Source of the DNA: Hormiphora californensis
Lineage: Eukaryota; Animalia; Ctenophora
NCBI GenBank assembly: GCA_020137815.1
Contig: CM035350.1
Span: forward strand, 9,548,001-9,612,000
Length of the DNA stretch: 64,000 nucleotides
Direction: 5' to 3'
Part shown: piece by piece, positions 1-64,000 of the stretch
Position numbering within the stretch: position 1 is the first letter of the stretch
Layout: the number at the start of each line of letters is the position of its first letter
Notes under the pieces: generated by a model
Databases searched by the model: none
Told to the model about the DNA's origin: nothing
The model's input: only the letters and a program-made list of their open reading frames with translations
Translations under genes and position numbers: made by a program

Positions 1-558
1 TTGCTACCACTGTTGCTAACACTGTTGCTAACACTGTTGCTAACACTGTTGCTACCACTGTTGCTACCACTGTTGCTAACACTGTTGCTACCACTGTTGC
101 TAACACTGTTGCTAACACTGTTGCTAACACTGTTGTTAACACTGTTGCTAACACTGTTGCTACATGTTGCTACACTGTTGCTACCACTGTTGCTAACACT
201 GTTGCTACCACTGTTGCTACCACTGTTGCTAACACTGTTGCTAACACTGTTGCTACCACTGTTGCTACCACTGTTGCTAACACTGTTGCTACCACTGTTG
301 CTACCACTGTTGCTACCACTGTTGCTAACACTGTTGCTACCACTGTTGCTACCACTGTTGCTACCACTGTTGCTAACACTGTTGCTACCACTGTTGCTAA
401 CACTGTTGCTAACACTGTTGCTAACACTGTTGCTAACACTGTGCTACCACTGTTGCTACCACTGTTACTAACACTGTTGCTAACACTGTTGCTACCACTG
501 TTGCTACCACTGTTGCTAACACTGTTGCTACCACTGTTGCTACCACTGTTGCTACCAC
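1..558. repeat. 12-bp minisatellite (TTGCTA[C/A]CACTG)n, runs off the window start
   Basis: Direct tandem periodicity; the Leu/Thr/Pro-rich ORFs here are translations of the repeat. Confidence 0.97.
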
Positions 559-571
559 GTTACTCTCTCCA

Positions 572-1573
<1,002 letters not shown>

Positions 1574-2317
1574 TATACAGACAATACTTTTGCATGAAGC
1601 TCGGCTGCTAAAAGCATGGCATGACTTCATACTATTCTTGTCGCATATTGACCTTCTAGAATTCCAATGCAAAACACGTGCTTGTGGTGTTTTTAAAATC
1701 CCCCCGCCGCTCTTGGAAAGGAGCGGCGTTCTATATATACTCATTGCGGTGTTCATTGTTAAATTCATTCCCCCCGGTTTCGAGATCCACGTCAGAGCTC
1801 ATTTTAATATCAATTATTGTGATACAACATTGCTTTTGTTTCCTGGTAACAATGGTGAATGAATAATAGCCGCTTTATGTTTGTATCTGTATCAGATCAC
1901 TTCCCATCTTTTTGTTTTGATCTTATACCATCCCCAACCTCGAAATTATTGTTCATGTGCTAACCACTCCCACATAACTTTTGGGTGAAATTGGCATAAA
2001 GATATCTGATATCGATATCTCTTGAACTGAGCCTATTGTAACCAAGATCCCACTATTGCATCAATCATCACTATTGATACCCTAGACATCGTGGCACCAT
2101 TCAGCTGATCGCTTTGTGCAAATCATTGCAGATCATCACGTCCTGTAATTCTACCTAATATGAACTATCTAATTTGACGGAAAATTTTACTACTCGTAAC
2201 TATGATTTGTGTTCAGTGATACATCAATGAAATCCTCCTAGATCCATTGAAACATTGGGCTCCTCTTCTTGCTTATCAGTTGTAATCTAGAGGATATATA
2301 GTAGTTCATTCTTTTGG

Positions 2318-2493
2318 CTTAGATCTAACACACGTCCCTAAACTATATTTCTAGCCTAGATCTAACACACCCCTAAACTATATTTCTAGCCTAGATCTAA
2401 CATCCCAAACTAGCCTAGATCTAACACACCCCTAAACTATATTTCTAGCCTAGATCTAACATCCCAAACTATTACTTCTAGCCTAGATCTAAA
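2318..2493. repeat. Imperfect ~37-bp tandem repeat (CTAGCCTAGATCTAACACACCCCTAAACTATATTT)
   Basis: About 5-6 copies of the core TAGATCTAA with variable spacers. Confidence 0.85.
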
Positions 2494-2538
2494 GCCTGAG
2501 AGGTGAAATATGTGTCATGATAGGACAGTGTACAGATA

Positions 2539-4407
2539 ATGGTCAAAAGTACAACCTTACTTGTCTGGTAAGTAACACATTCTGATCATATCTTCTCTGA
2601 AGAGATGTCCTCTCCACCCCCCCCCCCCCGCCCGCCCGAAAGGATTTTGTTTGTTTTGCTCACACTGACCCTCCCACCAGGATTTTGTTAACGCTAGTTA
2701 GTATCCCGACGCTTCTCGTAGTGGAGAGTACGAATATAATACCAACATTGGAACAGTATAACGCCATCCAATCGGCCTCAAAAACATCTGGTTTCCTTCA
2801 ACTTGAGTGTTTATCGCGTTTGCAAAGGAAAAACGAAAAGTTTGATTACGAAAAACACGGCCCTTGTAAAATAGAAATTGAGGACGAAGAACTCATGGAG
2901 GTGAGATATTAGAAATAATGTCATGTGAGATATATTATATTGAGATCAATGTCAATAGTGCTTGGCATATTGATATCAATTCTGCAGTATAGTGCTTGGC
3001 ATACGTGCAGCTGTAGGCCCCCTGTAGCACATGCCAACTGTTGTAGTGCTGTAACTCTTCTCCCATATTATTATAGCTGACTACTGGTAAATAAGGGTTT
3101 CACTATAAATTATTCTTTATTTCAGATTCTCATGATAGACAGGGAGGAAGCAGGGAACAGTAGGAAGCAACGAGTAGTATGTAGGTGTAGGAAAGCAAAA
3201 GCAAGGCGGAAATCTGATAAGAAGAGAGCAATGCTTGATGGATTCGTGAACCCTCCTTCAACAAAGAAAAAATTAAGTAAGTTATTTGATCATTGTCAGA
3301 CATAACCAATGGTTATGCCTGACAATAATAAAATATTAACCATTTTTGTTTATCAGTTTTCTGTTGTTTCCCCAAAGTTATTATTATTATATTACACACT
3401 TTTCTTTCAGGAGCTAAATTAAAAGTCTGCAAGAGATGGCTGTGTTACACGTTTACCAATGGCCGGAAAGAGTTTAACGAAGAAGAGGCTTTTGTCATGG
3501 CTGAGGCAACCTATATCGAAGTAATTAATTTATTAGTATTTTCACCAATTGTATTATGTATAGAAATTTCACAGGATACTTATATTAGCCCTTAGTTGCC
3601 GTTTCTTTTTTCCTGAACGCTTTAGGAGGCTCCAAAACATTTGCAATTCGTGTATTAAAATTTGGTGTTTCTCAATACCACGTACTGCACATATCAGTCA
3701 TTATCACCTATCCCTTTCTCTCTCTAGTCCCTGGGCTTAGCTCTATAAACTAGATGCAGCAAAGCTTGTTTGTTTTACAGACATGATCGGCGGGGCCTTT
3801 ATCCTCTTATATTTATCAGGTAGCTGGCAACAACACAGTCTGCATGCGCTCTGTAATATCAGACAGTTTCGGTAGACTACCAGCCACAATAATATACGGG
3901 ATATTGTCTGTCGGGGCCAGCTGCGTTTCAAATTATTAGTTAACCGCTCTAAATTTTAAGCTGCTCGGTCCCCTGCAGGGTTTTAGGTAGAATTTATAAA
4001 ATATACTGATTCCCTTCAATAAAGTCGTAATTTCCTGACTAAAATTTCCGTCATAATGTCGTATACAAATTAAATTATGTCCTCAGCATATCGATATTTT
4101 TTAGGGAAAGGACAGTATTGAAGGGACATCTCTTAGTAACCTTACAAACAACGCTAGAACTTTCTTCTTATCTCAAATCGTCCCATCACGTTACGATTAA
4201 AGTTCCACAATTGAGTTTTTAACAACTAATCTCCCTCCAGGCACTGTCTGGCGTCTGGGAAGTGTGCGTGGATACACCGGACCCTGATGTCCCACCCTGT
4301 ACACTACTCTATAGTGGTGTTCAAATGAGACCTCTCCCGGAGGAGGCGCCTTTCAGAGTCACCCGATTCCGGCAAAACTCCCCACCAGCACCGACCCTTC
4401 ACGGGGG
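2539..4407 (+). CDS. Uncharacterised secreted protein (5 exons); last exon interrupted by a retroelement
   Basis: Exons 2539-2567, 2681-2900, 3126-3276, 3411-3520 and 4241-4407 have GT-AG boundaries and compatible phases. N-terminus MVKSTTLLVWILLTLVSIPTLLVVES is signal-peptide-like. No family recognised. Confidence 0.7.
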
Positions 4408-6051
4408 TCACTTATTCACTTCTCACATATCACTTATTCACTTCTCACATATCACTTTCACTTCTCACATATCACTTATTCACTTCTCACATATCACTTA
4501 TCACTTCTCACATATCACTTTCACTTCTCACATATCACTTATCACTTCTCACATATCACTTATTCACTTCTCACATATCACTTATCACTTCTCACATATC
4601 ACTTCACTTCTCACATATCACTTTTCACTTCTCACATATCACTTATCAGTTTCGTTTGAAAAGCTCGCTTCTGATAATTTTTTGATCTTCCACCGTTGTA
4701 CACGCGAACGAGCATGGCCTCCAAGTTGGATCGTGCCTTCACTATCTGGCGGAATGGCGGCCCGGGCAACAGAGCTACTACTGCTGATTACAGCCGGCTG
4801 GAGATGTCCATCGTATCTACCTTGAGACGAGTCGGTGGGTACCCTGACCCTAACAAGGAAGGTGGCACATTCGACCTGAACAAGCTGACCACCACCTATC
4901 TCTCAACTCTAGATACCAACAAGAAAGTTAGTTTTATTTCTGATATGGCGGGCTTACTTTGGTATCGTGCTCTCCCTCTCAGTCGGTTAGCTAAGAAGAA
5001 CTTGTCAGATGACATGCGATCGGTTCAGAACAGTTCTGTGTGTAGCGATGAATCAAAAGAGAAGGTAGAGAAGCTTATGGAGCATCTGGACCACACCCGA
5101 GACCGTCTTGACAGTGCTACAGATCTGTTATTAGAACGTGATTCCAAGATCATTGAACTGCAATCAGAGATCAGTGCCCTGAAAGACTCGATCATATCCA
5201 TGAAAGATACCATGCTAGAGAAGAGCGTGGCCGCTGTACAGACAGTTGTAAAGGACGAGATTCAGAATTACTCTGCTGTTCTCCAGACAGCTGCTACTGC
5301 TGTGAACCAGACCTGTGTATCTGCCCTTGCTCCCAGCAAACTACGAACAGCAATTGCCAGCGCTTCAGTTGATCGTAGTAACAACCTGATGGTGTACGGT
5401 CTGCCAGAGAGTGACCAGCTAAGCGACAGTACTTTAGTCAAGGATCTATTTGAACATTTGTCTGAAGCGCCAGTGTTATCAGAGGTGGCACGACTTGGTA
5501 GGAGAGGTGGTGAGGGAGTGCGGCCAGTGCGGGTGGTGCTGAGGAACAGAGAGATTGCTAGGACTATTTTGGGGAAATCAGCGATGCTGAAGGACTCTGA
5601 CCAGTATCAGTCAGTGTTTATTGCACCGGACAGATCAGTAGAAGAGAGAGCAGAGAGAAAAGAATTAGTTACTAAACTGAGAGAGAGAAGAGAAAATGAA
5701 CCTGATAAAGTGTGGAGGATTAGAAGAGGCTATATTGTAGAGAGTGAGACGTGAGAAGTGTTGCGAGAGATTAGAGAGATAGAGATTAATGAGTTAACTT
5801 TTTGAGATACGGATTTATTTTATGTTTTATAATTTTTTATGGTTTTCAGTTTTGTAAAGACATAGTGCGGACCAGGGTGGGGTAGCAGGTTCAAAGCACA
5901 CAAAAGACCTAACCGTCTTCGTGCTAACGACCCTGTTACGCCACCCTGAATCCTCACTCAGTTTGGTCTGTGTGGCTGGTTTGCTTCCTATTATAATATG
6001 ATTATTTCGGCGCAATGCCACTGCCAGCGGCAGTTTTGATTGATTGATTGA
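4408..6051 (+). mobile_element. ORF1-only non-autonomous non-LTR retroelement, copy A
   Basis: 5' TCACTTCTCACATA tandem array, single ORF, ~300-nt 3' UTR and (TTGA)4 tail; homologous end-to-end to 9730-11224. Confidence 0.85.
4714..5754 (+). CDS. LINE ORF1p-like protein (coiled coil + RRM + CTD), 346 aa
   Basis: ATG at 4714; heptad region followed by the motifs RSNNLMVYGLPE, RPVRVVL and VFIAPDRSVEERAERKELV typical of L1/CR1/L2-type ORF1 proteins. Confidence 0.85.
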   Translation: MASKLDRAFTIWRNGGPGNRATTADYSRLEMSIVSTLRRVGGYPDPNKEGGTFDLNKLTTTYLSTLDTNKKVSFISDMAGLLWYRALPLSRLAKKNLSDDMRSVQNSSVCSDESKEKVEKLMEHLDHTRDRLDSATDLLLERDSKIIELQSEISALKDSIISMKDTMLEKSVAAVQTVVKDEIQNYSAVLQTAATAVNQTCVSALAPSKLRTAIASASVDRSNNLMVYGLPESDQLSDSTLVKDLFEHLSEAPVLSEVARLGRRGGEGVRPVRVVLRNREIARTILGKSAMLKDSDQYQSVFIAPDRSVEERAERKELVTKLRERRENEPDKVWRIRRGYIVESET

Positions 6052-6054
6052 ATA

Positions 6055-6148
6055 TAGGTCTCCCCACCAGCACCCACCCTTCACGGGGGATGATAGAGGT
6101 AGGTCTCCCCACCAGCACCCACCCTTCACGGGGGATGATAGAGGTAGG
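6055..6148 (+). repeat. 45-bp tandem duplication of the exon end and a GAG|GTAGG donor-like site
   Basis: Two units CTCCCCACCAGCACCCACCCTTCACGGGGGATGATAGAGGTAGG; the first 30 nt match 4378-4407 with one mismatch. Confidence 0.9.
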
Positions 6149-6793
6149 CCTCGAGGTTGTTATTTTCTAACCCTTCTTTACACTTGTAAACAGGGTCGAG
6201 CAAGTCTAGTTCGAGGAGCTGTTTTTTGAACGTTTGATCTTATCTGGTTTGATTTCCGACAGTAAATAACAACACTAATTTACAGGCTGATTGGCCATGA
6301 CAGAGCCTATAAATGCAAAACTCCAAGAGAAGAAAGACAAGAAGAGACACCATAAGACGATGCCATGTGAATGAGCAGTCAAAAAGCTGATACCGAGCCG
6401 CTGAAATATAGGTGAAGAATCATAGGAAATTTATTGAAGATGGACATTGTCAGATGTTTGTTTGTCCCGCGGTGTCCACTCGTTATTACAAACTATGTGT
6501 CGCTGCGAGTTTTTATAATTTATTGCGTATTGTGCTGTAACCTATATATATAATGTGTATGGTGCTATTATTATAGTAGTATTATACCCCATAATGGTAC
6601 ACGATACACTTGTAGTTGTGTTGATACACTGTCAGAGCATTGGCCTGACCCTATCCTCATTTCGAGAACCGCGGTCAGAGCATTGGCCTGACAGTTGAAA
6701 CATGTGTTTTCATTCAACTCGATTTAGGAGATCATTGTGAGACAATTGCCAAGTTATCTAATTGCCAACTGTACAGATTTGTAGTAAATTCGC

Positions 6794-7017
6794 CCAGCCC
6801 CATTGTGTGTGGTGTGGCGACCCCAATTTGACAGTGCGCTCAGATCGGGTCGGCGGCGCCAGACAGCCCCATGTGTGCTGTATGGCGACCCCAATTTGAC
6901 AGTGCGCTCAGATCAGGTCGGCGGTGCCAGACAGCCCCATGTGTGTGGTATGGCGACCCCAATTTGACAGTGCGCTCAGATCGGGTCGGCGGCGCCAGAC
7001 AGCCCATGTGTGGTGTG
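6794..7017. repeat. ~68-bp tandem repeat, 3 copies
   Basis: TGGCGACCCCAATTTGACAGTGCGCTCAGATC(G/A)GGTCGGCGG recurs three times. Confidence 0.9.
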
Positions 7018-8158
7018 GATTTTATTGATATATACCTCTCTCTATATACGATGTTCAGAAATTATCCTGTTAAACTAAAACTGAACTTGTTTTACTTTTA
7101 AAATGAACCTGCGAAAAAGCATGATGATGTATCATTGTCAATCACAATGAAAGTTTGTGATCAGCCCGCAATGCGGGCCCCACATTGCATTTTTGGTCAA
7201 ACCCATCAAAGCATCTTCATTCCTCGTTTTGTGCCAACTAAAATCGTATACAATTCTACAACCCAGAAGAAAGAAAATAAAGATTAGCATGGCTGATGTG
7301 GTAATTTCAAGTATATAAATTGTTTTGAATTCCTTCCAAAGAAAAGACCCTAATATGACTCTTTCAATTCCGGTCCAAAATCTTGTAATCTTGTAATATT
7401 CTTCACACAGATACTGCACAGGTGTCAGTTCCTGACAGAGCCCCCCTCTCCCTGGATACAAGTGGTAACTGGTATCCAAAATGAATATCAGGATGTAACA
7501 TGTTATTCTGGTTCTTTAACATACCCGGATGTTCTTCTTCAGCCGGGAGGAGGCTCTGGAATTAATGATAAACCGGGACACGTGGATCGGTTATTGCATC
7601 AACACTCGGCCTCTCCGGCCGCCTTAGGTCAAAAAAGTGGTTCTTGTTATTTTTAATTTTTAATTTTGGTAAGTTCCTCTCTGGAACTTGTTTTCGCGTT
7701 CATTCTGAGTTCAAGAGATTTGGTGCGCTCTTGATTGTGGTTCCTTCTGGGTGTGGTTCGCTCTTGGATATGGTCTCTTCTGGATGTGGTTCGCTCTGGG
7801 ATATGGTCTCTTTTGGATGTGGTTCGCTCTTGGAGGCTCTTGGACTTTATTATGGTTCACTATCCAAAATTAAATTGCCATTCTGAGTTCTGACGGGCTG
7901 TGACGCTCTGCTTTTGCTTCTAAAACTTAAACCACCAAAAACGGGAAACATTTCTGATTTCGAAAAAAAAAACAGATTCTAAAATTCACAAATTCAAATA
8001 AGATATTTTGAAATAATGTACAGAATATGATTGTAACGCGCGAATTTTTAAAATTAAGCGATGCAAATACGCGCGCACGAACTGAACTGACCGGCGCGGT
8101 CGGATCTCGACTTTTTCAAACTTTTAAATTTTCAAATTTTTGGAAATTTCAAACTCCG

Positions 8159-8376
8159 TAAAGTCGGATTTTTTGAAACTGTCACCCCCCTGGGTATTTT
8201 CAAATTTCGTAAATGACCATAAATCCGGTTCCTGACGAGATAGAGACTTGAAATTTGGAGGTTACGAAGATCTTGCTAAGTTCTTCCGAACCTCAAGTCT
8301 CTATCTTATCAGGAACCGGAGATATGGCAAATTTTGTTATTTCAGGGGGGTGACAGTTTCAAAAAATCCGACTTTA
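8159..8376. mobile_element. MITE with TIR (TA)AAGTCGGATTTTTTGAAACTGTCACCCC; relatives at 12097-12224 and 50024-50175
   Basis: Long terminal inverted repeats flanked by TA; the same TIR is seen at three loci. Confidence 0.85.
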
Positions 8377-8411
8377 GTCCGTAATCACTTTTTTGAGGCA
8401 TTTGCAGCGTT

Positions 8412-11400
8412 ATGGGACACGTAAGGGAACTCCGAAAGGAAAATGAAGAAGACACTCAAAATGTAAGTTATTTAATTACTAATTTTGGCCGGTTTATTAC
8501 CGAAAACAGACTTATAAAGTTACCAAAATTTTAGCGTGGCGCTCTGGGAGAGACTCTTAAATCGCTTCTTTTCGTTCTTGGTACGGCGATTCTAGCTACT
8601 ATTGCTGTTCGAAACTCTGTGAACCCGTAAGTAAGGCCTATATGCCCTAAAAATTCCTTTAGTTACCGACCACCTCCTTGCCACTATCTCCATAACGGTA
8701 CGGTTCCTGATTTTTGAGGTCACATCGATATTTTGCTTTCAGACTCCTTATTCATGTTTACTGTCTAGGTACATTCACAAAATATGGGGTGCCTCTCATG
8801 ACTTTTGGGGCGAGCTCTGGAACAGGATTTACGATTTGTTCGGTCGCAACGATCACCTCGTCCACCATCTCGGATCAGCTCTCTCATATTCATCATGCTT
8901 CGTGGTGTTCAATGCTGTTTTCTTGTTATGCGACGTCACAAGGAAACCAACCTGGCTCCTGAAATACAAAGTTCAGGAAGGCAAAAACGAACCGGTAAGG
9001 AACAACTTGACTGGTCAAAGCAGTTGAGAAGAAGTGGGGAGTATATGGGGATGAGGAGAGTCCTACCATCTGTATTTAATTTAGTGGACCAGAAGAAGTT
9101 GTGGAGCTGTATCAGAACTTCTGCGTTTAATTTATTAGTAGTCAGTCCAGTGGTTACACTTGTTCTCTACCCTATGGCTCTGGCCCTGGGTTCTTACCAC
9201 AAGGGCCAGTTACCAACATTCGAACGACTGCTTGTGGAATTTGTTGTTTTTACTTTGGTTGAAGAAGTGATGTTTTATTACAGCCACAGGTAACTTGTTT
9301 AGGTGTTCCATGGGAACCGGGCAGTTATTATTAACTATGGTTGCGCCTAGTTCGAACTTCACGAATTAAAATACCCCATAGGGATTAGGGGTTGATGTAC
9401 CCGTCCAAGGTAACTCCAATAACCATTATGATTTGTCTCTACAGGTTGCTCCACTCGCCCCGGTTCTATGCCAAGTACCACAAGAAGCATCACGAATGGA
9501 CTGCCCCCATTGGTATTACTTCTATCTACTGCACACCACTAGAAATGGTCTGCTCCAATATATTGCCTTCCATTATGGGACCTATGATAATGCAGTCACA
9601 CATCTTCGTTACATGGCTCTGGTTAGTTACACAGTTACACAGCTATAACACAGTTACCAGTTACACAGTTACACAGTTGTCATGAAAACAATACACAGTT
9701 ACACAGCTATAACACAGTTACCACAGTTATCACTTCTCACATATCACTTATCACTTCTCACATATCACTTTCACTTCTCACATATCACTTATCAGTATCG
9801 TTTGAAAAAGCTCGCTCCTGATAGTTGTTTGATCTTGCACCGTTGTACACAAGTACGTACATGGCCATGAATTCCAAGTTGGATCGTGCCTTCACTACCT
9901 GGCAGCTGGGGTGCCCGGGTGACCGTGCTATCTCTGCTGATTACAGTCGGCTGGAGTCGTCAATTATATCTACATTGAGACGAGTCGCTGGGTACCCTGA
10001 CCCTAACAAGGAAGGTGGCACGTTTGACCCGAACAAGCTGACCACCACCTATCTCTCAACTCTGGATACCAACAAGAAGGTCAAGTTTATTTCTGATATG
10101 GCGGGTTTGCTTTGGTATCGTGCTCTCCCTCTCAGTCGGTTAGCTAAGAAGAACTTGTTATCAGATGATACGAGGTCTCACAACAGTTCTGTGTGCAGCA
10201 ATGAATCGAAAGAAAAGGTAGAGAAGCTCATGGAGCATCTTGACCACACCCGTGACCGTCTTGATAGTGCTACAGCTGTATTACTAGAACGTGATTCCAA
10301 GGTCATTGAACTGCAATCAGAGATCAGTGCCTTGAAAGACTCTATCATATCCATGAAGGACACCATGCTAGAGAAGAGTGTGACTGCTGTACAGACAGTT
10401 GTTAAAGACGAGATCCAGAACTACTCTGCTGTTCTCCAGACAGCTGCTACTGCTGTGAACCAGACCTGTGTATCTGCCCTTGCTCCCAGCAAACTCCGAA
10501 CAGCAATTGCCAGTGCTTCAGTTGACCGTAGCAGTAACCTAATTGTGTATGGCTTGTGTGAGGATGAGAGGAGCAGTGACAGTGACAAGGTGAAGGAGCT
10601 GTTCGAGCATCTTGTGGAAGCACCAGTTCTTTCGAAGGTTGAGAGGCTGGGGAGGAGCAGGGAGGAGCGTGCACGGCCGGTGAAAGTGGTTTTGAGGAGC
10701 AGTGAGAGTGTCAGGGCTCTCCTGGGCAAGGCATCACGGCTGAAAGAGTCAGAAACTTTCCGTTCAGTGTATGTGGCTCCTGATAGAACTTTAGAGGAGA
10801 GAGTAGAGAGGAGATTATTAGTAGCTAACTTGAGAGAGAGGAGAGAATCAGAGCCAGAGAAAGTGTGGGTTATTAGACAGGGATCGGTTGTGGGAACTGC
10901 GAAAACTGAGAGTGATTCTGATGTGTGAGAAGTCAGAGTTGAGAGAGTGAGAAATTAGAGATTTTAACATTCTTCATCCTTCTGCCCGTATATTCACAAT
11001 TCACATCCTATCGTTTTTGAAACCGTTTCTTGTAAGGACATGGTGAGGGCCAGGGTGGGGTAGCGGGGTCAACGCACACAAAAGTCCTTACCCGACTTCG
11101 TGCAATTGATCTCGTTACGCCACTCTGAACCCTCACCCAGTTTGGTCCGTGTGGTTCAGTTTTCATGATATTATATGTTTAATTGCGGCTCAGTGCCACT
11201 ACCCACCGTGGTAGCTTTGATTGACCAGTTACACAGTTACACAGTTGTCAGTTACGCAGTTACAGTTAGTAGTTACACAGTTACATAGCTACACAGTTGC
11301 ATGCATCGTCCCCGGTTTTACTTCTCACTCGCCCTAGGTATGCTCTGGTTATATTCTCTACAACGCTAGCTCACGGAGGTTATCATGTACCCTTCCTCTT

Positions 11401-11884
11401 CTCCCCTGAAGCACATGACTACCACCACAAAACGTGAGATACCAAATGAGATAACTGTCGCCCCATTTTAATATCGTTCTAACTTTCTCCGTGGTTTGAT
11501 AAAGCTGGCACATATTTATCGCATGACATTTAGAATTAGGAACCGGACGTTTTATCCAAACCGGTCCAAACCGGTTCGAACAGTGAAATACTCAACCGAA
11601 AAACGCGAAACTAGGAAACATGTCGGTTCAGTTATGACCGGTTTGGACCGGTTTGGATAAAACGCCCGGTTCCTATTTCAAATCTAATTACCCCTGACAT
11701 CAGGTTTAATTGTTGGTTTGGCACCGTTGGTATTCTTGATAAACTTCACAAAACTGATAAACCTTTCTGTGGAAGTATCCATGAAGTCCGACACTATGTT
11801 TCCTTCAGCCTGACCCCTGTTAAGGAGCTTCATCCTGACCCCAAGGATCGTCTTGCTACTGCCTCGTGCACCAAAGTAGAGTGA
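8412..11884 (+). CDS. FAXDC2: Fatty acid hydroxylase domain-containing protein 2 (sterol desaturase family)
   Basis: 7 exons (8412-8462, 8535-8626, 8770-8994, ~9084-9289, 9445-9621, 11338-11433, 11704-11884). His boxes FYYSHRLLH, YHKKHHEWTAP and HDYHH, plus KYKVQEGKNEPVD. One acceptor needs a 1-nt correction. Confidence 0.9.
9730..11224 (+). mobile_element. ORF1-only non-autonomous non-LTR retroelement, copy B, in a FAXDC2 intron
   Basis: Same 5' repeat, ORF, 3' structure and TTGATTGA end as copy A; embedded in an intronic (CAGTTACA)n tract. Confidence 0.85.
9861..10928 (+). CDS. LINE ORF1p-like protein, 355 aa
   Basis: ATG at 9861; paralog of 4714-5754; motifs NLIVYGL, RPVKVVL, VYVAPDRTLEERVERR. 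Confidence 0.85.
   Translation: MAMNSKLDRAFTTWQLGCPGDRAISADYSRLESSIISTLRRVAGYPDPNKEGGTFDPNKLTTTYLSTLDTNKKVKFISDMAGLLWYRALPLSRLAKKNLLSDDTRSHNSSVCSNESKEKVEKLMEHLDHTRDRLDSATAVLLERDSKVIELQSEISALKDSIISMKDTMLEKSVTAVQTVVKDEIQNYSAVLQTAATAVNQTCVSALAPSKLRTAIASASVDRSSNLIVYGLCEDERSSDSDKVKELFEHLVEAPVLSKVERLGRSREERARPVKVVLRSSESVRALLGKASRLKESETFRSVYVAPDRTLEERVERRLLVANLRERRESEPEKVWVIRQGSVVGTAKTESDSDV
11537..11675. mobile_element. Small hAT-like MITE in a FAXDC2 intron
   Basis: TIR TAGGAACCGG(A/G)CGTTTTATCCAAACCGGTCCAAACCGGT; degenerate 8-bp flanks TTTAGAAT/TTTCAAAT. Confidence 0.8.
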
Positions 11885-12338
11885 GAGTATGAGAGGTTGG
11901 AAAGTTTTAAAATGAGACGTTTTGTGGAAATGTTTAAATGGAGATTATGTTTTGTAATAGATAACTTTATTCCGATATGCTTTATCATGTTTAAATGTTT
12001 ATACTTTATACGCTTTTGATAATATATGTGATATATGTGTGTACAAATTGTTGTTATGATTTATGATAAATTTTCTTTATGAATCGGCTGTTTATGAAGT
12101 TGGATTTTTTTGAAGATGTCACCCTCCCCCTTCTTCTCGTTCGCTCGTTTTTGTGTGCCTATCAAAAGTTGATGGATATCACATGCGCATGAATTTGGGG
12201 TGACGACTTCAAAAAATCAGACTTAACTCGTCAACTTTCATCTTATACTTAGGTACCACAGACGTTTTACTTTTACTAATTGACTAGGTCATAGAATAAC
12301 GAACCATTTTATAGGGTGTAAAATTCGGCAGACTATCC

Positions 12339-15300
12339 ATGGTTAAAAATCATCAAAATGACTCTTCGATTGGTGATGCTGTCGCCGCTATCGATCATAT
12401 TTGTGCCTCGTCTCTACAACTAACGAAGAACCCTCTTGCTATACGTGATCTCGCACAAGATGTCAGTCTCTGGAGCAAGTTACGAGAGTGCCTCTTATTT
12501 GGCGATCCAAGCATCAGGAAGAGAGCGACATTTATCACAAATCTTCTGATATCCCACGATTCGGAGTTAAAAGATACGCTATCTGATGTTGTTTTGGTTT
12601 TGGAAACACTCGAAGAAACTCAAAGTCACATCATTCGTCCTGTGCTAAGTAAAATACACGGTATACATGACGGCTGTGTCAAGGGATCCATCGAGTTGTG
12701 TTGGCTACACGTCATATTCGAGCGATTTCTCAGTCAGGAATCTAAAATGATATCTCGCTGGGGCATGCAATTGTTATTGGACCTCCCTGTTTCCATATTT
12801 CTATCTCCTGAGGGAACTACAATTATTGCAGATCTCCTAAAGCGACATATTTCAAAGACGTACCTGTTTTACAGACCAGCTTTCCAGGAACCGGGTAGCA
12901 CTCCCCCCGTGGCTCAGCTCCTACTGAAGTTCTTCAGGGAATATTTTAGTCAGGTTTCTGATGGGAGTCATCTATTTGGGACAATTCTGGAATTGTTGTC
13001 TTCAACTAAATTGGGATTTATTCCCCTGACCATGATTTCACATGCGATGAAAGAGCAGCAGCTGGGGTTTGTTTTAACATCTGATCATGTTTCAATCCTG
13101 TGCACTGTGTTTTCTTCAACGTTGGCTACAAAACCATCAGATGTCAGACAGTATGTAAAGGAGTGTCTACTGGCCATGGTGGCTGCAAATCTCACCCAAC
13201 ACTGCAGTGAAAAGGCAATTGACCTCATTCTTCCCCTTCTCGATCTCTCTCCCGATGTTACACCAAAACTTGACACAAACACGTTTACCATTTCCCGTGC
13301 CAAACTGCGTACAGAGCTGCAAAAGTTGGCGGAGAATCCATTCCGGACAGGTGGGATTTCCAGTCTGCAGGAAACGACCGAACCGGGTTTTTTTCCACCG
13401 AACCGAACCGAACCGAATTTGAAAAACTTTTTTACCGAACCGAACCGAACCGAACCGAACCGAATTTCGGTAACCGAACCGAACCGAACCATACAAAACT
13501 TTTTCTATATAAATGTTTCTCTAAAAAGTCATGGAGAGCACCGATCAAGGTATTGAGAATCATTCTCTGAAATTTTGTTAAAAAATGTTTGAAAAAATTT
13601 CAAAGTCAATTTTGTGAAAAAATTTTCAAAGTCAATTTTATCGTAAATTTTCTATGTCAATTTTTGCGTACGAATCGTGTTTCGAATCGGCAATGCTATA
13701 CGGGAATGGTATTGCTAATTAGCAGGATTAAACGAACCATGAATCGTGTCTCTCTAAATTTCCTAATTAGATTTGATGGGGATCACGTATCAGCACAATC
13801 CATCTCGGACCCACTAATTACCAACATCACTCCCGTTTAGCATTGTCGATTAGAAACACGATTCGTATACCATAATTTACTTAAAATATTTTTCACAAAA
13901 AAATTTCACAAAATTTCAGGTAATGATTCTCAATACCTTGATCGATGCTCTCCATGAATTTTTAGAGAAACATTTAATTTTGTGAAAAAACTTTGTAAAA
14001 TATTTCAAAGTCAATTTCGGAAAAAAAATTCTATGTCAACTTTGCCGTACGAATCGTGTTGCGAATCGGTGATGCTATGCGGTAGTGCTCTCGCTAATTA
14101 GCAGGATTTATTGAAACATGAATCGTTTCCCCTAAACTTCCTAATTAGATTTGATGGGGGATCACGTATCAGCATAATCCATCTCGGACCCACTAATTAG
14201 CAACATCACTCCCGCTTAGCAATACCGATTCGAAACACGATTCGTACGCAAAAATTGACATAGAAAATTTTCCATAAAATTGACTTTGAAATATTTTCCA
14301 AACTTTTTTTACAAAATTTCAGAGAATGATTCTTAACACCTTGATCGGTGCTCTCCATGAATTTTTTGAAAAAAAAAGTTTCTGAATTTGTTGACGCTCT
14401 CATGAGGACACGATTCGACGGGAAGTCAGGTATCAAATCAATCCATATCGAACCCGCTAACTAGCGAAATCATTTCCACATAGCACCACCGATTCGAAAT
14501 AGGGTTAATACGGCGAAATTGACATTGAAATCCATACAATTTTCGTGAAATAATTGAAAAATTTTGCATGAAAAAGCCCGATTTCTGGGCATTTTTTGAC
14601 CAAAAAATTCGGTGGTTCGGCCAAAATTTCCTACCGAACCGAACCGAACCGAACCGCCCAAAAAACACCGAATTTCCGAACCGAACCGAACCGAACCGAA
14701 TATTCGGTCGCTTCCTGCCAGTCTGCTTAACTCACTACCGTGGAGTGGGGAACAGTATAAGGAATACTGTGGGATGGTCGCTGAGCCTCTTCGAACTTGT
14801 GCAACCAATGTTTACATGCCGATAGAAACTGTAGTTGGGCACGCTCTTGTCCTAAACCAGCTATTCGAATTAGACGAGGTACCAGGTAAAGAGGAGGTGG
14901 TAGAGAATTTGAAGGTGGTGTTAGGTCGTGTAGCTGAAACATCGGAGACATACAATAAGCAGTTTATGGATGTGCTGACTCAGCTTTTATTCACACTCGG
15001 AGTGAAAGATAACTGTATCACTGACTGGTTTCCTCTTCCAGTTAGAGATATTTCGGAGCAGTATATCCTGCGTCAGCTTGGTCCGATGGTTAAGAACTAT
15101 GTGGTTACTAAAATTGATGGGATTGTCATGTTATGGGTCGGGAAACATCTTACCTCCCCTGATCTACCTCTATTGGAAAGCGCCTGGTTGTTACTTGAGA
15201 ATTGTGGGGACGATCATTTGATGTGTTTACCAGACCAACTCCATTCCTGGCTTCTCGATGCCATGGACAGAATCAGGGATGCTTCAGTAATGGAGACCCT

Positions 15301-17185
15301 CTTCAAATTGTCCTGTCGGACATTCAAGGAAGACAACCTTGAGGGCACCCTGAGGGCAATGTGGACAGTTCTCCAGGATGCCATGAATACAGCTCGGTTT
15401 TGGGTGTTGTTGCGACCTTTCTGTGATGTCCTTGTTCAGTCGATGTGGTCTGAGGACGTGTTTGAGTCTATAACACGAGGTTGGATCGAGAAGTTGTTAG
15501 GACATGGCCAACACCAAAGGATTCCGTATACACAACACTCGTAGCTTCTCTATCAACTCTTGGAGAGTTTCATGAGGCCTGCATCGATTTGTTTGTTCGT
15601 CTCTCAGTCTTTGGAGGTGTTAGGTCCCGGGAAAAGAAGAACAGGGAAGATTTGCAAGATTTCCTTGGTTCTAGTTCGTACCAGGAGAGAGTGTGTGCTA
15701 GCAGAATTAGAATAATTGCATGTATTAATCAGTGCTTAAAGAGTAAACCCAGCTTTGCATCTTTAATCCTGGAACGGTACTTGAAAGAGTTCTTCAGCTT
15801 TGAGAGACCCGCTCTCATGAACTCTGTTCCCAACAGAATCCGAATTAGGATTTGGCAAAGCCTTCTTTGTCTCTTACCGACCTTGGTGGAATCGCTCCCG
15901 ACCGATGAAGTTTTCGAGAAGATTATGAGCTGCTTTGACCGCGATAGCCAGCCCTCTGTGCGATGTTTTATTGAGTGTGGTATTGGCATCATCCTGGAGA
16001 TAAATCCAACATTGGTTGAAAAACTATACAGCGATTTGGAAGAATTTGACACACCCCATTCCAACGCATACATTACAGCAGTGCAGTCAATTATTGCTCA
16101 CTTCTTACATTCTCTCCACCTCAAGGGGACCCTAACCCAGATGATGCTAAACAGGGGTCTGGAGAAAGTGATCGTTTGGACATCGGCCAATAATCACAAT
16201 ATCCGGACATTTGCAGGCGCAGCAGTTCTCAGAATCACCAACCTTTACAAGGAACAAGGGTGGGAGGTACCGAGGGAGTTTTTACATCAAATCCGGTTCA
16301 TTTCAACCTTATCTGACTACCAGAAAACCTACGCTAAGTTGTTGAAGTTTAACAAGTACTTTTCTGAGTTTAACAACTCCACCCACCTTGACCCTCTTCA
16401 ACATATTCGCGGGGTTACCCTCACTATATGGTGTCCTGGAGGATGAAATTCCTCCGGGAGGGGGAGTGTCCTAGGAGTGTAGACCTAGCGATCCCTGTGG
16501 ATGGACCCCGGGTCACAGGGTTAGCTGCGGGTTGTGGTGGCCAGGAGGCTGGATACCTAATTTCCTGGAAGGATGTGTTGGTTGAGGCCGGGGCAGGGGA
16601 TTCACTCCAGAAGAAAATCACCCCTTGGCAACTCATGGCATCCTCCCTGGATTTGAAATGTAAACGATCCAGCCATGGAGAGTTAGTTGTATTTGCCTCA
16701 TTTGTTGATAAACCAACTAACCTGGGTGGCCTATCACGAACCTCAGAGATATTTGGAGTACGGACTCTAGTCGTGAATAGCTTGGAAATCCTTAACAACA
16801 AGGAATTCAAATCGCTAAGCCTCACCTCAGAAAAGTGGTTGGAGATTCAGGAGGTTCCTCGAGATTTGGAGTCCGTGACAGCCTATCTGAAGCACGCCTA
16901 AGGAGGTGGAAGGGTATACCATTGTCGGCATTGAACAGGCTACGAACAGTGTCCCTTTACAGAGGTTCAAATTTCCCTACTCGGTCCATTCTCGTCCTGG
17001 GCAGGGAGAAAGATGGGGTTCCCGCTCCCGTTCTGGACCTTTTTGATGTATGTGTAGAGATACCCCAAACGGGGGTCATCAGGAGTCTAAATGTTCACGT
17101 AACTGGGTCTATTGCAGTGTGGGAGTACACTCGACAAGTCCTGGAGTCTGGTGGAGAGGTCATGGATCTCCAGAAGGGTGCTTAA
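12339..17185 (+). CDS. TARBP1: tRNA Gm18 2'-O-methyltransferase (TARBP1/Trm3); interrupted by an insertion and 3 frameshifts
   Basis: ORFs 12339, 14612, 15481, 16428 and 16835 chain together. N-terminal LETLEETQSHIIRPVL; SpoU motifs ASFVDKPTNLGGLSRTSEIFG, LVLGREKDGVP and CVEIPQTGVIRSLNVHVTGSIAVWEY. Confidence 0.9.
13368..14717. mobile_element. Non-autonomous hAT-like DNA transposon (1350 bp)
   Basis: TIRs CAGGAA(A/G)CGACCGAA; exact 8-bp TSD CCAGTCTG (13360-13367 and 14718-14725); subterminal (CCGAA)n; internal inverted repeats. Confidence 0.93.
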
Positions 17186-17429
17186 CGGGTTGTGAGGTTC
17201 GAATAGGGTGCTTAGCATGTTGTAAGGTTCGTCCGTCACCAATGCTACAAAGTGGTAGTAGAACTGGAACTTCTCAGTATTCTGTTTTGTTGTGGTTTAT
17301 TGTGACATTCGGGTATTTATTATTTTAACTTTTGGGAAAATACTGTTTTTGATACCAATATTATTCAACACGTTTTGTAACTCTAACACTTCTGTTCTAT
17401 TACACTTCGATTCTGTTATTACACTAGTC

Positions 17430-20400
17430 ATGACAAATGGTCTGTGTGAGATTTGCAATGAATTTCTATTGGTGCCCCGGTTTCTTCCCTGCCTGCACAG
17501 TTTCTGCTCAAGTTGCCTGGATCGCTCCATTTCAACTACAGAGAGACGGATTGTTTGCGTGACGTGTGGAGAGGGAAACACCGTTAAATCAGTGAAAGAT
17601 CTGCCACTAAACCCTGTCTATTTGCACAATGCTAACAGCACTTTTAGACCAGTGGCGTGTTTTGTGTGTGGGGGATCTGCTCAGTTGTCCTGCGAAACAT
17701 GTGATGAGGTATGTGATGTGAGGTACTAAAAAGTTAGACCTATGTGTCTTATAAAAAGTTAGATAAAACGAGAGGATAACATCCTCTCAAATCTCAATAA
17801 TCTCTCGAATCTCGATCCTCCATGCACGTTAGGGTTGGCCTCCTTACTGTTGGTTACGAAGTCACCCCTATTATTGCATATAGGGGTGACAATACCGCTT
17901 ACCTAAAAATGAGAATTTACAGGACCTTCTCATGAAAAGTTATCGAAAACTTGTCTAAAACCTATCTAAAACGTATGGTACTAGTTTGTATAGTAACCAG
18001 GACCTGAATTCTACAGAAAGTAACGACCGGTAGCGATTCCAACACATGTTTAACAACAGAGGTGTGTCGCATAACTCCTTATATGGGCATAAAATTCCAA
18101 TCTTGTGGAATTTATTCTGACTCGACTATAGCTTAGTTATCAATGAATCCACCTCTAATACCTTTGGAATGGCATTTTGCACATTTCTGAAGCTTTTTGT
18201 AGCCAAATTCCAGCATCTTCATAGTTTTCCAAAAACAAAAACAGTGTTAATGGCCAAAATATCGAAAAATTCCGGTATGTAATGGTAGCTCAGACAATTT
18301 CCTCGGTATGTTCAAAAAATTAGAACTTTCTGTTTTGTAGTTTGGACACAGGAATTTTTTTCCCGCCGTACAAGCGATATTATTACCCCTCCGTGAGCTA
18401 GCGCAGAGGGGGAATTTCATTACCAATCCTTACTGTAAGTTTAGTACCTCGGTACGGAGTGGCTTAGGGCTATGAATCGGAGATAAGCACCGCCGGCTTA
18501 CCCAGTGATTGGGAGAGACCCACCACTTGACTTTGACTCTCCCCTCAGGAATATTGTGAGGGTTGTGGTAAGGTCCACCAAAAGATGCGGGCAACTAAGG
18601 ATCACAGTCTGAGACCATGTACCGATACCGGTCAGTCTCTCTCCTGCTCAGCCCACACCAACGCTGCCCTAGAGCTTTCAATAAAACTTTAAAAAAGCTC
18701 TTGGTACGATGACGGACGCAAAGCCAGTAAAAAAAAACCCCTCCTTTACATTCTAATAAAGGGCCCAAATAGGGGCATTTGATTGTCTTTTTAATTTTTA
18801 AAAAAAAACCAAATATTTAGAGGGGGCACGAGTGGGCCCACGGCGGGGGTTGCCAGCAGTTTTAAAGGAACCCCCCGCCAATTCATAACGACCTTTGAGA
18901 GCCTGGAGGTTCTTTAAAAAAATCTCAGCCTAAAAAAGAGAAAAAGAAAGGGGAGTGTTGTGTCGGGTAAAACCACCGGAAAAGGTGATGAAGCACCCCC
19001 CGTACTCCGAGACCAAAGGGGGGAAAGAGGAGAGAAGGGAAAAAGAGAGAGAGAGAAGAGGGGAGAAGAAAGGAGGAGGAGAGAGGAAGAGAGAGAAAAA
19101 GAAAAAGAGGAAGGGGAAAAGAGAGGGGAGAGAAAGAGAGAGAGAGAGAGAAGAGAAGAAGAGAAGAGGAAAAGGGGAAAAAGAAAGAGAAGGGGAAGAA
19201 GAAGAGAGAAAAGGAGGAAAGAGGAGAGCAAATAACTAAGGATAAAAACCCCCCCCCATATATAAAAACTAATTTTTTCTTTTCTCCTCTTTTCATTTTT
19301 TCTCTTCTCTTTCCCTCTCTCTTCCCCTTTTTCTATCTCTCTCCTTTTTCTCTCTCAGGTGTGCCAAGGGACCCCCCAGATATCCAGACAACTGGTTAAG
19401 CGGGTCGAGGGTGAAGGAGGAGAACAATACGTTTGAGGGAGCGAATCCGTGAGAGAAGGGTAGAAACATCTGGTTTTTTTTGGGGGGGCAATGATAAAGA
19501 AAGAACTGATCCACAGTTTTTTTATGTAGGAAATTTGGGAAAGGTTTGGGGTGCTGGGGGAAAAGGATGAGGGGAAGGGACAAACCTAATAGATGAGGTT
19601 TCATGGAGTTGCGATTTTTAGGGTGAGGACAATCTGGGACGCCCCTTCTCCATTAATAAATTAAAACTGGAAGTAATTGATCTGTTGTATATTTTGAGAA
19701 TAGGGGGTTTGTTACGATGAAAAATCTGCAGACTGGGAGTATAAAACCATCACCCGTCACAGTTTATTTTTCATACCCCCAGTTAGAAAACAAGGGGGAG
19801 GTGGAAAATGGGTTTTTGGGGAAACCCTCAGTTGGGGGAAAAAGGGTGGGTACAGAAGGGTCGTTTTGAAAGACGAATTGAAAAAAGTAAAAAAAGAAGA
19901 AGTTTTTTTTTGGGCCAATTTAAAACCAGTTTTGGCTTCCTATATTTAGGGAATAAAAAATATCAAAACCCCTTTAATGGTGTGTTTCCGTACCTATTCT
20001 AACTACATTGTCCCGATAAAAAATCTGAAATCGTATTATCACCAGGATAATTGTAAGTCGTGCCAAGATCAATGGCTCTGGAAAGGACGAAGTTTGGGGT
20101 TGTTCTAAGAAGTGTCTAGTCCCAGTTCAGCCTGTTGTCGCATGCTCTAGTAAGTTGTTGAGTTGGTTACGAAGTCTCCACTATTACGCTGTATAGCTCG
20201 CGTTGAGGGCTGATTTCATTACCAAGTTGTTGAAAAGGTGAAACCACTTCCCCTGTCCCCCAAATCTAACCGCATTCCCCCATTATAGACACCGGACAGA
20301 TAGCACTGGGTATAACAACGGGAATCATCCTTCTCACCCACACGAAGTTCTTCAAGTTTGGAGCTAAGGGAACCTACCCTGGTCAGCTGTTGAGCACTAC

Positions 20401-21150
20401 TGCCCTGGCATTCAGTTCCGTTGGTAATGTCGTGGTAGCGGACCAGAAACTAAATAGAGTTTCAGTCTTTGCACCTGATGGACAGTTTGTGATGTGTTTT
20501 GGAACCACACCAAAAGATGTTAGTTGTCGTGAAATTAGGGATTTTCACCCAACTTTACCTGTTGTCTTTGAAGTTCACCTTTATCATTCTCTGAACGGGG
20601 AACCAGAAACTGCCCAAACTATTCTTCAACTAGCCACATCCATTATACATCCATTATATGCCAAACTAGCCACATTATATGCCAAACTCTCTTACAGGGA
20701 ACACCGAGGGAACACTCCTTAAAGGAACCTGTTGCCCTTGCCCTTGATGAGAAGGATTATGTTTATGTTGTGGATAAGGGAAACAATCGTGTACCAGTAT
20801 TCGATCATGAGGTAGGTTTTTAGTGTTGGTAGTTACCATCAGTGTTTCATCAGTTTTTTGAAAGTTTACTTATTTTTGTTTTTCGACTTCCCCTTTTTAT
20901 CAACCTTTTTTTTGTGACCTGATTCCCCTCCCCCCAGGGTCTTTTCTGAAGAGTTAGGCGGATGAATTTGAGATAAACTTCCTTAAAACCCAGTAGATAT
21001 ATCCCTTTTAAAGGGGTTTTCCCTGTTATTGGACACCCCCACCCAAATTTACCACCCTAGAGTGGTGATAGTAAATCTTGCAGACGAATTGTAGGCAGTA
21101 GTGTAGGGTGGAAAATTTGGTGGGATTATACCCTTCCCCAATTGCCCAGG
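17430..21150 (+). CDS. TRIM-NHL type E3 ligase (RING, B-box, NHL repeats); middle and 3' end degraded by poor sequence
   Basis: RING CEIC..PCLHSFCSSC..CVTC; B-box CFVC..CETCDE|EYCEGCGKVHQKMRATKDH (exon at 18549); NHL-like exons FKFGAKGTYPGQL..VVVADQKLNRVSVF and LKEPVALALDEKDYVYVVDKGNNRV. 3' end approximate. Confidence 0.75.
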
Positions 21151-21428
21151 GCCAGGGTTAATCGTGGAGGGTGGGTTTTTAGTGGTAGGAAAAGAGGTTA
21201 CAATGAAATATTTTAATTAATTTTGTTTGTTTTTAGGGGTTTTTACTGTTTGAATTTAATTTGTAATAAAGTTTTTGGAGTGTTATATTTTAAGTTTTAA
21301 TATTTTTGTTTTCAATAAAGTTTTTCTTTGTCATTTTATCGATTGATTGTTTTCCTCTCTCGTGTTTGTAGTTTAGTTTTACCCTCCTATGATATGACCC
21401 CTCACAAAACCTCCATTCCCAGTTAGTT

Positions 21429-22748
21429 ATGATGGCGGGGATAGATGGAAGGGGCAGTCGAGGGTACTACTCCGAACAGCGTGAAAACAGAGACCACCAG
21501 ATGGCTCAACAGAGAATGGCCGAGCACCGACTCCAAGAACAGAGAATGGCGGAGCAGAGACTTGCCCAACAGCGAATGCTGGAAGAACGCGGCCTGGCCC
21601 CACCGCAACCCCACCACAGTTACCGGGAACACCAGAGAATGAGTGATTACCGGGCTGCCGAGATGAGGTTAGGAGAGCACAGGCTGAACGAACAGAGATA
21701 TGGTCATGATCACCATCACAGAATTGGGGAACACAGGGTGAGGGACTGGAGAGTCCCCTCGGGGGAGAGACAACCCCCACCTGCTGCAGTGGTCACCACT
21801 ACCACCACCACTACTGCAGAGGAAGAGGAGGGGGATGATGTGGGGGTCGGGGAGGAGGTAGAAGAGGAGGTGAATCCAACACACAAGGACCTCCGTCCTA
21901 CCCCTCAACTTGTAAGTTTTTACAGATCTATCCCGCACCGTGCCTCCAGTTTTAACCTAACTTTTGGCGGGGCTAGCGATATATTTTATAGTTGTTAATC
22001 ATGTCTCGTGACCGGTATAAGTTGAAATCATCCCGTTTCTGCAGGTTGCGGATATATACAAGATGGCGGGCAGGAGTTTTACCCACCTTTCTGAACTAAC
22101 AGCCCAGCTAGGACGATCCCAAAACTCGGGTGGAGTTAAGTGGAGTGATGAAGAGCTGAAAATGTTGAGAGATGCGATCCTTAGGCTATCCGAGTCCATT
22201 GATACCATTAGTGATAATATCAAGTCAAAGACGGTGTAAGTTGAGCAGGCGCGCGCGCCAAACTGAGAAATTATGTTGTGTCAGCATTCTAACGATTGCG
22301 CATTGGAAGTTGTTTGGCGCTCAAATTCAACAACAAACGAACTTCAAGTTTGTTTATTTGAGATTCAAGTGGCTTTGCTGTTGCTTTCTAGAGACTCTAA
22401 CGAAAATTGAGTCTTGACAGTCGTTTGTAGGCTATAATAACCGTGATATCTTTCCAGTGAACAGATAAAAGATATGATAAGGAGAGAAAATGCAGCAAAG
22501 GCAAACGACCCCGTAAGTAAAAGACATCTACCATGTAGCGATGATATTGGCATACATTACACGCGGCCCGGTCACAACCCATTTGAGACAACCCTGTACT
22601 TAAAATACAAACATGTAACACACATTCTCCACATCAGGCGACACCGGTAAAGAAAGGACGACCCAGAAAGAAGAAGAATAGCGAGAGAAGAAAGACGGCC
22701 TCCACGGACAATGAACTTTCAACATCCATGGTGCTAGACCAGAACTAA
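21429..22748 (+). CDS. BAP18: Chromatin complexes subunit BAP18-like (SANT), with N-terminal extension and C-terminal AT-hook
   Basis: Exons 21429-21911, 22045-22235, 22458-22512, 22638-22748. VADIYKMAGRSFTHLSELTAQL..KWSDEELKMLRDAILRL..ISDNIKSKTVEQIK matches the BAP18/C17orf49 pattern. Confidence 0.8.
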
Positions 22749-22868
22749 ACTTTGATTTTCTTAGTCTAGCTCCTACACCAGGCGACGTTGAGTGCAGCCC
22801 AGAAACTGTTGATAATTCACCTAGTTAGAACTATTCAAGGGGTTCCCTCCGTAATTTTCACTTTAAGT

Positions 22869-22995
<127 letters not shown>

Positions 22996-23080
22996 CGAGT
23001 AAGAGGAGAAATACAGAGACGGTAAATTAAAAAAGAAGCATAATCTAATCGAAATCCACAACACACAAAGTTTAAATATT

Positions 23081-23462
23081 TCAAACAAAAGTACGACCCT
23101 CCATATCAGCTTCCTTATTCACAACCACTATACTGTCACAACTTAGTATCTCCTGAATTTCCTCACTGTCCCTTGCACCACAACTGCCCCCAAAAGTACC
23201 GGGCGGTAAGTTTATCTGGGACAACCTCCGGTATATCCTATCTTGTAGTTCTATCAGCGTGTTGCTATTAGTGTCTGGCTGATCTACACCCGCACTTGAG
23301 ACACTCGTCTGGCCACGGTGTTGCGATGCTCCCAGTAGAGAGGTGTGGTACCCAGCAAATATTACCTCCCGGTACACGACCATGATGGGTATGGGGTTTA
23401 GGGCCACCGGTAATAATCTGAAGGAGAGTAGGGGTTAGAAAGAGACAGACAGACAGATTGGC

Positions 23463-23493
<31 letters not shown>

Positions 23494-23527
23494 TTGGCTG
23501 ACAGACAGACAGACAGACAGATTGGCT

Positions 23528-23569
<42 letters not shown>

Positions 23570-23574
23570 TTGGC

Positions 23575-23605
<31 letters not shown>

Positions 23606-23611
23606 TTGGCT

Positions 23612-23706
<95 letters not shown>

Positions 23707-26700
23707 GACAGACAGACAGAACCTCAGTAGTGTACGTACTGTGCGATGTAGATGTAAATGTAGAAGCTCTCGTAGTATTGGGAAGGGAAGACTGAGGCTG
23801 TAAATGTGTCCATTAGGATTACAAACATACTCGGCAAGTAAACCCTGTGTGGGAGATTAACATATTGGATGGTTACCTTCTAGAGTTTACTGGCTGGCGG
23901 CACGGACCCGATCTGAACGAGAATCAAAACGGGGTCTGGCAGATCTAACAAAACATTTAATGAGACTCAGTTAGAGTACTTCTGGGACCTACCAGATGTT
24001 AAGACCAAATATCATGAGATAGTAGGCGCCCTCTCTCGACACATCCGCATACATCTTCTTATAGTTTGTATGGGCACTTTGTAGGGTGAGAAGGGATATC
24101 AGGACCAGTACGGTCATTATATGAGCCTGACAGATAAACACCCCTGCTTTTCGTGATCCAGAGAGATCTGAAACAAGTAAACAACCAATCAGAACTCGTT
24201 ATTTAGGTCACGTGACTGGTTATCAGCCAATCAGGGACCAGTAATATTTCCTGATTCGGTCACCCCTGCTTTTCGTGATCCAGAGAGATCTGGAGAGATC
24301 AGGGGGTTAAGGAAATAAGATATCTGGGTAGAATACATGAAAGAACACATTGAAATTTCTAGGTATGCCTCCCAACCTATTTCTGATAAAGTGCCCGCTT
24401 CCACTGCGTCTGCTTCGTGTGGCGCTGTTTTGATGACGCACCATCCCAGTTTAGAGTCAAAACACAGGGAGCTTCTATCTGACTCGTGGAGAACGTCCGT
24501 CTTGCTACTTTCATAAAACTTAGTGTACAATATATCAACTGGAAATGGGGGATAGTTAGAACTAGGTGTACAATATATCAACTGGAAATGGGGGATGGTT
24601 AGAACTTGGTGTACAATATATCAACTGGAAATGGGGGATAGTTAGAACTAGGTGTACAATATATCAACTGGAAATGGGGGATAGTAAGAACTAGGTGTAC
24701 AATATATCAACTGGAAATGGGGGATAGTTAGAACTTGGTGTACAATATATCAACTGGAAATGGGGGATGGTTAGAACTAGGTGTACAATATATCAACTGG
24801 AAATGGGGGATGGTTAGAACTTGGTGTACAATATATCAACTGGAAATGGGGGGATGGTTAGAACTTGGTGTACAATATATCAACTGGAAAATGGGGGATG
24901 GTTAGAACTAGGTGTACAATATATCAACTGGAAATGGGGGATGGGGGTTTTGAAATTGGGGGGTACAATAATCAAAAAAATGGAAAAGGGGGGGAAATTT
25001 GAACTTGGGGTCCAAATTCAAAAGGAAATGGGGGTGGTTTTTAAATTTGGGGTTTCCAAAATACCAAAGGGGGAAAAGGGGGGTGGTTTTGAACTTGGTT
25101 TTTACCCAAAATATCAACGGAAAAAGGGGGGGGTTAGAACTTGGTGTAAAAATTATCAAATGGAAATGGGGGGGGGTTTTGAAAACTTTGGGGACCCAAA
25201 ATATCAACGGAAAAAAGGGGATGGTTTGAACTTGGGGGTTCCCAAAATTCAAATGGAAAAGGGGGGGTGGTTAGTAGAAATTGGGTTTTTACAATATATC
25301 AACTGGAAATGGGGGGGGGTGGTTAGAACTGGTGTCCAATTACAAATGGAAAAGGGGGGGTGTTTGAAATGGTTTTACCCTATATCAAATGGAAAGGGGG
25401 GAATTAGTTTGGAAAATTGGTGTAAATATATAAAATGGAAATGGGGGATGGTTTAGAATGGGGCAAAATTTTCAAGGGGAAAAGGGGGATAGTTTTGAAA
25501 TTGGTTTTAAAAATATATCAACTGGGAAAAGGGGGGGGTTAGAACTTGGTGTCCCAAAATATCAAGGAAAAAAGGGGGAATTTTTTGAAACCCAGGTTTT
25601 TTACAATAATCAAATGGAAAAAGGGGGAGGGGTTGAACCTTTGGGGACAAATATCAAATGGAAAGGGGGGTATTAGAATTGGTTTACCAAAATTTTCAAT
25701 GGAAAGGGGGATGGTTTAAAAACTTTGGGACAATAACAAAATGGAAAAGGGGGGGGGTTTTGAACTTGGTGTACCCAAAATACAACGGAAAGGGGGGGTA
25801 GTTAGAACTTGGTGTACAATATATTTTAAATGGAAAAGGGGGATGGTTTTTGAACTAGAGGGCAGTTTGGGGTTACCGTATATCAACTGGGGAAAGGGAA
25901 AAGGGGGAAATTGGGGGGGGGGGGGGGGGGCCAAAACCATTTTTTGTATGTTTGACGGAAAAAAAAAAGATTGCCACAAAAAAAAAAAAATACAAAAAAA
26001 AAAACAAAAAAGTACAAAAAAAAACAAAAAAATACAAAAAAAAATTAAAAAAAAGTTTTTAAGGGATTTACCAATTTTTGTTCGAAAATTTTTTCTGTTT
26101 TCCACCTATTTTACGCAAATTTTGCACAAAATATATACATATTTTACAAAAATGTAAGGGGATGCCCCAAAAACGCGGAGGGAAAAAAATTTTTCCCAAT
26201 CGCAATTTTTTACCCCGGGAAAAAAAGGAGGTCGGTTTGAACTTGACCGAATTTTGGGCAGGTCAATTTAGGGGAGGGCTGATTTAGGGGAGGTCTGAAT
26301 ACTAAGGGATGTGAAGGTTTATTCGGGTAAGGGTTTTTAGCGGAGGAGACGATAAGAGATAGGAAAGTGATTGGGGAAGAAAAGGAGGGTTCCCCCAAAA
26401 GATCCCTTTTTTTGGCTTTTTTTGGGGGACATTGTTCCGGGAAATTAGAGCCCCATACAATGGGAAAACTTTCTGAGTGGTGATAGGTATATGGGTGGAA
26501 AACGAAAAGAAACTTTTCCCCCCAATTTGTATCTCCTCTCTCTAATGATTGGCTTCCCCCAATAGGGGCTATAATCTCGTTTTCGTTCACACAGCTTTAA
26601 AAAGCTCCCCCGGGGCCCCGAATAAAATTTCCCGGGTTTTGTAAATTTGGGCCCGCCCTAAAAGACCTGCCCTAAAAACGACGGGGGCCAAAAACCCGAC

Positions 26701-29700
26701 CCCACCCAAATTCAGAATGCCCCCAATTCGCCCTGCCCTAAATTCAAATCGGGGTTCTCCCCAACCCGGAAAACCGGACCTAATGCAGGGAGGCGAGTGG
26801 GGAAGGGGCCCCTAACCAAACCCCGCCGACCCAAAAAATTTCAATATTTTCTTTTTTTTAAAAAGTGTAGGGAAATCTTTGCTTTTTAAAGGGATTTTGG
26901 TTTTTGCGCTGACAGGTAGAGTTGGGGGCTGATTTTCAAAAATAATACAAGATTTAATAATTATGAAGTTTGGGGGGAAATTGCCCATTTTTGCTGGGTT
27001 TTCTTTTCTCAAAGATTTGTTTTTCGGTGAATAAAAATTTTTTTTTCCATAGAAAAGGGGGCTTTTTAGAGGGAAGGTTCTACCCTGGAAAAAATTTTCA
27101 GTAGAAAAAACGGGGGGCCCCAGAGGGGGAAAAGGGCCCCCGGGAGCTTCGCCGATCGGGACTGGGAAAAGATCGGGGAAGGGTAGAGGGGGGAAGGGGG
27201 GGAGGGGGGGAGCGCAAAGGGAAAGGGGATCTCCTTTCTTCCGTCTCTCTTTTTTTCCCCCCCTAAAAGAAAAAAAGAGGGGAAAAAAAGAAAAGAAAGA
27301 AAAAAGAGGACCCTTTGCGAAAAGAGAGGGGGGGGTAAAAATAATAAAATAATATTTAAAGCTTGTATACCCCCAATACCCAGGGTACAGTCACAAAGGT
27401 AGGGTTTTTCCCAAAGTTGCTATCTTTAAACCCAAAGGCTTATATAGGGTGGAAAGCGATAAAAAACTTTCCCCGAAAACGTATTTTTAAACCCTCGTCT
27501 AAACCCCCTCCTGATTGGTCCCCGAAAATGTTTTCCCGGGGAGGGGGTTAGGGATGGGGAAGGAAAAAACCGATTTGAAAAAAATTTACCGAAAAGGTCT
27601 CATATCGTCTAACACCCTTTATTGGCTTTCCCCCCAATCCTGTTCATATCTTTATCGTCTCCCACCCCTAAAAAAGTTCCCCCCCAATCGCATTCACATG
27701 CTTTGACTCAGACCTGCCCTAAAAAAGACCCCCCCGCCCTAAATTTAGGGCCTTTCCCCAAATTCAGACCGGCCCCCAAAAACAGACCTGCCCTTTAAAA
27801 TTTTGGTCGAAGGTTTACCGACCTGCCCGAAAACTTTCTCGAATCGCAATTTCTTACCGAGAAAACTTTCTCGAATCGTAATTTCGAACCAAGAAATTTT
27901 TCTCGAATCGAAATTTGTAAGCTAGAAAATTTTCCCGAATCGTAATTTCTTACCGAGAAAATTTTCTCGAATCGTAATTTGGACCAAGAAATTTTTCTCG
28001 AATCGAAATTTGTAAGCGAGAAAATTTTCCCGAATCGTTAATTTCTTACCGAGAAAATTTTCTCGAATCGTAATTTCGAACCAAGAAATTTTTCTTGAAT
28101 CGACATTTCTAAGCGAGAAAATTTTTTCCGAATCGTAATTCTTACGAGAAAATTTTCTCGAATCGTAATTCGAACCAAGAAAATTTTTCTCGAATCGACA
28201 TTTCTAAGCGAGAAAAATTTTTCGAATCGCAATTTCTTACCGAGAAAATTTTCTCGAATCGTAATTTGGAACCAAGAAAATTTTTCTCGAATCGACATTT
28301 CTAAGCGAGAAAATTTTTCCGAATCGCAATTTCTTACCGAGAGAATTTTCTCGAATCGTAATTTCGAACCAAGAAAATTTTCTCGAATCGACATTTCAAA
28401 GCGAGAAAATTTTTCCAAATCGCAATTTCTAAGCGAGAGAAATTTTCCCGAATCGCAATTTCTTACCGAAAAATTTTTCTTGAATCGATATTTCTAGGAG
28501 AGAAAATTTTTCGAATCACAATTTCTTAGCGAAAATTTTTCTCTTATCGCAATTTTTTAGCGAGAAAGTTTTCTCGAATCGCAATTTCTTAGGGAGAAAG
28601 TTATCTCTAATGACAATTTCTTACCGAGAAAGTTTCTCGAATCATAACTTCTAACCGAGAAAATTTTCTCGAATCGTTATCTGAATCAATCATGTTTGCT
28701 TTTCCAAATTTCAAGAACATGTACTTTTTCATATATGTATTACATGTATAATGTAACACTTTTAGGGAATAAAATGCGTGACAATGGAACTAAAACGTTC
28801 CTAGGTGGTACATGGGCAAAAAAGGAACCCGTCTATGTATTATTTACACGTTTATCAGGCACCCATATACCCTTAAATATTTTGTATTTTTTTGTATTTT
28901 TTTGTATTTTTTGTACGGAAAAAAACAAGAATTTTGGATATTTTTTTGTATGGCCCGTACAAAAACATACAAAAAAATACAAAAAAAAATAGGTTGGAAC
29001 CCCCCCGGATAGTTAGAACTAGGTGTACAATATATCAACTGGAAATGGGGGATAGTTAGAACTAGGTGTACAATATATCAACTGGAAATGGGGGATGGTT
29101 AGAACTTGGTGTACAATATATCAACTGGAAATGGGGGATGGTTAGAACTTGGTGTACAATATATCAACTGGAAATGGGGGATGGTTAGAACTAGGTGTAC
29201 AATATATCAACTGGAAATGGGGATGGTTTAGAACTTGGTGTTACAATATATCAAACTGGAAATGGGGGATGGTTAGAACTTGGTGTACAATATATCAACT
29301 GGAAATGGGGGATAGTTAGAACTTAGGTGATACAATATATCAACTGGAAATGGGGGATGGTTAGAACTTGGTTGTACAATATATCCAACTGGAAATGGGG
29401 GATGGTTAGAATAGGTGTACAATATATCAAATGGAAAATGGGGGATGGTTAGAACTAGGTGTACAATATATCAATGGAAATGGGGGATGGTTAGAAACTT
29501 GGTGTACAATATATCAATGGAAAGGGGGATAGTTAGAACTAGGTGTACAATTATCAACTGGAAATGGGGATGATTAGAACCTTGTGTACAATATATCAAC
29601 TGGAAATGGGGGGGATAGTTAGAACTTGGTGTACCAATATATCAACTGGAAATGGGGGATGGTTAGAACTTGGTGTACAATATATCAACTGGAAATGGGG

Positions 29701-31523
29701 GATGGTTAGAACTTGGTGTACAATATATCAATGGCAATGGGGGATGGTTAGAACTTGGTGACAATATATCAACTGGAAATGGGGATGGTTAGAACTAGGT
29801 GGTACAATATATCAACTGGAAATGGGGGATGGTTAGAACTTGGTGTACAAGATATCAACTGGAAATGGGGGATGGTTAGAACTTGGTGTACAATATATCA
29901 ACTGGAAATGGGGGATGGTTAGAACTAGGTGTACAATATATCAACTGGAAATGGGGGATGGTTAGAACTTGGTGTACAATATATCAACTGGAAATGGGGG
30001 ATGGTTAGAACTTGGTGTACAATATATCAACTGGAAATGGGGGATGGTTAGAACTTGGTGTACAATATATCAACTGGAAATGGGGGATGGTTAGAACTAG
30101 GTGTACAAGATATCAACTGGAAATGGGGGATAGTTAGAACTTGGTGTACAATATATCAACTGGAAATGGGGGATGGTTAGAACTAGGTGTACAATATATC
30201 AACTGGAAATGGGGGATGGTTAGAACTTGGTGTACAATATATCAACTGGAAATGGGGGATGGTTAGAACTTGGTGTACAATATATCAACTGGAAATGGGG
30301 GATGGTTAGAACTTGGTGTACAATATATCAACTGGAAATGGGGGATGGTTAGAACTTGGTGTACAATATATCAACTGGAAATGGGGGATAGTTAGAACTT
30401 GGTGTACAATATATCACTGGAAATGGGGGATAGTTAGAACTTGGTGTACAATATATCAACTGGAAATGGGGGATAGTTAGAACTTGGTGTACAATATATC
30501 AACTGGAAATGGGGGATGGATAGAACTAGGGACAGTGTATCAACTGGAAATGGGGGATGGTTAGAACTTGGTGTACAATATATCAACTGGAAATGGGGGA
30601 TGGTTAGAACTTGGTGTACAATATATCAACTGGAAATGGGGGATGGTTAGAACTAGGTGTACAATATATCAACTGGAAATGGGGGATGGTTAGAACTTGG
30701 TGTACAATATATCAACTGGAAATGGGGGATGGTTAGAACTTGGTGTACAATATATCAACTGGAAATGGGGGATGGTTAGAACTTGGTGTACAATATATCA
30801 ACTGGAAATGGGGGATGGTTAGAACTTGGTGTACAATATATCAACTGGAAATGGGGGATGGTTAGAACTTGGTGTACAATATATCAACTGGAAATGGGGG
30901 ATGGTTAGAACTAGAGACATGGCGAAATGCAGTGTGAGCCGCACGAGAGACAGTGTGAGAGAAACATATTCGTCCAGGACGCGAACCAGTTCACTTACAG
31001 GTCATGTATGATATTGGAATTAGTATTGAAAACAGGAATGTGTTCTTCAGTCGTCTCCTCCAGCAATCGGCCGCCTCCATCTTTCTAAGTACCATGATTC
31101 TGTCATATGCAGCCAGGGAGAGGCTCAGAAGGGATGACTGCACTAGGAAGAGGTTGATGAAGTAGCTGGCATAACAAAACTTGCCCGAGTAGTTGACCGA
31201 TTGACACAACCGGACCATCGCTGGGATTACTATCATACTCACTGAAAATTGGAAGTAGTATTATGCTAACGACACACACACGCACACACACAAATCATAT
31301 TTCATTGACGATGTTGCGAGATAAATATAAAGGAAAGAGATTTACCTTTCAGTATGTCCGTAAGAGCGAACAGGGAGCTGTAATAAGTGACAACCCAATC
31401 AATGTGCCTCCTGAATCTCCTTAGCACATAGACCAGGGCTGCGTTAGATGCTATGGCACACAATAGCAGCATCACCAAGAGGGCCACCGTACCCGGGTGA
31501 GTCACACCACTCTTGTTTTTCAT
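23081..31523 (-). CDS. Rhodopsin-like class A GPCR, multi-exon
   Basis: TM1 [12 protein letters not shown]2 LFALTDIL (exon 31523-31345); TM3 LSLAAYDRI (exon ~31243-31000); exon 24538-24377; TM5/6 exon from 24167; TM7 [14 protein letters not shown]; stop at 23081. Some exons near 23.7-23.95 kb need frameshift correction. Confidence 0.75.
23444..23719. repeat. (GACA)n tetranucleotide microsatellite, intronic
   Basis: Direct reading. Confidence 0.97.
24171..24260 (-). mobile_element. Truncated short repeat/MITE flanked by a 32-bp direct duplication
   Basis: Reverse-complement homolog of 39122-39208; flanks 24139-24170 and 24261-24292 are identical. Confidence 0.9.
25913..29006. mobile_element. 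G/C-ended foldback-like element inserted in the satellite
   Basis: Left end poly-G plus (AAAAAATAC)n; right end (GTATTTTTT)n..GGTTGGAACCCCCCC. The left half is low quality, so boundaries are approximate. Confidence 0.55.
27831..28678. repeat. ~31-32-bp tandem repeat (TCGAATCG[C/T]AATTTCTTACCGAGAAAATTTTC) with a trimeric higher-order pattern
   Basis: Direct periodicity. Confidence 0.92.
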
Positions 31524-31857
31524 TGTGGCATTGTGACTGTGGCAACTGTACACGCTTATCTCCTCATGATTCATCTTCTGCGACGGTCAGGAGTTTCAAA
31601 TGTAGTAAGGAAAGAAAAAATCAACAACATATGACATGAGTTCTTTCACAGAAGAAAATGCACGAGTGTGTGTGTGGGAGAGAGAGATTAAAATCTAGAG
31701 ATAAAGTAGCAAGCACGCGAAAAGGATGGAGCGGCTCGTGATTTTAGATTTATTGTCTCACGAATCCAATTTCAATTTTAAAACAAAAGAATCTCTCGTG
31801 ACTTCCTGGTCCTCCCACTTCCTTCACTCAGCCAACAGCTCTAGGGAAACAAAGGTG

Positions 31858-31941
<84 letters not shown>

Positions 31942-33519
31942 GAGGGAGATAGGTAGAGACTGTATTGTGTTGGATTGAGAACGTGCGAGGTCGTGTACTT
32001 TCAATCAATAAACGCCCACCAAAGAAGACCCAACCCAAATGAGAGGAGGATAGCTGTACTAGACAGAGTGTCTTCATATCACCCTCTTTGAAATATTTCT
32101 TTTCTGGAGTCAGATGAAAACACGTATATAATTCATATTGTATTTCACGAACAACAGCAAAATGGAAGTAGAGAAGTAAGCATGAAAAGTAAACATGGTT
32201 GAACAGACTACGAGATTGTTCTCGGGAAAATTGTGAAAAGGAGATGGCCGATGGGGGGATAGTTAAAGAAAAAAAGAAGGTTGGAGATGGCATTTAGTGC
32301 GTGTTCATTAGTTTAATTTGGACCTCGTTAGCGCTCCCTTCACTTTCCCACGCGGTATACCCACCACAGCACAGGGACATCTTCACAAGAGGACAGAGAG
32401 ATACTGGGACAGAGAGATAAAGAGAGATTCAGAGAGAGGGAAGGAAAACTTAGACGAATTCACAAACGAGTGTGTGTACATTGCACCTGGCTTCTATCGC
32501 ACATGTTTGTGGTGCCAAGTCACAACTTATTCCGTGGTGACAGTATGTTAGAATTCAGAGTGGAATCTTTCTGTTTTTCTGTAATCCGCCGGGCACAATG
32601 AGATATCTAGTTTGAAATATTTTATAATTATATTCAAATTAACGTATTCGCATTATATGGAGTATCAGTATGCACTAACAACATGGGAACAACATGTATA
32701 CCGTTATACCCCCCCCCCCCCCCCCCCCGATTTAATAATTGTTATACGAGATGCAGGATGGAGTGTATTTGAAACTAAAATATTCGATGATATCATGAAT
32801 TCTGTTGTGTATCTATTATTTTATCTTCAAATATCCGTTAAAACTCCGAGATCGTTATATTCCTCCGAAATCTGATCCTGGTTTGGTTTTGCCTGGCTAG
32901 ACTGTGTTTACAAATGTAAAGTGAGGGTTAGAACATAGCAAGTTTGGTTGTCGAATTACCAGGAGCTATCCGGTATTGTGAGTGATTGGCCCTTCTCTTG
33001 CAATGGAGCTATGGTTTTAACAAAATGCCGGACTTGTGTTGCTCGCTGTGGGTCCGGTAGAGCAAGGACAGGCTGTCCAAAACAAGTTACCACGGTACTC
33101 GTGGGTGACAGTGAGATAGGGTGTCCTGTTGGTCAGTGCGCGTCATTGTTTGTCCGCGCCTTCTCCATACCCCGTGTGTCACTGCGCCCTACAAACACGT
33201 TAAATTGCAAGAATTAGGACTCAACAAGGACGGTGCATCTTTGAACACCGCCATTCTGAGCATTAGTCAGGGTCGTTTAAAATCGACATCTCAATATCAC
33301 ATTCCTAACTTGTAATCAACACGAGAAAGAATGGTCAGGTACAAATCAGGGCCATGGGCAATGGATGCCCAGAGCTATCCATTGGACAATGGACAGCTCT
33401 GGGCATCTAATATTGATTATATGCTGCTGTATTGCTCGACCCTGTTTCACCGTGTCCAAGTAGAGGAGGGTTAGAAACAAGGCACGAAACAGTCTGAATA
33501 AATACTAGTAGTATACTAT

Positions 33520-36500
33520 GTACCTGTAGTAGATGAGGGAAATGAAAGCACCAAGTAGAGAAGACCCCACTACAAGTCCAATTAATGCATTTGTATACCA
33601 GCGGTGGGACTCCATATTAAAATACCAGTATAATACCATCCCCAGATTTTGAAGGGCTGTGTAACTGTGATTACACGCCATCGGATCTTGATTCTCGTGC
33701 CTTAGACATGATGGTATTATGATCAAGCTCTCACATACTTGAAGCAAAAGTGCACGACTAACTGATGACACTGCCGGTCAAACCGAACTTACACCTCATT
33801 ATAGCAAAATACAGCTACAAGAAAAGGACAAACAGAGTTTCACAGCTAATTAAGTAGGCAGTACCCCCCAGTTAACTTACACAATATTAAAGAAGACAAG
33901 GACAAGAGTATACTGCTGATCAGCTTGAAAAACCACATCGTTCCAAACTAGCCGCCATAGAAGTGGGTCCTGGCCAAGGCAGCGTAAACCAGACAGGACA
34001 ACCAGTGGACACTTAGAACCCAACACAACGTAACCTGTGTGAGTAATGTTTACTTGTGATTTTTATTTATTTTAAAATAAGGATCGGGTCAGTGCCAAGA
34101 ATCAACTTAACTGAGAGAATTTATCTCCCACGTATGGTACCGATTGGGGATAGAAAATGCCCAGTCTAGCATAGTTCCAGCAATCGTGGTAAAATAAAAT
34201 ATGTAGCCTCGTTATTTTCATGAAGGAAGTTCCCGAAAACCATGAACGGTGGTGCTCAATTTCCGTCATAAATGGCTACAGTTACTATGCGCTCACGTAA
34301 CGTTACACGTATTTTGATAACGCTCGATTTGTGAGTATTTCAAATCCGAGATTTCTAAACCCTGTATGATCTTTTTAGCACACGTGCTAAAACAATCATT
34401 CGGATGGAGGCCTTCAACATCCACCCGGGCAGGGTAAATAGCACGGGCTGCTGTATACACTACTATACAGCGTATAACCTCCAGATACCATGACGGTTCC
34501 GGCTGCTCTGTTGGTACCACCACATTTCCTTGCGAATTGAAATTAGAATTTGATGAAAAACTGAATTAGTATGACTCACAACAATACATTCGCATACAAT
34601 AACAATGATTATAAAGTGAAGGATAAAACATCAAAACACACGCACGTACGCCTATTTCACTGTTATAATTCAACATTATATTAAGATATGAAGACCCTAG
34701 TGAGTCCAATAATTAATTCAAATGTTTTAGTAGATAATTAGATAGGGTCCAAAGTAACTGCACAGACAGAGTTTGATATTCCTCGATTTATAGACTAGTT
34801 TCCGCCACTTCTTCTCTAGCTACTGGTGCTGCAGTAGTCTGCTGCAGGGTGGGACAGGATAGCCACATTCTCCTCACAGAACCCACCAAGAACGAGATGG
34901 CCGACCTTGCTAGACCCATGTAGAAGTTTGACTCGTAGAGGAGGGGGTTGATGACAGAATTTATCGGCAGAATCAGGATGGAGAAATAAGGATACCAGCT
35001 GGTGGCATCGATTACTTCTGCTAGGTGTAGGAAAGCCACCACCCCCAGAGGGATCCAGCAGAAGAAATCCGTTACGATGATGGCAAATATTTTCGCGTTT
35101 AGTTCTCTGTTGTTTCCACCGAACCGGCCTGCATTTCTACCCGACCTGCTGGTTCTGTAGCCGATGAGAATGTAACTTATCGCGATGAATAGGAAACATA
35201 GACAATTTGTCGTTAAAACAGCGGTTGAAAAGCCCCACTGTGGATCATCTGTCTTTACCAAGTACTTGAAGAGCAAACACCAGCGTTCCCATAAAAATCC
35301 ACTTTCTCCTCTTATTTCGAAATTAAGCAGCATATTAAACGAGTTTATAAATATTATAAAGTATGATTGGATCTGTAACTGGACCATTATGGCTAGGGCT
35401 TAGGGGCTTAAATGGAACAATTCGGATATTTCACCTTTAGGTTTCTTGAGAAATTTCAGCCACAGCCATCGTATCTCTCCCCAGGATGATTCACCATTCC
35501 AAGAACTGGAGTTTCGCCGAATAACTTTAAAAGCTTTAAAATGCCGCAGCTTGTCAACGTTCCCAAAAATAGCGGCGAGTCCTTATAGTACAGGCCGTTA
35601 ACAAAATAGTCTTCAAAAATCGTGAAACTGGATTACTGCAACCATCAGACTTGCGAGTATTGGGCTCCTGCGAGGATTCCTAATTTACTGCAGATTGTAG
35701 GTTTGACATTCTTGAAGGACCATTTTTTCCCACTGTGGTGACTACTTATTGCCAACATTGTCATTGCGAAGAGTGACAGTGGGAACCAGTGGTGCTGAGA
35801 ACCCCAAGAAAGGAACACTCCAGTAGAACTGTACCATTCGTAGCGTTTTCTGACAATAGTCTCCTGAGACCTTGGCCTGGTCAAAGTAGGATACTGCAAT
35901 GAGTAAAGTCCTAAGCACAAGTCTCCGAGGTGATCATCATTATGCCAGTTGGTTCAGGAACATTTCATATGTTTTTGGTGGGTAGTTTCGAGCCTGACCT
36001 CACAGAGAGAAACCGTGTTACAGCAATGTCGACACGGTTCCCACGATGTAGTGCCTATCCTCAGATGGTTTTTTCGAAGATGTAAAGGTGCTTGGTGGGG
36101 CATTCAGGCTGGCACTCATCAGAGTAATCTCCACAACTTACCACTCCATGGCACATTTGACGCGTCCAGATAAGTATCACTTGAGTTACACTTGAAATTG
36201 TTTTACAGTTATCTCGTCAGAACATCCCCACAGTCGTCTAAGGTCGCACACTTGTTGATACCGCACACACCTTTTGTTGAACAGGGGAAAATTGTGGTCA
36301 TTACCATGTACGTTTTCGTTTCAGCAAAGTTGTAACTGTGTTATCCCATGTGAGGGCCCGGACGCTGTCGCTACGTTTAGCAAGTGTCTCCAGGTACATC
36401 GATCAGTGGGCAGTCGCATCCAGACAACGTTGTTGCATGCGGCGTAGACATAGTTCTCTCCGAACAGATTTAGACAGTATATTCTCTTTGTGCGGAGAAC

Positions 36501-38841
36501 CATGTGGCTTTGTTACATTAAGAACTGTTTGGTACGAATCCGAACTTGTGTTCTCTGATCGAACAGTTTCTCAATTGGTATGTCTCGTTTCCTTTGGAGA
36601 GGCAAGTGGCAGCATTTTCAGTCCGTTGTTTTAGGAGAGGTGTTATTAACACTTCCATTCCAAATCGATGACAGCAGCACAGAGATTATTCCTCAAAGAG
36701 GCAGGTTGGGAATCTTGTCACATAATTCCGAAAGTCGTATGGTTACTTTCTGACGGGCACAAAAGAGCCGATTCACCAGCTGACTTGGGACTTCGAATGT
36801 CAGAGGTAAAATAGTCCGAGCCACACTTTTTCCACTGCGATTCATCTTCATCCGTTCCATCGATACAGTCCTTCCTTATCCATTACACCATCCTAACGGT
36901 ATTGGTAGAGAGATATTCTTTTCCACGTGCTCGACTGGAATCTTCTACACATTTAATGCTAGTTTTACTACAACTTTCACTTTCGCCGATTTACAATCAC
37001 ATGGCCATACACTTTTGTCCCTTGTGGATTTTACAGTCCGGTCCAAGTTCTAAGCACTTATTATTGTAATCATCATCACAGAGGTGGTAGCCCTTGCAAG
37101 TATCCCCAGATGAAATGTTTGTTGGGTATCCCTCTGACAGACACTGAACTGCAATCTTATCAGGATCACTGCAGTTGGTCTGTTCTGCCGATTTACACAT
37201 GTATATTGGTGAAGCACCGCATCTTGGCTGGATCTTGATACGTTGTCTAACCCCCAATATGAATACATGTGGTATGGTCAGCAGTGGTCCAATTTGCACC
37301 CAACTTCATCTTTCTCCATTGGGACAACGTCCTACCATTACACATCCGTAGGAGGCACCCACTTGTCCCCACACATACAACCATACTGCACACCGTTACA
37401 GTACCTTCATCCCCACCAGCATAGTGTTAAGTATTCCATCACAAACCGTGCCATTGCTGTTGCAGTTAACCAAGTTCAAGTCTCCATCACACCGCTGGAA
37501 AACATCATATCTATCACAGCGAGCATGTAATTCAACCCAGCTTCCAGCCTGGTAATCGTATTTATCTTGCTTTCTATAACACATGTACCTTCCACATAGG
37601 AGAGTTGTCCCATTCAGCTCCGTGGACCCTGAACATCCATCGTGCCCACATGCCTGGTACGTTCCCGGGTCATCTTGACACCGGCTTGTTACCCCAAAGT
37701 AATAACAACGACCACTACTAGCACCATCTGGATATCCCACGGTGTAAAGTTCATCTGACCAGGGGCACTTGAATTTCCATCTCCCGTTTTCTTCGCACTG
37801 TTCGTGTAGGTAGCCATAAACTTCAAAAGCTGTACAGTTGGGCGTAGGATTGCTCGTTGAGTCTTCAGCTGCAGATCTGTTGTTGGCAGTTTGTGCAGTG
37901 GTTGGTTTAACTTCATTGATTGTTCAGGCGATGTGATAGATGCAACGAGAGTGCAAGTGTTATAGCACACACCAGTACCAGCTTCATCTGCTCTACTAGA
38001 ATGGAAAAGATGCAGTGTTGCTAACATAATAATTTATGAGAACACGCTATTATCGAGAGCTAGTTGAGCAGGGACAGTTTATCAACAAATATTATGACAT
38101 ATGACGAACTTTTTAAAACTAATTTTTGCTGATAATAAACTATAGTTTGTACGCCACTATACAGTAATGGTTGTAATAATATAATCAATAACACCGGTCT
38201 ATATACTTATATTACTACCCGAATTGGAGGGAGAAGATAACGTAAGAGAAGAAGGGACTAAAAAATGGCGCTGCCCCCTCCCCCTCGCTCTCTCTCTAGC
38301 TCTCCCCGATCTTATTCAGCAAATCAGCGACACGCTGCCGGCTGCCCCTTCCTACTCGGCACAAGTATTGCTACTGCAAGATTTTCACGGTAGGAACATA
38401 TCTCTCAAAAGCCCCATTCGATGGAAGAAAATAATGATTTCACCAACTAAACTAATCTTTGAGTAAAGATAAACCCGAGCAAAAATAGACAATTTAGCAC
38501 TCGCTTGATCTTTGTGTTTTTTCCACAGACTTCATACATATATTTTTTTAAAAAGATAATATTGAAATATGAAATCTCATCCTGGTCAGAGATGGTGGAG
38601 TTATAACGGGGACTAACCATAAAGTGGGACCTGGATGATTCTCAGAGAAGTAGGACTTATTCCCATTTCCCTAAGAAGGAAATCACCGAATGTGAAGCTC
38701 TTCTTCTTCGGCATTCACCCGGACAGGGAAATAATGAATTCTGAGCTGGAGGTCTTAAATTTTGGTCAAGTAATTTATTTGTCTCCTAGAGTTACTGTAC
38801 CAAATTTTAATGCTCCACGATATCTGGAACTATGCTAGACT

Positions 38842-38873
<32 letters not shown>

Positions 38874-41800
38874 TGTCCCCACGGTATTCTGGTGGTCCCG
38901 AATCCTGATAATGGGATGGCCTGCTAGAAAACTACGAATCTCTCAAAAGTAACGTCCTACCTGAGATTGTGATCGCAAGAAGAATGGCAGTGATTCTCCC
39001 CAGGCACATGAGGCATTTTATCAGCACCAATAGACCGTATCCAATAACACTTAGGCTGGCTTTATCGTAACTAGTAAACGTTATCAGAAGTTATACTTTG
39101 TCGAGGTCATACCCTAGAGATCAGGAACCGACCGAATCAGGAAATACTGGTCCCTGATTGGCTGATAACCTGTCACGTGACCTAAATAGCGAGCTCTGAT
39201 TGGTTGTTTACTTTGTCGAGGTCATACCCTAGAGATGCTCAGAACGAGGGTCTCATACAAACTAGACAATATCTGCTAGTAAGTTACTTGCATCACGCTG
39301 AATACTTAGTAAGTATTCATTGCGATGCCTGACCAAACTTCAACAGACTTCACCAGAAAAGTGGATAGATCAACACAGGGATCACCCCCTCAACATGAGT
39401 ACCTTTGCTTGTAAAGGGATTTCTGGTAAAGCGCTCGACAATACTTTGTATTTGTTGAGTACCCTTTACTCTTTACAACTCTGACAGGTGAATCAACTCA
39501 CCTGGCTGCACGATGCTCGTTGATGTAACTTGTCATGCTCCACACGACACTAAAGAACGAGATAACCACCGAGAGATAGGTGTACCACTGGGTGTCTATC
39601 TGGGTATGTTTCACGATGATGTACAGCTGCAGTAGAAGCTGGGGTGTCGCCTCTAACGCCCCCTCGAACCTAGCAAAGTGTGAGGTAGAGCTGTGGTGAA
39701 AATATTTTTCCCTTCAGCGACTCAGCTATAAAATTAAAAAGATAAACCTACCAATCGTAAAAAGGCCGCATCTCGTCTGCCGTGATAAAGTTCCAATAAA
39801 TCTTTATTAAAGTAGACCTCCTTTATACCCTTCTCTGCGGCTTCCTTTACAAATGCACCGTAGCTTGGTTTTAACCGGGACCTCTTGTTACGTATCCTGT
39901 TAAAGAAATCGTTATTGATTGTACATTATGACGGATATTATTTTGGCAGCGAAGCTGCCAACTTTGTCGGAGACTGCGTCGCTGGCGCACCACGTACAGG
40001 GTATAGCGCGACGTGCCCAAGATATTACTATGAAAAATACGACTTGACTGAATGAATAATGAATGATTTAATAGACTAACGCCGGATCCAGCCTAAAGGT
40101 TTTCATGTTCCTCGACTTTTTTAGGTTTGCCAGTGAATATCTGCTAAAGATTGTTTGAGGTGTTGCCTTAGCAACCGACACTGTTAACAGAAAAATGGGA
40201 TTTTGGTGCTAAGTGTTGTCCTCCTTAACCCTTCATACACGTAAAGACAGAGTGAGAGAGCGAGAGAGCGAGAGAGAGACAGAGAGACGACGATCGACGA
40301 GAGCACCGAGAGAAGAGGAACGAAGACCCCGAGACTGACGCGAGCACCGAGAGAGAGGAGAGCACCATCGGACCGCAGAGGCCACGAGAGATGAAGAACG
40401 GAACGAGAGAGAGCAGAGACGAGAGGGATCGACGGACGGAGAGAGAGAGACCGAGAGAGAGCGAAAGGACACGCCAGGACGAGAACATGAAGGAGAGACA
40501 CAGAACATTAAGACGAGAGAGAGAACGAAAAAACTAACACTGCCGTGACGGACGCAGAGAGAGAGAGAGAGAAACCGAAGAGACGAGAGATGAGACCGCG
40601 AGAAACAAAACAACGCACTACGAGAGAGAGATGAGAGATCGGGACGGCGCACACCCAGCCAACCCCCCCCACCCCCCCAACAACCCTTCTCTGCCCCCGA
40701 CAACTATCCCGAACTAACAACCCTCGTTCTACCGCCCTTCCATATCCTCTCCCCAAATCCAACCGAGGAGAGAGGAGAGAGAGAGGGAGAGAGACGAGAG
40801 AAGGGGAAGTGCTGAGCCCAATGAAGTGGGGGGTATTCGTAACCCTGATTCTTAAGTCACGGTATTTTATGATAACTGATAAGAAAGAATTTCTGTATGC
40901 AAGGTCGGCCAGTACCGATTCTGAAGCTCTACTCATTTGACTCTTATTCAGAAAAACTAAATAGATATACCGGTGAGAGATGTAATTGAATGTACTGACG
41001 GTAGAAACCTGAAGTATAGAGGATGGGGCTGACGATTCAAGAATTACCATGTCTCCCTCCCTCTCTCTCTCTCTCTCTCTCTCGACCGTTCTCAGAGCGG
41101 CTCATTTCGGGCAGTGTAACGCGTTTTAATTTGAGATCCTGACTGGGCATTCTGATTATGCTTTGACCCACCATAACTCTTACTTTCTTCTACTTTCTTC
41201 TTTGTAATAATATGTTGCTCTGCTTTCTTCTGATCCTTGGTGGCACCCTCGCACAAGACCCCTGTGATGGCAACTATACTTTCTATAATGGATCTACCGC
41301 ACACAAGGGAGTTTCAGATTCTGTTTCATGGGATTGGGGCAGTGACACGGCATGTAACCTCCGCTCGGAGGAGGGGAAGCTGCTAAACACAACCTGTGGC
41401 AGGTGTGATGTACGATTTTTAGTTCAAGATGTTTGGTATCGGTTTAACAGTCCATGGACGAAACTCGTGGAAGTTCCAGACACGTTTTGTGATACTTTCA
41501 ACAACGATACAAATATACAAAATATGTATGTGGATGTATGTAACGCACCAAGTCAGTTACTCTTGGCTCCGAACAGTACAGACGGTTTATACAGAATAAT
41601 ATCAACAGGCTTTGGAAACGTTGACAAACCGTGTTTGTTATTTCCAAGTTTACAAATTGAAAGAAAGGATTGCAACGACTTTTAGATTTACAAACTCCTA
41701 GATGACCTAACACCGTTTGAGGTAAGAAATATAAATGTCTTGTATCAAAATAATTTAACTGATAAAGCCATTATCATATCATAAATATTTTTTAGTTTAT

Positions 41801-43558
41801 ACATTGTACTACTGTTGATATTTTCAGAGCATGTTGTGCGAACAAAATAGCGAAAGTCATAAGAATGGTTTCTGTATGGAGGACAGAGTCGATACGGTAT
41901 CTCTGAGGGCGGACCGCCATTTTGCGGAGCCGAAAAGCACCATTACAATCACCGCTGAGCGATCACCCGCTCCCCTAACAGGGTTAAAATGTCAGGGAGG
42001 TGATGGTATTGAAGTTAACCTAACACCCCTCAGTGACAACAACCACACCCACCACGGTTACACCTTTCTCTTGGCCAGTGAGAATGTCACATGTGCAATA
42101 GATGATTCTAGTGAGGAACAAGTATCAGTTTACCCTGTCTCATTTGAGGTTGAGGATATGAGGGGTGATGGTGGTGTGGAGATACGAGTGGTATGTCGAG
42201 TCACCCTAACCACCGATACCACGGGCATTACCCCATTCATCAGGGAAGGGGAAACAGATCATACTGATATTGAGAAGGTTATTGAGGGGGCATCTACACA
42301 CCGTCTGGAGCTGCATCTAACTGCTGACGAAACCAAGTTCCCCAGTGCTTTCAGGGAGCTGGTTAAAATATACAACTGTGGTGTTAAAGATGTATTGGAC
42401 GAGATCACCTCACAACCCTTTACCCTGACCCTTTCCAAGGTGTGTGGTCCTGGAACCGGTTTCGTCGATGAAAAAGCTACTGAATGTTCGTCTTGTCCTG
42501 TCCATACCTACAGCAACAATGGCTCGTGCATTAACTGTCCTGCCGGGACGGACAGCCTAACGGAGGGTGCTACGGAATGTACCAAAAACAAGGATGATCC
42601 TGATCCTGGAAGTAACAAAGTCATTATAATTGTGGTTGTCATGGTAACAGTGGTATTGATTGTTGCTATTGGCGTGTTTGTGGCAATTAAGCTGAACCAA
42701 CGGAGGACCCGGTATGAGCTGAGTGGAGCAGCAGTTGGTAACCCGGTTGTTGTCGAGCCTAAATTTACACGCTCACCAAACGGGACAGAGTGAAGGTAGT
42801 GATTATTGTATCATGATGCTTACCAAACGGGACAGAGTGATCATATTTAACACAGAGTGAGAGCGCTGCATCATGATTATGGGACTGTGACACTAGCAGT
42901 GATTTGACATTTGGAAGTCTGCGACTGGCAACGTTAATTGTACAAATGTGAACGCTTCTACGGGATCATATAATCCAGTTTTTTTTTCTGTGCATGTTAG
43001 AAAATTTTGAGGTGATTTGACTCATAAAGATTTCATGTTATTTCTTTCCTTTGATAAACCAAAGTTACCTTGTTTTTTCCCACATACCCAACATAGCGAA
43101 CAAATACTCGACCTTTCTCTCTCTCTCTCTCTCTCTCTCGCGATTTCCCAGTTGGTGCAGATAGAAATAAGGCAGAAAATATGAATTTATTCGAATATAG
43201 TTATCTGAACTATACTGTATAGTACCTGAGAGTTAGCCGAAAGAGAGCGAGATATCGGGGTACCCCTGGTAATCCTAGCAGATGACAAACCATACTCCAA
43301 ACTCCAAACCTGCCACAGGTGAATGGTTCAGGTTCCGCTTTCAACTCTTCTATCGCCTTCTTGTAGGCACCTTTTCGCTGTATGGGAGATGGATAGTTAC
43401 AATCTAGAGCCAAGTCAACCCAATCAATACACAAAACTCATAAAGCGCAAGATATAGTTTTTATTTGTAAATGAAGGATGTCAATCGTTTCCAAATAAAT
43501 GATACGGTCATCTTCCACATTAATTCGTTCTACAAAAGAGAGAGAGAGAAAGAGAGAA

Positions 43559-43643
<85 letters not shown>

Positions 43644-46062
43644 GATTCCATGCCAGGGATCGTCTAGATAAAACCCCTCCTGGACACTCATATTATATAT
43701 CCCCGCAATCTTCATACATCCATGAGATCATGCACCACGTGATTTCATAAGATGGTCACATCACACATGTGTACCTCACATGAGAGGATTTTAAGGGTAA
43801 CTGCAGGGGATGATGACCCATCAGCTGCAACTATTTGCTCGCCATCAACCTCAGAGGGACATAGAGGGAGGGAGTCACATACAACAACAGAAAGTGGGGT
43901 AATATGCTAGTTTTGGGTATGGAAACAAGCTATCTAGTCGAGATAGAAACGAGAGTCAAGATCAGTGAGTCTTGCTGATTTAAAGCGCTATAAACAGCGC
44001 TTTTTATAGTGCTATATAAAGCGGTCGAAATTTCCAAGCCCAAAACTATTGGGGGGGGGGGTCCAGCCCTAAAAAAAGCTAAGCTAACGGCCAAAATCAG
44101 GGTACCTTTAGCTTAAAAACTCAATTTTAGCTTTTTTTAGCTTTTTTTAGCTTTTTTTAGCTTTTTTTTTTAGCTTTTTATAGGCTAAAAAAAGCTAAAA
44201 AAAGCTAAAAAAAAAGCTAAAAAAAGCTAAAAAAAAAGCTAAAATTGAGTTTTTAGTGGATTCATATAGGTTCGAATCCCGCTGACGCCAAATTTTTTAA
44301 ACTTTTATTATAACGTTTTATAACGTTTTTTGAACTTTTTTAAAACTATTTTTATCAAATTTGAATAATATTTTTATCGAAAAAATGTCTCCAGAAAATG
44401 GCATTAGGGGTGGATACAGAAATTGCTATGTATATGGACATAAACGGTAGATTATGGTAAAAAAATGTGCAGGAAATGAACAAATGCAGTCAATAGACGT
44501 CCGGAAGGATGAAAATTTAATGGAAAAGTGTCAAGATGAATGTTGAAAAAACATAAAAAGTAGGGCTAAAAAAAGCTAAAAAAAGCTAAAAAAAGCTAAA
44601 AAAAGCCAACATAAAAAAAGCAATCGACCAAAATCAGGGTACCTTTAGCTTTTTTTTAGGGCTGGACCCCCCCACTATTACCAAAAGTGGTACAGGGGGA
44701 CTGAGGGAGGTAGAACGAGACAACAAAGAGATACAAAAAGATCAGGCATGAATTTAAAAGCTTACCCCAATGGTGGCACCAGTCACAATAATGGGCATCT
44801 TGCTGGGGCCAGCGTCCACACTTATCCTACTAATATCTCGATTAAGGGGCGGCCCACCGTGGTCAATCTCAACCTCTCCTGGCTCATCGCTCACTGGGGG
44901 AATTGGAGAAATTGGGAAATAGGGATATGATAATCAACTTACACAAATCACACCATGAAAATACCACTTCACACAGCCTTCTTCACTTCAAGTGTCTAAA
45001 TAAAAAGTTGCTTTGGTGTGAGAGATTGTTTATAAAGTGTGCTTTATTTCATGTAAAATGTGCTAGAAATCTCAACCTGGTGGAAGCTGGAAGTAAGATT
45101 CTCCACCTGAAGAAGGGTGATAGGGTGTGTGAGGTAGTAGTGAGGTGTGAACAGTGTTGTATGAATCAGCGGTGCACGCAGGGGGAAACTCACTCGTCAG
45201 GAGGGGTTTGTATAGAAATAATCCATTGTCTCCTGAGATTAAATTGCATAGAGGCCAAGTTATAGTAGTTAGCAAATAAACCCTGGTTGCACTAATTGGA
45301 TTGACGACAGACGTCTAGACGCGAGTCACGTAAAAAATACAGAAATCTGTAGAGCACTGTACAAAGTGAAACAAGCGGTTTCAGAGAACTACAATTGTTT
45401 CAATAAGAATTAAAGAATATCATCAGGTTCTGATCTTGACTGTAAATCTGTAGAGCAGTGTTTGAGATATGTTTACCATTTAGGGGGAAGATATGTTGAG
45501 AGGGTAGTTGATCATCATCCTTTACCCTTACAGTTTCATCAGTTAGAAAATGCTCCGTGTAATCTCTCGGCGCACAATACTTGTCTTCCTCGGTTAACTT
45601 TTCTATCCTGCCGAGAATATTGTACTTTGTAGGATGTATTTGTTATGTTCAAACCCTCCTTTACATTCGGGCGGGAAACAGGGTCGAGCAAGGAAAGTAG
45701 TTGTATTCAGTCAGTTGAAAAGTGTTACAGCGACTAAACAACTCACAAGTTTGTGACAGAAGTATCAAAAATAACCCATTGAATACTCAGGGCAGATAAG
45801 ATGATAGAGGGCAGAAAAAACAAGATTAGAGTTGCTATCCCAAAGTTGGTGTTTCCATTCCAAAAGTAGCTTCCAGCAACTAAAAGATCTGAAATAGTTG
45901 ATTGGAAATTAGTAAGAATAAAACAACACATAGCATGAAATTGAACGCGAGCCAAATTAATCGGTACCGACCTGTTATTGGATCAGCCACGCTGAGGAAA
46001 GCGGATGAGCTGTAATAGAAAATGTCATATATGAAGTGTAGCGTTTGGAATGAAATCAACAT
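33520..46062 (-). CDS. XK-related protein (XKR scramblase family), many exons; 3' end not resolved
   Basis: Colinear exons: ADPIT|DLLVAGSYFWNG..TLILFFLPS..SIQW (46062-45747); CHLLGLPGVPRY (~43.3 kb); DAAFLRL|FEGALEATPQLLLQLYII (~39.9-39.5 kb); LSISR; SVHWLSCL (~34.0 kb); QNLGMVLYWYF..LLGAFISLIYYR (~33.6 kb). Confidence 0.8.
34788..38027 (-). CDS. LDLa-containing LGR/GRL101-like GPCR, near-intronless, many frameshifts (pseudogene or read error)
   Basis: TM5-7 TNCLCFLFIAISY, IIVTDFFCWIP, LPINSVINPLLY; upstream Cys-rich fragments such as KDCIDGTDEDE are spread across frames. Confidence 0.75.
39122..39208 (+). mobile_element. One-ended MITE fragment flanked by a 28-bp direct duplication
   Basis: Starts CAGGAACCGACCGAA; flanks 39094-39121 and 39209-39236 are identical. 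Confidence 0.9.
41212..42793 (+). CDS. Type I membrane glycoprotein with a Cys-rich GCC2_GCC3/ephrin-receptor-like repeat, nested antisense in an XKR intron
   Basis: Signal peptide MLLCFLLILGGTLA; exons 41212-41721 and 41828-42793 joined in phase 0; CSSCPVHTYS..CINCPAGT; TM VIIIVVVMVTVVLIVAIGVFVAI; one in-frame TAG at 41683. Confidence 0.75.
44051..44673. mobile_element. Poly-G-ended foldback MITE with 6-bp TSD ACTATT
   Basis: TIR GGGGGGGTCCAGCCCTAAAAAAA(A)GCTAA; TSD 44045-44050 and 44674-44679; internal (AAAAAAGCT)n. Confidence 0.88.
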
Positions 46063-47143
46063 CACCCATGCCCTATATCAGCTAAAGTAGAGATCAAAAT
46101 GTTAAATGAGCCATGATGACCTTAGGTAATATATTCCCTAGCAATATTTGGTTAAAAGGGCACGAAGGGTTTAAATTGAAAATTCAATGCAACCAACGAA
46201 TTGTTCACCAATGTGCCCCTTATGGTCTACACAGATAGCTTGTCGGTACGCCCATGTCATGCAATTTCCCAAGAAGGGCGGCCTTGTTGAGCCCTAATTT
46301 GCTAGTCGCTCTAGGTCTTCCACTAAGTAATACTTCACTGGGTCTGCCTGTCAGAGTGGGTAGTGTGTTCCATAGTCGAGTCGCTCTACAGATGAACAAG
46401 TTTTGGTATTTACTACTTCCTAACAACTGACTTTTGCACTCTGAGTGACAGGTTGGGCTTCCCGGGTTATCATATTGGGCTTCAGCAAATTTTGAAATTA
46501 TGGGGACCTAAGACGGACCTGCAGCCGCTGTTTGGAACCATAGATGCTCAAAATGAGCAAAAAGCTTTAAAATCCCAATTTGTTTTGGCAAACGCTGCTG
46601 GCCCACGTGCAGGGATAAGACAGCGCTTTTCAACAATTTGTTTAGACAAATTTCTTTTTTTGGGTCATTTTGCAGGGCGCCATAGGGATCCCTAAAAAAG
46701 TTCAGTATTTACACAGTGTTTACACAGTCTTTACACAGTCGTTACACCCAGAGCGGCGGGGCGCGATTATAATCTGGGTGCCTTGCAGCCTGTTTACAGG
46801 TGCGCGCTGCCAAAAGAGTATACTTAGACCGACTTTTTTCAAACGGCTATAGCCATGGAACCACATGGCCGATTCGAGTAAACTAAACAGTATCAGTTAG
46901 AGAATCGATAGCCCTAACCGATAACTCCAAACCAAACTCTAACCAGACCCTAACGGATAGCCCTAACCCGTCGTGCGCGCCAAAACTACGAATTGTTAGC
47001 AATGAAAGGCACCCAGATTTTAACGTTTTCCAGAGCGGCGCGTGCTGCGTTTCGCGGCTTTTTCTAAGAAAATATTGGATTGTGTGCTGCACAATTGAGT
47101 AAATTGAGCGCTGCGGCGAAAAAAGTTTCCGAAAACGCTGCAA

Positions 47144-48227
47144 ATAAGGAACCATAATAAAGTTCAAGAGCCTCCAAGAGCACCCAAGAGCGCACCCGAT
47201 CGAAGAGAGACCACACCTGAGAGCGCACCACACCCAAAAGAGACCACATCCAAGAGCGCACCACCTCCAGAAGACACCACTTCAAGAGCGCACCACATCA
47301 AAGAGAGCTCCCCATCCAGAAGATACCACGCGCAGGGGACACCACGCGCAGAAGAGACCAGCGCGGCGTTGTATTTGCGCGTGCGGTCTCTTCTGCGCGT
47401 GGTGTCCCCTGCGCGCGGTATCTTCTGGATGGGGAGCTCTTTTTGATGTGGTGCGCTCTTGGAGTGGTGTCTTTTGGAGGTGGGGGCACAAAACACCAGT
47501 GACCACGCCTTGATCTGCAAGGTTGGAGGCTTTGATATGTGGAGACATGACCACCTTCGGGATACCTTAGCCGATATCCTTCGGTATGCGGGATTCAAAC
47601 CCGTTAACACTGAACAGCCAATGTTGCCCTGTGACGGATTCAACCTGCCAATCAGTGCAAATATCAAAGCTGAAGCACGAATGGACATAGTCTGTCGTGG
47701 CTTATGGTCTGACATGCAGACCAGTTTCATGGATGTACGGGTTTTCCATCCTAATGCCCCATCCTACCTGAAGATGCCCATCACGAACCTGTATAAACAG
47801 CACCAAAATCAGAAGAAACTTGCCTATATGCGAAGGGTGCAAGAAGTGGAGCAGGGTTCCTTCACGCCCCTCGTATTCTCCACGTCGGGAGGTTTTGCCG
47901 GAGAAGTAGGGAAGGTTTTGGAGCGAGCGGCCAGGAAGATCTGTGACAGGCACAAGGAGAGTTACGCTGAAACCATGTCCTTCATCCGAGAAAAGACACG
48001 ATTCAGTTTGTTAAGATCAACTCTTGTTGCGCTTCGGGGAACCAAGAGAAGGGTTGTCCCAGTCAGTGTGGAAGATGTAGACTTTCGAGACAAGTGAGCA
48101 GAGAGAGGGAGTATGAGAGTATGACGGTGTGTGGGTAATTTATTATAATTTATTGTTTTTTTTTTTCTTTTGGAGGTGGTACGCTCTTGGATGGGGTGCG
48201 CTCATGAACTTTATTATGGTTCCTTAT
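47144..48227. mobile_element. MITE with TIR ATAAGGAACCATAATAAAGTTCA, host of the CRE fragment; related fragment at ~7720-7863
   Basis: Terminal inverted repeats and internal mirrored AGAGCGCACCA repeats. Confidence 0.8.
47484..48165 (+). mobile_element. 5'-truncated CRE-clade non-LTR retrotransposon (zinc finger + restriction-like endonuclease)
   Basis: ORF to 48097: DHALICKVGG..RHDHLRD..RMDI..DVRVFHPNAPSY..FTPLVFSTSGG; T-rich tail; 14-bp TSD TCTTTTGGAGGTGG (47470-47483 and 48166-48179). Confidence 0.85.
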
Positions 48228-48716
48228 CGAGTGCGAAAGACGCAGTCTTTACACCCAGAGCGGTGCGGGCGCCGTTATATTTTACGATCTGGGTGTTTGA
48301 GGGCCTGTTTACAGGTGCGTGCTGCCAAAAAAGTTGATTCACTAATACGGCTCTAACCGCCGAACCACTCAACCGTTTTGGCTAATTCAAAGCTTATCTG
48401 GTAGGGAATGTCAAGGCCTAACCCCAACCCAAACCCCAACCCTAACCCTAACCCTACTTTAGCCCTAACCGAATACCTCTGATTTTCTCTATCGATCCTA
48501 ACATTAAGCGTAAGTTTAGAACCTTGGTCAGTGAAGTACTAGAGAGTTGTACGTTAGAGGACAATCTGTTAACTTAGCTATACTTTTTATCCAATAGGAA
48601 GGCTTGTAATAGGGTTGTAACTTTTAATTATCTTTTTTACTTTTAATCTGTAACTTTCTGTAATTGCATTTTTGACAAGGAGTGTGTGTGTTTGTGTATG
48701 TGTGTGTTTGTGTGTG

Positions 48717-48762
<46 letters not shown>

Positions 48763-50177
48763 CATGTGTGTGTTTGTGTGTGCGTGAGAGTGCAAGAGGG
48801 AATGTTAGTGTAAGTTTTTGGGCATCTGTGTTTCAGTGATTTCTGAGAGTGTTTGTTAGTGTGCAGGGAGGATGTGGGTTTGTGTCTGAGCATGTGCATT
48901 CCGCTATTTTTAACTTATTATTCATTAATCATAATCAACTAACTTATTAACTTAATATCATTAATCATTATTTATACTCTGTTTATCTCCCAGTATATCT
49001 ACAGCCTATATTTTATATATAGTATCTGCAGTGGCTTAATCCTATTAACTTACAAAAAGAAGTGATATGTATTAATTTATATTGATACAAGATTTAATAA
49101 TAATAATAATAATAGCCCTAACCCTAAAAAACCGTTTGTCAGCACTCCCAAAACACCCAGATTTTAACGCTGGCCGAGCGGTGCGGGCGCTCTGGGTGTA
49201 ACGACTGTGTAATCACTGTAAAGACTGTGTAAACGCTGTGTAAATACTGAACTTTTTTAGGGATCCCTATTACGATCTGGGTGTTTCGTGGCCTGTTTAC
49301 AGGTGCGCTGTGTGCTGCCAAAAAAGTTGGTTCACTAAAATAAAATGGCTCTAACCGCCAAACCACTCAATCGTTTTTGCTAGTTCAAAGTTTATCTGGT
49401 AGGAAATGTCAAGGCCTAACCCAAACCCAAACCCCAACCCTAACCCTAACCCTGCTTTTGCCCTAACCCTAAAAAACCGTTTGTCTGCACTCTCGAAACA
49501 CCCAGATTTTAACGCTGGCCCATTTTTAATTTTGCGAACCAAGCCAAGCTAAAAAAAAGTTTAAGTTCAGTGCGTAAATTTAAAAATAAAGTCCAATTTT
49601 TTATTTAAGCGACAGGCCGCCGCGCATCAAAATGCAGCGCTTGAAATCGATTTCCGGTTCCTGATAAGCTAGCGACTTTTTATTGGTGCCATTGGAAAGA
49701 TAAAAATTTTATCTTTCCAACGCAGCCAGAATCAAGTCTTTATCTTATCAGGAACCGGAGATATGACCAATTAACTAATTGAGTGCGTGGCGGCCTGTCG
49801 CTTAAATAAAAAATTCGACTATATAAAGTCCGATGTTTAATAAAGTGAACCGCAAGTGCGTGGGAAAGTATTTTCCCGGTTGTTTCGATCATATCTCTAG
49901 CTCCTGATAAGATAAAGACTTGATCCTGCATGCGTTGGAAAGAGAAAAATGTTATCTTTCCAATGCGACCAATGACAAGTCTCTATCTTATCAGGAACCG
50001 GATTAAGCACACGCAAATGGAATTAAAGTCGGATTTTTTGAAACTGTCACCCCCCTTTTCGTGCGTGGAATGTTTTTGCGCGTCACATCACATGTTAACG
50101 TGTCGTGTGCGCGTCAAAATTGATAAATTTCACATGCACGGTCATTTTGGGGTGACAGTTTCAAAAAATCCGACTAC

Positions 50178-51728
50178 GGGCCACGGATTGTTGGTCATGG
50201 TTAGCGAGGTGGTGCGTCAAAACGGTGATAGTTGTGAGAATAAAAATTATGGGAGCACTCTGGATCAATTCCTTGGTAACTTTTTCCATAATTTTTTGTC
50301 AAAAATTCGAAAATTCATTTTTCATTCCTTCATTCATTTCTCGTTCATTCATGATGTGAGCATCCTAATTTTCCATCATTATGCTATTTTTCTTTGGCTT
50401 GAATTTATCTTTCCAATGAGCACCATGAAAATGAAATTGAAGCACCAGGTCACTCAGCAGTTGAGAAAATGTTCATGCATGATTTTGGCTCTTTTTGCGA
50501 CTTTCAAACAGATGTATCACGGCTACCTTTCGTTCAATCTTCTTAAAACTTTGGGAAAACATTGGATAAGCAAAGATCTTTGCTCACAAGAAAAATCAAG
50601 GCCGAAGATCAAAGTTCATTTTTCATTTTTGTTAGTTCATTCCGTTCATTCAGGAACCAACATCCCTAAAGTGATGAAAAGGTTTGGGTTTTGTTTGGCC
50701 CATGTCCTGCAATGACAGAGAGGTGTAATAGCGTGTTTCCGGGCTAGCTTGTGGGTGTCCATGTGATCATGATGATATCTGACACCTTTTCTGAGCCATA
50801 ATTAAGGGATTTTCTCAAACTCAAGCATGTAACTTGGTTTTTCTGCGATTAGTACCGTGCAGCAATGTTATGAGATCTCATAAAACCTCAAAAATGATGA
50901 TTAGCTCAATGAAATGAGTTGATTTATGATGTAATTGTTCGTTTCGTTCAATTTGACATCGGTTTTAATCTTTTCAATCATAAATCAACTCATTTCATTG
51001 AGCTAATCATCAGTTGAGGTGTTATGAGATCTCATAACATTGCTGCACGGTACTAATCGCAGAAAAACCAAGTTACATGCTTGAATTTGAGAAAATCCCT
51101 TAATTATGGCTCAGAAAAGGTGTCAGATATCATCATGATCACATGGACACCCACAAGCTAGCCCGGAAACACGCTATTACACCTCTCTGTCATTGCAGGA
51201 CATGGGCCAAACAAAACCCAAACCTTTTCATCACTTTAGGGATGTTGGTTCCTGAATGAACGGAATGAACTAACAAAAATGAAAAATGATCTTTGGCCTT
51301 GATTTTTCTTGTGAGGAAAGATCTTTGCTTATCCAATGTTTTCCCAAAGTTTTAAGAAGATTGAACGAAAGGTAGCCGTGATACATCTGTTTGAAAGTCG
51401 CAAAAAGAGCCAAAATCATGCATGAACATTTTCTCAACTGCTGAGTGACCTGGTGCTTCAATTTCATTTTCATGGTGCTCATTGGAAAGATAAATTCAAG
51501 CCAAAGAAAAATAGCATAATGATGGAAAATTAGGATGCTCACATCATGAATGAACGAGAAATGAATGAAGGAATGAAAAATGAATTTTCGAATTTTTGAC
51601 AAAAAATTATGGAAAAAGTTACCAAGGAATTGATCCAGAGTGCTCCCATAATTTTTATTCTCACAACTATCACCGTTTTGACGCACCACCTCGCTAACCA
51701 TGACCAACAATCCGTGGCCCACCTTGTA
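50178..51728. mobile_element. ~1.55-kb palindromic (foldback) Tc1/mariner-type non-autonomous element 1
   Basis: ~750-bp arms that are near-identical inverted repeats; right end CACCTTG-TA; left end clipped next to a MITE. Confidence 0.85.
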
Positions 51729-52666
51729 TATGTTATTATTAATGCGCACCCCCGGTTCGCATTATTAAAAATCGGACTTTACTGCGTGGCTCCGCTGTTG
51801 CAGCGTTTTGGAAAACCTTTTTGCCGCCGCGCGGCATTCAAATCAGTCAAGTGCCTTTTTTTATTTTCGTCCCTGGAGGCTTGAAAAGCGCTGCCTTATC
51901 CCGCGCTGCGGCGTTTGCCAACTGGATCTGGAGGCTGGACCTTGGAATGCCCTGGCCGCTGCAGCCCTGCAAGGGGCCTGCAGCGTATTCCAACCCTGGA
52001 CCCCGCTTGTGGGGGGTTTGACCCCCACTCCCCCCTAAGTCCTGACCCGGGCTGGCACCCAAGGCCCCTGGACGCACAGACCGTACACCCTGTGCGGCCA
52101 CGGGCCAACGTTAAAATCTGGAATTTGCACTTACGGTTTTTAGAGTTAGTGCTAAAGTAGGATTCGGGTTAGGGTTATTAGAGTAATTTTAGGGTGCTTT
52201 TTGGCAGCGTGCACCTGTAAACAGGCAGATCGTAACGCCACCCAGATGACAGATCGTAACGGCGCTCTTTTTTACTGTGAAGTCATGGCTCACCTAAGGA
52301 CGAGGTCAAGCTACTCCCTAGACCTTGCTATTTTTAATTTTTTTCAACTGTTCACCCCGGCCCTCCCCCTGGAATTGTTTTGCGTGCTTATCATACGCCC
52401 GAGTTTGGGGTGGACAGTTGAAGAAATAGACTTTGTCAATTGTCACTGCACCACATGGTTTAGACCGCACCGCCCTGGTTTTCGCAATGATTATTTGTGT
52501 GATATCCCTGGTCCCTGTATAAAATAGAGTCTTAATTCCAAGTGCATTGGACAACGAATTTCAAGACCTTTCAAACGCCCCGGGATGAAATTTCTACCTC
52601 ACCAGGAACTGGAGTTATTAGTAGAAACGTCTAAAAATGGGGAGGGGGAGCTGGAGATAATATATA

Positions 52667-54193
52667 CAGGGTGTCCCATATATTCTCCGGGTCGGTTGGC
52701 GAGCTGTCACGCAAAAACGGTGATAGTTGTGTGAAAACAAACTGCGGGAGTGTGCTGGATTAATTCCTTCCTAACTGATGGCTTTGTTTTAAAATTAAAT
52801 TTCAAAAGTTCATTTTTCATGAATGAACATTGCTGCCGTTCATTCATGAATTCTGAAATATTGTTTACCTTGAGTAAGTAACTTTTCTTTGGCTCGCAAT
52901 TATCTTTCCAATGAGCACCATAAAACTCAAATTGAAGCACCAGGTCACATGACAGTTGAGAAAATGAACATGCATGATTTTGGCTCTTTTTGCGACTTTC
53001 AATCGGCTGTATCACCGCTACCTTATCTTCAATCTTTTTGAAACTTTGGGTGAACATTGGATAAGCAAAGATCTTTGCTCACAAGAAAAATCAAGGTCAA
53101 AACTCAAAGTTCATTTTTAAGTTTTGGTAGTTCATTCCACTCATTCAGGAACCAACAACCCTAAAGTGATGAAAAGTGTTGGATTTTGTTTGGCCCATGT
53201 CCTGCAATGACAGAGAGGTGTAGTGACGTGTTTCAGAGCTAGTTAGTGGGTGTCATGTGATCATGGTGATATCTGACACCTTCGTTGAGTAATAATTAAG
53301 GGATTTTCTCGAATTCAAGCATGTGATTTGGGTTTTCTGCGATTGGTATCGTGCAGCAATGTTAAGAGATCTCATAGCCCCTCGAAAATGATGGTTAGTT
53401 CAATGAAATGAGTTGATTTATTATCGAAAATGGTCGTTGAGTTCAATGTGGCATCGGTTTTAATCTTATTGAGCATAAATCAACTCAATTCATTGAACTT
53501 TTCATCATTTTCGAGGTGCTATGAGATCTCTCAAGATTGCTGCACGATAAGGAAAATCCCTTAATTATGGCTCAGAAAAGGTGTCAGATATCGTCATGAT
53601 CACATGGCACCCACTAACTAGCTCGGAAACACGTTACTACACCTCTCTGTCATTACAGGACATGTACCAAGCAAAATCCAACACTTTTCATCACTTTAGG
53701 GTTGTTGGTTCCTGAATGAGTGGAATGAACTACCAAAACTTAAAAATGAACTTTGAGTTTTGACCTTGATTTTTCTTGTGAGCAAAGATCTTTGCTTATC
53801 CAATGTTCATCCAAAGTTTCAAAAAGATTGAAGATAAGGTAGCGGTGATACAGCCGATTGAAAGTCGCAAAAAGAGCCAAAATCATGCATGTTCATTTTC
53901 TCAACTATCATGTGACCTGGTGCTTCAATTTGAGTTTTATGGTGCTCATTGGAAAGATAATTGCGAGCCAAAGAAAAGTTACTTACTCAAGGTAAACAAT
54001 ATTTCAGAATTCATGAATGAACGGCAGCAATGTTCATTCATGAAAAATGAACTTTTGAAATTTAATTTTAAAACAAAGCCATCAGTTAGGAAGGAATTAA
54101 TCCAGCACACTCCCGCAGTTTGTTTTCACACAACTATCACCGTTTTTGCGTGACAGCTCGCCAACCGACCCGGAGAATATATGGGACACCCTG
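52667..54193. mobile_element. ~1.53-kb palindromic Tc1/mariner-type non-autonomous element 2
   Basis: TA-CAGGGTGTCCC...GGGACACCCTG-TA; ~740-bp inverted arms; homologous to element 1. Confidence 0.9.
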
Positions 54194-54195
54194 TA

Positions 54196-54237
<42 letters not shown>

Positions 54238-54801
54238 CATAAGCAATAATCATCCACAAAGTTATTATCGGCCAGGCCAAATCGGCTCGAGTGTGCACTA
54301 TGCAGGTTGCTACAGTGAGTGTAGTCACTGTAGGTACAGTGTATACACGCAGCATTCTTTCCAGCCCCCTGGGTACTATTCGAGTTGCAGCACATTCCAA
54401 ATCTCACGGTTTTTAGTGCTAAGGTAGGGCTGGGCTTGCTCGACCCTGTTTCCCACGCCCCGCCCGGTAGGGGGGTTAGAACATGACAAGGCGGGGCTTC
54501 AGGTTGTGGTTAGGACTTGAGATTTCCTATTAGATAAATTTGAATTAGCCAAAACGGTGGAGTGGAGTGGTGGTTAGCACGGTGCGGCTACTGTTGTGTT
54601 CCCTAATTCCTCGTCAACTTCAATGATTACCGGGAAGTAAACTTTGAATAGACAGACTTTTTAGTGTGAGAGAGTATTATAAAAGTTATCAAACACCCTG
54701 CATGTAACATCGAGTGTTCAGTTCCAATTCCTTTTTAACCCAATGGAAAATTGGAAATTCTTCCATGAAATTGAAATAGTCAAATAATATAATAACTAAT
54801 A

Positions 54802-54973
54802 CAGTCGGACCCCGATTTAGGGACACCCTCGGGGGAAAGGCTCTTGTCCACTAAATCGGGGTGTCCACTAAATCGGGGTCAAATAAGGTTAATTTCCTAT
54901 ATCGGGGGAATAAAATCCTGTCCCTAAATCGGGGTGCCACTAAATCGGGGGGCCCTAAATCGGGGTCCGACTG
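54802..54973. mobile_element. pogo/Tigger-like MITE
   Basis: TA-CAGTCGGACCCCGATTTAGGG...CCCTAAATCGGGGTCCGACTG-TA. Confidence 0.9.
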
Positions 54974-55107
54974 TAGTTGCCTAGCTAGACAAAAGGAGGG
55001 TTAGAACATAACAATTAACAAACTAATAGATAATTAAACAATTGATTAAATAACAACAACCGTGACCAGGATGTAGGGGCCAATGAAGAGAAGAGTTACA
55101 GTTGGCT

Positions 55108-56573
55108 ATGGATTTTGCCCAGAAGCGCCTCAAAAGAGAGCTGATCGAGCTGCAAACTGATCCTCCCGATGGAATTAAACTTGAAACTGACAGCGTTTCT
55201 TGTGTCAATAACTGGTAAAATGGAAATTAGTACTGCTATCTGTTTGGTAATGAAATTACATCGTGAGCTATACAGCGTAATAGGGGTGTCTCCGTTACCA
55301 AGTTATCTTGTATAGTCATGTTGGTCCCTCGAGTAGAAATGCTATTACTGTCAGGCCAATGCTCTGACATTGTTATTATGATTATATAAACATGTGAAGT
55401 TTCCAGTCCGTATACTGTCTACCACCTGTTGGAACAATAAACAGTTAACAATAACCCTCTCTTCCTTCTGCAGCTGGCTGGTAAATATCAAGGGGGCCAA
55501 AGGAACAATGTTCGCAGCAGAGCAATTCAAACTACAGATCAAATTCACTACCCGTTACCCCTTCGAAGCACCAATAGTAAGATTAATTTTCTGTCGTGGT
55601 TGTTTCAAGGAATATTGACTGATTTGAAAATTTCTGGGAAGGGGGAGTTGCCTTATGGGAACCAACAGACAGCATACTATTCAATTAATTAATAATTAAG
55701 TAATTTGTTAATAGTGAGAGAGATGAAGCTCGATCAAGTAATATAACCTCATTTTCAGGTAATGTTTGTTGGAGAGCCACCTCTTCATCCCCACGTCTAC
55801 AGCAATGGCCACATCTGCCTATCAATCTTAACTGAAGACTGGTCCCCCGCCTTCAGTATATCAACCATTTGTCTGAGCATTCTCAGCATGCTCAGCTCAT
55901 GCACCGAGAAGGTATGTGACGTGTGTTCGTGTTGTGACATGTAAAATTATGCGTCTGTTTGAACTTTATTTCTTTGTTCTGTAGTAGTTACACAACATAT
56001 AATATGCGAGGTTGCATATTATGACTACCTCTGTGAGTTAATGTCATGCCATTATCAATACATTTCATGTATAAATATAAGAAGTTGTATAATGTTCCCA
56101 TAGTTTTGGCCACTTTTCTATTCTTCCTTTCATAATATCCTCTCTTTTTTACTGCTGTTCTCTTCCTCCCTAAGTTATTCTCATCAACATACCTACATTC
56201 TTGGTCTGCTAAATCACTGTCTAACTCACACTCAAGTTACACACGAGGTGTCATGCGGGTACGTGTGTGTGTGTGTGTGTTCTTTCCTTGGAACTCACAC
56301 GCATACACCTACACCACATTTCGTGAGAGAGTTATGAGATGAGAAATAGAGACAGGTAGAGAGACAGGTAGCGAGATGAGTCAGATGAGTGAGGGAGAGC
56401 GAGAGAAAGAAGCGAAGAGATAGAGCGCGAGCAAGAGAGACAGAGAGAGAGAGAGAGCTAGAGAGGATATTTATACTTCTGTGTTCCGATTGAATGAATG
56501 AGTAGTAAGTTATTACTTGTGCCGTGTATTGACCCTACATATGTTCTATGTGAGAGAGAGATTGGACGTAAAG

Positions 56574-56624
<51 letters not shown>

Positions 56625-57437
56625 AAGAGAGAAAGATCACAAGTAGTGGAGGCACACACATTATTATACACACACACGTGAACGCAATTTCAAATTTGTC
56701 GCTCTCTATCTCCTTCTTGATAGATGTCATCTTATTCCCTATTCCCAGTTTTTATGGTCGGTTTTCAAAAGTTTATTTTCCCAGTTTTTAACATCCACGA
56801 TTCTAGTTGTCTAAAGTCAAAACACTTGTTTTCAACTTCTGATTACTTTTTGTCTAAAGTTTTGACACCCTGTAAATATCCACTCTCCCCAACTCCCTCG
56901 AGATTTGCTGACATCTTTTATTACAGGGCCGACCGCCCGGTAACGACCTCTACGTGCAAACATGTCACAAGGACCCTCGGAAAACATCTTGGTGGTACCA
57001 TGGTAAGTTAAATCAGAGATTTTAAATTTTAAACAGGACTAGATATTTGAACTACCATTACCTACACATAAAACGGAATATTTTGGATGGCTTTGTGTGT
57101 GTATAACAGTGTACACTATAATGCGTCGTTGCAGTTTCCCTTTCGCCGTGGCTTGCAATCTGTATATTTATAGTACCATAACAAACGATCATGTAATTTT
57201 AGATTCCCTCTCGACATGATGTAACGCGCAAAGGATCAACTTTAACATGTCAGCATTGTAGCATTTGCGCGAAATGTGCGCGCAATGTCATTAGGTTTCG
57301 CAAGCCAGGGCCCAGGGTCCCTGATCTAAGTCACTGATAAAAGACTGACGCGGTTTTCAAATTTCAGTCAGTAGAGTCTTGTCTAGTACGAATCAAGGTA
57401 ATAACCAACATCCTCATTTTCAGATGATAAAGTTTAA
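55108..57437 (+). CDS. UBE2W: Ubiquitin-conjugating enzyme E2 W
   Basis: 5 exons (55108-55214, 55474-55576, 55759-55911, 56927-57002, 57424-57437); [22 protein letters not shown]; C-terminal WWYHDD. Confidence 0.95.
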
Positions 57438-58192
57438 AAGAGGGATGCAACAAGATGCAATTGAGAAGAGAGTCATATGTTTTCATGTAATATTTTGTGT
57501 GTGTATCGCGCTCTAACTTGTGTGAATTCTCAATATTGGACCCTGTAAATGTGGAATTGAATATAACTTATTTCATTCTAGAGATAGATTTCCCCATATC
57601 ATCTCAAACATCACCAAAAATATGTACAGTTTCAAGATTGGGTTATCATGTGTGTTGTATATAAGAGTTTGGGTAAATTGTAAACAAAATTAACGACCGT
57701 TAGAACTATTTGACATGTTTGTGCGTCAAGAGATATTATAATTGGACGGGGAAGATGTTTAAAAAATATATATTTTTGCTGCTATATTTTGCAACTTTAT
57801 TTTCTCCACTGATCACCGAACAGATGAATATATCTCACTCGAAATATAGCTGTTCTTATTTCTTAACAAACCGAATATATTTGTAGTCGTCACTTTTCAA
57901 AACACTTCCGATTAAATGGCAGAAAACTGAAATGTATAAAACAAAAATCACAATCTTGAAAGATCATATTATTTTACAAGCACTTGTTCGTGCTGGGATC
58001 TTGAACAAACAACTTATTTCATATTAATGCACACAGAATCCAGCCCATATTTTACACGGTCAATATCGCTCACACTCACACACAAAAAGAGAGTTAACAC
58101 ATGTTCACAGAAGAATTCAAAGGTCCATACAGACAGATCACACACACAAATCAATCCAGATCATAATGACATTGTTTGTAAGTTGCATTTTT

Positions 58193-59060
58193 TCATTGGA
58201 GGTTCACAATTTCATCCAACTGCTTGGTATACCGCTCCAAATCTTTAGCAGATTTCTTGCTCTTGTAGGAGCGGAAGTAGAGCTGAAGGAGCTCCGAATA
58301 TTCCTTTTTGGTAAACCGTTTCTCCTGTTCAACAATTCTTCGTAGTATCTCCTGGGGGATGGAGCTGTGTTAGATTCACGAGGGGACGGAAACAGTATAA
58401 CTGGAAATAAATGATACATTTCTCAAAACAATGTTCTAGGCCATTGTGCCTTACCTCGGGTTTCAGATAAAGCAGCTCGTAGTAGAACCGTGCCCTTTCC
58501 AACTCTAGCTCACAAGTCAGGGTTATGTTTGTTAAGTTCTGTTGGAGAGCCAAGATGTTCCTTGACATTTTCTTGATTCCCGCACTATTTATCTCCTTTA
58601 TATTGCAGGCGTTATCGATAACTATCGCACTCATAACGTACCCCAGACCCTCAAATAGGAACCTGAGAAGGAAATAGGAACCTGAGAACCTGAGAAGGGG
58701 AACCTGAGAAGGTTGTTGAGTAAGGGGAACCTGAGAAGGGGTTACCCGTTACCGGTTAAATCTAAATTCAAGATTTGAGAAGGGGTTTCAAAATTCATTG
58801 ATCATCTGATAATGCAGATACTGAAAACTGTTTATCGATCGGAGCGCGCAATCGGAGTGCACGAGAACTGTGGTCAGAGCATTGGCCTGACAGTTTCCAG
58901 ATGGAACAGTGTCACTATCTAGAGAGGGATCTATGTGTTACTTGGTATGTGTGGCAGGAAGATAATCCTTGATCTTCTCCTCCATTTCATAATAAAACTT
59001 GTTGAGAAGTGTTACGCCAGTGTCCGGGTCTGAGTTCTCAGTGTCCGGCTTATAATCTTG
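58193..59060 (-). CDS. EXOC4: Exocyst complex component 4 (Sec8), last three exons
   Basis: Exons 59060-58942, 58662-58455 and 58351-58193; FLFEGLG..GIKKMSRNILALQQNLTNIT..ARFYYELLY. Confidence 0.93.
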
Positions 59061-62000
59061 CTGTGGGGGGAGAGAGGGGAGAGGGGTAATACAACAAGGG
59101 CTTATAGTCTTGCTGTGGGGGGGGGTAATACAACAAGGGCTTATAGTCTTGCTGTGGGGGGGGGGGGGGGGTAATACAACAAGGGCTTATAGTCTTGCTG
59201 TGGGGGGAGGGGGTAATACAACAAGGGCTTATAGTCTTGCTGTGGGGGGAGAGAGGGGTAATACAACAAGGGCTTATAGTCTTGCTGTGGGGGGAGAGGG
59301 GTAATACAACAAGGGCTTATAGTCTTGCTGGGGGGGGGAGGGGTAATACAACAAGGGCTTATAGTCTTGCTGTGGGGGGAGAGGGGTAATACAACAAGGG
59401 CTTATAGTCTTGCTGTGGGGGGGGGGGGGTAATACAACAAGGGCTTATAGTCTTGCTGTGGGGGGGAGGGGTAATACAACAAGGGCTTATAGTCTTGCTG
59501 TGGGGGGAGAGGGGTAATACAACAAGGGCTTATAGTCTTGCTGTGGGGGGGGGGGGGTAATACAACAAGGGCTTATAGTCTTGCTGTGGGGGGGGAGGGG
59601 GTAATACAACAAGGGCTTATAGTCTTGCTGTGGGGGGAGAGGGGTAATACAACAACGGGCTTATAGTCTTGCTGTGGGGGGGAGAGGGGGTAATACAACA
59701 AGGGCTTATAGTCTTGCTGTGGGGGGAGAGGGGTAATACAACAAGGGCTTATAGTCTTGCTGTGGGGGGGGGGAGGGGGTAATACAACAAGGGCTTATAG
59801 TCTTGCTGTGGGGGGGGGGGGGGGTAATACAACAAGGGCTTATAGTCTTGCTGTGGGGGGAGAGGGGGTAGGGGGTAATACAACAAGGGCTTATAGTCTT
59901 GCTGTGGGGGGAGAGGGGGGGTAATACAACAAGGGCTTATAGTCTTGCTGTGGGGGGGGGGAGGGGTAATACAACAAGGGCTTATAGTCTTGCTGTGGGG
60001 GGAGAGGGGGTAATACAACAAGGGCTTATAGTCTTGCTGTGAGGGAGGGGGGGTAATACAACAAGGGCTTATAGTCTTGCTGTGGGGGGGAGAGGGGTAA
60101 TACAACAAGGGCTTATAGTCTTGCTGTGGGGGAGGGAGGGGTAATACAACAAGGGCTTATAGTCTTGCTGTGGGGGGGAGGGGGGGTAATACAACAAGGG
60201 CTTATAGTCTTGCTGTGGGGGGGGAGAGGGGTAATACAACAAGGGCTTATAGTCTTGCTGTGGGGGGGTAATACAACAAGGGCTTATAGTCTTGCTGTGG
60301 GGGGGAGGGGGTAATACAACAAGGGCTTATAGTCTTGCTGTGGGGGAGAGGGGGTAATACAACAAGGGCTTATAGTCTTGCTGTGGGGGGAGGGGGGTAA
60401 TACAACAAGGGCTTATAGTCTTGCTGTGGGGGGGAGGGGGTAATACAACAAGGGCTTATAGTCTTGCTGTGGGGGGGGGGGGAGAGGGGTAATACAACAG
60501 GGCTTATAGTCTTGCTGTGGGGGGAGGGGGGTAATACAACAAGGGCTTATAGTCTTGCTGTGGGAGAGAGGGGGTGATACAACAAGGGCTTATAGTCTTG
60601 CTGTGGGGGGAGAGGGGGTAATACAACAAGGGCTTATAGTCTTGCTGTGGGGGGGAGGGGGTAATACAACAAGGGCTTATAGTCTTGCTGTGGGGGGAGA
60701 GGGGGTAATACAACAAGGGCTTATAGTCTTGCTGTGGGGGGAGAGGGGGTAATACAACAAGGGCTTATAGTCTTGCTGTGGGGGGAGAGGGGTAATACAA
60801 CAAGGGCTTATAGTCTTGCTGTGGGGGGGAGGGGGTAATACAACAAGGGCTTATAGTCTTGCTGTGGGGGGAGGGGGTAATACAACAAGGGCTTATAGTC
60901 TTGCTGTGGGGGGGAGAGGGGTAATACAACAAGGGCTTATAGTCTTGCTGTGGGGGGAGGAGGGGGTAATACAACAAGGGCTTATAGTCTTGCTGTGGGG
61001 GGGAGGGGGTAATACAACAAGGGCTTATAGTCTTGCTGTGGGGGGAGAGGGGGTAATACAACAAGGGCTTATAGTCTTGCTGTGGGGGGAGAGGGGGTAA
61101 TACAACAAGGGCTTATAGTCTTGCTGTGGGGGGAGAGGGGTAATACAACAAGGGCTTATAGTCTTGCTGTGGGGGGAGAGGGGGTAATACAACAAGGGCT
61201 TATAGTCTTGCTGTGGGGGGGAGAGGGGGTAATACAACAAGGGCTTATAGTCTTGCTGTGGGGGGGAGAGGGGGTAATACAACAAGGGCTTATAGTCTTG
61301 CTGTGGGGGGAGAGGGGTAATACAACAAGGGCTTATAGTCTTGCTGTGGGGGGGAGAGGGGGTAATACAACAAGGGCTTATAGTCTTGCTGTGGGGGGAG
61401 GGGGTAATACAACAAGGGCTTATAGTCTTGCTGTGGGGGGGAGAGGGGGTAATACAACAAGGGCTTATAGTCTTGCTGTGGGGGGAGAGGGGTAATACAA
61501 CAAGGGCTTATAGTCTTGCTGTGGGGGGGGAGGGGGTAATACAACAAGGGCTTATAGTCTTGCTGTGGGGGGAGAGGGGGTAATACAACAAGGGCTTATA
61601 GTCTTGCTGTGGGGGGGAGAGGGGTAATACAACAAGGGCTTATAGTCTTGCTGTGGGGGGAGGGGGTAATACAACAAGGGCTTATAGTCTTGCTGTGGGG
61701 GGGAGGGGGTAATACAACAAGGGCTTATAGTCTTGCTGTGGGGGGGAGGGGGTAATACAACAAGGGCTTATAGTCTTGCTGTGGGGGGGAGAGGGGTAAT
61801 ACAACAAGGGCTTATAGTCTTGCTGTGGGGGGGGAGGGGGTAATACAACAAGGGCTTATAGTCTTGCTGTGGGGGGAGAGGGGTAATACAACAAGGGCTT
61901 ATAGTCTTGCTGTGGGGGGAGAGGGGGTAATACAACAAGGGCTTATAGTCTTGCTGTGGGGGGAGAGGGGGTAATACAACAAGGGCTTATAGTCTTGCTG

Positions 62001-64000
62001 TGGGGGGAGAGGGGTAATACAACAAGGGCTTATAGTCTTGCTGTGGGGGGGGAGGGGGTAATACAACAAGGGCTTATAGTCTTGCTGTGGGGGGGAGAGG
62101 GGGTAATACAACAAGGGCTTATAGTCTTGCTGTGGGGGGGAGAGGGGGTAATACAACAAGGGCTTATAGTCTTGCTGTGGGGGGGAGAGGGGGTAATACA
62201 ACAAGGGCTTATAGTCTTGCTGTGGGGGGGAGGAGGGGTAATACAACAAGGGCTTATAGTCTTGCTGTGGGGGGAGAGGGGGTAATACAACAAGGGCTTA
62301 TAGTCTTGCTGTGGGGGGAGAGGGGTAATACAACAAGGGCTTATAGTCTTGCTGTGGGGGGAGAGGGGAGGGGGTAATACAACAAGGGCTTATAGTCTTG
62401 CTGTGGGGGGAGAGGGGGTAATACAACAAGGGCTTATAGTCTTGCTGTGGGGGGAGAGGGGTAATACAACAAGGGCTTATAGTCTTGCTGTGGGGGGGAG
62501 GGGGGTCATACAACAAGGGCTTATAGTCTTGCTGTGGGGGGGAGAGGGGTAATACAACAAGGGCTTATAGTCTTGCTGTGGGGGGAGAGGGGTAATACAA
62601 CAAGGGCTTATAGTCTTGCTGTGGGGGGGAGAGGGGGTAATACAACAAGGGCTTATAGTCTTGCTGTGGGGGGAGAGGGGGGGTAATACAACAAGGGCTT
62701 ATAGTCTTGCTGTGGGGGGAGAGGGGTAATACAACAAGGGCTTATAGTCTTGCTGTGGGGGGAGAGGGGTAATACAACAAGGGCTTATAGTCTTGCTGTG
62801 GGGGGAGAGGGGGTAATACAACAAGGGCTTATAGTCTTGCTGTGGGGGGAGGGGGGTAATACAACAAGGGCTTATAGTCTTGCTGTGGGGGGAGAGGGGT
62901 AATACAACAAGGGCTTATAGTCTTGCTGTGGGGGGGAGAGGGGGTAATACAACAAGGCTTATAGTCTTGCTGTGGGAGAGGGAGGGGGTAATACAACAAG
63001 GGCTTAATAGTCTTGCTGTGGGGGGAGAGTGGTAATACAACAAGGGCTTATAGTCCTTGCTGTGGGGGGGGAGGGGGTATATACAAAAGGGCTTATAGTC
63101 TTGCTGTGGGGGGAGAGGGGTAATACAACAAGGGCTTATAGTCTTGCTGTGGGGGGAGGGGGTAATAAAACAAGGGCTTATAGTCTTGTGTGGGGGGGAG
63201 GGGGGTACAACAAGGGCTTATAGTCTTGCTGTGGGGGGAGGGGGGTAATACAACAAGGGCTTATAGTCTTGCGTGGGGGGGGGGGACAGGGCTTTAGTGG
63301 GGTGGGGAGGGGGGTAATCAACAAGGGCTTATAGTCTTGCTGTGGGGGGAGAGGGGTAATACAACAAGGGCTTATAGTCTTGCTGTGGGGGGGGTGGGAG
63401 GGGTAATACAACAAGGGCTTATAGTCTTGCTGTGGGGGGGGGGGTATACAACAAGGGGTTATAGTCTTGCTGTGGGGGAGAGGGGTATACAAAGGGTATA
63501 GTCTTGGTGGGTGGGGGGGGGAGGGGTAATACAACAAGGGTTATAGTCTTGCTGTGGGGGGGGAGGGGGGGTTAAACAAGGGCTTATAGTCTTTGTGGGG
63601 GGAGGGGGTGGTGAATACAACAAGGGCTTATGTTGTGTGGGGGGGGGGATACAAAAGGGCTTATAGTTTGGGGGGAGGGGTAATACAACAAGGGCTTATA
63701 GTCTGCTGTGGGGGGGGAGGCGGGGGTAATAAAAGGGGCTATAGTCTTGCTGTGGGGGGAAGGGGGTTAATACAACAAGGGCTTATAGTCTTGCTGTGGG
63801 GGGAGAGAGGGTTAATACAACAAGGGCTTATAGTCTTGCTGTGGGGGGGGGTAAGGGTAATACAACAAGGGCTTATAGTTTTTGGGGGGGGTGAGGGGTA
63901 TACAACAAGGGCTTATAGTCTTGCTGTGGGGGGGAGAGGGTGATACAACAAGGGCCTTATAGCCTTGCTGTGGGGGGAGAGGGGTAATGACAACAAGGGC
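59048..64000 (-). repeat. ~42-45-bp satellite in an EXOC4 intron, runs off the window end
   Basis: Unit GTAATACAACAAGGGCTTATAGTCTTGCTGT plus a variable G-rich tract; roughly 110 units by length. Confidence 0.97.

Follow-up and report, generated by a model that had tools for sequence, protein, structure and literature searches.

An ORF1-only non-LTR retroelement family in a ctenophore that probably spreads through the ORF2 protein of another LINE

Can a retroelement family persist while encoding an ORF1p-like protein and no reverse transcriptase (RT)? The question is raised by two elements, here termed copy 1 and copy 2, in a 64-kb stretch of ctenophore DNA (the window). Both have one layout of about 1.5 kb, consisting of a 5' array of a 21-nt unit, a single intact ORF, a 3' UTR and a TTGA tail, and they are 78.4% identical across 1516 nt. 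No third copy was found within the window. Our reading, to which we assign a probability of roughly 80%, is that they represent a multi-copy non-LTR family that encodes only an ORF1p-like protein, has no RT and likely spreads via the ORF2 protein of another LINE. The features are:

4408-4648, forward strand: copy 1 5' array, in which the 21-nt unit of the 5' terminus is repeated 11.5 times head to tail
4714-5754, forward strand: copy 1 ORF1, 346 aa
5852-5984, forward strand: long hairpin in the copy 1 3' UTR, which has an apical 4x1 internal loop
6020-6034, forward strand: copy 1 terminal stem-loop, 5 bp, loop CAGCG
6036-6051, forward strand: copy 1 tail, (TTGA)4
6055-6152, no strand: 45-bp tandem repeat at the copy 1 insertion site, with a near-identical 30-nt piece at 4378-4407
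9622-11337, forward strand: likely host-gene intron (GT..AG) holding copy 2 in sense, within a (CAGTTACA)n tract
9727-9794, forward strand: copy 2 5' array, about 3 units, CTTATC at 9788-9793
9861-10928, forward strand: copy 2 ORF1, 355 aa, read as a chimera with its junction near 10530
11030-11163, forward strand: copy 2 long 3' UTR hairpin
11199-11224, forward strand: copy 2 terminal stem-loop (loop CACCGT) and tail, only (TTGA)2, at 11217-11224

A conserved CTTATC also closes the copy 1 array (4642-4647). The 21-nt unit, present about three times in copy 2, occurs once in the related locus L002. A preliminary description had proposed this shared layout with a 3' UTR of about 300 nt, and it holds in detail: the ORFs code for 346 and 355 aa, the 3' UTRs of copies 1 and 2 measure 297 and 296 nt, and the tails have four and two TTGA units. 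The same description saw no room for an ORF2. Indeed, the longest sense stop-free frame in either 3' UTR is just 47 codons, so neither copy has an ORF2. A single ORF1p-type ORF with no ORF2 before the 3' end is the composition of an ORF1-present non-autonomous LINE.

The identity of the protein was addressed through its predicted structure. In the model of copy 1 ORF1p (pTM 0.33-0.38), a helical N-terminal region (aa 7-104) is followed by a long helix/coiled coil (112-205), an RRM (221-306) and a CTD (307-346) with a helix and strands at 309-344. This order, coiled coil, single RRM and CTD, is that of type II (L1-type) ORF1p. A Foldseek search with the predicted fold returned human L1 ORF1p in all of the top 11 rows (best E-value 1.8e-4). 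VIA-align ranked 2w7a first (Z 10.1, rmsd 2.5, 86 aligned residues) and covered residues 165-346 with 2yko (Z 9.1, rmsd 10.2). The earlier assignment to L1/CR1/L2-type ORF1p is therefore supported by the predicted fold, which is the only tie to L1 ORF1p: neither ORF matched PF02994 or L1 ORF1p at the sequence level, Pfam gave no curated match for either, and PDB sequence searches with the ORF returned coiled-coil noise only. The N-terminal ~100 aa had no Atlas match and, against distant families, only a marginal profile match (hhalign probability 1.4%). The named close homologs are Pleurobrachia bachei gene models, and 9,513 cluster representatives match the ORF1 profile at E-values up to 0.001.

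Substitution patterns show, at the codon level, that the ORF is under purifying selection. Between copies 1 and 2 the ORF has a dN/dS of 0.21, and four other diverged pairs gave 0.18-0.34, far below the value near 1 that the preliminary description regarded as incompatible with its proposal. The ratio is 0.15 at codons 1-222 and 0.16 at codons 223-346 (dS 1.9). In the coiled-coil codons 110-222, where differences had been described as mostly synonymous, 23 are synonymous and 5 non-synonymous (dN/dS 0.05). Divergence between the two copies is not uniform, a feature overlooked in that description: DNA identity is 89% over codons 1-222 and just 64% over codons 223-346, with a sharp break at codon 222 (maximum chi-square 97; 0 of 1000 permutations). 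The N-terminal half of copy 2 is 91% identical to copy 1, the C-terminal half 60%, being closest to P0018. Judged by its sequence, copy 2 is chimeric, the junction falling between coiled coil and RRM, and we regard recombination between subfamilies as demonstrated at this level. Since the ORF2-less state is common to copies with RRM halves near synonymous saturation, it is likely old.

Does the layout extend beyond the window? Related families about 25-45% alike in ORF1p have the same one-ORF layout, with several tail types. Of 28 related metagenome loci, with 27-86% identity, four are too short to be informative and 24 extend at least 180 nt downstream. In 23 of these 24, no frame beginning near the stop exceeds 86 aa. 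A tail or shared end lies 165-390 nt past the stop at 16 of 23 distinct sites, and the other seven have no clear 3' end. None of 71 downstream frames matched EN/RT by Pfam, which is weak on fragments of 42-90 aa; the unrelated LINE in L018 was detected and serves as a control. An ORF2 in most copies, which the preliminary description would have taken as a refutation, is not what these loci show. Variant contigs from organism A runs, carrying up to 35 differences, span the junction between the ORF1 stop and the UTR, and in organism B contigs continue past the stop into the UTR. The sole candidate for an ORF2 carrier is L021, in which a 226-aa Cys-rich/PHD-like frame starts 275 nt after ORF1 and is open to the contig end. 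As L2 elements have been described whose ORF2 probably begins with a PHD (PMC4120745), L021 may be an autonomous, two-ORF relative; no longer homolog of its frame was found.

It might be argued that the families arose recently and separately, each by internal deletion from a two-ORF parent LINE of its own in the manner of HAL1, in which case low dN/dS would mostly record the history of the parents and not a long ORF1-only life. Non-autonomous copies can outnumber parents, so that parents may be missed among 23 sites. The 3' end varies from one ORF1 family to another, as descent from different parents would predict, L021 would fit as a two-ORF relative, and the account of HAL1s in the relevant section of PMC5753468 has them arising several times independently. 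We nevertheless consider this origin rather unlikely. EN/RT was found at 0 of 23 sites, with at most one candidate, which places a one-sided 95% upper bound of ~13-19% on ORF2-bearing copies. In addition, TTGA-family copies with 57-72% identical C-terminal ORF1 regions keep UTRs that are close in length and contain the same hairpin, and the UTR internal-loop motif and terminal loop recur in families only ~30-35% alike.

The element is multi-copy and dispersed; its 3' end is fixed, and the 5' end can be truncated, as in L003. Copies at different sites are represented by L005-7, L008/9 and L015/19; L005, L006 and L007 are 99-100% identical with different flanks. In DNA runs, depth over the element greatly exceeds that over unique flanks, a measure that is not a copy number. 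Copy 1 appears to sit inside the 45-bp tandem repeat, because the near-identical 30-nt piece lies on the other side of the element. The gene around copy 2 likely belongs to the fatty-acid-hydroxylase family, given a PF04116 match of exon 9446-9622 (E-value 8e-7, narrowly missing the curated cut-off). In one contig 9636 is joined to 11270, a possible empty site. No clean target-site duplication was found at copy 1, in the 45-bp repeat, or at copy 2, in the (CAGTTACA)n tract. These data also bear on whether we are dealing with a domesticated, L1TD1-like host gene family or its processed copies. Intact ORFs under purifying selection and the presence of ORF1 in Pleurobrachia gene models would agree with domestication, which we consider very improbable in view of the dispersed copies with different flanks, the 5' truncation, broken copies (L002, L007), microsatellite tails in place of poly(A), the intronic insertion and the possible empty site. 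Some copies are being annotated as host genes or exons (P0054, P0029). The sole longer fused form to emerge from a search was P0054, in which a gene model links RRM-CTD with a PF01755 domain (weak evidence), and protein scans of viral and genome contigs gave no confirmed relative.

If the RT is borrowed, the 3' end should be informative about the donor. Folding z-scores are -4.1 for 5840-6051 (copy 1) and -4.9 for 11020-11224 (copy 2). The long hairpin covaries: across four sequences only, 6 of 38 pairs have double changes and 94.7% of cells are paired. The hairpin model (R1) was not detected in distant families (best L016, E-value 1.6), and a search for other carriers returned family members only; a match in the window at 47303-47429 was rejected as a palindrome scoring on both strands. 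Rfam returned no ribozyme, only generic hairpins scoring below the gathering thresholds. In run X5 depth is greater over the hairpin; these are summed contig depths, not copy numbers, and therefore we did not take them as evidence of a partner. Each copy ends in a stem-loop followed by microsatellite repeats, as in the CR1/L2 group, and by analogy with elements studied in PMC4176376 the terminal stem-loop is likely the RT recognition signal. Mobilization in trans by a CR1/L2-type LINE is likely, the assignment being drawn from ORF1 type and 3' anatomy and not from an RT tree. As no partner LINE was found (3' UTR patterns had 0 matches in viral and 0 in metagenome contigs), the borrowing itself is something we infer.

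Another microsatellite-tailed LINE (RTE/Rex1-type) might be the donor, possibly a single-ORF LINE to which this element supplies ORF1p in trans. There is no RT by which to place the element. Type II ORF1 is found in L1, CR1, L2 and R1 and passes from lineage to lineage (PMC4120745), L2 elements with a single ORF are known (ZfL2-2, in the part of PMC4176376 dealing with it), and the relatives have at least two 3'-end classes. We consider such a donor improbable: the terminal stem-loop, repeat tail and type II ORF1 together fit L2/CR1 best, as far as the relevant sections of PMC4176376 and PMC4120745 describe these groups, and the analysis gave no sign of benefit to a donor.

Under the preferred reading, an ORF1-only family served by a CR1/L2-group LINE, Pol II would transcribe the element from an internal 5' promoter (conserved CTTATC, initiator-like TCAGTT ends). 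ORF1p would then trimerize and coat its own RNA, which would keep the ORF under selection. The ORF2p of a stringent CR1/L2-group LINE would bind the terminal stem-loop and prime reverse transcription at the TTGA repeats, and template switching between co-packaged RNAs would swap RRM-CTD modules. A broader version can be put forward only tentatively, at odds clearly below even: an ancient, probably ctenophore-wide ORF1-only superfamily with no surviving two-ORF parent, protein-coding-SINE-like, with a conserved 5' promoter and UTR RNA motifs, exchanging RRM-CTDs and swapping 3' tails to parasitize the RTs of different LINEs. It is supported by the CTTATC that lies 50-120 nt upstream of the start codon in 10 of the 15 loci that were scored, by the number of profile-matching representatives, and by L004. 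Two 3'-end classes cut across the ORF1 tree, and L004 clusters with members of the TTGA family (88/96, not starred) but bears the AAGCGGGAT-type end of L015/L020/L024.

A literature search, mostly without subscription papers, found no published description of the family in ctenophores. A deep, diverse ORF1-only set in an early-branching animal, if true, would make this way of life a stable long-term strategy and not a rare by-product. Because such elements isolate selection on ORF1p from that on ORF2p, the standing question of the role of ORF1p in cis, where RT is supplied in trans, becomes testable. The natural chimeras and distinct tails are ready-made swaps for mapping ORF1p/ORF2p RNA choice.

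How does the element compare with known systems? The stringent L2 elements ZfL2-1, ZfL2-2 and UnaL2 share the 3' stem-loop followed by short repeats, recognized there by ORF2p, and ZfL2-2 has repeat units in its 5' UTR, as described in the pertinent part of PMC4176376. However, they encode EN-RT, and the likeness of 3' ends is one of anatomy, not sequence identity. The remaining comparisons are with ORF1-only LINEs. HAL1 (half-L1, mammals) has a poly(A) tail and target-site duplications, whereas here the tail is (TTGA)n with no adjacent duplication. HeT-A (Drosophila, Jockey-derived) is telomere-specific; our element is dispersed, e.g. intronic. These two and Ag-Sponge are the three lineages of ORF1-only LINEs cited in the relevant section of PMC5786205. 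HAL1 likewise encodes ORF1p alone, of the coiled-coil/RRM/CTD fold class (PMC5753468, same section as above), yet it is L1-derived, and our element ends in a stem-loop and (TTGA)n and has no sequence-level similarity to L1 ORF1p. HeT-A is similarly long-lived and ORF1-only, its protein likely working with a partner's proteins (PMC5786205, same section); its Jockey ORF1 is type I, RRM plus CCHC (PMC4120745), in contrast to type II here. Ag-Sponge (Anopheles, CR1-derived) resembles our element in its one ORF1p, lack of ORF2, CR1/L2-group affinity and reliance on an autonomous LINE, according to that section of PMC5786205. It differs in host lineage; here no parent LINE was identified, and the layout spans families ~25-45% alike with several tail types. 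In kind, the element is an ORF1-present non-autonomous LINE, like HAL1, HeT-A and Ag-Sponge, unusual in its depth and apparent tail swapping.

The two elements share the layout proposed in the preliminary description (5' array, one ORF, 3' UTR, TTGA tail), as their coordinates in the window bear out:

4408-4648: 21-nt 5' array of copy 1
4714-5754: ORF of copy 1 (346 aa)
6036-6051: (TTGA)4 tail of copy 1
from 9727: 5' array of copy 2, about 3 units
9861-10928: ORF of copy 2 (355 aa)
11217-11224: (TTGA)2 tail of copy 2

The copies are 78.4% identical across 1516 aligned nt, and no third copy occurs within the window. The suggestion that there is no room for an ORF2 also holds: the 3' UTRs measure 297 nt (copy 1) and 296 nt (copy 2), and neither contains a sense frame exceeding 47 codons.

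Relatives give largely the same picture. A metagenome scan yielded 28 confirmed loci from 139 pattern matches (27-86% identity); four with less than 180 nt downstream are uninformative and L014 represents the same site as L002, leaving 23 sites. None of the 71 sense frames of at least 42 aa downstream of ORF1 (L014 excluded) matched an endonuclease or reverse transcriptase (RT) family in Pfam; as a positive control, the same search detected a complete antisense LINE in locus L018. The longest frame beginning near the stop is at most 86 aa in 23 of 24 loci. The sole candidate exception is L021, where a second open frame past ORF1 (L021:1706-2383; 226 aa, Cys-rich, then coiled coil) reaches the contig end. 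It has no Pfam match, appears PHD-like to us and may be the start of an ORF2, a second ORF1 or another element. In raw-run contigs of organism A several sequence variants span the ORF1 stop into the UTR, and contigs of organism B likewise continue beyond it. The LINE in L018 (3312-8510, minus strand) is an intact 1732-aa single-ORF element with Cys-rich fingers, endonuclease, RT and RNase H, presumably Ingi-like, lying antisense in the C-terminus of an ORF1-family element.

An end 165-390 nt past the stop was located at 16 of the 23 sites, the other seven having no clear end.

3' ends of related metagenome loci
L002, L003: TTGA tail (script-called)
L004: TGA tail (script-called)
L015, L019: ATTTC tail (script-called)
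L020, L024: GTTTC tail (script-called)
L026: TAT tail (script-called)
L008-L010: CAA-type tail (by eye)
L016: TGAA tail (by eye)
L006/L007 and L022/L028: common end, then diverging flanks (by eye)

In total, about 10 families, mostly 25-45% alike in ORF1p, have the short layout, a breadth that exceeds known cases. They may represent a single ancient ORF2-less lineage or many parallel ORF2 deletions; 3'-end classes are discordant with the ORF1 tree at one unstarred node (88/96) of a mostly unresolved tree.

The named close homologues of ORF1 come from Pleurobrachia bachei: gene models P0009 (85% identity, 77% query coverage), P0029 and P0010. In the ESM Atlas the best three clusters are all eukaryotic; few records underlie them, and Ctenophora is the most frequent taxon. 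A ctenophore is thus the likely host. Pfam and PDB sequence searches gave no match naming the protein; its proposed L1/CR1/L2-type identity is supported by the predicted fold. In the AlphaFold2 model (mean pLDDT 79-80, pTM 0.33-0.38), N-terminal helices are followed by one long helix of some 94 residues, then by an RRM and finally by a helix and two strands at the C-terminus. Human L1 ORF1p occupies Foldseek rows 1-11 (best E 1.8e-4), and baculovirus FP25K also resembles the model (E 3e-4). The L1 ORF1p central domain ranks first in VIA-align (Z 10.1, rmsd 2.5, 86 aligned), with other RRMs scoring within about 1 Z; the trimer chain 2yko aligned over model residues 165-346. Close family members share the first 100 residues; the relationship of this region to distant families is no more than marginal. 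Judged by the model, the protein is a type II ORF1 as defined in PMC4120745. Since that source describes this type from L1, CR1, L2 and R1 elements, it leaves the clade unfixed. In another Pleurobrachia gene model, P0054, the gene caller splices the element's RRM-CTD into a PF01755 glycosyltransferase-family model, likely a mis-annotated intronic copy.

The dN/dS values, a check proposed beforehand, are well under 1: 0.21 between the two ORFs (Fisher p 9e-23) and 0.18-0.34 in four other diverged pairs, a fifth pair being identical. Codons 1-222 and 223-346 have similar ratios (0.15 and 0.16) at dS of 0.35 and 1.9, respectively. None of 1000 permutations produced a divergence break as extreme as that at codon 222, the RRM start. 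In trees of 17 proteins (fragmentary matches excluded), the N-half of copy 2 groups with copy 1's group (91% identity), while its C-half pairs with homologue P0018 (support 99/97). Constraining copy 2 into copy 1's group was rejected for the C-half (p-AU 0.027) but not for the N-half (p-AU 0.158). The break and the discordant trees thus reveal that RRM-CTD modules are exchanged among subfamilies, the ORFs remaining intact. Homologue P0006 shows a similar discordance, possibly an assembly chimera.

Both 3' regions fold far more stably than shuffles (z -4.1 for copy 1, -4.9 for copy 2). In a small sample of four TTGA-family sequences, a long hairpin derived from the same alignment shows both-side changes in 6 of 38 pairs, and 94.7% of cells are paired vs 34-44% in slid controls. 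A terminal stem-loop, including a G-C/A-U swap, precedes the tail. Two motifs defined post hoc on these sequences, a 4x1 internal loop (7 of 18 non-redundant UTRs) and a CA[CG]CG(T) terminal loop (6 of 18), have a shuffle background of about 0.25 (maximum 2). Upstream of the ATG by 50-120 nt, CTTATC, likewise chosen post hoc, occurs in 10 of 15 scored loci (background 0.037 per locus). Of the five loci that lack it, L011, L015 and L017 may have been scored from a wrong start or have a rearranged 5' region, since their sisters L018 and L019 have the motif. The element's own terminal unit, single in L002, has been multiplied to form the 5' array, and the 5' region may function as a promoter.

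Copy 1 is surrounded by a 45-bp repeat and copy 2 by a (CAGTTACA)n tract; neither has a clean target-site duplication. Copy 2 likely occupies an intron of a fatty-acid-hydroxylase-family gene. A single contig joining 9636 to 11270, inside a microsatellite and with a short side of only 29 letters, hints at copy 2's empty site. DNA runs contain a second version of the hydroxylase gene region (8400-9600) that differs by about 10% and could be a paralogue or a highly diverged haplotype. In run X2, contig depth is about 200-fold over copy 1 and its right flank (4575-6654) vs 5-30 elsewhere; run X4 differs, and library unevenness is the probable cause.

The window contains further repeats:

6620-7012, 8161-8376, 11534-11677: short high-copy or palindromic repeats between or beside the copies, including a 68-bp unit array (many loose ends in run contigs) and MITE-like hairpins
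24517-30912: satellite, 43-bp units
47140-48230: palindromic foldback-like repeat, with a related piece at 7717-7858 on the opposite strand, then a 186-aa ORF (47537-48097)
50199-54166: 1.5-kb segment in direct and inverted copies (about 79% identity), possibly another mobile element
59076-64000: satellite, 32-bp units, reaching the window end

The 186-aa ORF has no Pfam match; we take it to resemble the restriction-like endonuclease found at the C-terminal end of CRE-type retrotransposon proteins.

As to mobility, locus L003 is 5'-truncated and L005-L007 are near-identical copies at different sites, consistent with target-primed reverse transcription and recent activity. By analogy, ORF1p produced in cis would package the element RNA, and a CR1/L2-type ORF2p would be recruited in trans via the terminal stem-loop and TTGA repeats. 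In zebrafish L2, according to PMC4176376, ORF2p binds the 3' stem-loop, reading the loop. Neither 3' UTR pattern searches of viral and metagenome contigs nor searches with R1, an RNA model of the long hairpin, found a partner LINE, so the trans step and the CR1/L2 assignment are put forward as proposals.

ORF1-only non-autonomous LINEs are an already known kind. We found no account of such a family in ctenophores in the open literature; Repbase, Dfam and the original HAL1 and Ag-Sponge papers, outside this scope, may bear on the matter. HeT-A, HAL1 and Ag-Sponge are non-autonomous LINEs with ORF1, whose proteins likely multimerise with those of a partner (PMC5786205), and the present element would share this ORF1-present, partner-dependent arrangement.

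What the first reader, a model, noticed from the sequence alone, without database searches (positions are those of the whole stretch)
5864..6051. Covarying structured RNA in the 3' UTR of the ORF1-only element
Seen: comparing copy A (5864-6051) with copy B (11042-11224), the stems are kept by compensatory changes. AGTGCGGA/TCCTCACT vs GGTGAGGG/CCCTCACC; CAGGGTGG/CCACCCTG vs CAGGGTGG/CCACTCTG; GTAGCAGG/CCTGTTAC vs GTAGCGGG/CTCGTTAC; GCAC/GTGC; AAGAC/GTCTT vs AAGTC/GACTT; terminal CTGCC/GGCAG vs CTACC/GGTAG just before the tail. The UTR just upstream does not align. Inference: a ~95-nt long hairpin plus a 3' hairpin are under selection, probably as an RT-recruitment or packaging signal. No hammerhead or HDV core is evident.
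Basis: partly seen in the sequence, partly recalled or inferred. Interest (0 to 1): 0.78.

Follow-up and report, generated by a model that had tools for sequence, protein, structure and literature searches.

The report
Conserved RNA hairpin in comb-jelly retroelement
A jumping gene, likely from a comb jelly, that encodes only an RNA-packaging-type protein ends in a long RNA hairpin whose base pairs are kept by matched mutations, followed by a short structured tail; together these likely let it borrow a copying enzyme from a partner element that has not been found.

Summary
The structure is real. Two copies of an ORF1-only non-LTR element (ORF1 folds like L1 ORF1p; dN/dS about 0.2; closest named relatives are from Pleurobrachia) keep a 112-nt hairpin (5858-5969, z about -6.7). 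Between the copies, 6 of 45 pairs change on both sides and stay paired (1.1 expected) and 1 breaks (6.1 expected). The hairpin recurs in 3 of 28 related loci (two further lineages), where support is weaker. Its tip motif (GCACAC, 5-bp stem-loop, CG) recurs in 4 of 21 distant 3' UTRs (0.003 expected; ORF1 about 35% identical), always with the same kind of 3' end. Five other relatives end in an L2-like GGAUA tail and lack the motif; the ORF1 tree rejects a single origin for the motif group, so 3' modules were swapped or lost. The terminal hairpins are thermodynamically marginal. No Rfam match. Best reading: a two-part cis signal for trans-mobilisation by a partner LINE. The partner was not found and function is untested. 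Known kind of element (HAL1, HeT-A, Ag-Sponge) and of signal, but an undescribed RNA motif.

The parts
4408..4648 (+). Copy A 5' tandem array (21-nt unit, 11.5 copies); likely internal promoter region (inferred)
   Evidence: the same unit precedes copy B and L001
4714..5754 (+). Copy A ORF1, 346 aa: N-terminal helical domain, coiled coil, RRM, CTD; no RT or endonuclease
   Evidence: top Foldseek hits are human L1 ORF1p, E 1.4e-4; dN/dS 0.15-0.23
5755..5857 (+). Variable, unstructured part of the 3' UTR
   Evidence: z +1.3; last 60 nt unalignable with copy B
5858..5969 (+). Long hairpin: P0 5858-61/5966-69, P1 5864-71/5951-58, P2 5873-80/5941-48, P3 5882-89/5932-39, P4 5896-99/5921-24, P5 5904-08/5915-19
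5896..5921 (+). Tip motif: GCACAC, 0-4 nt, 5-bp stem-loop, CG; shared with distant families
   Evidence: 9 hits in window plus 28 loci, all on the ORF1 strand in 3' UTRs
5970..5975 (+). Invariant GTGTGG just after the hairpin; could pair with CACAC (pseudoknot) or with the terminal CCAC; unresolved
6009..6033 (+). Terminal twin hairpins: GGC-N5-GCC, A, CTGCC-loop-GGCAG
6034..6051 (+). 3' tail: TT plus (TTGA)4
   Evidence: longer in L003
9727..9794 (+). Copy B 5' tandem array
9861..10928 (+). Copy B ORF1; mosaic relative to A (dS 0.35 in the N-terminal part, 1.9 in the RRM-CTD part)
11036..11148 (+). Copy B long hairpin
11187..11224 (+). Copy B terminal twin hairpins (CACCGT loop) and short TTGA tail

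Best explanation
This is a conserved RNA structure in the 3' UTR of an ORF1-only retroelement that likely acts as a two-part signal for being copied in trans by a partner LINE's reverse transcriptase. Shown: the element has one ORF with an L1-ORF1p-like fold under purifying selection, no RT, a covarying sense-strand hairpin, a tip motif conserved across distant families, and a structured end before a (TTGA)n tail. Inferred: the element is transcribed from its 5' array and its ORF1p coats the RNA. The terminal hairpins plus tail would be read by the ORF2p of a stringent-type LINE (CR1/L2 group) to start target-primed reverse transcription. The long hairpin would hold the GCACAC tip motif out as a protein-binding site (partner ORF2p or the element's own ORF1p) for assembling the particle.
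For: A vs B: 6 compensatory pairs against 1.1 expected and 1 break against 6.1 (0 of 20,000 permutations each). Five-sequence alignment: 8 of 45 pairs change on both sides against 3.9 +/- 1.4 shuffled (1 of 500); covariation score 0.242 against 0.178 (0 of 500). One further compensatory pair, 5883 T>C with 5938 A>G, appears at the same depth (170.8) in run X15, matching one listed contig. The hairpin is 92 of 112 identical between A and B, next to a coding segment with 69% synonymous difference. All 8 sequences with this type of 3' end (A, B, L002/L014 counted as one, L003, L008, L009, L010, L016) carry the tip motif; 0 of 5 with a GGAUA-type end (L004, L015, L019, L020, L024) do. Loose ends before 6015 show other sequences sharing only the last ~35 nt, as expected of a shared RT signal. 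Stringent LINEs need a terminal stem-loop plus microsatellite tail, and R2 needs 250 nt with several hairpins (PMC5135761, passages).
Against: No autonomous partner was found. Only four lineages carry the full hairpin, and the structure was drawn from A and B. The comparison independent of that choice, L003 vs L002, is not significant (2 double changes against 1.2, P 0.35; 6 breaks against 9.1, P 0.053), and 'further pair types' equals the shuffled value (332 of 500). L002's hairpin is weak (z -1.96), and the distant tip hairpins do not fold better than shuffles (z +0.29 to -1.99). Some run variants appear to break pairs (5877 G>A, 5906 G>T, 5924 C>A; partner changes not listed, and the table is incomplete). 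The CACCGT loop is missing in A and L003. Co-occurrence of motif and tail could reflect shared descent of one block rather than one function.
Confidence: 0.55

Rival explanations
1. The terminal part serves the RT, but the long hairpin is a host-read transport signal (germline localisation or nuclear export), like the ILS stem-loop of the Drosophila I factor.
For: It is a long imperfect helix with a conserved 2-nt bulge on the 3' strand (5949-50). Egl-BicD signals are bent stem-loops with 3'-strand bulges and include the I-factor ILS (PMC13186709, passages). It is separated from the terminus by a variable spacer, and loose ends after 5975-5990 show the hairpin joined to other downstream sequence.
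Against: Five relatives with another tail type lack the motif, although all would need the same host transport. Strict sequence conservation of GCACAC is unlike the sequence-loose Egl signals. No Rfam match. Presence of Egl in the host was not tested.
Confidence: 0.2
2. The hairpin controls the RNA's fate (stability, 3' end formation, translation) or is a Dicer substrate, with no direct role in RT recruitment.
For: It is a long, GC-rich, near-continuous duplex of about 37 pairs. There is a weak generic match to mir-3151 (E 0.49, 26 bits against a gathering score of 83).
Against: The Rfam match is far below threshold and occurs on both strands. The conserved single-stranded tip motif and its link to one tail type are not explained. 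No RNA run was available to test for small RNAs.
Confidence: 0.15
3. The hairpin is a DNA inverted repeat (for example a MITE relic) whose arms are matched by gene conversion, so that the apparent covariation is not selection on RNA.
For: Reverse-complement folds are nearly as stable for three of four lineages (-52.8 vs -53.3, -48.4 vs -48.8, -41.3 vs -42.0). The window holds other inverted repeats (8161-8376, 11534-11677).
Against: 11 G-U against 2 A-C oppositions on the sense strand (partly biased because the structure was chosen on that strand). Asymmetric loops and bulges are conserved, and loops are as conserved as stems (31 of 38 vs 61 of 74). All 9 motif hits are on the ORF1 strand in 3' UTRs.
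Confidence: 0.05

Closest known systems
ORF1-present non-autonomous LINEs: HAL1 (L1-derived), HeT-A (Jockey-derived), Ag-Sponge (CR1-derived) (PMC5786205 and PMC5753468, passages; the primary papers were not seen)
   Same: One ORF1p gene, no ORF2, LINE-like 5' and 3' parts, dependence on a partner RT
   Different: Likely ctenophore host; (TTGA)n tail; a 112-nt covarying hairpin; a wide radiation with at least two exchangeable 3' modules; parent clade unknown
Stringent LINE 3' tails: eel UnaL2/UnaSINE1, zebrafish ZfL2-1/2, silkworm SART1, R2 3' UTR (PMC5135761 and PMC3747384, passages)
   Same: Terminal stem-loop directly before a short-repeat tail; compensatory changes in stems with conserved loop letters
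   Different: No GGAUA loop in A or B (it is present in five relatives). Twin small hairpins plus a separate long upstream hairpin. No Rfam match.
Type II ORF1 (coiled coil-RRM-CTD, 'transposase 22', PDB 2yko) (PMC4120745, passages)
   Same: Fold order and top structural hits
   Different: Extra ~100-aa N-terminal helical domain; 16-19% identity; no Pfam hit at threshold. The type occurs in L1, CR1, L2 and R1, so it does not fix the clade.
I-factor ILS and other Egl-BicD localisation signals (PMC13186709, passages)
   Same: Retroelement RNA stem-loop with 3'-strand bulges
   Different: Longer, in the 3' UTR rather than coding sequence, and has a strictly conserved single-stranded motif; no evidence for transport

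Membership tests
ORF1-present non-autonomous LINE (HAL1/HeT-A/Ag-Sponge kind) | Encodes a LINE ORF1p | tested here: met
   Model pLDDT 79.6; top 10 Foldseek hits are all L1 ORF1p entries
ORF1-present non-autonomous LINE (HAL1/HeT-A/Ag-Sponge kind) | No ORF2 between ORF1 and the 3' tail | tested here: met
   About 300 nt from stop to tail in both copies. An RT-type motif in an open frame occurs on the ORF1 strand in 0 of 28 loci; 1 of 28 (L018) has one on the opposite strand. Several contigs end too early to tell.
ORF1-present non-autonomous LINE (HAL1/HeT-A/Ag-Sponge kind) | Propagates as a unit (multi-copy, ORF1 under selection) | tested here: met
   Two intact copies; dN/dS 0.15-0.23; 28 homologues; 28 loci
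ORF1-present non-autonomous LINE (HAL1/HeT-A/Ag-Sponge kind) | Target-site duplication | tested here: inconclusive
   Both copies sit in minisatellites. A has a 27/28 match on both sides (4380-4407, 6062-6089) that is also a repeat unit.
ORF1-present non-autonomous LINE (HAL1/HeT-A/Ag-Sponge kind) | 3' end shared with an autonomous LINE | not testable with these tools
   No genome held; pattern and protein scans of viral and prokaryote collections were empty
HAL1 proper (L1-derived) | Derived from the L1 clade, whose RT reads a poly(A) end | tested here: not met
   The tail is (TTGA)n, not poly(A); type II ORF1 is not clade-specific
UnaL2/ZfL2-type stringent tail | Terminal stem-loop followed by short tandem repeats | tested here: met
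   stability is marginal
UnaL2/ZfL2-type stringent tail | GGAUA recognition loop | tested here: not met
   Absent in A and B; GGGATA or GGGGTA before the tail in L004, L015, L019, L020, L024
UnaL2/ZfL2-type stringent tail | Required for retrotransposition and bound by ORF2p | not testable with these tools
   needs a bench assay
Egl-BicD localisation signal | Bent stem with 3'-strand bulge and U-A pairs at two set positions | tested here: inconclusive
   A 3' AA bulge is conserved in 4 of 5 rows; pair spacing and host Egl were not examined
Self-cleaving ribozymes and other Rfam families | Match to a curated covariance model | tested here: not met
   No hit at gathering score in window 4300-11400 (8 weak hits at E up to 10) or in 10 of the 28 loci (1 weak hit)

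The most novel reading that the evidence does not exclude
Ctenophores host an old, self-standing radiation of ORF1-only retroelements (the ORF1 profile finds 246 clusters at 50% identity with E up to 1e-30; few were checked for lack of ORF2) that switch RT donors by swapping whole 3' RNA modules. One module carries a new RNA motif (GCACAC internal loop on a long helix, possibly pseudoknotted to the downstream GTGTG) that acts as a specific aptamer for ORF1p or ORF2p. That would give a natural system for asking how an ORF1-only parasite captures another element's RT.
Probability: 0.2. Interest if true: 0.7.

Novelty: new variant of a known kind. Interest (0 to 1): 0.48.

Why it matters
How ORF1-only elements capture a partner's reverse transcriptase is mostly inferred; the review passage seen says their proteins 'likely' multimerise with those of the partner (PMC5786205). 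Here there is a defined, covarying cis element, natural variants, and a natural control group of relatives with a different tail. That makes the question testable by stem mutants and tail swaps. It also adds an RNA motif missing from Rfam 15 and extends ORF1-only LINEs to what is likely the Ctenophora. The general idea of a structured LINE 3' UTR is well known, which limits the surprise.

Tried and rejected
No whole genome is held, so copy number and the partner could not be read directly. Hairpin patterns found nothing in viral contigs (its gap range only just admitted A and B) or metagenome contigs. Terminal-motif patterns found nothing in prokaryote genomes or viral contigs. ORF1 scans found nothing in viral contigs or prokaryote genomes. 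Covariance model R1 finds only its five training sequences strongly; of the distant families only L016's tip scores (9.7 bits, E 1.9), so the full hairpin is not shown outside the close group. No RNA holder was listed among 22 runs; this is no evidence on expression. Run X11 laid nothing. Summed contig depth peaks over the hairpin and terminus but is not a copy number and is not used as evidence. Pfam gave no family for ORF1. P0034 (768 aa) is an ORF1 piece joined to a glycosyltransferase-25 domain, probably a gene-prediction chimera and not an ORF1-RT fusion. The opposite-strand RT element in L018 shows no similarity to this tail; my translation of it was in the wrong frame and gave nothing. 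The CACAC:GTGTG pseudoknot and GTGG:CCAC pairing have no covariation (invariant letters) and nested-fold probability of at most 0.01 (which cannot model pseudoknots), so they are left open. L022 has a weaker look-alike of the tip that failed the motif scan. L012 was labelled GGAUA-type in the tree display by likeness to L024, but its end is interrupted; it was left out of the AU test and of the counts. Literature searches (open-licence library only) listed no description of this element or motif; Repbase and subscription papers were not searchable.

Full report
Context. The window is repeat-rich eukaryotic DNA; no genome is held. It holds two copies of one element: A (4408-6051) and B (about 9727-11224). 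Each has a 5' tandem array, a single ORF, a 3' UTR of about 300 nt and a TTGA tail. The ORF has no Pfam family at threshold. Its model (mean pLDDT 79.6, 28 sequences) shows helical domain, long coiled coil, RRM and CTD, and the top ten Foldseek hits are human L1 ORF1p entries (best E 1.4e-4). This is the type II ORF1 found in L1, CR1, L2 and R1 elements (PMC4120745, passages), so it does not fix the clade. dN/dS is 0.15-0.23 among A, B and L001. A and B are mosaic: dS is 0.35 in the first 221 codons and 1.9 in the last 124. Of 28 homologues, the three named ones are from Pleurobrachia bachei (53-85% identity), and the three best Atlas clusters are commonest in Ctenophora. The host is therefore likely a ctenophore (inference). 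The profile finds 246 clusters at 50% identity with E up to 1e-30.

Observation. All stems are present. A folds at z -4.19 and B at z -5.47; the long hairpin alone at -6.56 and -6.89, while the upstream UTR is unstructured (z +1.3, +1.4). I fixed 45 pairs from A and B (P0-P5 and two terminal stems). Between A and B, 36 pairs are the same, 6 change on both sides and stay paired, 2 become wobbles, and 1 is a mismatch in A that pairs in B. Placing the same 15 substitutions at random gives 1.1 double changes and 6.1 breaks; 0 of 20,000 permutations reached either observed value. This test is partly circular, because the structure came from these two sequences.

Independent copies. A metagenome scan returned 28 loci. 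Three carry the full hairpin and 3' end: L003, and L002/L014, which share their flank and count as one lineage. On the five rows, 92.9% of cells pair, 8 of 45 pairs change on both sides (shuffled 3.9 +/- 1.4; 1 of 500), and the covariation score is 0.242 (0.178; 0 of 500). The number of further pair types is not raised (332 of 500), one of the eight pairs is unpaired in 3 of 5 rows, and the tool warns that relatedness inflates such counts. Pairwise, B-L003 shows 5 compensations against 1.0 (P 0.00035). A-L003, A-L002 and B-L002 show fewer breaks than expected (P 0.02, 0.013, 0.0045) but no significant excess of double changes. L003-L002 is not significant on either measure (P 0.35, 0.053). In run X15, 5883 T>C and 5938 A>G share one depth value that matches a single listed contig, a further compensation; several other variants are wobble-keeping (5941, 5943, 5945, 5955), and three appear to break pairs. 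Across four lineages G-U oppositions outnumber A-C 11 to 2 on the sense strand, which favours RNA over a DNA palindrome. The hairpin is 92 of 112 identical between A and B, while the adjacent coding segment is 69% different at synonymous sites. A 3' module swap could also produce that contrast.

A deeper motif. The tip of the hairpin (GCACAC, 0-4 nt, 5-bp stem-loop, CG) occurs in 4 of 21 distant 3' UTRs (L008, L009, L010, L016; ORF1 33-35% identical) against 0.003 expected from resampled sequence. I set the spacing ranges after seeing these UTRs. Its stem varies as AAGAC/GTCTT, AAGTC/GACTT, AAAAC/GTTTT, AAAGC/GTTTT and ACGAC/GTCGT, that is, with double changes at three of five pairs. These four loci also end in a stem with a CACCGT loop, as B and L002 do. 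L008-L010 have GGT-N7-ACC in place of GGC-N5-GCC before it. Five other relatives (L004, L015, L019, L020, L024) end in AGCGGGATA or AGCGGGGTA plus a microsatellite, like the GGAUA loop described for UnaL2 (PMC5135761, passages), and none has the motif. On an ORF1 tree of 26 rows (L002, L006, L007, L018, L025, L027 and L028 left out as near-duplicates or fragments), L004 groups with the A/B clade (99/95). An AU test rejects one clade for the 8 motif-bearing rows against these 5 (p 1.35e-5; groups named before the tree). So the 3' module was exchanged or lost at least once. Against this, the distant hairpins do not fold better than shuffles, and model R1 does not detect them.

How it likely works. 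Shown: ORF1-only architecture, selection on ORF1, a sense-strand covarying hairpin, a conserved tip, and a structured end with a microsatellite tail. Inferred: an element without RT must borrow one. Stringent LINEs read a terminal stem-loop plus repeat tail, and SINEs copy that tail to be mobilised (PMC5135761, PMC3747384, passages). Loose ends before 6015 show other sequences sharing just the last ~35 nt. I take 6009-6051 as the RT-priming signal, and the long hairpin as a scaffold presenting GCACAC to ORF2p or ORF1p during particle assembly (0.55). Rivals are a host transport signal like the I-factor ILS (0.2; PMC13186709, passages), RNA-fate control or a Dicer substrate (0.15), and a DNA palindrome (0.05). 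The terminal hairpins are marginal in stability. The invariant GTGTGG at 5970-75 is unexplained.

Comparison. ORF1-present non-autonomous LINEs are known: HeT-A, HAL1 and Ag-Sponge (PMC5786205, first part of the text and passages; PMC5753468, passages; primary papers not seen). This element works like them but is not HAL1, since it has no poly(A) tail. It meets the stem-loop-plus-repeat feature of UnaL2-type tails but not the GGAUA loop. Rfam 15 has no match. A 2026 survey of vertebrate CR1-group elements does not contain the terms searched for non-autonomous elements or hairpins (PMC13343379, term search and one passage). Eight completed literature searches listed nothing on this element; Repbase was not available and may hold it. 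No supplements were read. An earlier scan note on an octopus half-LINE describes a similar arrangement; I did not test it.

Verdict. Observation confirmed with corrections; interpretation plausible but unproven; a new variant of a known kind; interest 0.48.

Noticed in passing
window 4643-4682 and 9789-9829; L001 37-70; L005/L006 5' UTR: The 5' UTR holds an inverted pair TTATCAG...CTGATA (GATA-like sites, recalled) that could form a hairpin, and recurs in distant families. CACCGT also stands just upstream of the ATG in A, B, L001 and L016, the same hexamer as the terminal loop.
   Followed up: partly
window 4714-5754 vs 9861-10928: Sharp recombination breakpoint near codon 222 (about 5385): dS 0.35 before and 1.9 after, so the RRM-CTD half is swapped between subfamilies.
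   Followed up: partly
window 4378-4407, 6055-6152, 9625-9729, 11226-11298: Both copies are inserted in minisatellites (45-bp and 8-bp units); possible target preference.
   Followed up: no
window 4714-5020: N-terminal ~100-aa helical domain of ORF1 with no match found; present only in the close family.
   Followed up: no
window 12315-16901: Host gene in several frames with a SpoU methylase domain and a weak TARBP1 hit, probably TARBP1; interrupted by ACCGA repeats.
   Followed up: no
window 47447-48097: ORF resembling the C-terminal restriction-like endonuclease region of CRE-type retroelements (recalled; no Pfam hit), next to a GC-rich inverted repeat at 47307-47437.
   Followed up: no
window 8100-8380 and 11534-11677: Long inverted repeats, MITE-like.
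   Followed up: no
window 24517-30912 and 59076-64000: Large arrays of two different 43-bp satellites, one with 113 copies and strong G skew.
   Followed up: no
L018 3324-8500 (minus strand): Long open frame with an RT motif (FADD), inserted at the end of an ORF1 element in the opposite orientation; not the partner by tail comparison.
   Followed up: partly
L013 1166-1260 and L020 1229-1400: Other ORF1-only families have different stable 3' UTR hairpins (local z -3.9 and -4.4), suggesting further module types.
   Followed up: no

What the first reader, a model, noticed from the sequence alone, without database searches (positions are those of the whole stretch)
59048..64000. EXOC4 intron satellite is about 110 tandem copies of the exon's own 3' splice site
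Seen: on the gene strand each unit is TATTAC + C-rich pyrimidine tract + ACAG|CAAGACTATAAGCC. The true exon starts ACAG|CAAGATTATAAGCC at 59060 (one synonymous change). A conserved housekeeping gene therefore has more than 4.9 kb of decoy acceptors upstream of the real one. Units are stop-free in the exon frame (QDYKPLLYYP..PPQ), so 42- or 45-nt units could be added in frame, although the nearest unit is 52 nt. Inference: this needs strict exon definition or last-AG selection, or it yields an isoform ladder and NMD whose level depends on repeat number.
Basis: partly seen in the sequence, partly recalled or inferred. Interest (0 to 1): 0.8.

Follow-up and report, generated by a model that had tools for sequence, protein, structure and literature searches.

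The report
Splice-acceptor "mirage" array in comb-jelly EXOC4
An intron of a comb-jelly housekeeping gene (EXOC4) holds more than 100 head-to-tail copies of its own splice acceptor plus the first 14 bases of the next exon, a repeat type already described in lancelets, and the cell likely splices only to the last copy, so this is a very large but probably harmless example of a known kind.

Summary
Observation confirmed. On the minus strand, 59061-64000 is a 43-nt minisatellite (113.6 copies, cut by the window end). Each unit is the intron tail plus the exon head of ctenophore EXOC4 (Pleurobrachia bachei or a very close relative): 103 intact ACAG|CAAG decoys precede the real acceptor at 59060. 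Short-read contigs of two samples and an independent gene model hold the unit, so it is not an assembly artefact. The in-frame isoform ladder fails: 0 of 103 decoys reach the exon in frame without a stop. The 'synonymous change' is a polymorphism; another allele's exon head equals the unit. No RNA covered the junction. This matches the amphioxus 'mirage' minisatellites; human F7 and ABCA7 are donor-side analogues. A second large acceptor array lies in a neighbouring gene. Best reading: a tolerated tandem expansion in which only the last copy, followed by a full exon and donor, is used, with leaks likely removed by NMD (inferred). The scan noted mirages before, in this genome and in others. New member of a known kind; interest 0.22.

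The parts
59061..64000 (-). Acceptor 'mirage' minisatellite: about 114 copies of a 43-45 nt unit (exon head 14-15 nt + linker + putative branch site + C-rich tract + CAG); 103 intact ACAG|CAAG decoys; continues past the window end
   Evidence: unit depth far above exon depth in runs X2 and X5
59061..59112 (-). Last unit, carrying the real acceptor's tract: 52 nt, 22-nt tract with 5 T in the window (89 parsed decoys: 7-19 nt, 0-3 T); 45 nt and decoy-like in one X6 contig
   Evidence: record 18
58942..59060 (-). EXOC4 coding exon (119 nt, QDYKPDTENS...PATHTK), real acceptor CAG|CAA at 59060, donor AA|GTAACA
   Evidence: six of six listed exon differences in runs X2/X6 are synonymous third positions
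58663..58941 (-). 279-nt intron with four extra TTCTCAG|GTTC acceptor copies (first exon-side base 58730, 58703, 58689, 58681) and a high-copy element near 58852-58893
58455..58662 (-). EXOC4 coding exon (FLFEGLG...LYLKPE), 82% identical to Bolinopsis and Mnemiopsis EXOC4
58193..58351 (-). Last EXOC4 coding exon to the TGA (3' end read from the sequence)
29007..30912 (-). Second case, other gene (P0158): 5' block of a 43-nt acceptor array, 35 intact CCCATTTCCAG|TTGATAT copies; first copy (30887) lies 111 nt from the donor at 30998
24523..25848 (-). Second case, 3' block of the same array; 10 intact copies including the real acceptor at 24538

Best explanation
A 43-nt piece spanning the 3' splice site of an EXOC4 intron is repeated head to tail more than 100 times, and the spliceosome likely uses only the last copy because only that copy is followed by a full exon and a nearby donor, with stray use of upstream copies predicted to give premature stops that would be cleared by nonsense-mediated decay. 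Shown: the array, its make-up, the gene, the premature stops, the unit in two samples, alleles whose exon head equals the unit. Inferred: origin by local duplication then slippage or unequal exchange (G-rich template strand, G4Hunter mean 1.24, may help); last-copy choice by exon definition; NMD; neutrality.
For: Unit = intron tail + exon head. Homologs align LRK-Q(D/E/Q)YK, placing the exon start at 59060. The exon is under selection in carriers: 6 of 6 listed differences are synonymous, which implies working splicing. All 103 decoys give a stop 3-124 codons on, none in frame and open. One X6 contig shows an allele whose acceptor matches the decoys from the tract through exon base 15, so local sequence cannot be what marks the real site there. 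Same layout in a second gene: 44 decoys, all with stops within 4-36 codons, real exon after the last copy, and at a donor (31 nt x5) and an acceptor (25 nt x2) of EXOC4 in another, unnamed ctenophore-like contig L002. Lancelet mirages are reported not to disturb splicing (PMC3087553, PMC3902484 passages); F7 uses only the exon-adjacent donor copy (PMC1557585 abstract and discussion).
Against: No RNA read or contig crosses the junction: X7 and X8 cover only the 3' end of the gene, X10 laid nothing; the metagenome pattern scan found 0. The upstream exon and the 5' end of the array are outside the window and no genome is held. Five other introns here are 103-322 nt and the first copy of the second array would make a 111-nt intron, so intron definition would be expected to pick the wrong, first copy; early globin experiments found use of the proximal duplicate, others the opposite (as summarised in PMC1557585). 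In the window's allele the real tract is longer and more T-rich than any parsed decoy, so site strength may contribute. ABCA7 shows that such arrays can leak.
Confidence: 0.74

Rival explanations
1. Leaky decoys as a dosage dial: a measurable share of transcripts use upstream copies and are destroyed by NMD, so EXOC4 output falls as the array grows (ABCA7-like).
For: All decoys give premature stops upstream of two further junctions. Nearest decoys would make exons of only 171, 210 and 256 nt. ABCA7: 12 to about 427 units, one-unit retention and exon skipping, length-dependent (PMC5954066 passages). CAG expansions create used acceptors (10.1101/2023.10.16.562581, abstract only). Unit-to-exon depth differs between samples (about 200 in X2, about 74 in X5; rough).
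Against: No RNA evidence either way here. Lancelet mirages and F7 pseudo-sites reported silent. Exon under purifying selection in carriers.
Confidence: 0.13
2. Functional in-frame isoform ladder adding 14-15 aa proline-rich modules to EXOC4.
For: A single unit is stop-free in the QDYK frame; in the X6 allele the nearest unit is 45 nt and would add 15 aa without a stop (worked by hand).
Against: 0 of 103 decoys in frame and open in the window; only 22 of 103 intervals are 42 or 45 nt and the mode is 43-44; short-read contigs show the same spread of lengths (gaps of 6-10 nt against the 52-nt unit), so there is no sign of selection for multiples of three; five ctenophore homologs have no insert there.
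Confidence: 0.03
3. The array is removed stepwise (recursive splicing or micro-exons using GT words inside the unit).
For: Each unit has two GT words (CTT|GTTGTA, GTT|GTATTA); real donors here are varied, including GTTGGG and GTAACA. The small array in the next intron does have AG|GT junctions.
Against: The EXOC4 unit has no AG|GT (it reads AG|CA); micro-exons of 17 or 20 nt would shift the frame.
Confidence: 0.04
4. The real acceptor is the AAG four bases downstream (CAAG|AT, phase 1) rather than CAG|CAA; the array would still be a mirage.
For: The upstream exon is outside the window; either join could give LRK-QDYK.
Against: The seven other acceptors mapped here all end in CAG; CAG is the first AG after the tract.
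Confidence: 0.04
5. Assembly artefact (a short duplication inflated by noisy long reads).
For: Sequence degrades in the last kb and around the second array; X6 shows the unit at only about 1,100 depth against 200-535 for the exon, with 3 records laid.
Against: Unit depth 83,331 against 416 in the exon in X2, and 25,422 against 345 in X5, a second sample; 190, 109 and thousands of short contigs; tandem unit-to-unit junctions in contigs (table 5c); the independent model P0001 reads through a unit (ARLQALVLLPPPIPQ-QDYKP).
Confidence: 0.02

Closest known systems
Amphioxus 'mirage' minisatellites (Adh3; globin BflGb6 acceptor type, BflGb9 donor type; troponin C; PGBD5). PMC3087553 and PMC3902484, passages read; the Adh3 paper (Canestro et al. 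2002, PMC117041) is not held and is known only through them
   Same: Tandem repeat whose unit spans an intron-exon boundary; BflGb6 repeats the 3' end of an intron plus the 5' part of the exon; extra copies sit in the intron; alleles differ; boundary unit differs from interior units; unit size in range (Adh3 10-72 bp).
   Different: Ctenophore, not cephalochordate; at least 114 copies against 3-6 for BflGb6; units almost identical; correct splicing shown by RT-PCR there, not shown here.
Human F7 IVS7 37-bp VNTR (PMC1557585; abstract and discussion read)
   Same: First monomer holds the exon-intron junction; 5-9 identical sites; only the exon-adjacent copy is used; position, not sequence, decides.
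   Different: Donor side, few copies.
Human ABCA7 intron 18 25-bp VNTR (PMC5954066; passages)
   Same: Multi-kb C-rich VNTR (12 to about 427 units) whose unit carries a splice site; occasional one-unit retention gives a frameshift.
   Different: Donor side; leak measured and length-dependent; none measured here.
Intron gain by duplication of an AG|GT segment (ATP2A1; PMC3265369, abstract and outline only)
   Same: Local duplication across splice signals changes gene structure.
   Different: Creates a new intron from exonic AGGT (recalled detail); here an existing intron is lengthened and the unit lacks AG|GT.

Membership tests
Mirage minisatellite | Head-to-tail repeat whose unit spans an intron-exon boundary of the host gene | tested here: met
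Mirage minisatellite | Minisatellite-sized unit (10-160 bp in the lancelet cases) | tested here: met
   43-45 nt; range
Mirage minisatellite | Extra copies lie in the intron; the terminal copy is the authentic boundary | tested here: met
   Homology continues only after the last copy
Mirage minisatellite | Homogenised interior units, atypical boundary unit | tested here: met
   82 of 88 intervals in 59061-63000 share four skeletons; last unit 52 nt with the longest tract; in the X6 allele the last unit is typical
Mirage minisatellite | Copy-number instability between alleles or cells | tested here: inconclusive
   Depth ratios differ between samples and the last unit differs between alleles, but contig depth is no copy number
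Mirage minisatellite | Normal mRNA splicing is not disturbed | not testable with these tools
   No RNA run covers the junction; indirect only: 6 of 6 exon differences synonymous
Recursive-splicing ratchet array / AG|GT intron-gain duplication | AG immediately followed by GT in the unit | tested here: not met
   Unit reads ACAG|CAAG
Coding tandem repeat giving in-frame isoforms | Units a multiple of three and an open frame to the exon | tested here: not met
   0 of 103; 22 of 103 intervals are 42 or 45 nt
Splicing-regulatory VNTR (ABCA7 type) | Isoform share or expression changes with array length | not testable with these tools
   Needs RNA from genotyped animals

The most novel reading that the evidence does not exclude
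Pleurobrachia, an animal with mostly short introns, ignores over a hundred upstream acceptors that in some alleles match the real one from the tract through exon base 15, even when the first one would make a normal 111-nt intron; ctenophore splicing would then be strictly exon-defined, and these hypervariable arrays would act as heritable dials of essential-gene dosage through copy-number-dependent leak and NMD.
Probability: 0.12. Interest if true: 0.5.

Novelty: new member of a known kind. Interest (0 to 1): 0.22.

Why it matters
It is a natural, extreme test of 3' splice-site choice: position against sequence, with about 100-200 near-identical acceptors in an essential gene of an early-branching animal. 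It extends lancelet mirages to ctenophores, which my searches did not find in print. It also explains a wrong public gene model (P0001 reads a unit as coding) and how short introns can grow to several kb. It does not point to a new mechanism.

Tried and rejected
Whole genome: none held, so the upstream exon, the array's far end and dispersed copies of the unit could not be checked. RNA: of 10 runs listed, 8 were laid; X7 and X8 cover only 57700-58266 plus a high-copy element, X10 and X9 laid nothing; none of this is evidence for or against decoy use. Metagenome pattern scan 0 hits; protein-pattern scan gave 2 loci of 120 candidates, neither from this species. Pfam found nothing for the two short EXOC4 exons; identity rests. 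The exon-A search returned only P0001, so no transcript-derived protein of this species shows the join; P0001 and P0158 are gene models whose RNA support I do not know. Literature searches returned 0; the Adh3 mirage paper is not held. Junction census: 3 of 15 junctions in two genes (3 of 8 acceptors, 0 of 7 donors) have a local 14-mer copy, against 4 of 1181 exon-interior positions (two junctions were misplaced and corrected in 64); both genes were picked for their arrays, so this is no genome-wide rate. Rejected: in-frame ladder, AG|GT ratchet, artefact. No structure or complex prediction was run.
Full report
Observation. The minus strand from 64000 to 59061 is a tandem array. TRF gives period 43, 113.6 copies. 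A script counted 104 ACAG|CAAG sites, 103 of them upstream of the real exon start at 59060; 89 of the 103 intervals are 42-46 nt and the nearest is 52 nt. Each unit is the first 14-15 nt of the exon, a TTGTTG linker, TATTA, a C-rich tract and ACAG. The unit head occurs nowhere else in the window. The array runs off the window, and its last kb is noisy (5 of 15 intervals match the four commonest skeletons, against 82 of 88 elsewhere). No genome is held.

Gene and organism. The exon at 58455-58662 is 100% identical to P0001 and 82% to Bolinopsis and Mnemiopsis EXOC4 (9 hits of 41 candidates). P0001 is a EukProt Pleurobrachia bachei model, 98% identical over the exon next to the array, so the window is that species or a very close relative (inference). 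Other ctenophores read LRK-Q(D/E/Q)YK at this point, which places the exon start at 59060. Junctions 58942/58662 and 58455/58351 were the best-scoring joins. An AAG four bases downstream cannot be excluded without the upstream exon, but the seven other acceptors mapped here all end in CAG.

Is it real DNA? Yes. In run X2 the exon has depth 416 (two contigs, 195 and 221) and the unit peaks at 83,331. In X5, another sample, the unit bin has 25,422 against 345 in the next exon. These ratios, about 200 and about 74, are rough: the tool warns that contig depth is no copy number, and X6, from the same sample as X5, had only 3 records laid and shows about 1,100. Short-read contigs show unit-to-unit junctions and the same spread of tract lengths, so length variation is not only long-read error. 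P0001, from another assembly, reads ARLQALVLLPPPIPQ before QDYKP, which is one unit read in another frame.

One X6 contig (162 nt, depth 202, 58943-59111) carries the unit's letters at exon codons 2 and 5, a 7-nt shorter tract and a change at 59082. Worked by hand, that allele's real acceptor matches the decoys from the tract through exon base 15, and its last unit is 45 nt. In the window's allele the real tract is the longest and most T-rich (22 nt, 5 T, against 7-19 nt and 0-3 T in 89 parsed decoys), so site strength may help there but not in all alleles. All six exon differences listed for X2 and X6 fall on third codon positions and are synonymous: the exon is under selection in animals that carry the array, indirect evidence that it is spliced correctly.

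What decoy use would give. 101 of 103 decoys hit a stop before the real acceptor and the two nearest hit one just inside the exon; none is in frame and open. Two junctions follow, so these would be NMD targets under the usual rule (general knowledge; NMD in ctenophores not tested). Only the X6 allele allows one in-frame step of 15 aa. The ladder is not supported. The unit has no AG|GT, and its two GT words would give frame-shifting micro-exons.

Not a one-off. A second gene in the window (P0158) has an intron of 6,460 nt as assembled that holds 45 intact copies of its acceptor in two blocks; the real exon follows the last (24538), the first would give a 111-nt intron, and all 44 decoys meet a stop within 4-36 codons. 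About 3 kb of poor sequence lies between the blocks. The next EXOC4 intron has four extra short acceptor copies. In all, 3 of 15 junctions in these two genes have a local copy against 4 of 1181 exon-interior positions; the genes were chosen for their arrays, so this is no rate. L002, an unnamed contig encoding a ctenophore-like EXOC4, has a 31-nt donor repeat (5 copies) and a 25-nt acceptor repeat (2 copies).

RNA. No run covers the junction: X7 and X8 lie on the 3' end only, X10 and X9 laid nothing, and a metagenome pattern scan found nothing. Which acceptor is used is therefore inferred.

Mechanism. Likely a short duplication across the acceptor, expanded by slippage or unequal exchange; the template strand is G-rich (G4Hunter mean 1.24; 54% of 25-nt windows over 1.2 against 1.6% in the rest), which may favour instability (inference). 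The last copy is likely chosen because it alone is followed by full exon sequence and a donor 119 nt away. Against this, five neighbouring introns are 103-322 nt, where pairing across the intron would favour the first copy, and early duplicated-site experiments disagreed (as summarised in PMC1557585, discussion read). That exon sequence next to a duplicated acceptor decides its use (Reed and Maniatis 1986) is recalled; one search did not find it.

Known relatives. Earlier notes of this scan gave the lead 'mirage', which I checked. PMC3087553 (passages) describes tandem duplications of the 3' end of an intron plus the 5' part of the exon in amphioxus BflGb6 (6 and 3 copies), cites Adh3 (10-72 bp units, unstable), and reports no effect on splicing; PMC3902484 (one passage) agrees. 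Donor-side analogues are F7 (5-9 copies, only the exon-adjacent one used) and ABCA7 (12 to about 427 units, measurable leak; passages). PMC10078293 (passages) and PMC8527503 (12 of 19 passages) showed no such case; the latter reports 13% tandem repeats in Hormiphora. Searches showed no ctenophore mirage by title and abstract start; most subscription papers and all supplements were unseen. Four membership features are met, one is inconclusive and one untestable.

Verdict. A real, unusually large mirage in a ctenophore essential gene: new member of a known kind, interest 0.22. The scan has noted the same class in other pieces of this genome and in other animals; those notes are unchecked and are not counted as support. 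The most novel open reading, strict exon definition plus a copy-number-dependent NMD dial, has probability about 0.12 and would merit 0.5.

Noticed in passing
window 24523-25848 and 29007-30912 (-): Second large acceptor mirage (43-nt unit, 45 intact copies) filling an intron of a membrane-protein gene (P0158); the unit's CTAAC-type motif also supplies an in-frame stop for most decoys.
   Followed up: yes
window 24167-24289 (-): A 29-nt copy of an exon head behind a second CAG, separated from the real acceptor by an 87-nt piece also found near 39130-39215, where it lies between direct repeats too; looks like an insertion that duplicated the exon start.
   Followed up: partly
window 58852-58893: Very high-copy short element inside the 279-nt EXOC4 intron (bin depth about 2.6 million in X5).
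   Followed up: no
L002:747-901 and 1836-1888: Donor repeat (31 nt x5) and acceptor repeat (25 nt x2) at EXOC4 junctions in another ctenophore-like contig; also an 11-nt x21 repeat just before an acceptor (358-591).
   Followed up: partly
window 59048-59112; P0001: The public model P0001 reads a mirage unit as coding and lacks the last exon seen here; mirages can mislead gene prediction.
   Followed up: partly
window 2320-2492 (+): 35-nt repeat with CTAAC and TTTCTAG motifs that may be another acceptor repeat; no gene mapped.
   Followed up: no
window 4408-5754 and 9727-10928 (+): Two related 358-367 aa ORFs each preceded by a 7-nt repeat, retrotransposon ORF1-like by eye; the second sits inside a gene with HHxHH-like motifs (8802-11430).
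   Followed up: no
window 12315-17185 (+): Large gene ending in a SpoU methylase-like stretch (Pfam E 2e-6, below cut-off), interrupted at about 13.4-14.7 kb by a piece flanked by (ACCGA)n.
   Followed up: no
window 34788-37923 (-): Cysteine-rich receptor gene ending in a 7tm_1 match (E 6e-8), with many frame breaks that may be assembly errors.
   Followed up: no
window 49900-54200: Two pairs of kb-long inverted repeats (matching ORFs 49924-50715 with 51270-51761 region, 52707-53078 with 53782-54153), foldback-like.
   Followed up: no
window about 18900-21300, 24900-28700, 63000-64000: Stretches of homopolymer-rich, apparently poorly polished sequence.
   Followed up: partly
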